From Pristiophorus japonicus (taxonomy: Eukaryota): a stretch of 64,000 bases of DNA. The stretch is from NCBI RefSeq assembly GCF_044704955.1, contig NC_091999.1, positions 22,196,001 to 22,260,000 of the forward strand, given 5' to 3'. A model generated the notes under the pieces. That model saw only the letters and a program-made list of their open reading frames with translations, did not search any database and had not been told where the DNA came from. The position numbers and the translations under genes were made by a program. The stretch's first letter is position 1; each line of letters opens with the position of its first letter. This document shows positions 1 to 64,000 of the stretch, one piece after another.

Positions 1-1460
1 TGTGTTTATGTAATTGTGTGCGTGCTTTTCTCTGTGTGTGTACGTGTATGTGTAAAAGTGTGTGTGTGTGTTTATGTGTAACTGTGTTTGTTGATGTGTA
101 AGTTTGTGCACGTGTGCAGTTGTAAGATTGAGTATGCGTGTGTAAATCTTTGTGTTGTTTTGTGTAAGTGGGCCTGTGTCTATATGGAAGCGTGTGTTTA
201 TCTGTAATTATGAGTGTGCGATTTGGTGTAGTTGGGTGCAGGTAAGTTTATGTATAAGGACGTCCATGTCTAAGGGTTTGTGTATTGATGTTTGTATGTG
301 TATGTTTGTGTGCAAGTGTGTTCACGTGTGTGCTTATGTGTAAGTGTATGTGTATCCTTGTGTATATGTATGTAAGTTCATGTGTGTGTTTGTCAGTAAG
401 TGTAAGTGTGTGATTATGTCTGAGTGTTCGTTTATGTTTAGGTGTAAGCGTGTGCGTGTTTACATGTAACAGTGGGTTTGCAGGTAAGTTTGTGTGTGTT
501 TGTGTGTGTGTGTTTTATGTTAGTGTGTGTGTGGATTGATGTTTGTGTTTATTTGTGTGTGTGTGTGTAAGTGTGTTTTTGTAAGTGAGTGTTTGGATTG
601 ATGTATGTGGAAGTGTGTGTTTGTAAGTGGGTGTTTGGATTGACGTGTGTGGAAATGTTTGTGTGTAAGTGAGTATAAGTGTGCTTTTTGTAAGTGTGTT
701 TGGATTGATTTTTGTGTTTATGTGTGTTTAAGTGTGTGTACGTGTGTTTTGTGTAAGTGCGCATGTGGATTCATGTGTGTGTTTATGTGTGTGTAAATGT
801 GTTTTGTGTAAGTGCGTATAAGTGTTTGCACGTGTGTTTTGTGTAAGTGTGTGTGTGGATTGACGTGTGTGTTTATGTGTGTGTAAGTGTGTGTGTGTGT
901 GTGTTTTGGTAAGTGCGTGTGTGGATTGATGTGTATATTTATGTGTGTGTAAGTGTGTTTTGTGTAAGTGCGTGTGTGGATTGATGTGTATGTTTATGTG
1001 TGTTAAGTGTGTTTTGTGTAAGTGCGTGTGTGGATTGATGTGTGTGTTAATGTGTGTGTAAGTGTGTGTACCTGTGTTTTGTGTAAGTGTGTGTGTGGAT
1101 TGATGTGTGTGTGTATGTGTGTGAAAGTGTGTTTTGTGTAAGTGCGTGTATGGATTAATGTGTCTATTTATGTGTGTGCAAGTGTGATTTTTGTAAGTGT
1201 GTTTGGATTGGTGTGTGTGTGTTTATGTGTGTGTAAGTGTGTTCTGTGTAAGTGTTTGTAAATGTGCTTTGTGTAATTGTGTGTTTGGATTGATGTATGT
1301 GTGTAAGTGTGTGTAAGTGTATTTTGTGTAAGTGTATGTGTGGATTGATGTGTGTAATTATGGGTGTGTAAGTGCGTGTCAGTATGTTTTGTGAAATGTG
1401 TGTGTGGATTGAAGTGTGTCTTTATGTGTGTGTAACTGTGTTTTGTGTAGTGTGTGTTTG
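1..1460. repeat. Complex (TG)-rich microsatellite/minisatellite
   Basis: Continuous tgtgtg/tgtaag/ggattgatg motifs; recurs at ~2013-2680. Explains the Cys/Val and His/Thr-rich ORFs. Confidence 0.95.
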
Positions 1461-3232
1461 GATTATTGTCTATTATTGCTAATGTTCGAAGTTTCAGAGA
1501 GTATCAATAACTGGATTTTACAATGATGGTTTTCATTATATTCTAGTTATGTACAATATTATGTGTCAGAGTGTTAACGTATGTCTTTATATGTAAGTCT
1601 ATGTGTGTTTATGTGTAATTGTGCACTTACACAAAAACACAAACACTTACACAAAATCATCAACACACTTCCATGTGAACACACACAACCTCACTTTCAT
1701 ATTTATTCTCCCCGACTCTGTAAATGTGTTCTGTTTGAGGAATAATGTGACGTCAGCCGAAAGAATGCCACAATTCAACCGATGGGCCTCAGAAACATCA
1801 GGGACACTGTGAGAAACCCGCAGAGGATTCATTCACCAGTTTAGATATGGCCCGTTAGAATTCAACATGTTTGTTTACAATTAACAGGGACAATTTCACC
1901 CCAACACTATTTAAAAATATTGCGTGGAATAAATAGTTATTTCAGAATAGAATACTCATGTGGCAAGTTTAAAATCTTTACACCATGGGTTAGAATCTCA
2001 CATTGTACACAATGTGTTTATGTATGTGTAAATGTGTTTTGTGTAAGTGTGTATAAGTGTTTGTAAGTGTGTGTAAGTGTTTGCATGTGTGTTTTGTGTA
2101 AGTTTGTTTGTGGATTGACGTGTGTGTTTATATGTGTGTGCGTGTGTGGATTGATGTGTATGTTTGTGTGTGTGTAAGTGTGTTTTGTGTAAGTGTGTGT
2201 GTGGATTGATGTGTGTATTTATGTGTGTGTAAGTGTGTTTTGTGTAAGTGCGTGTGTGGATTGATGTGTGTGTTTATGTGTGTGAAAGTGTCTTTTTTGT
2301 AAGTGCGTGTATGGATTGATGTGTGTATTTATGTGTGTGTAAGTATATGCAAGTGTGGTTTTTGTAAGTGTGTGTATGGATTGGTGTGTGTGTGTTTATG
2401 TGTGTGTAAGTGTGTTTGGTGTAAGTGTGTGTGTGGGTTGATGTGTGTGTTTATGTGTGTGAAAGTATGTTTTATGTAAGTGCGTGTATGGATTGATGTG
2501 TGTATTTATGTGTGTGCAAGTGTGCATTTTGTAAGTATGTGTTTGGATTGGTGTGTGTGTTTATGTGTGTGTAAGTGTGTTTTGTGTAAGTGTGCTTTGT
2601 GTAAGTGTGTGTGTGGATTGACGTGTGTTTTGATGTGTGTAAGTGTGTGTAACTGTGTTTTGTGTAGTGTGTGTTTGGATTGAGATCTATTATTGCTACT
2701 GTTCGAAGTTTCAGAGAGTATCAATAACTGGATTTTACAAAGATGGTTTTCATTATATTCTAGTTATGTATAATATTATGTGTCAGAGTGTTAATGTATG
2801 TCTTTATATGTAAGTCTATGTGTGTTTATGTGTAATTGTGCACTTACACAAAAACACACACACTTACACAAAATCATCAACATACTTCCATGTGAACACA
2901 CACAAACTCACTTTCACATTTATTCTCCCCGGCTCTGTGTAAATGTGTTCTGTTTGAGGAATAATATGACGTCAGCTGAAAGAATGCAACGATTCAACTG
3001 ATGGGCCTCAGAAACATCAGGGACACAACTGTGAGAAACCCGCAGCGGATTCAATCACCAATTTAGATATGGTCCATTAGAATTCAACATGTTTGTTTAC
3101 AATTAACAGGGACTGCTGCACCCCCAACCCTATTTAAAAAATATTACGTGGAATAAATAGTTATTTCAGAATATAATACTCATGTGGCAAGTTTAAAATC
3201 TTTAGACCATGGGTTAGAATCTCACATTGTAC
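778..3232. repeat. Tandem duplication of a ~1.23-kb unit (~778-2008 / ~2013-3232)
   Basis: Unique segment 1470-2008 is repeated near-identically at 2688-3232, each preceded by a TG array. Confidence 0.9.
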
Positions 3233-3293
3233 TGATGCCAACTTAGTCCATATAAAATAGGGTGGTTCACTTCCCATGTCCCTGCAGGGGGCG

Positions 3294-3675
3294 CAGTGGT
3301 GATTACATGAATTACACATTGCCCTTTCCCCTCTCGCTGGTGGATGTGAGAGGTCCAGTAAGCTAATAATTACCCTTTACTCTCTCTCTGCTGGGGGAGT
3401 GGGGAGCGACAGTAGATTACCAATTACCCATCACAATCTCTGCTGGGGGAGTGCCTGATACAGTGGGTTAACTATTGCCCATTTCCCTATCTCTGGTGGA
3501 GGAGGGAATGTACAGTGGGTTAACAATTGCTGTTCTTCTCACTCGCTGTTGGGGGAATGGTATTAAAGTGGGCCAACAATTACCCTTCCCCCCCTCTCTC
3601 TAGTTAGGGAAGTGGGACTAAAGTTGGTTAACAATTACCCTTTCCCCTCTCTCTGGTGGGGAGTGGAGGTACAGT
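3294..3675. repeat. Degenerate ~52-54-bp tandem repeat, ~7 units
   Basis: Unit approx. cagtgggttaacaattaccctttcccctctctctggtggggagtggaggta. Confidence 0.8.
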
Positions 3676-4030
3676 TCGTGTTCGTGTGTGGCACTCAGTT
3701 CAGTTCCCCGTTGTTGCAATATGAAACTGACTTCAATTATAAATTTGCGATAGACAACCCGAGAAACAGGGACACCGAGATATAAATGTGCTGCCTTTAT
3801 TTAACGGAAATAGGAAAGGTAGTAAGTTTGTGAAGTTACTTTCATGAATCCTGTAAAGATAGAGCTTCACGCTGTCTCTAGCCCATGGTGTATCTGCACT
3901 GGGAGCTCTGGCTGTACAAGCCTTGGACCAGAGACCAGCAAACACCCTACTTCGCCCTCACATTGGCCAAAATAGGAAACACAATTAATTGAGCGGCAGT
4001 GTGTTTAGCTCACTGTTGGAAGGAGAACAC

Positions 4031-4036
4031 TTTATT
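4031..4036 (-). terminator. Secretory poly(A) signal AATAAA
   Basis: tttatt on the plus strand, ~40 nt after the stop codon. Confidence 0.85.
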
Positions 4037-4074
4037 GGTTTCTATTTAAGAACTGAAATGCAATCGAGAGATTG

Positions 4075-4466
4075 TCATTGACAAGAATTGACGGTGTCCA
4101 TCAGAACAAGGGAAATGTTCACAAAACTGGGTTTACCGCTGGATTTATTGACGATTCTGTTGGTGATCTTCAAGGGGATCGCTTCATGTCCCACCACACA
4201 GGAGTAAGAAGCGCCGCTGGCCCACTCCTCGGCTGCAATGGATAGCAGGCTGTACATGAAGAAGGAGCTGCTGCAGTTCTCCGCCATCACCTCGGTGTTC
4301 TTGTAGTTGCCGGAATCCACCGGCTTGTCATTGACGGTCCATTTGACGAAAATCTCTCGGGGGGTGAAACCTCTCACTAAGCAGGTGAGGCTGACCAACC
4401 TCTGAGCGGAGACATCTTCTACCGAGGGCAGGAGGACAGACACGGCCGGTTCCCGCCGATCTTTCG
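4075..4466 (-). CDS. IGHM: IgM heavy chain Cmu4 exon plus secretory tailpiece
   Basis: tctacag|(A)[13 protein letters not shown]...LTCLVRGF...YSCVVGHEA...[22 protein letters not shown]; tailpiece with NIS sequon and penultimate Cys. Confidence 0.97.
4131..4137 (-). promoter_or_regulatory. Internal splice donor in Cmu4 for the membrane (TM) isoform
   Basis: AGC G|GT AAA (Ser-Gly-Lys) at the Cmu4/tailpiece boundary, the conserved position of the mu-membrane donor. Confidence 0.8.
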
Positions 4467-5380
4467 CTGTAGAACAGTTAGAATAAAGGCCAATGAACTG
4501 GACAGTTCCAGAGACAATGGGGGTGAACTTTAACCTAATGCAGCGGGCGGGTTGTGGTCGTGGAGGTGGTTAAATTGGTAAAAATCGGAATCCCGACCGC
4601 AACGCGCCCACTCCAGGTTGTAATATTATATTTGAGTAAAATATTTAAATGAGACTGGAATCTTCTATTTTAACCACCATTTGGTGTTTAACCGTCGCTG
4701 GTCCGGTTTGACACACTGTGTAAATCCCTGCAGTTACAGCGAGGCGGGGACTGCTGCACCCAGGTGGTAATTGCCCTTACACCTACCTCCTGGATCCAGG
4801 GTCCCTGCCTAACCCACCCCCCGCGATCCGAGACCTCCTCACTCGGCTTCTAATCCTCCCGTTCTCCCGGGTGGCCTGTGAGACCACCGCCCACAACTCG
4901 GCTTCCTTATTTAATTTTAGCCAATTTCAGGTGGTTAGATGTGAGAGAAATGGATACTGCGTTGAATTTTAACGCTTTTCCTTTTCCCCTCTGGGGCCTT
5001 TCTGGATTTCCATCCCGCAGCAGAGGGAACACAATCTTTCTCTCTGAAATCTTGAAGGGTTGGTCTGGAAAATTACATAGAATTTACTGCACAGAATGAG
5101 GATATTTGGCCAACTGGTCTATGCCGGTGTGTATGTTCCACACAAGCCACCTCCTAGCTCACTTAATTTAATCCTAATAACATACCCTTCTATTCCTTTC
5201 TCACACATGGACTTATCCACTTTCCCCTAAAATACATAATGTCAGGTCACAGAGTGCAGAGTTCGTGGAATTACCAAACTGAATGATCAAAGTAGCCCAT
5301 TAAACATTTTATATAATGATTGGCTCTTGCACATGCCTTAGTCACAGTATCTCACTTATTGCAACAATCTCCCCGCTCAC

Positions 5381-5689
5381 CCTTTTCCTTGTGGATGGAA
5401 TCTCTGATCGGAGTCGGCATATCCTGATGGCTCACCACGCAGTAGAACTTATCCCCACTCAGCCAGTCTTGTGTCGAGATGTTTAAGTTGCTGATCACAC
5501 TGTTGGGATTCTCTCCCGGTTGGACGGCAATCTCTGATTTCAAAGCCTCCTTTTCTCGGGTCCAGGACACGGTGAGCCCATAAGGAGCATCAGACACGAC
5601 GCAGGTTAAGGTCACCGTCGCCTCCAGTAAGACCTGTTCCAGTGACGGTGGGCGAAGAGTGATTTTTGAATCACTGCATGGGACATCCA
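5381..5689 (-). CDS. IGHM: IgM heavy chain Cmu3 exon
   Basis: tttcgcag|(M)[31 protein letters not shown]...[13 protein letters not shown]...KEK G|GTGAGC; 309 nt, phase 1/1. Confidence 0.96.
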
Positions 5690-6392
5690 CTGCGAAACAG
5701 GAATGAAAGTCAGGAAAAGCTGCAGCTTCAGAATCAAGACACCAATATTTAGCCTTAACTCTTTCAAGGGGAATATATCACATTTGAGGTATCAAGCTCC
5801 CGCTGTTGCTTTAACACCGTTATTGGAAGGACAATAAATTGGCAACGATTCCAGGAGATCTGTAACATTTCCTGTGTATTTGCAGCCAGAGACACCTGTA
5901 ACGGGCTGTGAAGCAAATACCCGGAGTAAAATGGGAATACATTGGGGCGCAATTGTGTTAGGCATTGAATAGCGCTCTTCCTGAAATCCCTTGCTCCTTT
6001 ACACCCGTCTATAGATCCTTGCACCCAAATTCATCTCTGCTGGTTATAATAGCTGAAGCCCGAATAGCCCGAGGTTCAAGAGTTCTGCACCAGCATTATA
6101 CTGGTTCAAAACCAGTGTCAAATTAATTTCAGGATTTATGGGACAACAGGAAACAACGTTAAGTTTCTGGTCTCTTGCTGCGTTTTTTGTTGCGGTGAAA
6201 ATGTGCAGGAACCAGTCACAGCCCCCGTCTGAGGAGAAGTGCAAGGTCGGGAGAATGGAGTTCCAAGGAATCTTTATGGTGGGGCATCATTTGTAATGGT
6301 GTGAGGTATTTTTTTTAGTTTCTGTAAGTACTGAATATTTATCATGACTGGTGAGAGAAAGTCAGAGTGAAATATGACCTCAGCGCATTAAT

Positions 6393-6900
6393 AGCAACAT
6401 AGGAACAGCAGGTGGCCATTCAGCCTATCCATCCTATCCCGCCATCCAGTTAGATCATGGCTGATCAACACTCAACACCATCTTCCCGCCTTGATAACTT
6501 GCCTGACAAAAATCTATCAATCACAATTTTCAACTTTTCAATTGAAAGCAAGCATCAGCAGCTTTTTGGGAGGGAAATCCCGACTTGCACTATTCTTTCT
6601 GTGAGAAAATCCTTTGTAACATCACCTCTGCAAGGCCTAACTCTAATGTTAAGGTTCTGCTACTTGTTCTGGACTCTCCCATCAAACTAAATAAATGTTT
6701 CTATATCTACTCGATCAATTCCATTGATCAACTTAAACACCTCAATTGGATCATCTCTTAACGTTCTATACTCGTCTCCAGATCATTTTACATTATAAGC
6801 CCGGTTTAATTCGGGTAAACGTGCAGTTTAGCGCCTCCACGTATATCCTTCCTGAGGCGCGGAGCCCAGAACTGGGCTCAGTGCTCTGAATAGGGTAGAT
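6393..6900 (-). mobile_element. CR1 LINE 3' fragment
   Basis: Reverse complement of the CR1 3' UTR/RT tail (aacatagg...ggccattcagcc; cccagaactg). Confidence 0.75.
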
Positions 6901-7099
6901 GCTCATTCTAGCAGGGTTCCTGGACAGTTGGCAGGAAAGGGTTCCAGACTCCTACTGCCACTCCGTATATGATCAGCCAACTCAGGATAAACCTGTGACT
7001 AAGGACACTTCACTCACTGCCTGACATCAGAGCTAGGGGAAAACTTCTTTGGCGAGGTTAATAAAGCCTGAGCAATGAGGAATTCTGAACCAGAAGATA

Positions 7100-7505
7100 G
7101 TGGATTAAATTCACACTCCAGATACTTGATCACAAAATGTAAGCTGTGTCTCCCAGTGCAGTACTGGGAGCATGGCGCACTATCGGAGGTGCCGTCAGTT
7201 GGATCAGGTGTTAAACCGTGGATCCATCTGGCCTCTCAGGTGGAGGTAAAAGATACCTTGGCATTATTTCAATGAAAAGCAGAGGAGTTCTCCCTGGTAG
7301 CCTGGGAATATTTATCCCTCAAGAAATATCACTCAACAAAAAAAAAAGGTCATTATCACACTGTTCTTTTTGGGAGCTTGCTGTGCACTAAATGACTACC
7401 GAACTTTGTACATTACAACTGTGACAACATTTCACAACTTAATTCATTGGCAGGCAAGCGCTTTGGTTCAGTCTTTGGTCGCTGAAGGCGCTGTATAAAG
7501 GCAAG
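7100..7505 (+). mobile_element. Deu-domain SINE (SacSINE1/AmnSINE1-like)
   Basis: ggaggtgccgtc...gttaaaccg...aaagatacc ttggca...cctgggaatatt and 3' aagcgctttgg...aggcgctgtataaa; minus-strand copies at ~25220-25650, ~41085-41525 and ~51815-52265. Confidence 0.7.
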
Positions 7506-7640
7506 TTTGTATCGCAAGAATACACAGACTGCATGATTGGAAATTAGGAACAGTCCTCTGATTTTTACTAATTCCAATGAAACACCTGACTAGGTCAGCG
7601 CTCAGAATGGTCTGGAACCTCCCGGGATTGTATCTCTTAC

Positions 7641-7958
7641 TCTGAGATCTGCTGAAGTTACGGCTTTGCGTGACCCCTTCATGAGTGACTTGGCAGGTGT
7701 AGACCGAGCCGGTGAACCATTCCTCGGCAGGGACTGTCAGCCGACTGGCCGTCGAGAAGTTCCCGTTCACCTCAAAGACGGGAGAGGTGACGAAGCCCGA
7801 ATCCATGAGTTGTCCACTCTTCAGCCAATTCACGGTCAGTGACTTTGGCCGGAAATCGATGATTGAACACACGGCGCTTGCATATCTGCTGGTGGTGATT
7901 TGTTCAGTGGAACTCAGCGTGAGGAGAACAGTTGGAGGACCGATGTCCGGTTCAGGAT
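7641..7958 (-). CDS. IGHM: IgM heavy chain Cmu2 exon
   Basis: tttgaag|(D)[13 protein letters not shown]...AVCSIIDF...VNWLK...YTCQVTHEG...SQ A|GTAAGA; 318 nt, phase 1/1. Confidence 0.95.
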
Positions 7959-8084
7959 CTTCAAAAAAAAAACATATTACTGACATTGCTTGTAAAACAA
8001 ATGATTAAGAAATGCAAAGTGTCCTTATATTTTAACAGGTTCTTTGCTATCAGACTAACACTAACCAGGCATTTACAGAGAGCA

Positions 8085-8535
8085 GAACTGTGTACAGTAT
8101 TCTCAGTGTAATATGCAGACCAGAACTGTGCATAATATTCTAAGTGCGATATGGGGTCCAGAACCATGCACAGTATTCTAAGCATGATATGGAGACCACA
8201 ACTTTACACCGTATTCTAAGTATGAGATCGAAACCAGAACTTTAAAGAATATTCTAACTGTGATATGGAGACGGGAACTGTGCATTATATTCTTAGTATG
8301 ATATAGAGACCAGAAATTTAGACACTATTCTAAGTATGAGATGGAAACCAGAATTGTGAACAATATTCTAAATGTGATAAGGAGACTAGAACTGTGCTCA
8401 GTATTCTAAGTATTATGTGGAAATCATAACTGTACACAATACTCTAAGTGTGATTTGGAGACGAGAACTGTACACAGTATTCTAAGTATGATAGGGAGAG
8501 CAGAACTGTACACAGTACTCTAAGTGTTGTCTTAC
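8085..8535. repeat. 38-bp minisatellite, ~12 copies, in the Cmu1-Cmu2 intron
   Basis: Unit approx. gaactgtacacagtattctaagtatgatatggagacca. Confidence 0.92.
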
Positions 8536-8605
8536 CAAATTGCTATTCAAGTTCAGCATAATTTGTCATCTTATCATTGTTTGCCCTGTAACCCACATCA
8601 CTAAC

Positions 8606-8905
8606 CTGGCATTGTGATAGCCCAGACCGACACACCACGTCGAACCTCGCAGAAGATTGTGCTGCTCCCCACATCTGACTTGGTGATGGTTAACTGGCTG
8701 CTCTGGGTGTAGATTCCTTTCTTTTTGAGCACTGACGGGTAGGTCTTCAATGCAGTGGTGATGGGATCTTTATCTTTCTTCCAGGAAAGGCTGGTGATGT
8801 CGGGGGAGTAGTCCATCGCCAAACAGCCGTACGTGATGGAGCCATCGGTGCTGGGTTGTTCACAGGAGGAGAGCAGGGCGTAGAGATTGGGGGGAAACGG
8901 TGTTA
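8606..8905 (-). CDS. IGHM: IgM heavy chain Cmu1 exon
   Basis: tttctcag| ...[34 protein letters not shown]...WKKDK...IFCEVRRG...MP G|GTTAGT; 300 nt, phase 1/1; closely resembles horn shark-type Cmu1 as I recall it. Confidence 0.96.
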
Positions 8906-9659
8906 CTGAGAAAGAATGGCCCATTGAACAAGTTAGACTCTGTAATCCATGCTTATAAAAGAAAGAAACAACTCGAAATTTGACTGCAGAATAAACTAAT
9001 TCCACCATTTTCCCATCAAAGACTACACGGGCATTTGAGTTTCTGTCAGTTCCTTCATAAGCACCTGTCGATGCCCTGGTCAGGAACATACCTTTCTCTC
9101 CCCGAGCTCTATCACATTACAGACCAAGAACCTTTACACAACTCGCCAATAAAGAATCCTTCATTGGTTCATACAATAGAAGAACAGAGGCATGTTCCTG
9201 CTTTTTCGGCCTGCATTTATTTCTCAATCAGCACCATTTATGGTCCTTTATTTAATTGCAGTTTGGGGAAGTTCGCTCTGTGCACATTGCCTGCAGTGTA
9301 TCCCAACAAAACAACAATGACTGCACTTCAAAGTAACAGCGGATTTCCTGCTTCGGACGTTAGCAAAAAACCCTCTAAATTTGCCTACCACATAATTCAA
9401 CAGATAGCATTGCCATAGTCTAGTTTCTAAGATTCAAGCTGGAGGTGAATCGCGATTGAGTCGAATTTCTCCCTTATTTCCTCAGCATTTTAGGAAGAGC
9501 GATGTCACTCAGTGCACTGTGATCTGGGCTCTATCCCATCCTATTGAATGCATGTCTCTTGAGTTTCCTCCTCCATCCCATTCAATTAATAATTCGAATA
9601 AAATACCTTTCCAAAATCCGGTTAATTGGAAGTTTCTCCTTAAATGGCCCATTTCAGTT

Positions 9660-10585
9660 CCCATTGCTGTTCTTGTTATATAACAATGACCTGGACTTGG
9701 TTATAGGGAATACAGTTTCGAAGTTTGAAGATGAGGCAAAACCTGGCAACGTAGCCTATAGTGAAGCATGAAAGCAGCAGACTCCATGAGGAGACAGATG
9801 GACCAGTGAAATGGGCCGGGACATGGCAATTGCAATTTAATGCGAATCATTGAGAAGCGATGCACATTAGATGGAAGATGGAGAGGCAGTATAATCTAAA
9901 TAGTATTGTTTTGAGGGGATGCACGAACAGAGAGACGTAGATGTACATATTCACAAATCTTTGAAGGGGGCAGGGCAAACTGATAAGACAGTTATGAAAG
10001 ATTATGGGATACTTGACTTTCTAAATGGGGAATTGACTACAAAAACAAGGCGGTTATGCTAAACATACAGATCACATGTTAGGCCTCAGCTGGAGTATTG
10101 TGCACAATTCTGGAACAACAATGTAGGAAGGATGTCAAGCCCTTGGGGAGTGTAGAGGGGAGGCTTTTACCAGGATTATGCCAGGGATGCGGACTTCAGT
10201 TATGTGGGGAGATTGGAGAAGCAGGGATGTTCTCCTTAGAACAGAGGTTAAGAAGAAACGTAAGAGAGATATTCAACATTATGATAGTTTTTGATAGAGC
10301 AAGTGGGGAGAAACTGCTTCCGCTGGAAAGTAGGTGGGTAACCAAAGGTCACAGATATAAATAATTGGCAAAAGATCAAAAGGGAAAATTGGGGCAATTG
10401 TTTCACACAGAGGGTTGGTAATTTCAGGAATGCTCCAAGCAGATCCTCCTGTATGTCAGGAGGACACATGTGCCCGTTTACAAGGAAAACCCTGGGGAGT
10501 TGGATTAAATTGGACAGCTCTTTCAGAGCCGGCACAGGCACGATGCTTGAATGGCCTTTACAGAGCTGTGAGATGCTATCATTCT
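9660..10585 (+). mobile_element. Degenerate CR1 RT fragment in the J-Cmu1 intron
   Basis: SKFEDEAK (FADD-like) and ctggagtattgtgcacaattctgg (LEYCxQFW) motifs. Confidence 0.8.
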
Positions 10586-11289
10586 ACACGAGTCAGTGTG
10601 AATAATGCTTCTAGATTTAATGGAAGGAAACGCTTCATATTTTGGACACCTCTACCAGATCTATTTTTATTGTTCGTTATAATGAAAGAGGATATTTAAA
10701 ATAAAGGGATCTTATAAATCTGACGCAAATTAGTCAATCGCATGCTGTTATAAAGGCTTAAAGTTCATTGCGAATGATTACTTATTGCAGGTTGACTCTA
10801 TCTCTTTAAATGTTTCACAGAATTGCAGCTCAGTGACTGTGCACCTTGTGTTGTGACCCAGACCAATAGCTGCATCTCTCATTGTTTGTCCCTACATTTA
10901 ACCTGCTCAAGATGAATTGAACAACATAATGTTTCTAAACACGAGGTCCTCATGACGGTTATTTGAAGCGGGAGTCTCGATATCCTCCATTTAAATTGTG
11001 AAAATAACTTACAGCCTCCCAACAGATCAGAACAGCCGCTGCTTTCTGCAGCGTTATTCACTTCCTGAAACGGTTTGTTCTGAAAGTGAGCTGAGGGTCA
11101 GGCCAATCGTGTTCAATAGTAATCTGATGCTCAGAATGTACAAACATGAATAACTCATTAACAATTTGGCATTTTTTAAGAAAGAATATAAACATCAATG
11201 AATTTGCGTTGTTTAATCTGGGCAATCGGACGATTTATTGTTTATATCTGGCACGAGTAGTTTATCTGCTATCTGTTAGACGCAGATAA

Positions 11290-12150
11290 CGGTGCCTTGA
11301 ACACTGCCTGACCAAGCACTCTCAGGTCAGATACAGCACGGATACAAGAGCAAAGCTCCCGCTATGCTGTCGTGTGGGTCAGGCCAGGTATAGCAAGGGT
11401 TACACACAGAGTAATATGTTATCTGTACTATCCCGTCAAACATTCCCAGCTCAAGTACTGCAGAGATGTGCTACGAAATGTCTCCCCATAAAATGCATTA
11501 TCAAATTGACCGATTAGACTCAGCACAATTATCACACGTACAAAGAAAAGCTTCCCATACACTGCCCCTTTAAAGCACACCAGCTCACCTATAGCTCTGA
11601 TTAAATATAAGATCAATCTATATTGAAGGAGCCAATTAAGCTCCACGTCCTTGTAAATAAAAGGTTAAATGTTGATTAAAGCTATCTCTGCAATGTCCCA
11701 TCAAGCAATGCCAGATAAGGTAAAGTACTGGTTAGTTGCAGAGTAAAGCTCCTTCATCACTGTCATATCAAACAGTCACAGTGTAGGTACGGCACGAGTT
11801 AGATAAAAAGTAGATTTCCCTCCACACTGCCAATTAAACACATTCAGGACAGGTCCAGTAAGGCTTGGATAAAAAATAAAGCTTCCTCTACAATGTCCCA
11901 TCAAACACTCCCAATACAGGTACAGAATAAAGCTCCCTCTAGAATGTCCCATTAAACATTCCCAGGGCAGGTACAGCATGGGTCAGCACAGAGTAACACT
12001 CCCTCTACACTGTCCCATCAAACACTCCCAGGGCACGTACAGCATGGGCTAGATACAGAGTAAAGCTCCTTCTGCACTGTCCCATCAAACACTTCCAGGG
12101 CAGGTACAACTGGGTTAGAAACTGATTAAAGCTTCTTCTACTGTCCCCCC
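11290..12150 (+). repeat. ~67-bp tandem repeat family (cagagtaaagctccctctacactgtcccatcaaacactcccagggcaggtacagc...)
   Basis: Period 67 at 11989/12056; same family at ~23950-24380, ~40200-40420 and ~50640-50990. Confidence 0.85.
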
Positions 12151-15100
12151 GTGGTGTTTCGGAACTGCTCCTTCTGACTGTCAAAATCTGGGTTACTGAT
12201 CTCTTTTCTGCGGCGACTCCTCAACCTTAAAGTCAATCTTTTACGTTTCTCACATATACCAGTTTCTTAAATAACTAGTTAAATGACACTCCCCGCAATA
12301 CACGATCACAATCCAGAAGTTTTACAACCCGTCAGGAGGACTGCTGATTCTCACACAGTGAGCAGGCGCACAGGAACAGAACTGACAAAAACGGTGCAAC
12401 AACGGTGCTCCAGTGAGAGAGACCAGTTCTATCTGTTAATTTCAATGAAGCTCTTTGATTTCTAATGTATTTCTTGTCAATTTCCAACCACCTCAACTCT
12501 GCAGATTTTTTGAAATTAAACTGATATTTATTTGAGAAACTATTCAACATCCAGCCATTCCTCCCTCTCGGTCGACTATCTTGTAAACCGTGTAAAAATT
12601 AATTTCCCTGAAAATAAGTATCTGGAAATAATTCTCATTCCACGGAAAGTGCTGCGCGTTAAACGGGACTAGGTAACAGGGTAAGAATGTCACAATCCAG
12701 GAGACATATACATTGAAACCTGATCACCCACTGATTTGACATATTTGCAATAGTAAATATAACCTGTAAAATCATCGAGGCAAAATCAACTAAAATATTA
12801 AGCGATAGCTTATCGAACTCAGCACAGCCGAGTTATACATGCATTATCTTCTAAATTAATTAGGAATTAATTAAACATTCTCTCCAACCCTTGAGATAAT
12901 GTAATAACTGTAATGTTGACCAGTATGCAATGCAATTGCCAGAGATCATTTATGTTTAATGAATTAGAACGAATATCACATTCTAAGTTTGTGTTCGTGT
13001 TTGCTGATTATTGGAAATACTCTGAGTACCTGTCTGGCACTTCCTCCTCAGAAGCACACGTACCTGGAACTTTTGAAATTAAATTAATGTGCTTGAATTT
13101 CAGTCTTACTGATACAATTAATGAATAATAATTTAAAAACCTTTTCTGCCTGGCAACTTGTGATATATTAAGGTTTACTTAACTTACCATAACAATTCAT
13201 CAACAGTAAAATATTAAGCAGCATATTAATACATAAATACAATCAGAAAAATAAATTATTTTTCTTAACTCAAATCACATTTGACTAATTGACGATAATT
13301 ACGCAGTTCTACTTCTGTCCAGTTCTCTACCGATACATTTTTAAATTCTACATATTCTGACATAACAAAAACTGTGTCTATTTTCAGAGTACATTGCACA
13401 TGATGGATTGAGGAGTGGACTATTTTAAATAGTTCACTGTCCGGCCCGGGTCACAAGTCCGATGTGCTGTAAACCACTTGTTTACTAAACTGGACTCTCG
13501 AGCTGAAATATTCTCCACAATCTTAACTTCCCAAAAATGGTTTTCTTAATTAAAACCAGTTTGCAGTCAGTAGCAGAGCTTCTGCTATTTAATAACACAG
13601 ACAATCATTTACAGTTCACTCCCATTATTCACACAATGCCCCCAAATTAATTATTAAATACATTCTGCTATTTCTTGAAACTAATTTCCAGAATGGTTAG
13701 TGTAAAACTGTAGGATAACAAATCATTCAGACCATCTGCAACACTGAACCTGAATGAGCAAATGGAGGAGAGACTTTGTTCATCAATTTAATATTAATAA
13801 TAATTAACATAATTCTCAGATATGACCTGTGCTTTGTCTACCGTTCTATCCCGTATATAGCACCGCTTTCGGAGAAAGGAAGTTGTGTTAAATTCTAAAC
13901 AAGATGAACATTTTTTAAGTAAATTAATCTGCTTGAATTTCAATGGATTATTTGCCTATCTCCAGCCTATGCAGTCTTGAATTTGAATATAATCACATGA
14001 ATAATTCTTTGACTGCCGGTGACGCCTGACTCACAGCCTCTGATCTTGCAAACTGCTTAAGATTAGTTTACTGATAATTCTATCGGTATCAAACAAAACA
14101 CAATAGTGATTCAATAACAAATTTCGGTTGCACAGTAAGAATTTCATATTAAATTAACAAAATGCAATTTACAACACGGCTTTGAGTTATAATTAAAGAC
14201 ACTGCTAATCATCTCTGTAAACAGGAGGTAACAAGTAACTGAACATCGACTCAAACTGAACACACGGTGGAATCAATATGTTGTCAGTGAACTAATTGCA
14301 GGCATAATTAATAATTGTATCCAGCCTCTAAAAGTTTCTGCTCCTCTTAATGGAGCCCAGTGTACAGCAGGATTTTGGAATGCGAATAATATTAAGAAAA
14401 TTATATTGATATTGTAACATATTTTAAGAACATTGGAAGATATTATCGCATTATAATATTATAATCGGTTTGTTAATAGTAATTTATTTCAGCTACAACC
14501 TGAATAATTGCTAATTATATAGCTGGTAATTACAGTTACGTTTTACTCAGTAAATATCAGCATCGTAAACATAAATTTATAGTTCAATATATAATTATCA
14601 CCAATAATTGTTATGTTAAAATATATTTCAATGATTTCTGATTCCTAAAACCTTCCTGTTCTCTGCCTACAATCTGCTTTCAAACAGTTTCAAACACATA
14701 TCTTGTTTGTATTCGATCAGGAACCTGCTGCTGCCCGCTGTCACCGATATTAAACATTGTAGAAACGCCAAATAGTTTCACAAATTTTTGGTATTCTGAA
14801 TAACAGCGGCACAAACTCTCCTCAGCAGATCAATACTAAATCACATCACTGAGGGGCGGACAGAACCTTTCATGAACAGATCCTTCATTCTCTAAACCAT
14901 TTCAGCAGAATTAAATGTATCATTGCAAAAAGTCTCTTTACAGAATCACCGAAGCCGCCTAACACTAAAGTAACTAATGATTGAATTCAACTGAAATATA
15001 AAATAATGACAGCAGAATTGTGATTTGGTGGATCATGTAAAATACATTAATGTTAATATTATAGCATATTTTAATAATAATGGATGATATAACTACATCA

Positions 15101-15690
15101 TTATAATATTAGTAATATTAATTTAAATCAGGTCCATTGGAATTTAAATCAGGTCCATCTGGAAATGTGTTAATTTTTCAGTCCTTAATTACAGCAACAC
15201 TTCACGTATTGAATCTGTGCATTCGGGAACATTCGGTCAGTAGATGACAAATGTAATTTTCACTAAAATCTTTAAATTCTTTAAGAATATATATTGAGCG
15301 CTAAGGTTTCTGTTATGTGTCTAAAATGTTCTTTCAAAAATATTTAAACACAATGTTTGTATTCGATCAGAAAAACTGCAGCAATCATAGGTCACCGAGA
15401 TTAAACATTGCAGAAGTGTCAAACAGTGTAACAACTTTAAAGTATTTAACGAAACTCAAGCAAAGAAATTCGTTAGCAGATAAACACCAAATCACTTCAA
15501 CAACAACTTATGTGGAGAAACAGTTGAATTCTATAATCACATTGTAGCAGAATTACATAAAACATTGAAAAACCTCAATAGAGAACCCACCGAATCCAAG
15601 TTTCAGTGAACGAAATAATTATTAAAATAAAGAGAAATGTAAAATAAAGGCACAAATACAACAGTTGCAGAATGTATGAATGTTCCTTAC

Positions 15691-15755
15691 TTGCAATCAC
15701 CGTCACCATGGTCCCTGGTCCCCAGTAGCCCATGGCGTCCCTATTCCCGTGGTCC
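15691..15755 (-). CDS. IGHJ: Fused (germline-joined) D(D)-JH segment: DHGNRDAMGYWGPGTMVTVIA
   Basis: WGxG motif, TMVTV and A|GTAAGG donor; 31 nt between heptamer and Trp codon, open in the J frame, no internal RSS. Confidence 0.88.
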
Positions 15756-15783
15756 CACAGTGATAGGAACCCGTACAAATATT
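15756..15783 (-). other. 5' recombination signal sequence, 12-bp spacer, of the D/J block
   Basis: Read from the coding end (plus strand): CACAGTG (15756-62) + ATAGGAACCCGT (12 nt) + ACAAATATT (6/9 nonamer match). Confidence 0.9.
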
Positions 15784-16188
15784 GCATTCAGTCTCTGCTC
15801 AGTACTGATTCTCAACATTCATTCGAAATACACATGCACTTCAAATACAAATTCGCTTCTTATCAAGTTTAGAATTTAGCCAACAGTTAGCAGAAAAAAT
15901 AGAAGGAGAACACAGTTCTCACCAGCTCCCTGCAGGTATCGGGCACAGTGAATCGAGCATCATGTCCAGCTCTGCAATTCTTGACACTGTTAACATTAAA
16001 CAGGAGCACAACCGAAACCTCCCTCTGTACATTGGTTAGAGTGTTACATTTTCACCATTGAATTATCAGTGTCTTAGTTTTGTAAGAAGCGGTTTGTGGT
16101 CTGGTTTTGAACACTGCCGTTAACATTGCATTTGACACAATTACTGACCGTCAGGTTATGTTGGAAGTTATTGAATTCCCCCTCGATC

Positions 16189-16227
16189 TGTTCTTGTACG
16201 GGTCCAGCCCTGGTTCCTCTCGCTGTG
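16189..16227 (-). other. V recombination signal sequence, 23-bp spacer
   Basis: Minus strand CACAGCG + AGAGGAACCAGGGCTGGACCCGT (23 nt) + ACAAGAACA. Confidence 0.95.
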
Positions 16228-16532
16228 GTGCCTTGCACAGTAATAGATGGCGGTGTCTTCGCTCCGCAGTTTCTTCATGTCCAACGCGAAGATGTTGCTT
16301 GAAGTATCTTTGGACACAGTAAATCGGCCCTCAGTCCCCGGGGTGTAATGCTTGTCCGATGAACTGTAATATCTAATCAGCCACTCCAGCCCCTGTCCGG
16401 GAACGTGGCGGACCCAGTACATGTAGCTGCCACCAAGATCTAAGCCGCTGGTTTTACAGGTCAGTCTCAGGGAGCCCCCGGGAATCCTGGTCTCTGCCTC
16501 GGGCTGAGTCAACACCATATCCGACTGGACAC
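16228..16532 (-). CDS. IGHV: Unrearranged VH exon (shark IgM-type VH), open frame
   Basis: [26 protein letters not shown]...[13 protein letters not shown]...[33 protein letters not shown]; canonical Cys/Trp/YYC, directly followed by an RSS. Confidence 0.97.
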
Positions 16533-16657
16533 CTGTAGAAATAATCAAAAACCCCGAGGATCAATCCTGGTGAAATGATTCCTAATTCTGTAACATTCCA
16601 GAGAGACTAACACTGAGACAGGAACAGTGAAAGACTTGGACAATAAAAACTACTCAC

Positions 16658-16703
16658 GGGAAAAGAAAGCCAGCAACAGACTGAGAGAAATAGCCGACCT
16701 CAT
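16658..16703 (-). CDS. IGHV: IgH leader (L) exon, MRSAISLSLLLAFFS + phase-1 split codon
   Basis: ATG at 16703, hydrophobic signal peptide, ends TCC C|GTGAGT donor; 125-bp intron to the V exon acceptor ttctacag; splices in frame ([10 protein letters not shown]). Confidence 0.95.
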
Positions 16704-16795
16704 CCTCCTGGCAATGTGTGGTGAATGGTTTCGGCAAGAACTCACTGGGCAAACGCACTCCCAGACTGTTGGATTGCGGTCCCAGTGACCGGCAG

Positions 16796-16892
16796 TTAAA
16801 TACCCGGGAGGTGGGGGCGAGGTTACAGGCGCCGCCCGTTGATTCCCTGATAGAGGCGGCTTCTGGGTCCACGTCACTCCTTCCACATCACC
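16796..16892 (-). promoter_or_regulatory. VH promoter: TATA-like TATTTAA plus two decamer/CRE-like motifs; no octamer
   Basis: TATTTAA at 16802-16796; AGTGACGTGG at 16878-16869 and GGTGATGTGG at 16892-16883; no ATGCAAAT/ATTTGCAT seen within ~400 bp upstream of the ATG. Confidence 0.6.
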
Positions 16893-18465
16893 AACAGAAT
16901 GGACTCACATCTGGACTCTAAATAAAATCCATTTATTTCCTCACTGCTTCACAGGGTCGTGAATCTCTGAGATTGAATTACTTTATCAGGTTCTAAAGAC
17001 ACGGCCAGTTTATGTTTCTCCATCTCCTGCTATCTATCCATGCATCTGTACCAATAAAGTATCCCCTATAATCTGAATTGTTATCACTCTATGTAACCGA
17101 GTGCGGGAGATGGGTAATGTGATTCTATTTACGGTGCACTTGGCTAAACCGACACACTTTTGGTCTGGAGATGAGATCATACTTCTCACATTATACAATT
17201 TATTCTCATTGCATTTCACTAACTGCCCGTTAGTCTGCGAACCCCAGACAGTCCTTTATAAAATTAGCTGTAAAATGAGTCCGCTTGCCTGATCACTAAG
17301 CACAGCTGTTGAAGGAGACACATAAGAAAGGTGTGCCCGCCCGCTTCAGACCAGTATTTTATGAGAGAAACTTGTGAATCAGAACCGATAATGTGATCAG
17401 CAAACCTCGACATCCAAACCCTTGCAGCTAACTTTAATAGCGACCGAATGTGTAACAGACACGGGTAACAGGAACACGGTGTATCAGGACATAGCGGTAA
17501 GTTACAGAATATCACAGGAACAAATGCTTCATCTCCAGCAGAAACAGATCACAATCTGGGCATTTCACAACCCAATGGTAGCCGGGCTATGAGAGGGGTT
17601 GTTGACGGATCCAAATCAGCTCAAATTACACCGCACACTGCGCGGCTACTAATCAGGAATAATGGAGACATTAGTTTAGACCAGGCGCAGAATTCTGTGA
17701 GAATATTAAAGAAGTGCAGCTGGCACTTCTCTGTGAGAATATTCAAGGCAATTCAATCTGTTTTAATTACTTTGCGAATCTCACTCATCTCTCTACAGTG
17801 TAGGGTGGGGCCATTAAACCTCACTCCAGTACTTCATGCTGTACTGATTAACGGGACTGGATGTCTAGAATGGTCTTTATTTGGAAATAGTTTACATTCG
17901 ATACCGTGTGGATCAATTCATTATTTTCCAATCCTATTTTATAATATGGTGAGCATGAAATTTACGGACAATCATTCTTGAGATGTTATACCATGTAAAA
18001 TGTTTCTTGTTTTAAAAGTGCTACTGAATAATTTAATGTTCAAACAGTTAAATACCATCTTTCTCCCATTCTTGTTCACGCTAATCTGAACCACACAACT
18101 TTTGGCAGTAACCCAACCGACTGCCGTCAGCGAGCATCGAATACCAGTGTCATTTACATGAAGCATGTGGGGTTCTGTGCAGTCCATCAAAGGTCTGTTT
18201 TCTCACTACTGACCGCATACCTGGAAGCCAACTTTTAAACCTTTACATTATCAAAATACACATTTTTATACACATCTACCCAGTAACAGTACTGGAGTTA
18301 AGTTTAATTTTTTTCGACATGTAAATGTGTGTAACTGTTCCCATATCCCAGGAAAGGAAATATATCCAATGTCTCAGATACAATGTCAGTAGTGGCAGTC
18401 AGCTGGAGTATCAGTACCGCACATAACCCTGTAATAGATAGAGAGATAGAGAGATAAAGAGATAG

Positions 18466-18615
18466 NNNNNNNNNNNNNNNNNNNNNNNNNNNNNNNNNNN
18501 NNNNNNNNNNNNNNNNNNNNNNNNNNNNNNNNNNNNNNNNNNNNNNNNNNNNNNNNNNNNNNNNNNNNNNNNNNNNNNNNNNNNNNNNNNNNNNNNNNNN
18601 NNNNNNNNNNNNNNN
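18466..18615. other. Assembly gap (150 N) after a GATA/GA microsatellite
   Basis: N run. Confidence 0.99.
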
Positions 18616-20040
18616 GTGCTGGGTCTACGACTGTTCACATTTTATATTAATGATTTAGATTTTGGAGTCGAAAACACAATTTCTAAATTTTCAAATGCAC
18701 GAGTGGGGGGCGGGTCGGGGTTTCAATACTGTGGAACACTGCTACGAATTGCAAGAATGCATGAATTGACTAATTAATTTCAACACAGATAAGTATGAGG
18801 TATTACGTTTTGGTAAGAAAAATAAGGTCACTTATCACTTATAAAATAAGAATCCTAGTGAGATGGAGGAACCAAAGTCTCTGAGAGTGCAAATACACAC
18901 ATCATTAAAAGTAGCAACGCAATTAATAATGCCATAAAAAGAAGGAAACATGCACGCGGGTTTATTTCTAGAGGGATAGAATTGAAAAGTGCAAAAGTTA
19001 TGCTAAACTTGGTGATACCACATTTGAAGTACTTTGTACAATTGTGCAAAACCACGCCCTTTCTCTGAAGCCCTGCATATGTTTCCATTTAGATATGTGG
19101 ATAGTGCAGGGAAGTGCAGTTGAGGTAGAAGTTCAGCTATGATCCCGTTGAATGATGGGACAGGCTCGAGGAACCGTATGGCCTACTCCTGCTCCCAATT
19201 CTTATGTTCTTATGTTCTGATTTTCAAGAAAATATGGACCTTAGATACACAATCTCTTCTCATAGGACAGCTGCCGCCCCAACCACCCCCCCGACCCCTG
19301 CTCCGCCATCCCAGGAATCAGGCTGATGCACCTTCGATGCACTCCCTCTAAGGCAAGTATATCCTTCCTTAGTTTAGGAGAAATAAACTGCACACAATAC
19401 ACGAGGTGTAGTCTCAGCAGGGCCCTATAGAAGTGCATAAAGGCTTCTTTGATCTAATACTCCAATCCCTTTGCAATAAAATGTTGCTTACCATTTGCTT
19501 TCCTAATTGGTCACTTTGTCTCTATGTTAGCTTTCTGTGATTCGTGTACAAGGCCATCCAGGTCTTTCTGAGTAGCAACATTACCCACTTTCACAGCATC
19601 CAAAAAATATTCTGCGTTTCTATTTGTCCTATCAAAATGCGTAACTTCACACTTCTCCACATTATACTCAATCTGCCATGTCCTTGCCCACTCACCTAAC
19701 TTGTCAATATGCCTTTTCGGCCTCCTTACTTGCTCCTCACTGCTTACTGTCCTACCTAACTTTGTTTTATACAGTACACTAATTTCGTCATCTTTCTATA
19801 CACGTGTAGAAGTACTAACAATCTGTTTCTAGGTTTTTGATAGCTTATTTAATTTTATATTTTCTCCCATATGATCAGTTGCATGTGCATCTTTTGCAGA
19901 ATTCTAAAATCTTCCCAATTTTCGGGCTTACTACTGGTTTTGTCAACATAATACGCATGTTCAATTAATTTAATACTATCTTTAATTTATTTTGTTAGCC
20001 ACAGTTGCACCATTTTTCCTGTCAGGTTTTTATTCATTAT
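18616..20040. mobile_element. CR1 fragments (plus ~18616-19215, minus ~19240-20040)
   Basis: RT motifs (LFTFYINDL; LHLVYCVQF) and a ttcttatgttcttatg tail. Confidence 0.8.
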
Positions 20041-20999
20041 GGAAGTTTATCTAATCTGACGGCTCTGTATTATGAGCCGAAGGTGAATTTGCAAAATAAT
20101 TTTGCAAATTCCGCCCTTGATACTTCCTGATCATCTGCACCTCTTGGTGGTTCGCTCTAAAAACAAATCCTCTGCGTAAACGTTCAAGTAAGTTATAGTG
20201 GTTGGAATTGTGAATCATGTTTAAATTAAGCTCTGGGGCCTACAGCTGATATCCTTTATCAGCAGGTGGCGACAGTGATCATATTGAAAGATGAGTCATG
20301 TGGAGACGGATGTTGCTGAGCATTTCAGTCACCGTCTGCATTGTCAACACAAGTAATAGCATTTTAACAATATAATTAATGCTCAGATTACTTCTCAGTC
20401 AGTCAAATTTGAAGGGAGCATGTATCCTTCGAAATAATCTGAAGGGCAAAGAAAGATAGCATTATTTCAATGCAAACTTTAGGAAGATTGTCGGGCTGTT
20501 GCCGAGGATGCAGAGGAGATTGCTGCAAGGCATGAGGGAGTTCAATTATGTCGACACGAGAGAGGATGGGATTATTCTTATTATAGCAGGGAATGCTTAG
20601 GGCGGAATTAACAGAGGTTTTCAAAATTGTAAAGGGGTTTCATAGTGTTGATAGTAAGGTAGGGTTTCCATCGGCAGGTCTATCGGTAACCAGAGGACAA
20701 AGATTAAGATGATTGATGAAATAAATCTAGATGGGAGAAAAGGAGATTTTTTTATGCAGCGAGTTGTAATAACCTAGAATGTATTGTCTGAAAGGGTGAT
20801 GGCAGCAGATTCAATTATAACTTTCAAATCGGGAAATGATATATATTTGAAAAGGAAAGATGATCTGTGTAATAAAAAGAGAGACAGTGTCGAGGATAGT
20901 ATAAACAGAGACAGTGCCTGGCGTAATATAAACAGAGACTGGGCCGAGAGTAACAAAAACAGAGACAGCATTCAGTTTAATATAAAAAGAGACAGGGTC

Positions 21000-22555
21000 A
21001 GTACTTAAGGAGGTGGCCTTGGAAATAGTGGATGCATTGACAGTCATTTTCCAACATTCCATTGACTCTGGATCAGTACCTATGGAGTGGAGGGTAGCCA
21101 ATGTAACCCCACTTTTTAAAAAAGGAGGGAGAGAGAAAACAGCGAATTACAGACCGGTCAGCCTGACATCGGTAGTGGGTAAAATGATGGAATCAATTAT
21201 TAAGGATGTCACAGCAGTGCATTTGGAAAGAGGTAATATGATATCCAAGTCAGCATGGATTTGTGAAAGGGAAATCATGCTTGACAAATCTTCTGGAATT
21301 TTTTGAGGATGTTTCCAGTAGAGTGGACAAGAGAGAACCAGTTGATGTGGTATATTTGGAGTTACAGAAGCCTTTGGACAAGGTCCCACACAAGAGATTA
21401 ATGTGCAAAGTTAAAGCACATGGGATTGGGGGTAGTGTGCTGACATGGATTGAGAACTGGTTGTCAGACAGGAAGCAAAGAGTAGGAGTAAATGGGGACT
21501 TTTCAGAATGGCAGGCAGTGACTAGTGGGGTTCCGCAAGATTCTGTGCTGGGGCCCCAGCTGTTTACACTGTACATTAATGATTTAGACGAGGGGATTAA
21601 ATGTAGTATCTCCAAATTTGCAGATGACACTAAGTTTGGTGGCAGTGTGAGCTGCAAGGAGGATTCTTTGAGGCTGCAGAGCGACTTGGATAGTTTAGGT
21701 GAGTGGGCAAATGCATGGCAGATGAAGTATAATGTGGATAAATGTGAGTTTATCCACTTTGGTGGTAAAAACAGAGAGACAGACTATTATCTGAATGGTG
21801 ACAGATTAGGAAAAGGGGAGGTGCAAACAGACCTGGGTGTCACGGTACATCAGTCATTGAAGGTTTGCATGCAGGTACAGCAGGCGGTTAAGAAAGCAAA
21901 TGGCATGTTGGCCTTCATAGCGAGGGGATTTGAGTACAAGGGCAGGGAAGTGTTGCTACAATTGTACAGGGCCTTGGTGAGGCCAGACCTGGAGTATTGT
22001 GTACAGTTTTGGTCTCCTAACCTGAGGAAGGACATTCTTGCTATTGAGGGAGTGCAGCGAAGGTTCACCAGACTGATTCCCGGGATGGCGGGACTGATCT
22101 ATCAAGAAAGACTGCATCAACTGGGCTTGTAGTCACTGGAGTTCAGAAGAATAAGAGGGGACCTCAAAGAAACGTTTAAAATGCTGACGGGGTTAGACAG
22201 GTTAGATGCAGGAAGAATGTTCCCAATGTTGGGGAAGTCCAGAACCAGGGGACACAGTCTAAGGATAAGGGGGAAGCCATTTAGGACCGAGATGAGGAGG
22301 AATTTCTTCACCCAGAGAGCGGTGAACAAGTGGAATTCTCTACCACAGAAAGTTGTTGAGGCCAATTCACTAAATATATTCAAAAAGGAGTTAGATGAAG
22401 TCCTTACTACTAGGGGAATCAAGGGGTATGTTGAGAAAGCAGGAATGGGGTACTGAAGTTGCATGTTCAGCCATGAACTCATTGAATGGCGGTGCAGGCT
22501 AGAAGGGCCGAATGGCCTACTTCTGCACCTATTTTCTATGTTTCTATGTTTCTAT
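21000..22555 (+). mobile_element. 5'-truncated CR1 LINE (RT C-terminal half and 3' UTR)
   Basis: GVPQDSVLGP, KFADDT, LEYCVQFWSP; (TTCTATGT)n tail at 22532-22555; same family as the 54.8-59.4 kb element; possible TSD acagg(g/t)tc. Confidence 0.95.
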
Positions 22556-22879
22556 ACAGGTTCTAGTATAATATAGAGAGGGACAAATTCTACTGTAATT
22601 TAAATAGAGACATGGTCTAGTGTAATATAAACAGAGACAGGATCTTGTGTAATATAAACAGAGACTGGTTATAATGTAATATAAACAGGATCAGGGTCTA
22701 GTGCAATATTAGATAGAAGTACAGATAGATGGATAGAAGTACGAATCGAACGACGGATGGACAGACGGACGGTCCGACCGACCAAACGACAGATAGACAG
22801 ACGGATAGACAGTCAGACAGACATGAAGATTTGCAAGGTTGGAATGTTGCTATCAAATTATTCTAGACATTCTGTATGG

Positions 22880-23710
22880 TTAAATTACCCTAGACTCTGT
22901 TTAATTATAACTGCTGTGGACCATCTCTCTATTCAGATTGCACAAGGCCCTGTCTCAGTTATTACTGCACTAGTCTCGGGATCTATTTTATTACTGTAGA
23001 TCCTGTCTCAGTTACACTGCAATAGATCCTGTCCCTGTTCATATTATGCAAGTCTCTGTATCAGTTATCACAGTACCTGGCCGTCCGTTATAATACATTA
23101 GATTCTGTCACAGTTACTACTGAACTAGACGCTGCCTCTATTTATATTACCATACACCCAGTTTCTGTCAATATTTCACTAGTCCTTGTGCTGTTTATAT
23201 TACACTAGACTCTGTCTCAGTTTACATTGCACTAGAAAATGTTAACGTTTATAATACAATAGATCATGTATTAGTTATTATTACAACAAGATATCCTTTA
23301 TTATGTTATGTTGAACCGTGACACAGTTTATATTATTCTAGCCACTGTCTCTTTATAATAGATTGGCCCTGCCTCTGTTTATATTATACTAGACCCTGTC
23401 TCTGTTTATATTACACTAGCCCCTGTCTCTATTTTTATTCACTAGACCCTGTCTCTGTTTATATTGTACTAGAACCTGTTTTTTTTTATTAAACTCGACA
23501 CTGCCTCTGTTTATATTAAACTAGACTCCGTATTTTTTATGTTACACTGGACCCTGTATCTGTTTATATTACACTAGACGCTGCCTCTGTTCATATTACA
23601 CTAGACGCTGTGTCTGCTTATTTTACACTAGACCCTGTCACTGTATACATTACACTAAATGCTCTCTCTGTCTATGTTACAATTGGACCTGTCTCGGTTA
23701 TTACTACACT
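22880..23710 (+). repeat. 27-bp satellite (ccctgtctctgtttatattacactaga)n
   Basis: Further arrays at ~26050-26640, 27330-27740, 28400-29400, 30850-32330, 33135-33720, 35820-36370, 39960-40200, 44930-45070, 50370-50630 and 63760-64000; inverted at ~20860-21000 and 22556-22710. Confidence 0.95.
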
Positions 23711-26252
23711 GCAGCTTGGGGTATAGATGTGTCTACATAGTTCAAATTGAACAATCCGAGTCGCTGAGGGTCATAGGTCGCATTAATGTAGCTATGGCGA
23801 CCAAGTCACGTTGATGACGCTGCATTGTTGTGAACAATGATGTCACCCATTGTTTACGTGTTGCTGACGTGAACATGTCAAACAGGCAAAAACGAAATGC
23901 AAGTTTCAGGAAGGTGCACTGATAATAACATTTTTCTGGGATAGTGATGTCACACTGTGCCATCAAACATTCCCAGGGCACGTACAGCGCGGGTCTATGC
24001 AGAGTAAAGCTCCCTCAATGCTGTCCCAGCAAACACTCCCAGCGCAGTTACAGCATGAGTCGAGAAACAGTAAAGCTCCCTCTACATCGTCCCATCAGAC
24101 ACTCCCAGTGCAGGTACAGCACGGTTTAGATAGAGAGTAAAGGTTGTTCTGCACCGACCCATCAAACTCGCCCAGGGCAGGTATAGCACTGGTCTATGCA
24201 GAGTAAAGCTCCCTCCACATTGTCCCATCAAACACTCCCAGGGATGGTACAGAACAAGTTAGCTACAGAGTAAAGCTCCCTCTACCCCATCTGATCAAAC
24301 ACACCCAGGGCAGGTACATCAAGGGTTAGATGCAGAGTAAAGGTCTCGCTACAGAGTCCCATCAAACACCCCCAGATCATTGAGTTCACACAATATATTT
24401 TATTATAATGCTGCCTCTCCGCACACCCACCAATTTGGTTTGAGGCCTGGAAATAGACCTTAGGGAACATTTTTGTTTGACATTGACTTCGTATTGTGAG
24501 GTAAAGATAATGACGCATTCTTTAGAGGCAAGGCAGAAGGTGGGGATAGCAGAGAGAAGCAGAGAGGGAGGGGAAACAGGGAATTGCCACTAATACATTG
24601 AGCTGTCACTATATACGGTGACTAGAATCTTTCCCCATTCTGACCGTGGATATCATCGTTGATTTGTTTACTAATAACTGAAAGAAATCTCCGAAACATC
24701 AATTGTTGCTGGAATCCGTTGAGACATTAGCATTTCTCTCTCTGTTTATTTCTATTCTGTATTGATGAGGAAACATGTATTGTGTTTCTATCATTCAATA
24801 CTCTAATCTGGGACTTATATTTATGTGTTTATTTACATAAACACCTCACTGGTTTCCATGACGTGTTCATGGCAGCAAGACCAGATCCACAAAGTCATTA
24901 ACTGATTAGTTTAACTCACAGCACGGGTTTATTTTATGAATATTGACAGTTGGTATAAATAAATGGAAATATCTCCAGCAGTGACATCGGTTTTTGGTTT
25001 GTTCAATTAGAAGAGATGTGATTTATATCAAAGGGAAAATATTAAAATAAAAAATTCAATTCTGAATATTCTGCTACCAAAGTCAGTGGATCTTCTCTGA
25101 ACAATCAGTAATTCACTGGATGTCCATTTAGCATAAGATTCCAGCCATTTAAACTAAACAAGTTAAAACTGCAACAAGAGGAGTAACCCATTGCAAAGTG
25201 TATTTAAATGTTGACATTTAGAAATAACTTTCACAACTTTCACGTCCTCGGACTGTCCAAAAGCACTTTACAATGAAGTACATTTGAAGTGTAGTCACTT
25301 TTGTAATGTAGGAAACGTGGAGTTAAATTGCGCACAGGAAGCTCCCACAAACGTAATGTGATAATAACCACAGAATCTATATTTTAGTGATGCTGGTTAA
25401 TGGATAAATATGTGTAATGGACATCGGGTTGAACTCCACTGTTATTTAAAATCGTGCCATTCAATCTCTTACATCCAACTGTGAGTGAAGACTCAGCAGA
25501 TGTAACGTCTCATCCGAAAGACTGCACTACCGAGAATATACCCTCTCCCCCCCCCCCCGCCACCCCGGTACTGGTACCAGGAGTGTCAACCGAGATTATG
25601 TGCTCAGTCTTTGGAGAGGGGTTTCAACCCACAGCCTTCTCACTCAGAGGCTACTGTAATTCCATTATAGCGGGGCTTTAGTACACCACAGCTTTATTTT
25701 TTAGATATTGTAATTTAGTTCCGAGTGTCCAAAGTTCAGTGCCTGAGACTAGTCCTGCACAGTCGGTTTATTTCCCGGGGATAATGCTCTTATCTTGCCT
25801 GGGATGATATTCCGGCACTTGTAAAATGTGATTTCCATATCAAATCTTAGCGACTTCGCATCTGGATGTCCGTGAGGTGCATCAGTCGAGCAGCTGGAAA
25901 CTGGGACGGTGCTCCTTAGATCCGAGAATGTTAAGGGTGATTTAATAGGGGTGATCAAAATTATGAGGAGCTTTAATCGAGTAAATAGTTAGAAATCTTT
26001 TCCACTGGTAGGACGTACATTAACCACAAGCCAGAGATTTAAAATGTATTACTGCACTAGATCATGTCCCTGCTGAGATTACACTAGATCCTATCCCTGT
26101 TTACATTATTCGAGACCCTGTCTCTGTTTATATTAACTTGGACCCTATCTCTCTTTACATTACACTGGATATTGTCTCTGTTTATAGTACACCAGGTCCC
26201 GTTTCTGTTTATGTTACACGAGACCCTGTCTCCGTTTATATTTCACGAGACT

Positions 26253-28399
26253 CTGTCTCAGTTTTTACTCCACTACACCATGTCTCTGTTTATATTACAC
26301 TAGACCCTGTCTCTGTTTATATTACGCTAGAACCTCTCGCTGTTTATGTTATACTAGACCCTGTCTCTGTTTATATTTCACCAGACCCTGTCTCTGATAT
26401 ATTACACTAGACCCTGTCTCTGTTTATATTACCCTAGAACCTGTCTCAGTTTATATTGCACGACCCTGTCTCTGTTTATATTACACTAGACTCTTTCCCT
26501 GGTTAAGTTACACTCGCCCATATATCTCTTTATATTACACTAGAACCTGTTTCTTTTTATGTTGCACTAGAGCCTGTCTCTGTTTATCTTGCACTCGGCC
26601 CAGTCTCTATTTAAATCACTCTAGACGCTGGCTCAGTTATAATTCATTGCAACTTATCTATGCTTATATTAGGCCTTACATCTCAGATGGAATATTATTG
26701 ACAATTTTGTGCACCACATTTCCATAACGATGTACAGACACTAAAAAGGGTACTGAAGAGGTGTAACTGGTTGTTACCAGCGATGAGGGACTTCAATTAG
26801 AGAGTTCAAAAGTTAGAGCTGTTCTCCTGTAAAAGAGAAGTTTAACTAGCGACCTAATAGATGTCTTCAACATGATAACTAGTTTTCTAATGTAGAGGAA
26901 ATATGATGGGACATGTCTTCACCGAGAGGGTGGTGGGGGTCGGAAACGCACTATATGAAATATTGGTAGAGGCAGGAATTCTCACCATATATAAAAGATT
27001 CTTGAATGTTCAGTTAATGTGTCGTAACCTGCAGGCTACTGAACACGAGCTGGAAAGTGGGATTAGGCAAGATAGCTCTTGGTCGGCTGGCACTATACAA
27101 TGAGTTGAAATGGCCTCCTTCCATGCTGTCAATTTCTAAGATTCTATGATATATTATATTGGCTCCCACTAAGCAGAGGTCCTAGATTTAAAAGCATTGA
27201 CATAAGATCAGGAGCGGAGAAGAGCAGAATTGGTTTTCACTCAGGGTCAGCAGAGGCACGATGGACCGAATAGCTTCCTTTAAGCTGTAATTGTCTGTGA
27301 CACTATGAAATCACAGCAGATTGTTTCTCAGTTTTTACTCCACTACACCCTGTCCCTGTTTATATTACACTAGACCCTGTCTCTCTTTATATTACGCTAG
27401 ACCCTCTCGCTGTTTATGTTACACTAGACCCTGTCTCTGTTTATATTGCACCAGACCCTGTCACTGTTTATATTACACCAGACCCTGTCTCTGTTTATAT
27501 TACACTAGACCCTGTCTCTGTTTATATTACCCTAGAACCTGTCTCAGTTTATATTACACGACCCTGTCTCTGTTTATATTATACTAGACCCTTTCGTTGG
27601 TTATGTTACACTCGCCCATATATCTATTTATTTTACACTAGAACCTGTCTCTTTTTATGTTACACTAGAGCCTGTCTCTCTATATCTTGCACTAGGCCCA
27701 GTCTCTATTTAAATCACTCTAGACGCTGGCTCAGTTATTAATTCATTGCAACTTATCTCTACTTATATTAGGCCTTAGACCTCAGATGGAATATTATGGG
27801 CAGTTTTGAGCACCACATTTCCATAAAGATGTACAGACACTAAAAAGGGTACTGAAGAGGTTTAACCGGTTGTTACCAGCGATGAGGGACTTCATATAGA
27901 GAGTTCAAATGTTAGAACTGTTCTCCTGTAACAGAGAAGTTTAACTAGCGACCTAATAGATGTCTTCAACATGATAACTAGTTTTCTAATGTAGAGGAGA
28001 TATGAGGGGACATGTCTTCACCGAGAGGGTGGTGGAGTCTGAAACGCACTATATGAAATATTGGTAGAGGCAGGAAATCTCACCATATATAAAAGATTCT
28101 TCAATGTTCAGTTAACGTGTCGTAACCTACAGGCTACTGAACACGGCAGGATAGCTCTTGGTCGGCTGGCGCTATATAATGAGCTGAAATGGCCTCCTTC
28201 CATGCTGCAAATTTCTAAGATTCTATGATATATTATATTGGCTCCCACTAAGCAGAGGTTCTAGATTTTAAAGCATTGGCATAAGATCAGGAGCCGAGAA
28301 GTGCAGAATTGGTTTTCACTCAGGGTCAGCAGAGGCACGATGGACCGAATAGTTTCCTTTAAGCTATAATTGTCTGTGACACTATGAAATCACGGCAGA
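26253..28399. repeat. Tandem duplication of a ~1.07-kb unit (satellite plus CR1 fragment)
   Basis: 26253-27320 and 27321-28399 are near-identical; a third unit starts at 28400. Confidence 0.9.
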
Positions 28400-29399
28400 T
28401 TGTTTCTCAATTTTTACTCCACTACACCATGTCTCTGTTTATATTACACTAGACCCTGTCGCTCTTTATATTAAACTAGACCCTGTCTCTGTTTATATTA
28501 CACTAGACCCTGTCGCTCTTTATATTACACTTGGCCCTGTCTCTGTTTATATTACGCTAGACCCTCTCGCTGTTTATGTTACACTAGACCCTGTCGCTCT
28601 TTATATTACACTAGACCCTGTCTCTGTTTATATTGCACCAGACCCTGTCTCTGTTTATATTACACCAAACCCTGTCTCTGTTTATATTACGCTAGATGCT
28701 CTCGCTGTTTAAATGACACTAGACCCTGTCTCTGTTTATATTACACCAGACCCTGTCTCTGTTTATATTACACCAGACCCTGTCTCTGTTTATATTACAC
28801 CAGACCCTGCCTCTGTTTATATTATAATTAGACGCCGTCTCTGTTTATATTACACCAGATCCTGTCTCTGTTTATATTACACTAGACCCTATCTCTTTAT
28901 ATTTCATTAGACCCTGTCTCTGTCTACATTACCCTCGACCCTGTCTCTGTTTACTTTACACTAGACCCTGTCTCTGCTCATGCTACACTGGATCCTGTCT
29001 GTGTATATAATATACTAGAGCCTAACTCTGTTTATATACCATGCCTCTGTATACATTACATGAGGCCCTACCTCTGTTTATATTACACCAGGCCCTGTCT
29101 CTGTTTATATTACCCTAGTCCATGTCTCTTTATATATTACAGTAGAGCCTGTCTCTGTTTACATTATACTAGACCCTGTATCTGTTAAATTAGACTGGAC
29201 CATGTCTCTTTATATATCACACGAGACCCTGTCACTGTTTATTTTACACCAGATCCTGTCTGTGTTTATATTGCACTGGATCCTGTCTCGATTTATATTG
29301 CACTGGATCCTGTTTCTTTTTATATTACACTAGACATTGTCACTGTTTAAATTACCCTAGAACCTATCTCTGTTTATATTACACGAGATCCTGTGCGAT

Positions 29400-30805
29400 T
29401 TTAAAAAGGAGACTGCAAAAAGCAGGAAACTATAGGCTAGTTAGCCTAACATCTGTCGTTGGGAAAATACAGGACTCCATTATTAAGGAAGCAGTAGCGA
29501 GATATTTGGAAATGCATAATTCAATTAAGCAAAGTCAGCATGGTTTTATGAAAAGGAATTCATGTTTGACATATTTGTTTGTGTTCATTGAGGATGTAAC
29601 GATTAGGGTAGATAAGGGAGAACCAGTGGATGTGTTATATTTGGATTTCCAGAAAGCAATCGATTAGGTGCCACATAAAAGGTTCCTGCACAAGATAAAA
29701 GTTCAAGGGGTTGGGGCGAATGTCTTAGCATAGATAGAGCTTTGGATAACTAACAGAAAACAGAGAGTCGGGATAAATGGGTCATTTTCCGGTAGGGAAA
29801 CAGTGACTAGTGGGGTGCCGCAGGGATCGGTGCTGTGTCCTCAAATTTTACAATCTATTTTAATGTCTTGGATGAAGGGACAGAGTGTAATGTAGCCAAG
29901 TTTGCTGATGATAAAATGATGGGTGGGAAAACAAATTGTGAGGAGGACACAAAATATCTGCAAAGGGATATAGACAGGCTAAGTGAGTGGGCAAAAGTTT
30001 GGCAGATGGAGTATATTGTGGGAAAATGTGAGGTTATCCACTTTTGCTGGAAAAATTAGAAAAGCAAATTTTAATTTAAATGGAGAAAAATTGCTAAGTG
30101 CTGCAGGACAGAGAGACCTGTGTGTCCTTGTGCTTGATACACAAAACGTTAGTATGCAGGTACTGCAAGTAATCAGGAAGGCAAATGGAATTCTGGCCTT
30201 TATTGCAATGGGCATAAAGTATGTAAGCAAAGGAGGCCTGCTGCAACTGTACAGGGTATTGGTGAGGCCACACCTGATGCACAGCGTACAGTTTTGGTCT
30301 CTGTATTGAAGGAAGGATATACGTGCATTGGAGGCTGTTCAGAGAAGATTCAGTAAGTTGCTTCCGGATATGATGCGGATGACTTGTGAAGATAGGTTGA
30401 GTAGGTTGGGCCTATACACATTGGAGTTAAGTACAATGAGAAGGGATCTTATCGAAACGCATAAGGTAATGTGGGCCTCGACAAGGTGGATGCAGAGAGG
30501 ATATTTGCACTAATCGGGGAAAATAAAATTTGGGACATAGTTTTAGAATAAGGGACTGCCCATTTAAAGCTGATATGAGGTGGAATTTCTTCTCTCAGAG
30601 GATTGCAAATCTGTGTAATTCGCTGTCCCAGAGAGCTGTGGAGGCAGGATCATTGATTATATTTAAGGCGGAGATCGGCAGATTTTTGAGCGATAAGAGA
30701 AATAACGGTTATGGGGAGCGGGCAGGGAAGTGCAGCTCTGTCCCTGGTCAGATCAGCCTACACCTGCTCCTATTTCTTATGTTCTTCTGTTCTTACGATT
30801 CTATG
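29400..30805 (+). mobile_element. Degenerate CR1 RT and 3' end
   Basis: VAKFADD, LVRPHL, QFWS motifs and CR1 tail. Confidence 0.9.
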
Positions 30806-32331
30806 ACAATGTTTACACTGGCAGGAGGGCTATTATCCGGAGGACACAGCTATTACTGCCCAAGACCATGCCTCAGGTTATATTGTACTAGGCAGTGTCT
30901 TTGTTTTGATTTTATTAAGACCTGTCTCATTTATTACTGCACAGGGCCCTGACTCCGTTGATATTATATTAGACCCTGTCACAGTTATTTCTGCACTAGA
31001 CTCTGTCTTTGTTTATATTAGATCAGAGCCTGTTTCTCTTTTTATTATATTAAACCCTGTCTCAGTTATAACTGCACTAGTCCAGTCTATGTTTACATTA
31101 CACAGAACCTTTCTCTGATTTCAGGGCTGTAGGCACAGACGCAGTTACCGTTTTGCTAAACAATGTTTCTCTTTATATTACATTCAACCGTGTCTCTGTT
31201 TATATTACATTGGGCCCTCTCTCAGTTATTACTGTACTAGGCCCGTTTTTTTAAAATATTACACAAGATCTTTCTGTTTATATTGTACTAGATCCGATCT
31301 CTGTTAAATTACACTAGATCCTGTCTCTGTTTATATTACACTAGACCCTGTCTCGTTTATATTACACTAGATCCTGTCTCTGTTTATACTACGCTCGACC
31401 ATGTCACTGTTTATATTACTCTACATCCTGCCTCTGTTTATATTACACTAGACCCTGTCTCTGTTTATACTACGCTAGATCATGTTACTGTTTATATTGC
31501 ACTATATCATGTCTCTGTTTATATTACACTAGACCACGTCTCTGTTTATATTACAAGAGATGCTGTCTCAGTTTACATTATACTACAACCTGTCTCTGTA
31601 TATATTACACGCGACCCTGTCTCTGTTTTTATTACACTAGACCATGTCTCTTTTTATAATACACTCGACCCTGTTTCTGGTTATATTACACTAGACTTTC
31701 TGTCTCTGTTTATATTACACTAGACCACGTCTCTGTTTATAATGCACTAGATACTGTCCGTATTTATATTACACGAGAACATATCTCTTTTTATATTACA
31801 CTAGATCCTCTCTCGATTTATGTCACATTAGACCCTGCCTCTTTTTGTATTAAACTCGAACCTGCCTCCGTTTATTTTACACTAGACGCTGCCTCTGCTT
31901 ATATTACATTACACCCTGTCTCTGTTTATGTTACATTAGGCCCTGTCCCTGTTTACAATACACTAGACCATGTCCCTGTTTATATTACACTCAAATCTGT
32001 CTCTGTTTATGTTAAATTAGACCCTGTCTCTTTTTAAAGGCCTCTAGGCCCTGTCTAAGTTACCATTCTGCTAAACCATGTTTTATTTTACATTACATTC
32101 AACGCTATTTCTGTTTATATAAAGTAGGGCCCTGTCTTAATTATTACTGCACTAGACCCTGTCTTTTGTTATATATTACACGAGCCCATTTCCCTGTTTA
32201 TATTACACTAGACCCTGCCTATGTTTCTTTTACACAACGCCTGTCTCTGTTTATATTCCACTAGACCTTGTTTCTGTTTATATTACACTAGAAGTTGTCA
32301 CTGTTTATTTCATGCTAGATCCTGTCGCCAT

Positions 32332-33135
32332 CTAAAAAAGGACGTAGACAAAAGCAGTAAACTATAGACCAGTTTGCCTAACATCTGTCGTTGGGAAAAT
32401 GCTGGAGTCGATTATTAAAGAAGCAGGAACGGGCATTTGGAAAAGTATAATTCAATCAAGCAGAGTAAACATGGTTTTATGAAAGGGAAATAATGTTTGA
32501 CAAATGTGTTGGATGTCTTTAAGGTTGTAACGAGCAGGCTGGATAAAGTAGAACAAGTGAATGTAGTGTATTTGCATTTCCAGAAGGCAATCGATTAGCT
32601 GCTACATAAAAGGTTCCTGCACAAGATAAAATTTCACAGGGTTTGGGGGTGATATATTAGCATAGATAGAGTATTGGTTAAATAACAGAAAACAGAGAAC
32701 TGGCTTAAATGGGTCATTTTCCGGTTGGCAAATAGTGTTGTGTGGTGCCGCAGGGATCGTGCTGTGGCCTCAACTATTTACATTCTATATTAATGGCATG
32801 GATGAAGGGACTGAGTGGAATATAGCCAAATTTGCTGATGATAGAAAGATGGATGGGAAAGCAAACTATGAGGAGAATACAAAAGATCTGCAAAGCGATA
32901 TAGCCAGGCTAAGTGAGTGGTCAAACATTTGGCAGATGGAATATAATGTCGGAAAATGTGATGTTATCCATTTTGGCAGAAAAAATAGAAAAGCAAATTC
33001 TAATATAAATGAAGAAACATTGCAAAGTGCTGCAGTACAGTGGGACCTGGGTGTCCTTGTGCATGAAACACAAAAAGTTAGCATGCAGTTACAGCAGATA
33101 ATCAGGAAGACAAATGGTATGTTGACCTTTATTGG
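32332..33135 (+). mobile_element. Degenerate CR1 RT fragment
   Basis: IAKFADD, WQMEYNVGKC. Confidence 0.88.
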
Positions 33136-34799
33136 TACTGTACTAGACTCTGCTTATGTTAATATTGCACAGTGCCCTGCCTCATTTATTATTGCTCTTG
33201 ACCCGGTGTCTAGTTATATTGCACTATGCCCTGCATCTGTTCATATTACACTGGGCCATGCCTCAGTTATTACTGCACTAAGCCATGTCTTTGTTTATAT
33301 TACACAATGTTCTCTCTGTTATACTGCATGAGAACACGTCTCTCTTCATAATACAGTAGGCCCTGTCTCAGTTATTATAGCACTGCGCTGTGCCCCTTTT
33401 CATATAGTCTTATATTAAATACTGTCTCATTTGTTGCTGCCCTCTGGTATGTATCTCTCATATTACATGAAACCTTGCCTCAATTATAATGTACTAAGCA
33501 ATGTCTATGTTTATAGTACACTGGGTACTCTCCGTTATTACAATCGATACCATCTCTCTAGTTATATGACATTCGGCACTGTCACAGTTAATACTACACG
33601 AAACGACGTCTCCTCTTTATATTGCTCTAGTTTTTGTCTCTGTTAATAATGCATTAGACCATTCTTCTCTTTAAATTACACGATACACTTTCTCAATTAG
33701 TACTGAACTATGCCATGCCTCTATTCAATTAGATGACGGATGATCGACATCTTAACTCCATCGACCAGCTTTGGTTCCGTCACCCGTAATCTCCTAACCG
33801 AACCAAAATGTACCAATCAATCTCTGGCAGCAATTAGAAAATAATGCCTCTGCCTGTTATAGCCTTCCTTTTATGAAGGGATTTGATACGGTTAAAAGTG
33901 AGACAGTGTTTACACTGACAGGAGTGTCGGTAACCAGAAGATACATTTTTAAGATCATTTGCAACAAAAAAACAGAAGGGAGATGTGGAGATGTTTTAAT
34001 GTAGCAAGTGGTTCTGATCTGGAATGCAGAAGATATACACTATCGTTCGTTTTTATGAATAGAGATATAGGGTGCAAATGCAAGGAACATACAGCTAAGC
34101 ATCTGTAAAATATTGGTTATACTCCAGCTGGAGTATTGTGTTTAATTCTGAGAGCCACATTTAGGAAAGATTGAACGGCCTTGGAAAGGGTGCTTGGGGA
34201 ATTTACTAGAATAGTACCTCGGATAAAATACTTCAATTCAGTGAAGACACTCGGGGCATTGAGATTGTTGTCATTAGAGCGGAGAAGGTTAAAAGGAGCT
34301 TTTACAAACATGTTCAAGACCGTGAATGATTCTGACACTTGAAATAAGAAGACAATTTTGCAGTGGCTGACGGGTCTGTAACCAGATGACACACACTTAA
34401 GGAATTGGCAAAAGAGCCCGAGGCGAAATGAGGAAAAAGAAATACACAATGAGCTGTTATGATCTGGAATACTCTATCTGATAGGGTGCTGCTTTCGGTA
34501 ATAAATTTCAAAAGTGAATTGGATAAATAATTGAACTGGAAATAATGCAGGGTTATTGGGAAATAGCAGGGGTAGTGGGACCAATTGGTTAGCTGTTTCA
34601 ACTCAGTCAGGGATAGGCACCAGAGAGCTGAATGTGCACGGTGTGTGCTGTATCATTCTTCCATTCTGCGTTTCTATATCTACATCATCTCTCGGTTCAT
34701 ATTACACTAAGACCCCTCTCGGTTTATAAAACACTGGTTCCTGCCGCAGTTATTATTGCATTGGTCAAGGCATTTTTTTATATCACGCTAAGACTTTGG

Positions 34800-35720
34800 A
34801 ACAAAAGAACATAAGAATATAAGAAATAGGAGCAGGAGTAGGCCATTTGTCCCCTCGAGCCTGCTCTGCCATTTAATAAGTTAATGGCTGGTCTGATCAT
34901 GGACTCAGCTCCAATGCCCTGCCCGCTCCTCCTAACCCTTTAATCACTTATTGCTCAAAAATTTGTCCATCTCTGCCTTGCATACATTCAATGACCCAGC
35001 CTTCACACCTCTCTGTTGCAGAGAATTACACAGATTTACAAGCCTCTGAGAGAAGAAATTCCTCCTCATCTCAGTTTTAAATGGCAGCACCTTATTCTGA
35101 GATTAAGCCTCCTAATTTTAGTTTCCCCTGTGAGTGGAAATGTCCTCTCTGCATCCACGATCTCGAGCCCCTTCATTATGTTATAAGTTTCGATAAGATC
35201 ATCTCACATTCTTCTGAACTCCAACATGTATAGGCCCAACCTACTCAACTTTTCTTCATACATCAATCCGCTCTTCTCCGGAATCAACCTAATGAACCTC
35301 CTCTGAAAAGTCTCCAATGGATGTATAACCTTCCTTAAATTCGGAGAACAAAACTTTACGCAGTTCTCCAGCTGTGGCCTCACCAATACCCTGTAGAGTT
35401 GTAGCAGGACGTCTCTGCTTTTGTACTCAATTCCCTCTGCAATAAAGGCCAACGTTCCATTTGCCTTCCTGATTACTTGCTTTACCTGCATAGTAATATT
35501 TTGTGTTTCATGCACAAGTACACCCAGGTCCCTCTGTACCGCAGCACTTTGCAATTTATCTCCATTTAAATTATAACTTGTTTTCTTATTTTTTTCTGCC
35601 AAATTAGATAATCTGATATTTTCACCGTTATAATCCATCTGCCAAATTTTTGTCCACTCACTTAGCCTGTCTATATCACCTTGCAGATTTTTTTAGTGTC
35701 TTCATCACAATTTGCTATTG
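34800..35720 (-). mobile_element. CR1 3' fragment
   Basis: ORF 35204-35638 (QRDLGVLVHE...LYRVLVRPQLE); aagaacataagaa tail. Confidence 0.88.
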
Positions 35721-36639
35721 CACCCAAAATGTATTTTTACCCAACCACTTGAATGGCCCCATTAACTCCGTGTTGTGGTCAGTTTAGTCATCCTCCCAGC
35801 AGTCCCTCTCGTGGTTATCTATGCCCTGGACCCTGTCACAGTTATTACTGCACTAGACCCAGTCTCTGTTTATATTACACTGGACTCTGTCTCTGTTTAA
35901 TTAACACACGTCCCTATCTCTATTTATATTATACTAGACCTTGTCTCTGTTTATATTACATTAGACCCTGCCCCTGTTTCTATTACACCAGAACCTGTCT
36001 CTGTTTATATTACACTAGCCCCAGTCTCTGTTTATATTACACTAGACCCAGTCATGGTTTATATTACACAAGCCCCTGTCTCTGTTTATGTTACACTAGG
36101 CCCTGTCTCTATTTATATTACACTCGTCCCTATCTCAGTGTATATTACACTAGACTCGTTCCTTGTTTATATTACACTGGACCATGGCTCTGTTTATATT
36201 ATGCTAGGCACTGTCTCAGTTATTCCTGCCATAGACCATGTCTGAAATATATTATAATAAATTCCTGTCTCTCTTCATGTTACTTTGGATCTTGTCTAAA
36301 CTATTAGTGCGCTGGATCCTGTCTCTATTTCTTATACCATAGAACCTGCCTCAGTTATTACTGCACTTGCACATGCGTCTGTTACATAAGCAGACGATAA
36401 AAAGAGAGATCGATAGATATTAATATAAATAAAGATGTGTATATGTGTAGGTGTGAGGATGCAATACTTTTTTGTTTGGAAGTATATGTTTAGATTTGTT
36501 AACAGCTATCAACACGTGTGTGCAATCTCTAATTGATCTGGTATTATGACGGTAATATTTGCGTTGAGAGGATGGGGTGAATCTTGTAACAATCTCCCAG
36601 TGATGGACTGGGATTGAGGGACAGGACGGAAGGTGTGCA

Positions 36640-36905
36640 CTTTGAACTACTGGCAACATCCGTGTGTTGGAGGTTACTAAATCACAATGTGTTTTCCTGT
36701 GTCTATTTCTCCAAGTTCTTTAACGTTAACGATTGTTTTTCATCCAGTATTTTCTATTTAGCTGTGACGTGACCGACTGAGTATGTCAGACAGAGCCTGG
36801 AACCGTGACCTCAGAGCACGGCCGGATGGGCGGCCGCAGGGTCCTAATATCCACCGGAAATAAATTCTCACCTTGTGAAATGAACAACTGAAAAGAGAAC
36901 ACATA
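36640..36905 (-). pseudogene. Degenerate V-set immunoglobulin-superfamily domain (copy 1)
   Basis: LFSCSFHKVRIYFRWILGPCGR...RFQ...SRHS*IENTG*KTIVNVKELGEIDTGKH/-1/CDLV; Cys codons at 36886 and 36686, Trp 11 codons after the first Cys; 5' part lies in an N gap. Confidence 0.6.
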
Positions 36906-37037
36906 NNNNNNNNNNNNNNNNNNNNNNNNNNNNNNNNNNNNNNNNNNNNNNNNNNNNNNNNNNNNNNNNNNNNNNNNNNNNNNNNNNNNNNNNNNNNNNN
37001 NNNNNNNNNNNNNNNNNNNNNNNNNNNNNNNNNNNNN
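36906..37037. other. Assembly gap (132 N)
   Basis: N run, at the same homologous position as the gap at 47233-47478. Confidence 0.99.
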
Positions 37038-37377
37038 TGTACAAAACAATTGCAGACATTCATAATGTGTGCAAGTGCATTCCACAAAGATAAATGATTA
37101 GCTTCAGCCAATATTTTCCAGCATTTTACTTTATTCAAAATGCAATCACAGGTCGTTTAATAGCTTTAAAATGTATTGATAACCCATTCTCTTGCTTGAT
37201 CTTGTTTAGAAAATGATGTCACTCTGACCATTCTGTTACCAGATGACCATTTCTGTCAGCAGTATTCAGTGTGAAACGGGATTAAATCACACCTAGGATA
37301 ATGAGCATCCAGACGCCAGTCTCTGCGCTTTATCGTCTTGTAATCACCTCATCATCACCCAGCAAACGCTGATGTAC

Positions 37378-37884
37378 TCCTTGAGGGAGCGCAGCCAAAG
37401 TTCACAAAACTGATTTGCGGGATGGCAGGATTGACATATGAAAAAATATTGGATTGACTAGCCTTATATTCGCTGGAATTTAGAAGAATGAGAGGGGATC
37501 TCATAGAATCATATACAATTCTGACGGGATTGGACAGGTTAGAAGTAGGAAGAATGTTCCCGATGTTGGGGAAGTCTAGAACCAGGAGTCACAGTCTAAG
37601 GATAAGGGGTAAGCCATTTAGGACAGAGATGAGGAGAAACTTCTTCACCCAGAGAAATGTGAACCGATGGAATTCTCTACCACAGAAGGTTTTTGAGTCC
37701 AGTTAGTTGGATATATTCAAAAGGGAGTTAGATGTGGCCCTTACGGCTAAAGGGATCAGGGGGTATGGAGAGAAGGCAGGAGTGGGGTACTGAAGATATA
37801 TGATCAACCATGATCATATTGAATGGTGCTGCAGGTTCGAAGGGCCGAATTGCCTGCTCCTACACATATTTTCTATGTTTCTAT
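37378..37884 (+). mobile_element. Short CR1 3' insertion present only in duplication copy 1
   Basis: RGDLIE...WNSLP and ttctatgtttctat tail; empty site at ~47790-47810 in copy 2. Confidence 0.85.
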
Positions 37885-40800
37885 ACTACTATGATTAGTG
37901 CCCATGATGGTAAAAATGAAACTGCACCTGTACCTGGCAGGAGGTTAATAAATCCGTAATTATCTGGCATTATTTCTCTCATTACACCAGATCCCGACCC
38001 CGTCGCAGGTTTTATTGCACTAGACCCAGTCTCAGTTTATACGGTTTATGTGGTGGACTTCTAAAAGTTGTTTGATAAAGTGCCATAAAAATTTAAACCC
38101 ATAGAATAAAGTGGACAGTGACAGCATGACAGAGTAGTGGTTACCAGTTATTTTTTGCTGGACTGGGGGAAGGTATACTGTGATATTCTGCAGCGTTTGG
38201 TACGAGGAATACTGCGTTTCTTCATTTATATTCATGACTTAGACTTAGGAGTACAGGATAAAATTTCGAAATTTGCAGATGATACAAAACTTGGAAATAG
38301 AGTGAACAGTGAGGAGGATAGTGATGACTTCAAGAGGACATAGACATGCTGATGGAAGGGGTGCACTCGTGGCAAATGAAACGGAGAAAAGTGTGCAATT
38401 AATCACTTTTATAAGACGAATGAGGAGAGGTAAAATAAACCAAAGCGTACAATTCTAAAGGAGTTGCATGAACACAGTAACCTGATGGTATATGTGCACA
38501 AATCATTGAAGGTCGCAGGGCCGGTTGAGAAAATGGTCAAAAAAGCTTACATGATCCTGGGCATCAAAAATACACACATAAAGTACAAAAGAAAGGAAGT
38601 TATGATGAACGTTTATAAAACACTGGTTAAGCCTCACCTGGAGTATTGTGTCCAATTCTTTAGGAAGGATATAAGGCCTTAGAGAGGATTCAGAAAATAT
38701 TTACAATTGTGGTTCCAGTGACACAGTACTTCGTTTAAGTGGATAGTCTGGAGAAGATGGAATTGTTCTCCTTGGAGCAGGAAGGTTGAGATGAGATTTC
38801 ATAGAGGTGTTCAGAACATAAGGGGACGAGACAGAGTAGATATCGAGAAACTGTTCCCATTGGTGGAAAGACCGAGAACAAAGGGCACAGATTTACGGTG
38901 ATTAGCAGATTGGAAAACTGCAAATATAATGCCCATATTTGCAGGCAAAAAGCTGGAAACTATAAACCAGTTAGTCTAACAGCTGTGCTTGGGAAAATGT
39001 TGGAATCCATTATTAAAGAAGCAGTGGCAGAATATTTGGAAAATAAAAATTCGGTCAGGCAGAGTTAGCATGGATTTATGAAGGGGAAGTCATGTTTGAC
39101 ACATTTTCTGGAAATCTTTGAGGAAGTAACACACAGGGTGGATAAAGAGGAACCAGTGGATGTGATGTATTTGGGCTTTTAGAAGGCATTTGACAAGGTG
39201 CCACATAAAAGGTTACTGCACAAGATAAACAATCACGGGGTTGGGGCTGATATTATAGCAAGGACAGAGGATTAGCTAACTGACAGAAAACAGAGAGTCA
39301 GGTTCAATGGTTCATTCTAGGGTTGGCAATCAGTAAATTTTGTGGTGCTGCAGGGATCAGTGCTGGGAACCCATCTGTATACAATCTACCGACTTTGAAG
39401 AAGGGATCGAGAGTAACATAGCCAAGTTTTATGATGATACAAAGATGGGAGAAAAAGCAATGTGTGACGAGGACACAAAAATACTCCACTACATCTCAGT
39501 AGACCATTCTCAAGTTTATTTTACCCTATCCATCACGTTAAATATTCCCTCCCTCTTCCAACGGTGCAGCATGCCTGCAATGATTAAAATCGCCAAGATG
39601 CTTTGCAGCAACTCCCCAAGACATCCTCGACAACCCTTTCCAGACCTACGACCTCTTCCACCTGGAAGGGCAAGGGCAGCGTGGTCATGGGAACACCATC
39701 ATCTCCATGTATCCCTCCAAATCACACATCAACCTGAGTTGGAAACTTATTACCGTTCCTTCATAGTCGCTGGGTCAAATTCGTGGAACCCCCTCCCGAA
39801 CAATGTGGGGGGTTCCATCACCACATGGACTGCAGCTGTTCAAGGTGGCAGCTCGGCCAATTCGGGATAGACCATCAATGTTTGCCTTGTCAGCGACACC
39901 CACACCCATATGCAAGGAGCGAATAAAGAAATGTCCCTGTATCAGTAATCCTGCACGGGGCCCTATCTCAGTTATTACTGCACTAGAACTATTAATATTG
40001 TACTCGGCCCGGGAGCAGATATTACTGGAATATGTCATGTCTTTGTTCCTATTACACAAGACCCTGTCTCTGTTTATATTAAACTAGACCAGGACATGGA
40101 TTCTATTACACTAGCCCCATCCTTTTACATTATTAAACTAGACCATATCTCTGCTTATATTCCACTGGACCCTGTCTCAGTTATTACTGCACTAAACTCT
40201 GTAACTTCAAGGCCAGGTTCAGCATGTGTTAGCTACATAATAAAGCGCCCTCTACACTGCACCATCAAACATTCCCAGGCCAGGGGCAGCATGTGTCAGG
40301 TACAGAGTAAAGTACCCTCTATTCTGCCCCATCACATACTCCCAGGGCAGGTATAGCACGTGTTAGATACAGAGTAACGCTCCCTCTACTATGTCCCATT
40401 ACACACTCCCAGGGCATGTATAAACCTCCAGTATCACATTAGTGATGTTGCTGTACATGCTGACGAGAAGGAATATTTTCCTTTCTTTCCGTCTGTATCA
40501 TCTTACCTTTATTCTAATAAAATTTAGTGAAATGTACCAAAAAACAATTGTTGCGAGTCTGTTGAGAGATTTGCATTTCTATCTATCTTTATTTCTATGG
40601 TGTGTTGGTGGGGAAACATTATTGTGTCTCTGTCGCTCAATACTCTAATCTGGGACATCTATTTCTGTGATTATTTACATAAAGGCCTGAATGGTTCCTA
40701 TGAATTTTTCATGGCAGCAAAATCATGACAACAGAGTCACTTATTGATTAGTCTCAACTCACAACAAGGGCATATTTTAAGAATATTGACTGTGGGTACA

Positions 40801-41894
40801 CAGCAGTAGCAATATGTCGAACGGTGACGTTGGTTTCAGCTTTGTTTAATTCGAACAGATGTGATTTATATCAAAGGGAATAAATATTAAAATGAATAAT
40901 TCAGTTCTGAAAGTTCTGCTGCTGAAATCAGTGGAACATCTCTGAACACGCTGCTATTCCACTGGATCTCCATTTCGTGGAAGATTAAACGCATTGAAAC
41001 TAAGCAATTTCAACGGGTGACCATCAGTAATATCTGAGCGTTTCACGTATCGCAACTTCTATTTAAGAATGTTGACATTTAGAAAAGCTAGCATTTATAT
41101 AGCGCCCTTCGTGACCTCATGATGTCCCAAATTCTTTACAGCCAATGAATTACTTTGGAAGTGTTGTATTGTTGGAAATGTGGCAACCATTCTGTGCACA
41201 GCAAGATCCCATACACAGCAATGAATAATGATCAGATCATCTGTTTTTCAGATGTTGTTTGAGGGACAAATGTTTTCCGTGGAAACCCTGGAGAACTCCT
41301 CAGCTGTTTAAGATATTGAAATTATTCCTTTAAATCCACCTGAATGGGAAGATGGGGCATCAGCTTAATGTTTGCCCCAAAAGACGGCAGCTCTGACCGT
41401 GCAGCACACCCTCAGTACTGGCATCGGACATATGGCACATATTATGGCCTCAGGTCGCTGGAGTGGGGTTTAGTATCTGTGAACTTCTGAGTCAGAGGCG
41501 AGAGTGATCCCAATGAGCCGAGGCTTGAACATATCACAGCTTGTATTTTAAAATGTTGCCATTCAGTTCATCTTGCCTGAAGTTCAGGGCCTTATCACAG
41601 TCTTACTCCGATCAGTTTATTATCATGCGTGAGGTCTTTTATCTTGTCCGGGATGTCATTTCCACACTGAGGTTTCCACTGGGTCTATATAAAAGTGCCA
41701 GCGATTCCACAAGGAACATCTGGAAGTGCCCGAGGCAGAAGGACTCACGGAACTTGAGTTTTACACTGTGTGAGCTGCAACATCAGAGCAGCTGAAAGCT
41801 AGGATTGTTCTTCTTAGAGCCGAGTAGGTTATGGGCCACTTATTCGAGGTGCTCAAGAATATGAAGAGTTTTGATCGGGTAAAATGGGAGATAC

Positions 41895-42200
41895 TCCATC
41901 ACTCCCTCCCACTATCCTTCCCTCCTACCACCTGTCTCTCCTTCCCTCCCACCCATCATCCCTCTCTCCCTCCATCCCTCCCACCCTCCACCCATTTCTC
42001 CTTTCCTCCCTCCCTTCATCAATCCGTCCCACCATCCCTGCCACCCTCCTTCCATTTCCAGCCCTCCATACCTCCATTGCTCCCCACTTCAATCTCTCCC
42101 TCCCCGCACCCATCCCTCCCACCGTCCAACCATCCCTCCACCCCTCCATCACACCACCCCGCCCATGCTCCACTCCTCCCTACCTCCATACCTCCCTCAG
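41895..42200. repeat. Pyrimidine-rich (CCCT/CCAT)-type simple repeat
   Basis: Homologous tract at ~52620-52830; source of the Pro/Ser-rich ORFs. Confidence 0.9.
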
Positions 42201-42619
42201 CTCAGCCGATTCTTATTTTCCCTTTGCAGTGTTTCTGCTTCCAACGATGAGGATTCCTGAGCTGGAATGTTCTGCACCCAATTCCTCCACCGGGCTTTCA
42301 TATATATTAATAAATAAGAGAGAGAGCGACAGCAAATGGATATATTTAACTGATGAGAAATAAAATGGTGACCTTTCCAGAGAGGGAGTTGGCTGTGGAA
42401 ATGGCACTAGGTAGAAATTCTAGTTGGGGCAGTCGGGATAATTTTCCTTTATATAAATAAAAAAAAATATGGGTAACATCTTTAAAAATTGTTTTAAGTC
42501 ATCGTCGACTTTCAGCTTCTCGTTTTCCCTCCCCATTCTCGCTGTTGAGGATGGGTCAGTGCCCGCCTGGAGCTTGTTGCCATTGTGTGTATGGCATGGT
42601 AGCTCGCAAGCTCTCGCTA

Positions 42620-45600
42620 CATGGACAGACTTGGAGAAGCTGGGGCTGTTCTCCATACAGCAGAGAAGGGTGAGGGGAGATTCAGTAGATTGGTACCTGC
42701 ATGAGGGACTTCAGTTAAAGTGGAGACTGGAGAAGATGGGATTGCTCACCTTGGAGGGGGCAAGATTGAGGGCATCTGTAATAGAATGGTACCAGGGATG
42801 AGGGACTTCAGTTAATGTGGCGAGACATGAGAAGATGGTATTCTCCATTTAGAGGATGAAAGTCTAAGAGAAGATTTGATGGACGGTTTTGAAATCATCA
42901 ATGGATTAGACAGAGTATATCAACAGAAACTGTTTCAGAGTGATGGCGATTGACAAAAGAACAAGAAGTGATATGTAGACGAAATTCTCTATGCAACCAC
43001 GAATTAGGATTTAGAATGTACTGCATGATAGGGTGGTAGATACAGATTCAATAGTAGCCTTCAAAAGGAAATTGTGTAAATATTTGAAGGAGAAAAAATG
43101 CAGTGATATAGGGAAGGAGCGTGGGATTGACATTAACTGGATTATTCTTCGAAAGAGCCGCCACAGACTATATCGGCTGAATGGCCACCGTCTATGCTAT
43201 ACTAATCTATGAGTGACCATAACATGGTTGAATTTCACATTCAATTAGTGGAGGGTGGGGTGGGTGGAGCTGGTGGGTGAGAGTTGGTTCACAAACCAGC
43301 GTCCTAAGTTTAAATGAAGGATACTATGAGGGCAGAGTTGGCGAAAGTGGACTGGGAAAATAGATAAAGGGATGGGACAGATGATGAGCAGTGGCAGATA
43401 TTTAAGGAGATATTTCATAACTCGAAACAAAAATATATCCCAATGAGAAGGCAACACTGCATGAGATAGGGATAACCATCCGTGGCTAACTAAGGAAATA
43501 AGGGAAGGTATCACATTTAAGACTAGTGGGAGGTCAGAGGATTGGGAAACTTTTAAAAGCTAGCAAATAAATAACAAATGATAAAGAGAGGGAAGATAGA
43601 TTATGAAAGTAAACTAGCATGAAATATACAAACAGATAGTAAGAGTTTCTACAGGTGCATAAAAAGGAAAAGTTTGGCTAAAGTAAATATTGGTCACCGA
43701 GACGATGAGACTGGGCAATTAATTACGGAGACCAAAGAAATGGCAAAGTCGTTGAAGAAATATGTTGTATTTGTCTTCACGGTAGAATACATTAAAAACA
43801 TTCCAATAGTGGAACATCAATGGCTATAGGGAGGGAGGAAGTTATTACAATCATGATCACTAATGAAGTAGTACTTGGTAAAATAATGGGACTCAAGACG
43901 GACAACTCCCCTGGAGCTGACGGCTTACATCTTCGGGTCCTAAAAGTAGTGACTGCAGAGATAGTGGATGCTTTGGCTGTAATCTACCAAAATGTCCTGG
44001 ATTCTGGGGCGGGCCCAGCAGATTGGAAAATTGCAAATATAACGTCACAATTTAAAAATGAAGGCAGACAAAAAGCAAGAAACTATAGATCAATGAGCCG
44101 AACGTCAGCCATTGGGAATAAAGTTGGAGTCCATTCAGGAAGCAGTAGCGGGACATTTGGAAAAGCATCATTCAATCAAGCAGAGTCAGCATGGTTTAAT
44201 GAAAGGGAAATCATGTTTGACAAATTTGCTGGAGTTCTTTGAAGATGTAACGAGCAGAGTGGATAAGGGGGGACTAGTGGATGTGGTGTATTTGTATTTC
44301 CAGAATGCATTCGATAAGGTGCCATATAAATGGTTATTGCACAAGATAAAAGTTCACGGGGTTGTGGTTAATATACTAGCATGGATAGCGTATTGGCTAA
44401 CTAGCAGATCGGTTAGTCGGGATATTTGGGTCATTTTCTGGTTGGCAAACAGTGACTAGTGGGGTGCCGCAGGGATCGGTACTTCGTCCTCAATTATTAA
44501 CAATCCATAGTAATGACTTGGATGAAGCCACTGAGTGTAATGTTGGCAAGTTTGCTGATGATACAAAGATGGGTGAGAAAGCAAATTGTGACGTCGACAC
44601 AAAAATCTGCAAAGGGATTTAGACAGGCTAAGTGAGTGTGCAGAACTGCAGAGGATATTGTACGAGAGTACTGCGTAAGGTTTTGGTCTCCATATTTAAG
44701 GAACGATATACTTACATTGGAGGCTGTCCAGAGAAGGTTTACTAGGATGAGTCCGGAGATGAGGAGGCTGACTTATGAAGATAGGTTGAGTAGGTTGAGC
44801 CGATACACATTGGAGTTCAGAAGAATGAGAAGTGATTTTACTGAAACATAGGATAACGAGGGGGCTCAACAAGGTGAATCCAGAGAGGATATTTCTTATT
44901 TTTTATGTACTTATGTTTTTATATTTATATTGCACTGGGCACAGTAGCTGCTTATATTACACTAGACCTTGTCTTTATAATACACTAGACCCTGTCTCTG
45001 TGTGTATTACACTGGGCCCTGCCTCTGTTTATATGACACTAGACCCAGTCTCCCTTCATGTTGCACTAGGTCGTGTATCATTGCACTTCACAAGAAGTCC
45101 CAGCAGATTGGAAAACTGCAAATGTAAAGCGCCTATTTAAAAAAGGAGGAAGCCGGAAAGCAGGAAACTATAGACCAGGTAGCCTAAAATCTGTGTTTGG
45201 GAAATTGTTGGAGTCCATTATTAAATAAGCTTTAGCAGGATATTTGGAAAAGCATAATTCGGTCAGGCAGAGGCAGCATAAATATATGAAGAGGAAGTCA
45301 TGTTTGCAAAAATTGCTGGAAATCTTTGAGGATGTAACGAACAGGGTGGATAAAGGGGAACCAGTGAGTGTGGTTTATTTCGACTTCCAGACGGCATTTG
45401 ACATGGTGCCACATAAAAGGTTACTTCACAAGATAAACCTTCACGGGGTTGGGGGTAATATATTAGTATTGATAGAGGATTGTCTAATTAACAGAAAACA
45501 GAGATTCGGGCTAAATTGTTCATTCTCGGTTTGGCAATCAGTAAATGGTGGCGAGCCGCAGGGATCAGTGCTGGGGTCCCAGCTATTTACAATCTATACT

Positions 45601-46545
45601 AACGAATTGAATGAAGGGACCGAGTATAACACAGAGAAGCTCGTTGACGATAGAAAGATGTGAGGAAAAGCAATATGTAAGGAGGACTCAAAATATCTGC
45701 AAAAGACATAGACAGGCCATGTGAGTGGGAAAAAATTTGACAGATGGAGTATAATGTAAGAAAGTGTGAGATCATGCACTTTGGCATTACAAATCAAAGA
45801 GCAACGTTTTAATTAAATGGAGAAATATTGCAAAGTGCTGCAGTACAGCGGGACCTGGGGGTACTTGTGCATGAAACACAAAAGGTTAATATGCAGGTAA
45901 AGGAAGTGATCAGGAAGGTAAATGGAATTTTGGCCTTTATTACAAAGGGGATGGAGTATAACAGCAGGTTGGTCTTGCTACAGTTGTACAAAGTATTGGT
46001 GAGGCCACACCTGGAAAAATGCGTACAGCTTTGTTTGCCACATTTACGAAAGATTATACTTGCTTTGTAGGCAGTCCAGAGAATGTTCACTAGGTTGAAT
46101 GCGGAGATGAGGGGCTTGACTTACGAGGAATGGTTGAGGAGGTTGGGCATCTACTCATTGGAATTCAGAAGAATGAGTAGTGATCTTATCGAAAAGGTGG
46201 CTACAGAGAGGATCTTTCCAATGATAGGGTAGACTAGAACTCGGGGCATAATCTTAGAATAAGGGGCCGACCAGTTAACACTGAGATGAGGAGGAACTTC
46301 TTTACTCAGAGGGTTGTAAATCTGTGGAATTCATTGCCTCAGAGAGCATTGGATTCCGAGAAATTGAATAATTTTAAGACAGAGATAGACAGTTTGTATG
46401 CGATAAGAGATTAATGGGTTATGGCGAGCACACAAGGAATTGTATCTGAATCCATGATCGGATCAGCCATGATCGTATTGAATGGCGGAGCAGGCTCGAG
46501 GGGCCGTATGGCCGACTCCTGCTTCTATTTCTTATATGCTTATGG
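42620..46545 (+). mobile_element. Mosaic of degenerate CR1 ORF2 fragments
   Basis: SPGADGLH, KGKSCLTNLLEFF, QRDLGVLVHE, LVRPHLE motifs. Confidence 0.85.
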
Positions 46546-46959
46546 TTTTCTAATGTTACAATGTCTGTTTGTGTCGGCCTAGGCTCAGTGTGTCTCACTT
46601 CGCTCCGGTCTCAGAAAGTTTTGGGATAAACTCACACGCCAAGGAATGTATCTCTATTTATTGTAGAACAGACCCTGTCTTCGTTATTTGTGCACTTGAC
46701 CATGCGTCTGTTAGATAGACAGAAGATATATAGACGGTGGATAGATATTAATAAAAATAAAGATATTTATGGTGTGGGTGGGAGGATGCAATACTTTTTT
46801 GGATAGAACATAGGTTTAGTTTCACTAATAGGTAACAAGAGTTGTGGGCAATGTCAAATTGATCTGGTATTGTGTCTGTAATATTTGTATGAGCGGATGG
46901 GGTGAACATTGTAAAAATCTCCCAGAGATGGACTGGGATTTAAAGACAGGACTGAAGGG

Positions 46960-47232
46960 GAGCAATTAACTGCACTTTGCACTACTTAGTGGCACTCGGT
47001 GTGTTAAAGATTACTAATTCACACTTGTGTTGTCCTGTGCCAATTGCTCCCAGTTCTTTAATGTTAAGGATTGTTTTTCCTGCAGTATTTTCTATTGAGC
47101 TTTCACGTGACCCATTGATTGTGTCGGACCGAGCCTGGAACCGTGATCTCAGAGTACCGCCGGATGTGCGGCCGCAGGGTCCAAACATCCACCGGATAAT
47201 AAATCATCTGCTTAAGACGAACAACTGAAAAG
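46960..47232 (-). pseudogene. Degenerate V-set immunoglobulin-superfamily domain (copy 2)
   Basis: LFSCSS*/-1/FIIRWMFGPCGR...RFQ...SRESSIENTAGKTILNIKELGAIGTGQHKCELV; Cys codons at 47223 and 47023; 5' part lies in an N gap. Confidence 0.6.
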
Positions 47233-47478
47233 NNNNNNNNNNNNNNNNNNNNNNNNNNNNNNNNNNNNNNNNNNNNNNNNNNNNNNNNNNNNNNNNNNNN
47301 NNNNNNNNNNNNNNNNNNNNNNNNNNNNNNNNNNNNNNNNNNNNNNNNNNNNNNNNNNNNNNNNNNNNNNNNNNNNNNNNNNNNNNNNNNNNNNNNNNNN
47401 NNNNNNNNNNNNNNNNNNNNNNNNNNNNNNNNNNNNNNNNNNNNNNNNNNNNNNNNNNNNNNNNNNNNNNNNNNNNNN
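47233..47478. other. Assembly gap (246 N)
   Basis: N run. Confidence 0.99.
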
Positions 47479-48909
47479 CATAACGTGTGCAAGTGCATTC
47501 CACAAAGGTAAACTATTATCTCCAACCATTATTTTTCAGCATTTTATTTTATTCAACAGCTAATTGCAGATCGTTTAATACCTTTAACATTTATTGATAA
47601 CGCATTGTCTTGTTTGCTCTTCTTTAGAAAGTGATGTCACACTGACAATTCTGTTATCAAGTTGACCATGTATGTCCGCAGTATTCAGTGGGAAAGTGGA
47701 TTAAATCACATCGAGAATAATGAGCATCCAGCCACCAGTCTCAGCGCTTTATTGTCCAGTGATCACCTCACCATCACACAGAATCCGCTGATATACACCT
47801 CAACTGTATGATTATTGGTTCAAGTGATGGTAAACATGAAACTTCACCTGTACCTGGCATGGGTTAATAAATCTGTAACTATCTGACTTATTGTCTCTCT
47901 CAATACACCAGACCCCATCGCAGTTTTTACTGCAGTAGACTCAGTCTCAGTTTTTTGGTTGATGTGATGGACTTCCAAAAGGCATTTGATAAAGTGCTTT
48001 GATAATATCCTTGCCAGCAAAGTTAAAGCTCATAGAATATAAGGGACAGTGGCATCCATGGATATGAAATTGGCTGAGTGACAGGAGTCAGAGAGCTGTG
48101 GGTTTTTTTTGGACTGGAGGAATGCATACAGTGGTGTTTCGCAGCGGCTGGTTCTAGGAACACTGCTTTTCTTGATTTATATTCATGACCTGGATTCGGG
48201 TGTACTGGGCACAATTTCACCATTTTCAAACGATTCAAAGCTTGGAAGTTTAGTGAACAGTGAGGAGAGGAGGATAGTGATGACTTCAAGAGGACAGCGA
48301 CATGCTGGTGGAATAGACGGACACGTGGCAAATGGAACGCAGAAAAGTGTGAAGTTATACATTTTGGTAGGAAGAACGAAGAGAGTAAAATTAACTGAAG
48401 GGTACAATACTAAAAACTGTGATGAACGCAGGGACCTGGGGGTCCAAATGCAAAAATCTTTGAAGGTGGCAGGGCAGGTTGAGAAAGTGTTTTAAAAAGC
48501 ATATGGGATCCTGGGCTTCATAAATAGAGGAATTGAATATATAAGCAAGGAAATTATGATGAACCTGTGTAAAACACGGTTTCGACGTCAACCTATTACT
48601 GTGTCAAATTCTGGGCACCGTACTTTAGGAAGGATGTGAACGCCTTAGAGCGGGTGCAGAAAATATTTACTTGTGGTTCCAGGGATAAGGTACTGCAGTT
48701 ATGTGGATAGACTGGAGAAGCTGGGGTTGTTCTCATAGAGCACAGAATTTTGAGATGAGACAAAATAGAGGTGTTCAGAATCATAACGGGTCGAGACAGA
48801 GTAGCTGGAGAGAAACTGTTCCCATTGGCGGAATGGTCGAGAACAGGATACAGAATTATCACAATTGCAGAACAACCTAAATTTACATGTGGAAAAATTA
48901 CGATCTGGA

Positions 48910-50335
48910 ATGCACTGCCTGAAAGATTGGTGGTGACAGATTCAATCTTGGCATGGAATTGGATAAGTTCCTGAAGGATAAACAATCATAGGGCTTCGGG
49001 AAATGGCAAGGGAGTGGACACGCTGAAATACTCTTGCAGAGAGCGGCATGGTCTATATAGGCCGAATGACTCTTTTCTGTGCTGTAATTCTATAGTTCTA
49101 TAATACACCAGGAACTGTCTCAGTTATTACTATACTCGACCCTGTTCCAGTTTATATTACCGCAGCCACCACGTTAAATATTCCCTCCCCCCACACCAGC
49201 GCTCCATGTCTGCAGTGATTACTATCCACAAGATGCATTGCAGAAACTCGCCAAGACATCTTCGACAGCACTTTCCAAACCTACGACCTCTTTCACCTAG
49301 AAGAACAAAGGCAGCAGGCTCCTGGAAACGCCATCACTTCCAGCTTCGCCTCCAAATCAAATACCATTCTGACTTGGAAATTTATTACCATTGTTTCATA
49401 GTCGCTGGTTCAAATTCGTGGAACCCGCTCCCTAACACTGTGAGAGTGGCTTCACCACACGGTCGACAGCGGGACAAGGCGGCAGCTCACCACCTGCTTC
49501 TCAAGATCAATTAATATAGACAATTAATGTTGGCCTTGATTGCACTGCCTGAATGAGTGGTGGAGGCAGATTCAATCATGGCATGGAATTGGATAAGTTC
49601 CTGAAGGAAGAACAATCACAGGGCTACGGAAAAGTGCGGGTGGGTGGACTAGCTGAAATACTCTTGCAGAGGGCGGCATGCTCTATATGGGCCGAATGAC
49701 TCTCTTCTGTGCAATAATTCTATAATTCTATACTACACCAGGGACTGTCTCAGGTATTACTATGCGAGACCCTCTTCAAGTTTACATTACCCCAGCCACA
49801 ACGTTAAAAATTCACTCGCTCCACCACCAGCGCTCCATGTTTGCAGTGATTACTATCCACAAGGTGCATTGCAGCAACTCGCCAAGACATCTTCGACAGC
49901 ACTTTCCAAACCTACGACCTCTCTCACCTAGAAGAACAAAGGCCGCAGGCTCCTGGGAACACAATCACCTCCAAGTTCGCCTCCAAATCGCACACCATCT
50001 TGACTTGGAAATTTATTACCATTGCTTAATAATCGCTGGTTCAAATTCGTGGAACCCGCTCTCTAACACTGTGGGAGTGCCTTCACCACACGGTCTACAG
50101 CGGGTCAAAGGGGCAGCTGACAACCTGCTTCTCAAGACCTATTATGGATAGGCAATTAATGTTGGCCTTGATTGCACTGTCTGAATGATTGGTGAGACAG
50201 ATTCAATCATGGCATGGAATTGGATATGTTCCTGAAGAAAGAACAATCGCAGGGCTACGTGAAAGGGCAGTCGAGTGGACCAGCTGAAATACTCTTGCAG
50301 AGTGCGGCATGCTCTATATGGGCCGAATGACTCTC
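48910..50335 (+). repeat. ~630-bp tandem duplication containing the 3' end of a second LINE family
   Basis: HKMHCxNSPRHLRQHFPNLRPLSPRRTKAAG at 49206 and 49840; single copy of the same fragment at ~39550-39930. Confidence 0.8.
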
Positions 50336-53300
50336 ACCCCCGCATGACAGGAACGAATAAAACAATGTCCCTGTATCAGTAATTACTGCACTAGGCCCTA
50401 CCTCAGTTATTATAGTAATAGAACTATTAATATTGTATTAGGCCCTGTCTCTTATATTACTGGAATAGGCAATGCCTTTGATCCTATTACACAAGTCCCC
50501 GTCTCTGTTAATATTAAACTAGACACGGACACTGTATATATTACTCTAGCCCCATCATTTCACTTTACTAAAATAGACAATGTCTCTGTTTCTGTTAAAT
50601 TTGACCCTGTCACCGTTATTAATGCACTAAACACTGTAACTCACAGGTCAGGTACAGCATGTACCAGATACAGAGTAAACCGACCTCTACACTGTCAAAT
50701 CGAACATTCCCAGGACAGGTAAAGTCCGGGTTAGATACAGAAAAATGGACTCTATACACAGTCCCATTAAATACTTACAAGGTAGGTACAGTACAGGTTA
50801 CATACAGTGTAAAGCTCCCGCGACTCTGTCCCATCAAACACTCCCAGGGCAGGTGCAGCACGAGTCTGATCCAGAGTAAATCGAGCTCTAAACTGTCCCA
50901 TCAAACACTGGGGCAGGTAGAGCACAGTTTAAATACTCCCAGGTAGTTTAATGCACAGGTCACATCTTGGTTTAAAGCTCCCTCTGCGCATTCCAATCAA
51001 GTTGATTCGAGGCGTAACATTAGGGTTCAAGGAAAACATTTGTTAGATTTTAATATCTAGTTGTGGGAGATGGCTAATTATCCATTCTTGAGAGACAATA
51101 GGAAACGTAGAAATAGGAGAGGGAGAGGATACAGGGAATCTCCACTGACACATTTGTGATGTTACTATATACGGTGAATAGGATCTTTCCCCATTCTGTC
51201 CATGGGTATGATTTACTTTATTCTCCTATAATTTAGAGAAATGCGCCCCAAAAAAATTTCTACTGGAATTCGTTGAGAAATTTGCATTTATTTCTCTGTT
51301 TATTTCTATGCTGTGTTGGTGGGGAAACATTTAAATTGTTTCTGTCACTCAATACTCTAATCTGGGACTTCTATTGCTGTGTTTATTTACATAACCGACA
51401 CACTGGGTCCCATGAAATGTTCATGGCAGTAAAATCAGATCAACAGAGTTATTTATTGATTCCTCTCCTCTCACAACAAGTGTTTATTTTAAAAATATTG
51501 ACAGTTGGTACAACATTAATAGAAAATTCTCCCAACAGTGAGGTTTGCTTCAGTTTTGTTCAATTAGAACAGATGTCATTCATACCAAAGGAAGATATAG
51601 TAAAATGAATAATTCAGTTCTGACAGCTCTACTGCCAAAATTAATGGAACATCTCTGAAAAGGCTGCTATTCCACTGGATCTCCATTTAGTGGAAGATTT
51701 AAACCATTGAAACTAAACAAGTAAAATGGGTGAGCAGAGGAGTGTCCTACAATCACATTAATATCTGAGCTTTTCACATATCGCAACTTGTATTTACAAA
51801 TGTTGACATTTAGAAACACCTTGCATTTATATAGTGACTTTCTTGACCTCATGATGTCCCAAATTGCTTTACAGCCAATGAATTACTTTGGAAGTGTGCT
51901 CACTGTTGTAATGTAGGAAACGCGGCAGCCAATGTGTGCACAGCAAGCTCCAACAAAGAGCATGAAATATTGATCTGATAATTTGTTTTTCAGATGTTGG
52001 TTGAAGTGTAAATATTTGCGCTGGAAACCCTGGAGAACTCATGTGCTCTTCAGTATAGTGCCAGGAATCCCTTAAATCCAACTGAGCAGAAAGTTGAATC
52101 CTCAACTTATTGTCTGCCCCGAAAGACATTATCTCTGACAGTGCAGCACTCCCTCAGTACTGGCGCCGGGCGTGTCGGCATAGATTATTGGCTCAGGTTT
52201 CTGGAGTGTGGATTAATATCTGTGACCTTCTGATTCGCAGGCCAGAGTGAACCCACTGAGCCGAGGCTTGAACATATCACAGCGTGTACTTTAAAATGTT
52301 CACATTCAGCTCATCGTGTCTGAAGTTCAGGGCCTGAGCCCAGTCTAATAGCGATCTATTTATTTTCAGGGGCGAGTTCTCTTATTTTGCCTGGGATGTC
52401 ATTCTCACACTGGGATTTCCACTGGGTCGATATAAAAGTGACACCGACTCCGCAGGGAACATCTGGATGTGCCTTAGGTAGAAGGACTCACGGAACTTGA
52501 GCTGCACCATCAAAGCAGCTGGAAGCTAGGATTGTTCTCCTTAGAGACGAGCACGTTATGGGCCACTTAATAGAGGTGTTCCAATTCATGAAGAGTTTTG
52601 ATGGGGTAAATTGGGAGATACTCCATCACTTCCCCCACCATCCCTCTCGCCATCCACTCGTCTCTCCTTCCTTCCCTCCCTTCATTCTTACCTTCGTACA
52701 TACCTCCATCCCTCCCTCTATCAATCGCTACCTTCCTGCAGCCATCCCTCCCTCCCTCCGTCCATCCCTCCACCGTTCCATCACTTCATCCCTCCCTTGC
52801 TCCAATCCACCCTCCACTCTTTCCTCCCTCAGTCCAAACGATTATTATTGTTCCCTTTGCAGAGTTTCTGCTTCCATCGATGACGATTCCCCAGCTGGAA
52901 TTTTCTGCACACAATTCCTTCAGCGGGTTTTCATATGTATTAACAAATAAGAGACAGAGCGATGGCAAATATATATATTGAAGCCCCCACCCGAAAAAAA
53001 CTGACAAGAAAAAAAATGCTTACCTTTCAGGAGAGGTAGTTGGCTGGGGAACTGTCACTGGGTCGAAGTTCTGGCTGCGGCAGTCACGATATATTTCCTT
53101 TTGTAAATAAAAAAAATAAGTTAACAATTTTTTAAAAATTTCAAGATATCGTCGGCTTTCAGCTGCTCTTTTTTCCTCCGCCATTTCGCTGTTGAGGACT
53201 GGCCAGCGCCCGCCTGGAGCTCGCTGCATTGTGTGTACGGGATGGTAGGACGCAAGCTTTCACTACGTGGCCAGACTTGGAGAAGCTGGGGTTGTTCTGC

Positions 53301-53526
53301 TTACAGCAGAGAAGGTTGAGGGGAGATTTACCAGATTGGTACCAGGGATGAATGACTGGAAACACTAGTTCAGCCCCAGCTAGAGTATTGTGTCTAAATC
53401 TGGGCACCATACTTTAGGTAGGACGTGAAGAATTCCGAGAGGATCTAGAAGAGATTTACTGGAAATGTATCAGGGATGGGGGATTGAAATTATATGGTGA
53501 GACTAGAGAAACTGGAGCTGTTCTCC

Positions 53527-54785
53527 TTAGACCAGAAAAGGTTAAGAGGTGATTTAGTAAATGATAAGAACATAAGAACATAATAAAAAAGAGCTGGAGT
53601 CGGCCATACGGCCCCTCGAGCCTTTTGCGCCACTCAATACAATCATGGCTGATCTGACCATGGACTGATCTCCACTTCCCCGTCCGCTCCCCATAAACCC
53701 TTATCCCATTATCGTTTAAGAAACGATCAAATCTGTCTTAAATTTATTCAATATCCCACTTCCACAGCTCTCTGCAGCAGCGAATTCCACAAACTTACAA
53801 CTCTCTGAGAGAAGAAATTTCTCCTCATATCTGTTTTCAATGGGTGCCCCCATTCTAAGATCGTGCCCTCTAGTTCTAGTCTGCCCCATCAGTGGAAACA
53901 TCCTCTCTGCATCCACTTTGTCAAGCCCCTTCATAATCTTATACGTTTCGATAAGATCACCTCTCATTCTTCTGAATTCCAATGAGTAGAGACCCAACCT
54001 AATCAACCTTTCCTCATAAGTCAAACTCCTCATCCCCAGAATCAACCTAGTGAAACTTCTCTGAACTGCCTGCAAAGCCAGTAAATCCTTTTGTAAATAC
54101 GGAAACAAAAACTGCACGCAGTATTCCAGATGTGGCCTCAGCAATACCTTACATAGGTGTAGCATGACTTCCCTGCTTTTATACTCCATCCCCTTTGCAA
54201 TGAAGACCAAAATTCCATTGGCCTTCCTGATCACTTGCTATACCTGCATACTATCCTTTTGTGTTTCATGCACAAGTAACCCCAGGTCCCGCTGTACTGC
54301 GGCACATTGCAATCTATCTCCATTTAAATAATAATGCTGTTTATTTTCTTTCGGCCAAAGTGCATGACCTCTCATTTTACAACATCATACTCCATCTGGC
54401 AATTTTTTTCTCACTTACTTGGCCTGTCTATGTCTTTTTGCAGATTTCTTGTATCCTCCTCACACACTACTTTTCCTTCCATCTGTTTATCGCCAGCAAA
54501 CTTGGCTACCTTACACTCAGTCCCTTATTCCAAGTAGCAAATGTTGATTGTAATTAGTTGAGGTCGCAGCACTGATCCCTGCGGCATGCCACTAGTTACT
54601 GGTTGCCAACCAGAGAATGGACCATTTGTCCCGACTCTCTGTTCTTTGTTCCAATCCTCTATGCATGGTAATATATTACCCCCAGCCCCGTGATCTTTTA
54701 TCATGTGCAGTAACCTTTTATGTGGCACTTTGTCAAATGCTTTCTGGAAGTCCAAAGAACCCTATCCAATGGTTCCCCTTTATCC
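53527..54785 (-). mobile_element. Older CR1 (minus strand), interrupted by the full-length CR1; continues at 59396-59560
   Basis: DFQKAFDKVPH, GMPQGSVL, HLEYCVQF; host sequence cccctttatcc|accctgttcg is split by the insertion. Confidence 0.9.
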
Positions 54786-57700
54786 GAGAGGCAGCGGGAG
54801 TTCGTGGTCGCTGAGGCGTGAGTCCGGGGATCGGCAGAGGCCTATCAAAGGCCGCGAGAGGCAGCGGAAGTTCGTGGTCGCTGAGGCGTGAGTCTTGGGA
54901 TCAGCAGCGCCTTATAAAAGGCCGCGAGAGGCAGCGGGAGGTCGTGGTTGCTGAGGCCTGAGTCCGGGGATCAGCAGAGGCCTATCAACGCCGCGAGAGT
55001 TCGTGGTCGCTGAGGCGTGAGTCTGGGGATCAGCAGAGGCCTATAAAGACCGCGAGAGTCAGCGGGAGTCCGGGGATCAGCAGAGGCTTTTAAAGGCCGC
55101 GAGAGGCAGCGCGAGTCCGCGGATCAGCACAGGCCTATAAATGCAGCGGGAGTCCGTGGTCACTGAGGCGTGAGTCCGGGGATCAGCAGAGGCCTATACA
55201 GGCGTACTTGTACAGCTACAGGGAGAAGGAAAAAAAGGAACAGAAATTTGATGTCACAGCCTAGGAGGTAAGTGATTGACTGGTGATTGGTGAGTAGCTT
55301 TGCTTTTTCTTTTTTTTTATCAGTCAGTAACTTATAACATTGTTGTTGACAATTTAAGTGTATCTAAGTGTTAATTCATGGCAGGAGAGCTCGCTTGGGT
55401 GTAATGCTCCTGCTGTACCATGTGGGAACTCAGGGACACTTCCGGTGTCCCTGACGACTATGTGTGCGGGAAGTGTAACCGCCTCCAGCTCCTGAAGGAC
55501 CGCGTTGCGGAATTGGAGCTGAGGGTGAATTCACTCTGGAGCATCCGCGATTCTGAGAATGACGTGAGTAGCACGTGTAGCGAGTTGGTCTTACCGCAGG
55601 AGAAGGGTCCACAGCCAGATAGGGAATGGAAGACCAGCAGGAAGAGTAGTGCAAGGAAGGTAGTGCAGGGGTCCCCTGTGGTCATCCCCCTGCAAAACAG
55701 ATATACTGCTTTGAGTGCTGTTGGGGGGGATGACTCATCAGGCGAGGGCAGCAGCAGCCAAGTTCATGGCACCGTGGCTGGCTCTGTTGCACAGGAGAGC
55801 ACGAAAAAGAATGGGAGAGCGATAGTGATAGCGGATTCGATTGTGAGGGGAATAGATAGGCGTTTCTGCGGCCGCAACTGAGACTCCTGGATGGTATGTT
55901 GTCTCCCTGGTGCAAGGGTCAAAGATGTCTTGGAGAGGGTGCAGGACATTCTAAAAAGGGAGGGAGAACAGCCAGTTGTCGTGGTGCACATTGGTACCAA
56001 CGACATAGGTAAAAAGAGGGATGAGGTCCTACGAAACGAATTTAAGGAGCTAGGAGCTAAATTAAAAAGTAGGACCTCAAAAGTAGTAATCTCGGGATGC
56101 TACTAGTGTCACGTGCTAGTCAGAGTAGTAATCGCAGGATAGCGCAGATGAATACGTGGCTTGAGCAGAGGTGCAGCAGGGAGGGATTCAAATTCCTGGG
56201 GCATTGGAACCGGTTCTGGGGAAGGTGGGGCCAGGACAAACCGGACGGTCTGCACGTGGGCAGGACCGGAACCAATGTCCTCGGGGGAGTGTTTGCTAGT
56301 GCTGTTGGGGAGGAGTTAAACTAATATGGCACTGGGATGGGAACCAATGCAGGGAGACAGAGGGAAACAAAAAGGAAGCAAAAGCAAAAGACAGAAAGGA
56401 GATGAGGAAAAGTGGAGGACAGAGAAACCCAAGGCAAAAAACAAAAATGGCTACTGTACAGCTAAATTCTAAAAGGACAAAGGGTGTGAAAAAAACAAGC
56501 CTGAAGGCTTTGTGTCTTAATGCAAGGAGTATCCGCAATAAGGTGGATGAATTAACTGCGCAAAAAGATGTTAACAAATATGGTGCGATTTGGATTACGG
56601 AGACGTGGCACCAGGATGATCAGGGCTGGGAACTCAACATCCAGGGGTATTCAACATTCAGGAAGGATAGAATAAAAGGAAAAGGAGGTGGAGTAGCATT
56701 GCTGGTAAAAGAGGAGATTAATGCAATTGTTCGGAAAGACATTAGCTTGGATGATGTGGAATCTATAAGGGTAGAGCTGCAGAACACCAAAGGGCAAAAA
56801 ACGTTAGTGGGCTTTGTGTACAGACCTCCAAACAGTAGTAGTGATGTCGGGGAGGGCATAAAACAGGAAATTAGGGGTGCATGCAATAAAGGTGCAGCAG
56901 TTATAATGGGTGACTTTAATATGAACATAGATTGGGCTAGCCAAACTAGAAGCAATACGGTGGAGGAGGATTTCCTGGAGTGCAGAAGGAATGGTTTTCT
57001 AGACCAATATGTCGAGGAACCAACTAGGGGGGAGGTCAGCTTCGACTGGGTGTTGTGTAATGAGAGGGGATTAATTAGCAATCTCATTGTACGAGAACCC
57101 TTGGGGAAGAATGACCATAATATGGTGGAATTCTGCATTAGAATGGAGAATGAAACAGTTAATTCAGAGACCATGCTCCAGCACTTAAAGAAGGGTAACT
57201 TTGAAGGGATGAGGTGTGAATTGGCTAGGATAGATTGGCGAATGATACTTAAGGGGTTGACTGTGGATGGGCAATGGCAGACATTTAGCGACCGCATGGA
57301 TGAACTACAACAATTGTACATTCCTGTCTGGCGTAAAAATAAAAAAGGGAAGGTGGCTCAACCGTGGCTATCAAGGGAAATCAGGGATAGTATTAAAGCC
57401 AAGGAAGTGGCATACAAATTGGCCAGAAATAGCAGCGCACCCGGGGACTAGGAGAAATTTAGAACTCAGCAGAGGAGGAGAAAGGAGTTGATTAGGGCAG
57501 GGCAAATGGAGTACGAGAAGAAGCTTGCAGGAAACATTAAGGCAGATTGCAAAAGTTTCTATAGATATGTAAAGAGAAAAAGGTTAGTAAAGACAAACGT
57601 AGGTCCCCTGCAGTCAGAATCAGGGGATGTCATAACTGGGATCAAAGAAATGGCAGACCAATTAAACAGGTACTTTGGTTCGGTATTCACTAAGGAGGAC

Positions 57701-59395
57701 ACAAACAACTGTCCGGATAAAAAAGGGGTCAGAGGGTCTAGTAAGGAGGAGGAACTGAGAGAAATCTTTATTAGTTGGGAAATTATGTTGGGGAAATTGA
57801 TGGGATCGACGGCCGATAAATCCCCAGGGCCTGATGGACTGCATGCCAGAGTACTTAAGGAGGTGGCCTTGGAAATAGCAGATGCATTGACAGTCATTTT
57901 CCAACATTCCATTGACTCTGGATCAGTTCATATCGAGTGGAGGGTAAATAATGTAACCCCACTTTATAAAAAAGGAGGGAGAGAGAAAACAGGGAATTAT
58001 AGACCGGTCAGCCTGACCTCAGTAGTGGGTAAAATGATGGAATCAATTATTAAGGATGTCATAGCAGCGCATTTGGAAAGAGGTGACATGATACGTCCAA
58101 GTCAGCATGGATTTGTGAAAGGGAAATCATGATTCACAAATCTTATGGAATTTTTTGAGGATGTTTCCAGTAAAGTGGACAAGGGAGAACCAGTTGATGT
58201 GGTATATTTGGACTTTCAGAAGGCTTTCGACAAGGTCCGACACAAGAGATTATTGTGCAAAGTAAAAGCACATGGGATTGGGGGTAGTGTGCTGACGTGG
58301 ATTGAGAACTGGTTGTCCGACAGGAAGCAAAGAGTAGGAGTAAATGAGTACTTTTCAGAATGGCAGGCAGTGACTAGTGGGGTACCGCAAGGTTATGTGC
58401 TGGGGCCCCAGGTGTCTACACTGTACATTAATGATTTAGACGAGGGGATTAAATGTAGTATCTCCAAATTTGTGGATGACACTAAGTTGGGTGGCAGTGT
58501 GAGCTGCGAGGAGGATGCTATGAGGCTGCAGAGTGACTTGGATAGGTTAGGTGAGTGGGAAAATGCATGGCAGATGAAGTATAATGTGGATAAATGTGAG
58601 GTTATCCACTTTGGTGGTAAAAAGAGAGACAGAATATTATCTGAATGGTGACAGATTAGGAAAAGGGCAGGTGCAACAAGATCTGGGTGTCATGGTACAT
58701 CAGTCATTCAAGGTTGGCATGCAGTACATCAGTCGGTTAAGAAAGCAAATGGCATGTTGGCCTTCATAGCGAAGGGATTTGAGTACAGGGGCAGGGAGGT
58801 GTTGCTACAGTTGTACTGGGCCTTGGTGAGGCCACACCTGGAGTATTGTGTACAGTTTTGGTCTCCTAACTTGAGGGACATTCTTGCTATTGAGGGAGTG
58901 CAGCGAAGGTTCACCAGACTGATTCCAGGGATGGTGGGACTGATCTACCAAGAAAGACTGGATCAACTGGGCTTGTATTCACTGGAATTCACAAGAATGA
59001 GAGGGGACGTCATAGAAACGTTTAAAATTCTGACGGGTTTCGACAGATTAGATGCAGGAAGAATGTTCCCAAAGTTGAAGTCCAGAACCAGGGGTCACAG
59101 TCTAAGAATAAGGGGTAAGCCATTTACGACTGAGATGAGGAGAAACGTATTCACCCAGAGAGTGGTGAACCTGTGGAACTCTCTGCCACAGAAAGTTGTT
59201 GAGGCCAATTCACTCAATATATTCAAAAGGGAGTTAGATGGAGTCCTTCCTACTCGGGTGATCAAGGGGAATGGCGAGAAAGCAGGAATGGGGTACTGAA
59301 GTTGCATGTTCAGCCATGAACTCATTGAATGGTGGTGCAGGCTAGAAGGGCTGAATGGCCTACTCCTGCACCTGTTTTCTATGTTTCTATGTTTC
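54786..59395 (+). mobile_element. Full-length, inactivated CR1 LINE: 70-bp tandem-repeat 5' UTR, ORF1 (Zn finger/zipper plus SGNH esterase), ORF2 (APE endonuclease plus RT), (TTCTATGT)n tail
   Basis: ORF1 ~55378-56324: CxxC..CGKC, IADSIVRG, PGARV, HIGTND, DGLH. ORF2 ~56402-59299: LNARSI, ITETW, YRPP, GDFN, NDH, GVPQG, FVDD. Several stops/frameshifts; TSD tatcc at 54781-85 and 59396-400. Confidence 0.96.
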
Positions 59396-59889
59396 TATCC
59401 ACCCTGTTCGCTACATACTCAACGAACGCCGGAAAATTTGTCAAACACGACTTCCCCTTCATAAATCCATGGTGACTCTGCCTCACCGAATTTTGTTTTT
59501 CCAAATGTACTGCTACTGCTTCTTATTTAATGGACTCCGACAATTCCCAACCAATATTAGACCCAAGCATGAGGGACTTCAGTTAATGTGTAGAGACTGC
59601 AAAATATGGGATTGTTCTCCTTGGAGGAGCGAAGTCTAAGAAGAGATTTGATAAAGCTGTTTAAAATCATCAACGGTTTAGATATAGAGAAAATAAATAT
59701 AAACTGTTTCAGATGTATGGTGATTAACAAAAGAACCAGAGGCGATATTTGGACGAAATTTTCGATGCAACCACTGGTTAGGATTTGTAATGTACTGCCT
59801 GATAGGGTGGTAGATACAGACTCAATCGTTTCCTTCAAAACGAAATTGTACAAATACTTGAAGTAGGAAAAAAGCAAGGGATATAGGGA

Positions 59890-61430
59890 ACATGTCGCCA
59901 AGAAACTTACAAACTCGAATTTTGCTGTGCAACTCGAGGTGTCCACCGACATTAGTGATCAATGTTAGCATTTGCTCGCTTCATTCATGAAAACGAGATA
60001 TTTAACCGATTTCTGTGCTGAATAGAACTCCCGGAAAATACTAGAGGTGAAGACATATTTGATTCCGTGAATTCTTATTTAGAAGACTTGGACATTTCAT
60101 GGGACTCATGTGTTGGAATCTGCATGGACGGTGTTCAGTCTATGGTGGGATTTGTCAAAGGATTCATTACGCTTGCAAAAAAACATAATTCAAATATATT
60201 ATTCACCCAATGCTTTTTGCATAGAGAAGCACTTGTTACAAAGACATTACTGCTAGAATTAAAATCTCTGTTCGATCAAGTTGTTAATATCATAAATTAT
60301 ATGAAATAAAGACCTTTAAAAACTTGCATGTTTAAACAGCTCTGCAAAGTGATGGATGCAGAGCACGAATGTTTACTTTTGCATACAGAGGTAAAATGGC
60401 TTTCAAGGGGAAAAGTCTTAAATCGTGTATTTGAACTTAAAGAATAATTGTCAGTATTATTTGAAAAAGAAGGAAATGATACATTTTGCAAATACCTTAA
60501 GAGTGAAATGTGGTGTGCTAAGTTGGCATATTTGGCAGCTATAGTTAATTGTGGAAAAGCGTTAATACCAGTATGCAAGGGCGAAATGAAAATATTCTCA
60601 CCTCCACAGACAAACTATTAGCTTTTCAGAAAAACATTTCTACCTAGAAAAAGATAGCAACAGAAACAAAATCTTGAAATGTTCCCTTTGATACCAAATC
60701 ACAGTGTTAAAAAGGTTGCACCTATTGTGATAGAGCATTTGGCATCACTGGAAGACAACATCAAAAAATATTTTCCATCTTTGGATGTAGAGAATATGAT
60801 TGGGTAAGAAATCCACTTTCTCCAACTAGCACGTCAGAGTTTGATTTTACATTGCAAGAAGAAGAAAAACTGACTTCCATTTCGACAGACATAGCCTTAA
60901 AATGAAACCTTCAGATATGTCTCTTGATGCTTTCTGGATTTCTATTAAAGAAGAATATCCTGCAATATTAAAAAAAGCTTTGATAATTCTGATGCAGTTT
61001 TCAACGTCTCTGCGAATTAGGATTCTCAACTCTTACGAATATCAAATGCAAAAAAAGGGAAAAACTTAGCGAACTTGAACACGAAATGAGAGAGGCCTTA
61101 TCGGTTATATGCCCTAATATTAGTGACATATCCAAAAAAACGTCAGGCACAAGTATCATATCAAAATACTAATTAATCTCTAATTAACGTGAGTAATTAT
61201 TATTATAGTTTATTATTTTATTGTTACATTCAGAATAAAAAATAATTAATAACATACATGTGTACAATGTTGTATATCTTCATATACTGTGATTAATAAA
61301 ATGTTTTTTAAATTTTCTGAAACTTGCTTATTTTAAACTTTGTGTTCACATTTTAAGCCCTTCAAGTGTGCCACCAAAAATTCTAGTATACAAAAGTGTG
61401 TCGCTAACACAAAAAGGTGGAGAACCACTG
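59890..61430 (+). mobile_element. 5'-truncated hAT DNA transposon (Charlie/Buster-like transposase remnant)
   Basis: [32 protein letters not shown] motifs; right end ...aaaaaggtggagaaccactg (rc CAGTGGTTCTC) followed by the 8-mer gtttagat. Confidence 0.88.
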
Positions 61431-63760
61431 GTTTAGATAGAGTAAATTAATAGAAATGGATTCAGATGTAAGGTGATTGACAAAAGAACCAGAGGCGATA
61501 TTTGGACGAAACGTTCCATGCAACCACTGGTTAGGATTTGGGTTGTACTGCCTGATAGGGTGGTAGATATAGATTCAATAGTTGCCCTTAAAATGAAAGT
61601 GTACAAATACTTGAAGGAGGAAAAAATGCAGGGATATAGGGAAAGTGCGCGGGAGTGGGGCTAACGGGATTGCTCTTCGAAAGAGCCGGCGTAGACTCTA
61701 TGGGCTGTATTGTCACCTTCTGTGCCATACTAATCTATCAGTGACCAGAACACGGTTGAATTTCAAGTTCAGTTAGAGAGTGCGAGAGTTGGTTCTCAAA
61801 CCACTGTACAAACCTTAAAAAAAAAGGAGGCTACAAAGGTCTGAGGGCAGTAATTGCTAATGCGGACTGGGAAAATAGATAAAAGTATGGGACGGTTGAT
61901 GAGCAGTGCCAGACATTTAATTGGATATTTCATAATTCGCAACAAAAAGATATCCCAATGAGAAGGTAAGACTGCAAGAGAGTAGATAACAATCCGTGGC
62001 TAACTAAGGAAATAAGAGATGGTACCTAATTGGAAACAAAGGAATACAGTCTGGCCAAGACTAGTGGGAGGCCAGAGGATTGGGAAACTTTTAAAAGCCA
62101 GCAAAGAACAACTTAACAAATGATAAAGTGAGGGAAGATAGGTTATGAAAGTAAACTAGCGCAAAATAGAAAAACAGATAGTAAAAGTTTCTACAGGTAC
62201 ATTACAAGCAAAAGTGAGGTTAACGTAAATGTTGGTCATCAAACGGATGAGACTGGGGAATTAATAATGGAGAACAGGGAAATGACAGAGACGTTGATCA
62301 AATATTTTGTATCGGTCTTCATGGTAGCAGACACTGCACACATCCAAATTGTGGAAAATCAAGGGGCTATATGGAGGAAGGAATTTATTACAATCTCTAT
62401 CATTAATGAAGTCATACTCGGTAAAATAATGGGACTAAAGGCGGACAAGTCCCCAGGGCCTGATGGGTTACACACCATGGTCCTAAAAGAAGTGGCTGCA
62501 GAGATAGTGGCTGCATTGGTTGTAATCTACTAAAATTTCTTAATTCTGCGGCGGTCCCAGCGGATTGGAAAACTGCAAATGTAGTGCCCCTATTTAAAAA
62601 AAAAAAAAAATAGTCAGACAAAAAGCAAGAAACTATAGACCAGTGAGCGGAACATCTGTCATTGAGACAATGGTGGAATCTGTTAAGGAAGCAATAGCGG
62701 GAAATTTGGAAAAGCAAAATTCAATCAAGCAGAGTCAGCGTAGTTTCATGAACGGGACGACATGATTGAAAAATTTGCTGGAGATCTTTGAGGATGAAAC
62801 GAGCAGGGTGGATTAGGGGGATCCAGTGGATGTGGTGTATTTGGATTTCCAGAAGTCTTCGATATGGTGCCACATAAAAGATTACTGCACAAGATAAAAG
62901 TTCTCGGGGTGGAGGGCAATATATTGGCATGGATAGATGATTGGCTAACTAACTGATTGGAGGGTCGGGATAAATGGGTCAATTTCCGGATGGCAAACAT
63001 TATCTCGTGGTGTGCCGCAGGCATCGGTGGTGGAACCTCAACTATTTACAATCGATAGTAATGAATTGGATGAAGGGACCTAATGTAATGTAGCCAAGCT
63101 TTGAGACGATAAAAAGAAGGGTGGGAAAGAAAATTGTGAGGAGGGCACCAATAATCTGTAAAGGGATATTGATAGACTAAGTGAGTGGGCAATAATCTGC
63201 AGGATATTGGTGAAGCCACATCTAGAGTACTGCATCCAGTATTGGTCTCTGTATTTAAGGAAGGATGTACCTGCATTCCAGCGAAGGTTGATTCGGGAGA
63301 TGAGGGTGTTGAATTATGAAGATAGTTTGAGTAGGTTGGGCCGATAGACATTGGAGTTCAGAAGAATGAGAGGTGATCTTATTGCAAATTATAAGATAAT
63401 GAGCGTACTCGACAACGTGAATGCAGAGAGGATACTTCCACTTATAGGGGAAAACAAAACTAGGGGACATAGTCTTAGAAAAACTAGCTGCGCATTTAAA
63501 ACTGAGCTAACGGGGAATTTCTTCGCTCAGAGGGATGTAAATCTATGGAATTCTCAGCCCCAGAGAGTTGTGCAGGCTAGGCCATTGAATATATTTAAGG
63601 CGGAGATAGAAAAGTCTTTGAGTGATAAGAGAATAAAGGGTTATGGGGATCGGGCAGCGAAGTGGAGCTGAGTCCATGATCAGATCAGCCATGATCTTAT
63701 TAAATGATGAGCAGGTTCGAGGGGCCAGTGGCCTACTCCTGTTCCTATTTCTTATGTTCT
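61431..63760 (+). mobile_element. Degenerate CR1 fragments, homologous to 42.9-44.9 kb
   Basis: KSPGPDGLH, RMRGDLI...WNS; shares an internal deletion with the 44.6-kb copy. Confidence 0.85.
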
Positions 63761-64000
63761 TTTGTTTACATTACACTCGGCACTGTTTCTCTGAAATTGC
63801 ACTAGACCCTGTCTCTGTTTATATTACACTAGACCCTGTCACTGTTTATTTACACTAGACCCTGTCTCTGTTTGTATTACACTAGACACTGTCTCTGTTT
63901 ATATTACACTAGACCCTGTCGCTGTTTAAATTACACTAGACCCTGTGTCTCTTTCCGATATGATAGACTCTGTCTCCCTTTGTTACACTAGGCCCTTTAT

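Follow-up and report, generated by a model that had tools for sequence, protein, structure and literature searches.

An IgM Minicluster of Pristiophorus japonicus with a Probable D-J Fusion and a Separate V

The minus strand of the window, by which we mean the whole 64,000-nucleotide stretch of contig NC_091999.1 that was analyzed, carries a shark-type IgM minicluster (leader-V...DJ...CH1-CH4) in which one D and the J are probably fused in the assembled, presumably inherited DNA. With this D-J fusion and a V that is still separate, the heavy chain would be completable in one recombination step. An earlier note on this DNA had described a VH, a 23-RSS, a 12-RSS, a 472-bp interval between the two signals, and 31 nt of coding DNA before the Trp codon of J, and all of these lie on the minus strand at the coordinates listed below.

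Organization of the Cluster

One VH and one J were found in the whole 64-kb window. The parts of the cluster, in the order in which the gene is read, are as follows.

16658-16703, minus strand: leader exon 1, 46 nt, with the ATG at 16703-16701 and the donor GTGAGT (sequence and splice check)
16533-16657, minus strand: leader intron, 125 nt, GT..AG
16228-16532, minus strand: VH exon (leader part 2 and V), open, ending ...YYCARH
16189-16227, minus strand: V 23-RSS, comprising CACAGCG, a 23-nt spacer, and ACAAGAACA, directly after the CAC of V
15784-16188, minus strand: intersegment DNA between both RSSs, 405 bp, with no further RSS inside
15756-15783, minus strand: 12-RSS, comprising AATATTTGT, the 12-nt spacer ACGGGTTCCTAT, and CACTGTG, adjoining the putative D-derived coding DNA
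15739-15755, minus strand: putative D-derived coding DNA, GGACCACGGGAATAGGG, 17 nt, running straight into J
15691-15738, minus strand: J-derived coding DNA, 14 nt before the Trp codon and then WGPGTMVTVIA, with a phase-1 donor before GTAAGG
8906-15690, minus strand: J-to-CH1 intron, ~6.8 kb
8606-8905, minus strand: CH1 exon, 300 nt, AG/GT sites, C1-set (E = 5e-9)
7641-7958, minus strand: CH2 exon, C1-set (E = 2e-17)
5381-5689, minus strand: CH3 exon, C1-set (E = 1e-9)
4075-4466, minus strand: CH4 exon with secretory tailpiece and stop, C1-set (E = 3e-21)

Leader and V together translate as 351 nt in frame without a stop, and the leader intron (16533-16657) is skipped in RNA contigs of related runs (joint 16529>16655, cut +3). 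The VH exon combines a split leader with the conserved Cys, Trp, and YYC, its coding end reads ...TAT TAC TGT GCA AGG CAC at 16228, and a 23-spacer RSS follows. It matches the Pfam V-set at E = 1e-15, and the best protein matches of V are the VH of bamboo shark, horn shark, and catshark at 72% identity. The J has its Trp codon TGG at 15724-15722 and reads TGG GGA CCA GGG ... GCA A to its end at 15691, where GTAAGG begins. All four constant exons have AG...GT borders and phase-1 junctions compatible with the J donor, and CH4 including the tailpiece matches Ig mu chains at E ~1e-46; these Pfam and protein searches were run exon by exon and not on a joined spliced model. The locus is an elasmobranch IgM minicluster, of a lineage without a close representative in the protein database searched. 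Neither the open reading frame from V into its RSS (in three start variants) nor that from the 12-RSS into DJ has an exact entry in the protein collection.

CH4 contains an internal donor G/GTAAA at 4137/4136, where splicing to membrane exons usually takes place. The earlier note had called all flanking exons intact, which holds for the leader, V, J, and CH1-CH4; no membrane exons were found in window positions 1-4078, the 4 kb between CH4 and the window end, which consist mostly of simple repeat. A long CA/T-rich simple-repeat tract (window 1-2800, minus strand; it translates as THTHT...) follows directly on the C-mu exons. On the upstream side, a TATA-like TATTTA occurs at 16802-16797 on the minus strand, ~95 bp upstream of the leader ATG, and the octamer ATGCAAAT is absent from the 390 bp upstream of the leader.

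Recombination Signals and the V-to-DJ Interval

A scan of 15500-16400 for recombination signals returned the 23-RSS of V, the 12-RSS, and one weak match of chance grade (5/7 in the heptamer, 6/9 in the nonamer). When up to three mismatches are allowed, each RSS pattern has exactly one site in the 64-kb window, namely the V and DJ signals, whereas about one such match per 64-kb window is expected by chance. The two signals are judged non-random not from their mere presence but because they abut the V and J coding ends exactly and in the correct orientation. Both lie off the consensus, with 6/7 matches in the V heptamer CACAGCG and 7/9 and 6/9 in the nonamers. Counted from heptamer to heptamer inclusive, the interval 15756-16227 measures 472 bp; it separates the end of V from the first coding base of DJ and is the stretch that a V-to-DJ deletion would excise; the usual intersegment distance in shark clusters is 250-500 bp (PMC5192425).

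The scan of the interval revealed no free RSS-flanked D between V and J, and this missing free D is the departure that sets the cluster apart from an ordinary minicluster. As the earlier note had proposed, V is still split from DJ, the intact VH ending in its 23-RSS, and a single V-to-DJ step is possible, the remaining signals being a 23/12 pair. On the V side, a paralogous DNA contig extends from V through the 23-RSS into 15982-16227. A heptamer-like CACTGTG at ~15951-15957 was considered as a relic of a D and rejected, since it lacks a 3' heptamer as well as a nonamer at either spacing, 12 or 23 nt.

The two RSSs (15755-15778 and 16194-16228) are inverted repeats beyond their consensus parts. 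Over the heptamer and the first nine spacer bases they match at 88% across 17 nt, and ACCCGTACAA and TTGTACGGGT agree at 10/10 positions; from these matches the 12-nt spacer can be read as the 23-nt spacer minus 11 internal bases.

Assignment of D and J in the 31 nt before the Trp Codon

Exactly 31 nt of coding DNA, GGACCACGGGAATAGGGACGCCATGGGCTAC (15755-15725), separate the 12-RSS from the Trp codon of J, and no remnant of a heptamer or nonamer is present at the D/J joint. The origin of these 31 nt was assessed from contigs of sequencing runs, compared with the window at 80% likeness so that paralogues show, with many paralogues mixed. X1 is a DNA run of the same species, X7 comes from a further sample of it, and X5 and X6 are RNA-like runs with other organism labels. 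The references for D and J below are each a single 30-letter loose-end consensus from one contig.

One X1 contig tracks the J of the window up to 15738 and then continues as AACACAGTGAGACACGTTGTGTCAAATACT (plus strand). In gene orientation it presents a paralogous J preceded by a nonamer, a 12-nt spacer, the heptamer CACTGTG, and TT, so that this J starts 2 nt upstream of 15738, ~16 nt before the Trp codon and thus ~15 nt closer to it than the 31-nt form. Because the paralogous J with its own 12-RSS starts there, the 17 nt at 15739-15755 are extra. A second X1 contig tracks V down to 16231 and then reads, in gene orientation, AA GGACTACGGGAGTGGGT CACGGTG CAAT; on its sequence it is a VD-joined paralogue (...AGG AA GGACTACGGGAGTGGGT CACGGTG...) with a D of 17 nt. 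When GGACCACGGGAATAGGG is set against this paralogue D, GGACTACGGGAGTGGGT, 13 of the 17 positions are identical, ungapped and anchored at both ends. The chance of such a match is ~1e-5 with equal bases and 6e-4 at a match rate of 0.35. Rearranged RNA contigs of X5 and X6 match this J as far as a point within 15728-15741, beyond which come diverse D/N letters; none of the rearranged X5/X6 joints listed has a J match that reaches 15755.

Taken together, the start of the paralogous J, the match to D, and the ends of the J match in RNA place the D/J boundary between 15739 and 15738. The joint is best read as a full-length 17-nt D joined, without N nucleotides, to a J that has lost 2 nt. In the frame of J, the DJ reads DHGNRDAMGYWGPGTMVTVIA without a stop. 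The 12-RSS retained at 15756-15783 would be the 5' signal of the D; consistent with a D-type signal, its spacer ACGGGTTCCTAT does not resemble CACAACGTGTCT, the spacer in the 12-RSS of the paralogous J. The RSS scan and the comparison with paralogues thus bear out the proposal of a stretch of D-type coding DNA that continues into J without an intervening RSS. Since the X1 contigs include both a short J with a 12-RSS and a VD-joined paralogue, split, VD-joined, and DJ-joined clusters appear to coexist in the species.

The same comparison bears on the number of Ds. The earlier note had considered a V-(D)DJ form and had taken V23/12-D1-22/12-D2-12/23-J as the baseline, and neither fits this species well: the paralogous same-species J carries a 12-RSS on a short J, as a single contig shows, and because a single D-length element of 17 nt is discernible, V-DJ accounts better for the cluster than V-DDJ. 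Alternatively, a canonical two-D cluster could have undergone two RAG events in succession in the germline, which fused both Ds to J. The canonical shark IgM cluster does carry two Ds (PMC5192425; PMC2435157), a D2-J join would leave a 12-RSS on the J-side element, and related RNA contigs contain two recurrent CDR3 motifs, ...TATACGGGG... and ...GGGATGGGATGG, which could be two Ds. However, the extra 17 nt correspond over their whole length to the one D of the VD-joined paralogue (13/17), the paralogous 12-RSS J shows no D2 remnant in the ~16 nt before its Trp codon, and two trimmed Ds packed into 17 nt that are colinear with a single D are less economical. We therefore consider a V-D1D2J origin unlikely, although it is the best placed of the alternatives.

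The second same-species sample contributes a 431-nt X7 contig (window 16232-16403), in which a related V is joined to ...ACAGGGCACTCATGGACTACTGGGGACAAG. The contig represents a VDJ that is either rearranged or fully joined, and its J is another one, of the WGQ type.

Read and RNA Data at the Junction

The runs X1-X4, which come from one sample that is possibly the assembly's own source, hold 28-39% of the sampled words of the stretch. No contig spanning the V-to-J stretch is among the contigs listed, and none of these demonstrably bridges the junction from an independent animal. The V of the window has private letters on the plus strand (A at 16306, G at 16334, and T at 16344), and at these three positions nearly all of the RNA depth, which stems from runs with other organism labels, shows the other letter. 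Likewise, none of the RNA joints listed, again from runs with other organism labels, uses 15742-15755, the D part. Because of these labels, and because the survey covers the listed joints, the absence from RNA says little about use of the cluster.

The same topology arises in shark lymphocytes, so the artefact to guard against above all is the entry of a somatic molecule into the assembly: the consensus might hold a sequence that is not inherited, either a V-DJ intermediate out of lymphocyte DNA or an error of assembly. Shark lymphocytes and thymocytes do frequently contain genuine V-DDJ and V-D-DJ intermediates (PMC2435157), the assembly has an N run 1.7 kb upstream of the leader, and the listed contigs offer none that demonstrably bridges the junction from an independent animal. 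A rare cell clone should not, however, win the assembly consensus, and a collapse artefact would not delete precisely two RSSs together with the DNA that separates them. Somatic shark joints have N regions (PMC2193156), which this joint lacks. Its D differs from the paralogue D at 4 of 17 positions, and its flanks are 10-15% different from those of paralogous contigs, in keeping with an old, diverged locus. On this evidence a somatic or artefactual origin seems a little less likely still than a two-D join.

Least probable of the three is an ordinary, unusually long J with a 12-RSS and no D, or a D-like stretch acquired by gene conversion from a joined paralogue, for although the paralogous J of the same species also has a 12-RSS and conversion between shark clusters is plausible in a multicopy family, the paralogous J and all rearranged transcripts listed put the J 5' end at or below 15741, the extra 17 nt are D-like, the 12-RSS spacer is unlike that of the paralogous J and fits a D-type signal, and conversion would still require a DJ-joined donor and merely move the event elsewhere. 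The earlier note had itself allowed that a 12-RSS with a long J might be the ordinary state in this species; of this, the 12-RSS on J does seem ordinary, being found in the single paralogous contig, and the long J does not.

Proposed Origin and Use of the V-DJ Cluster

For the preferred reading, a germline fusion of one D to J, we propose the following course. The ancestral cluster would have been of the V(23) / (12)D(22) / (12)J type, in which the 3' 22/23-RSS of D and the 12-RSS of J form a legal 12/23 pair that RAG could cut. The DNA between D and J would have been lost together with both signals, and the coding ends would have been joined with almost no processing, D keeping its 17 nt, J losing 2 nt, and no N nucleotides being added. 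The join is probably a single D(22)-to-J(12) event; one such join in a one-D cluster suffices, without recourse to a two-D cluster that joined twice. From the form of the joint, we infer that RAG was the agent and that it acted in the germ cells of an ancestor.

What would remain is a V with its 23-RSS and a DJ with the 5' 12-RSS of the D, 472 bp apart and in the same orientation, so that a lymphocyte would complete the heavy chain by one V-to-DJ recombination, of the deletional kind. The completed chain would have one diversifying junction, and the C-terminal half of its CDR3 would be largely fixed (...DHGNRDAMGYW); at the nucleotide level, the product would read the private letters of V joined to ...GGACCACGGGAATAGGGACGCC. 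Use of the cluster in this manner is presumed, and the RNA joints listed give no sign of it.

A wider proposal is that V-DJ clusters form an inherited, duplicated IgM subfamily that is in use, rearranging by one light-chain-like V-to-DJ step and yielding a semi-invariant CDR3 (...DHGNRDAMGYW). We regard this as a speculative and rather doubtful extension of the present findings. Were such a subfamily used, it might supply an early-life or innate-like repertoire, and it might yield a D-mu-like product from an ATG that reads through the 12-RSS.

A 70-codon frame (window 15575-15787, minus strand; MQYLYGFLSLW-DHGNRDAMGYWGPGTMVTVIA...) starts at an ATG in the nonamer region and runs through the 12-RSS into the frame of J. 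It recalls mouse D-mu, whose reading frame likewise begins upstream of the signal and crosses the RSS to enter J in frame.

Comparison with Known Systems

Germline-joined heavy chain clusters of sharks have been described as partly joined VD-J and VD-DJ and as fully joined VDJ (PMC5192425; PMC4279169), and Lee et al. distinguished rearranged, partially rearranged, and non-rearranged H clusters (PMC2193156). The germline-joined IgH clusters of sharks and skates resemble the present one in gene family, in cluster architecture, and in having fused segments without intervening RSSs (PMC5192425; PMC4279169; PMC2193156), and their partial joins likewise leave one legal 12/23 pair. They differ in that the listed forms have V joined to D, with a D-J join occurring only alongside V-D (VD-DJ), whereas here V is free and D-J alone is joined. 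In the literature searched, which comprised reviews and primary papers on shark Ig, we found no description of a germline V-DJ or V-DDJ, a result that is provisional.

An identical topology is known from somatic DNA, and in the literature consulted V-DDJ appears solely as a somatic intermediate. Malecek et al. (2008) reported V-DDJ and V-D-DJ as somatic intermediates in nurse shark lymphocytes (PMC2435157), in which, exactly as here, a V 23-RSS faces the 12-RSS on a D..J fusion. These intermediates show that RAG can make the D-J join first in sharks (PMC2435157). They are, however, somatic and clonal and contain N regions, whereas the present fusion stands in an assembly, has no N nucleotides, and is apparently diverged.

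The junction signature is matched by germline-joined light chain genes of the nurse shark, in which the signals and the intervening DNA are fully removed, ~2 nt are lost at the J flank, TdT activity is little or none, no N region is present, and RAG action in germ cells has been inferred (PMC2193156). The NS4 light chain genes (Lee et al. 2000; PMC2193156) share the signature of the present joint and coexist with split paralogues. In contrast, a VJ join in the NS4 light chain makes a complete, non-rearranging gene, whereas the cluster described here still needs one rearrangement.

The mammalian DJH intermediate is also a DJ with a 5' 12-RSS that awaits V(23); it is a transient somatic state, whereas the present cluster stands in assembled DNA. 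In IgNAR type III genes, D1 and D2 are fused in the germline, a partial join that does not involve V and that restricts CDR3 diversity. These genes belong to another isotype, and their fusion is a D-D join as opposed to the D-J join here.

Significance

That RAG has acted in germ cells and reshaped antigen-receptor loci is known chiefly from the germline joining of shark Ig genes. The catalogued heavy chain joins are on the V side (VD-J, VD-DJ, and VDJ), so an inherited D-J with a free V would mean that germline joining makes use of the pair on the J side as well. A D-J join together with a 12-RSS on J would further suggest that the RSS wiring of miniclusters is more fluid than the textbook V23/12-D1-22/12-D2-12/23-J, and the cluster offers a natural test case for the size of the repertoire that a one-junction heavy chain can generate. 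The principle of germline pre-joining is already known, and the V-DJ form is an incremental finding, a modest new variant whose novelty is provisional.

Other Features of the Window

The remainder of the window contains LINE-type reverse-transcriptase fragments on both strands (19500-22200, 29400-35700, 43800-45700, and 53700-59300) and three N runs, at 18466-18615 (the run 1.7 kb upstream of the leader), 36906-37037, and 47233-47478. Long minisatellite-like arrays, with frames that read ...DPVSVYITLDPVSVYITL..., occupy ~26-36 kb.

What the first reader, a model, noticed from the sequence alone, without database searches (positions are those of the whole stretch)
36640..47639. Hidden family of non-rearranging V-set IgSF (pseudo)genes upstream of, and co-oriented with, the IgH cluster
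Seen: two paralogous minus-strand segments (36640-36905 and 46960-47232) merge into LFSC-SFHKVRIYFR-W-xxGPCGR...RFQ...SIENTxGKTIxNxKELGxI-DTGxHKC-xLV. This has a B-strand Cys, Trp at +11, an E-strand hydrophobic pattern and a DxGx(Y>H)xC motif, with a reconstructed Cys-Cys distance of 67 codons. The stops and the 1-nt deletion between the cysteines fall at different places in the two copies, so their ancestor was open. There is an extra Cys after the Trp and no convincing RSS. Inference: relics of an unannotated V-type receptor family (CD300/pIgR/NKp30/CD8-like grade; family not identified) next to an Ig cluster. The ORF track shows only fragments of it.
Basis: partly seen in the sequence, partly recalled or inferred. 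Interest (0 to 1): 0.7.

Follow-up and report, generated by a model that had tools for sequence, protein, structure and literature searches.

The report
Amplified spacer repeat beside shark IgM
The two segments are copies of a short DNA stretch repeated over 200 times beside shark antibody, T-cell-receptor and zinc-finger gene clusters; it drifts like non-coding DNA, its faint antibody-domain look is unproven, and one 14-base spot in it changes unusually fast, likely through repeated DNA breakage and repair.

Summary
The two segments are real paralogues, but they are 2 of at least 220 copies of a 0.5-1.1 kb stretch. Most sit in tandem units upstream of, and co-oriented with, IgM V genes (130 of 150 scored). 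Seven follow TCR-delta V genes; 22 belong to a lineage whose 4 examined sites lie among zinc-finger genes. No copy is open from Cys to Cys (0 of 59) and dN/dS is 1.13. Pfam, PDB and 1.84 billion proteins give no Ig hit. A custom V profile fits weakly (shuffle p 0.001-0.02) and not after allowing frameshifts. So this is not a receptor family; descent from a long-dead V exon stays open (about 30%). A 5-22 nt spot before the 'Trp' is hypervariable and marks the edge of homology to the TCR copies. RNA-like contigs match a zinc-finger-region copy.

The parts
36380..36858 (-). Copy A, right part (about 500 bp, also found after TCR-delta V genes); holds the 'Trp...Cys' frame, broken here by two stops and a 1-nt deletion
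   Evidence: profile of TCR-locus copies matches 36858-36380, E 6e-90; translation
36855..36866 (-). Copy A hypervariable spot, just 5' of the 'Trp' codon (36853-36851)
   Evidence: coordinates read
36867..36905 (-).
37061..37381 (-). Copy A upstream part, shared by IgM-array and zinc-finger-region copies, not found in the TCR region
36322..42697 (.). Tandem duplication unit carrying copy A (unique blocks, old LINE/SINE pieces, minisatellites)
   Evidence: 74-83% identity to unit B along its length
46663..47199 (-). Copy B, right part; open 69-codon frame from Trp (47191) to Lys (46985), Cys at 47023-47021
47193..47203 (-). Copy B hypervariable spot
   Evidence: 4 steps vs 0.51 expected among 7 near-identical copies of this class
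47479..47887 (-). Copy B upstream part
46558..54785 (.). Tandem duplication unit carrying copy B; three further copies of the stretch follow beyond the window end
4075..16560 (-). IgM cluster (VH, D, D-J, four C exons) that the array lies upstream of

Best explanation
The segments are copies of a neutrally drifting stretch carried along in segmental duplications: it sits in 7-15 kb tandem units upstream of many IgM clusters, after TCR-delta V genes and among zinc-finger genes, and its hypervariable spot is likely a site of recurrent germ-line breakage and repair. Shown: copy number, the three contexts, neutral protein-level evolution, the hypervariable spot, and that homology to the TCR copies starts at that spot. 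Inferred: unequal crossing-over built the tandem arrays once, upstream of an ancestral IgM cluster, and whole cluster-plus-array blocks were then duplicated. Inferred (about 40%): a break at the spot joined the 500-bp right part to different left flanks, and repeated repair keeps changing the spot. The cutter is not identified. No protein is predicted from the window's copies.
For: At least 220 places: 191 + 22 + 7. Arrays: 5 copies in the window plus the next 40 kb; 7 co-oriented copies plus 1 inverted terminal copy over 86 kb at C23:24.12-24.21 Mb. Position classes are shared between arrays at 95-99% identity. dN/dS 1.13 in the Trp frame, 0.80-1.26 in the other five (29 copies); codon-position divergence 0.098/0.088/0.090; 7 of 8 indel events in the frame are not multiples of 3. 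Acceptor-to-Trp distance falls in all three phases, 22/24/16 of 62. Spot: mean pairwise distance 0.51 and 9 lengths vs 0.08-0.25 in the following 270 nt across 23 classes. In the young zinc-finger lineage, 22 steps in 14 sites vs 0.23 per site elsewhere, best other window 9 of 462 (20 copies). Homology to TCR copies begins at profile position 434-440 in 11 of 11 array copies, and a further V-delta spacer (L113) shares the left flank up to position 430 and then diverges.
Against: The consensus frame from the Trp is open for 69 codons; stop gains are 10 vs 18 expected, though about half of that sample was picked by protein score. The first 330 nt change more slowly (about 1.6 steps per site) than the next 230 (about 2.5), which could mean constraint. 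The V-like pattern improves in the TCR-locus copies (2.1 to 5.6 bits). The hotspot is weak in young IgM-array classes: 17 steps vs 8.3 expected over 6 classes, clear in 1 of 6, none in 2 of 6; a seventh class was dropped because only one sequence was extracted. No RSS, target-site duplication or unjoined precursor marks the spot: 30 of 30 left-part hits run into the right part. Gene conversion among paralogues could inflate tree-based step counts.
Confidence: 0.62

Rival explanations
1. The stretch descends from a V exon of the TCR-delta array that died long before the copies radiated; its 3' two-thirds were later captured and amplified. This differs from the best explanation only in origin.
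For: 7 copies lie on the V-gene strand in the TCR-delta array, 6 of them 0.8-1.1 kb after a V-delta; an acceptor-like site is kept in 7 of 7 and is followed by a V-x-L-x-C motif. Register with real V domains at -15 (Leu, array consensus), -13, -6 (Asp, TCR consensus), -4 (Gly, array consensus) and the Cys. Custom V profile: 5 and 3 of 3000 shuffles reach the TCR consensus scores, 61 of 3000 the array consensus. hhalign E 0.0066 over 22 columns and E 0.044 over 56, probability 6% and 1%. AlphaFold places three strands where D, E and F would be.
Against: Frameshift-aware alignment is not above shuffles: 20 of 60 and 13 of 60, 2 of 40 and 26 of 40. Best DNA match to 47 V exons is z 2.8, not significant after 47 tests. 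3 of 1332 genomic control windows also reach 5 bits. Cys-to-Trp is 24 and Cys-to-Cys 80 residues in the TCR reading, too long. The acceptor side is spacer DNA that also occurs without the right part, so the two halves may be unrelated.
Confidence: 0.3
2. The stretch is a cis-regulatory element (enhancer, promoter or insulator) kept and multiplied with IgM, TCR-delta and zinc-finger clusters.
For: Fixed side and strand relative to VH; CpG-rich first 90 nt (o/e 0.70 vs 0.16 after it and 0.49 for the window); CRE- and E-box-like words seen by eye (motifs recalled, not tested); slower change in the first 330 nt.
Against: 45 of 94 VH hits have no scored copy within 150 kb (only 150 of 612 candidates were scored); whole 7-11 kb units are equally similar; orientation to the co-duplicated zinc-finger gene is opposite.
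Confidence: 0.15
3. One reading: relics of a family of non-rearranging V-type receptors (CD300/pIgR/NKp30/CD8 grade) that was functional during or shortly before its expansion.
For: Open consensus frame from the Trp; weak E/F-strand pattern; multi-copy beside IgH.
Against: 0 of 59 copies open Cys to Cys; neutral evolution; no Ig-type C or second V exon in the arrays (V-profile scan) and no leader or membrane exon seen in translations; no J-like G-x-G motif after the Cys; no homologue among 1.84 billion representatives except one unrelated tandem-repeat protein.
Confidence: 0.04

Closest known systems
TCR-alpha/delta-type and intermediate V fragments between IgH clusters in the elasmobranch antigen-receptor complex (Flajnik et al. 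2025, PMC12227049; read parts 1-3 of 8 and search passages, not the supplements)
   Same: Same region type: IgM miniclusters on the contig that also holds the TCR alpha/delta V, D and J segments; sequence shared between the TCR-delta V array and IgM flanks.
   Different: Those are recognisable V exons. This stretch is below every library threshold, is tandemly arrayed, and also occurs in zinc-finger clusters on other contigs. Their table S1 was not read and may list fragments in such positions.
UrIg2 / UrIg non-rearranging VJ-C1 genes (PMC12227049)
   Different: UrIg2 has a split leader, an intact VJ exon, C1 exons, a membrane exon and a solved structure. Here: no intact exon, no J motif, no C exon and no PDB match.
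Germline-joined Ig genes made by RAG-like activity in shark germ cells (Lee et al. 2000, PMC2193156; abstract and outline only)
   Same: Precedent for inherited, junction-like diversity in shark germ-line DNA; the IgM cluster in this window appears D-J pre-joined.
   Different: No RSS and no unjoined precursor were found at the hypervariable spot, and many changes there are substitutions, so RAG is only one candidate.
Segmental-duplication core sequences / low-copy repeats (general knowledge, recalled)
   Same: One stretch recurring in duplicated blocks of several multigene clusters, with a breakpoint inside it.
   Different: A causal role in duplication is not shown here.

Membership tests
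V-set IgSF domain (Pfam PF07686) | Match to the V-set profile | tested here: not met
   No Ig family at E<=10 for 2 window frames, 16 array copies or 4 TCR-locus copies; the window's VH scores 60 bits
V-set IgSF domain (Pfam PF07686) | B-strand Cys in frame, 11-15 residues before the C-strand Trp | tested here: not met
   In frame without a stop in 5 of 59 array copies; 24 residues in the TCR-locus reading
V-set IgSF domain (Pfam PF07686) | E-strand L-x-I pattern and F-strand D-x-[AG]-x-Y-x-C | tested here: inconclusive
   L, I, G and C in register in the array consensus; D only in TCR-locus copies and the copy-A lineage; His, never Tyr, at -2; shuffle p 0.001-0.02, not significant with frameshift search
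V-set IgSF domain (Pfam PF07686) | Ig beta-sandwich fold | tested here: inconclusive
   Model pLDDT 54, three strands plus a helix; best Foldseek E 0.27, best VIA Z 3.8 (rmsd 3.1, 51 aligned); model too poor to decide
Non-rearranging V-type receptor gene (UrIg2, NKp30, CD300, pIgR, CD8 type) | Intact exon from Cys to Cys in at least one copy | tested here: not met
   0 of 59; none of 7 TCR-locus copies; not all genome copies were read
Non-rearranging V-type receptor gene (UrIg2, NKp30, CD300, pIgR, CD8 type) | Purifying selection on the domain | tested here: not met
   dN/dS 1.13; no codon-position bias
Non-rearranging V-type receptor gene (UrIg2, NKp30, CD300, pIgR, CD8 type) | G strand (J-like G-x-G) in the same exon; constant or membrane exons downstream | tested here: not met
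   Stop 13 codons after the Cys in most copies, no G-x-G; no V or IgM-C match in the arrays or dispersed sites; membrane exons not searched by a dedicated predictor
Rearranging TCR/Ig V segment | Heptamer-23-nonamer RSS after the Cys | tested here: not met
   None at <=3 mismatches at window copies or TCR-locus copies, while neighbouring V genes show theirs
Structured non-coding RNA | Rfam match or conserved fold | tested here: not met
   Only microsatellite-driven mir-297 hits far below threshold; structure conservation index 0.05-0.36, mean z -0.7 to 0.8 in 14 windows
Germ-line break hotspot (RAG, PRDM9/SPO11 or other) | Breaks mapped at the site in germ cells | not testable with these tools
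   Only indirect: excess change and coincident homology edges

The most novel reading that the evidence does not exclude
A dead TCR-delta V exon became a duplication core: a sequence-specific germ-line break site inside it repeatedly seeded the rearrangements that built the tandem arrays and helped spread IgM and zinc-finger clusters through this shark genome, leaving a 14-base scar that is still diversifying. This would give a concrete, testable driver for how shark IgH miniclusters multiply.
Probability: 0.12. Interest if true: 0.75.

Novelty: new member of a known kind. Interest (0 to 1): 0.33.

Why it matters
As a receptor family it does not stand. What is left is a lineage marker and a lead. 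The arrays tag about half of the VH hits and tie that IgM sub-lineage, the TCR-delta V array and zinc-finger clusters to one shared stretch, which helps order duplications in the shark antigen-receptor complex. If the hypervariable spot is a true germ-line break site, it offers a handle on why shark Ig clusters multiply; if not, this is ordinary duplication debris. No description of this repeat was found in six literature searches of a library that lacks most subscription papers.

Tried and rejected
Pfam, PDB sequence, 5.8-billion-protein word search (two runs) and 1.84-billion HMMER search: no Ig relative. P0001 is a tandem-repeat artefact. Fold searches listed no Ig domain, but the model is too poor to exclude one. 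ESM Atlas gave no answer. NAR-TCR-like cassette (V-J-supporting V): the second V genes in neighbouring cassettes appear to carry their own leader, and the stretch does not match them at DNA level; rejected. Homology of the array copies' left part to the TCR left flank: not above shuffles, p 0.45-0.88. By-eye J-like and V-start readings of the upstream part: no V-profile or DNA support. Somatic V(D)J junctions in RNA: rejected for run X6, whose junction equals genomic copy L257; the X5 junction is in none of the loci held, so it is an unsampled copy or an allele. snoRNA, ribozyme or SINE-head readings: no Rfam or fold support. The run search said 'no RNA holder listed'; the three further runs gave no contig 95% or more like copy B, which proves nothing about silence. 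A poly(A) end at the edge of the RNA match: the A-run is genomic. Zinc-finger relics in the IgM arrays or TCR region: none.

Full report
Setting. The window is G000:C23:22196001-22260000. It holds a minus-strand IgM cluster: VH at 16228-16518 (Pfam V-set 60 bits), D and J segments and four constant exons. The cluster layout marks a shark or relative (inference). The same contig carries many more IgM clusters and, at about 9.7-11.7 Mb, TCR alpha/delta V, D and J segments. This matches the linkage reported in PMC12227049 (parts 1-3 of 8 and search passages read; supplements not read).

The observation. Both segments exist and translate as stated. They are not islands of similarity: they lie in tandem duplicate units, 36322-42697 and 46558-54785, that are 74-83% alike throughout. 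A DNA search gave 569 first-look candidates (40 scored) and a protein search 612 (150 scored). Merged lists give 191 distinct places; 22 more come and 7, so at least 220. Of the 150 scored copies, 130 lie 8-115 kb upstream of a VH on the same strand, and 49 of 94 VH hits have at least one (the VH list left out light-chain-like and weak hits). One array read in full has 7 co-oriented copies and an inverted terminal one.

Is it a gene? No copy is open from Cys to Cys (0 of 59), and the first Cys is in frame and stop-free up to the Trp in 5 of 59. The distance from the acceptor-like site to the Trp falls in all three phases. On a tree of 29 chosen copies, dN/dS is 1.13 in the Trp frame and 0.80-1.26 in the other five; 7 of 8 indel events break the frame. 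Codon positions diverge equally, and copies A and B differ at 4 synonymous and 19 non-synonymous codons. Against this reading: the consensus frame from the Trp is open for 69 codons, and stop gains are 10 vs 18 expected, in a sample partly chosen by protein score. Pfam, PDB and both large protein searches returned no Ig relative. The AlphaFold model has pLDDT 54 with three strands, too poor to decide the fold.

Where it comes from. The 3' 500 bp also occur seven times in the TCR-delta V array at C23:9.77-9.89 Mb, on the V-gene strand, six of them 0.8-1.1 kb after a V-delta. These copies form their own branch; the tree is unrooted, so direction is not shown. They have a different 5' flank, with an acceptor-like site in 7 of 7 and a V-x-L-x-C motif, and they carry the Asp. 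With a profile built from this genome's V domains, the TCR consensus scores 5.5-5.6 bits (5 and 3 of 3000 shuffles) and the array consensus 2.1 bits (61 of 3000); 3 of 1332 genomic control windows reach 5 bits. Profile-profile comparison gives E 0.0066 and 0.044 at 6% and 1% probability. Frameshift-aware and DNA-level tests are not above shuffles, and the Cys-Trp and Cys-Cys spacings are too long. The TCR 5' flank also occurs after another V-delta without the 3' part, so the two halves of the V-like reading may not belong together. I put descent from a long-dead V exon at about 30%.

A third context, and RNA. Runs X5-X7 have no library on record but show spliced IgM C4-C3 and C3-C2 joints, so they are read as RNA (one study, at most three samples). 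All three hold contigs under 95% like copy B over 46826-47182 (5, 7 and 1 laid). A motif from their loose end found 22 further genomic copies on C9, C11, C20, C26 and unplaced contigs. At 4 of 4 sites examined the copy lies between C2H2 zinc-finger exons, 2.8-5.7 kb past an opposite-strand zinc-finger exon. The X6 loose end at the variable spot equals the C20:79.258 Mb copy. These copies have broken frames too (output partly cut). Contigs give no strand; the likely reading is a zinc-finger 3' UTR or read-through (inference).

The hypervariable spot. Just before the 'Trp' codon, 5-22 nt differ far more than the rest: mean pairwise distance 0.51 with 9 lengths, vs 0.08-0.25 in the next 270 nt, over 23 classes under 90% alike; the left part and microsatellite side are intermediate, 0.21-0.40. 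Among 20 young zinc-finger-region copies it has 22 steps in 14 sites vs 0.23 per site elsewhere; the best of 462 other windows has 9; 17 of the 22 steps are outside CpG (read from the same output). In six young IgM-array classes the excess is only twofold (17 vs 8.3, p 0.005) and clear in one class. The TCR copies also vary there. Homology to the TCR copies starts at this spot in 11 of 11 array copies, and the other V-delta spacer ends beside it. Lengths ignore the reading frame, so protein selection is not the cause. No RSS or unjoined precursor was found. Recurrent germ-line breakage and repair is the explanation I think most likely (about 40%). RAG-like germ-cell activity has precedent in sharks (PMC2193156, abstract only); meiotic hotspot turnover and gene conversion are alternatives (recalled knowledge). 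No conserved RNA fold exists.

How it works. Shown: neutral multi-copy stretch, three contexts, tandem arrays, hypervariable spot at a homology edge. Inferred: one joining event at the spot, tandem amplification upstream of an ancestral IgM cluster, then duplication of whole cluster-plus-array blocks, and separate spread with zinc-finger genes. Not shown: any function, the cutter, or the direction of transfer.

Comparison and verdict. It is not a member of the V-set family or of the UrIg2/NKp30/CD300 kind of gene by the tests above. It resembles the V-derived debris between IgH clusters mentioned in PMC12227049, but is far more decayed and far more amplified. Nurse-shark IgM loci are described as at least 120 kb apart, with no mention of such arrays in the nine passages read (PMC2435157). 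Six searches found no description (other hits seen as listings only). Interest 0.33: the headline claim fails, while the three-cluster distribution and the fast-changing spot are modest, testable leads.

Noticed in passing
   Followed up: no
G000:C23:9.77-9.89 Mb (L114, L124, L168-L179): About 110 bp after the RSS of V-delta genes of one family lies an inverted RSS-like site (23-bp spacer at 8 places, 13 at 1) followed by a short stretch that looks J-like by eye.
   Followed up: partly
G000:C23:9746499-9749666: Two broken IgH-type V segments and other unusual V segments lie just upstream of D-delta, the setting for IgH-to-TCR-delta trans-rearrangement described in PMC12227049.
   Followed up: no
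L138-L160; e.g. G000:C23:24211569-24212153: Arrays appear to end in an inverted copy whose 5' side is cut by a LINE 3' end; one array was read in full.
   Followed up: partly
L078:4180-4800 (G000:C25): A roughly 600-bp insertion sits immediately beside the hypervariable spot in this copy, with a short duplicated target; it looks like an RTE-type LINE end (recalled, not tested).
   Followed up: no
G000:C2:52363594-52364675: A solitary copy with left and right parts, with no V, IgM-C or second copy within the 30 kb read.
   Followed up: partly
window 20843-22554 and 55400-59394: Young CR1-type LINE copies with long reverse-transcriptase and endonuclease frames.
   Followed up: no
G000:C9:4441870-4442196 and C8:147156788-147157042: V-set hits inside open frames of 3056 and 1122 codons; possibly tandem repeats in frame.
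   Followed up: no
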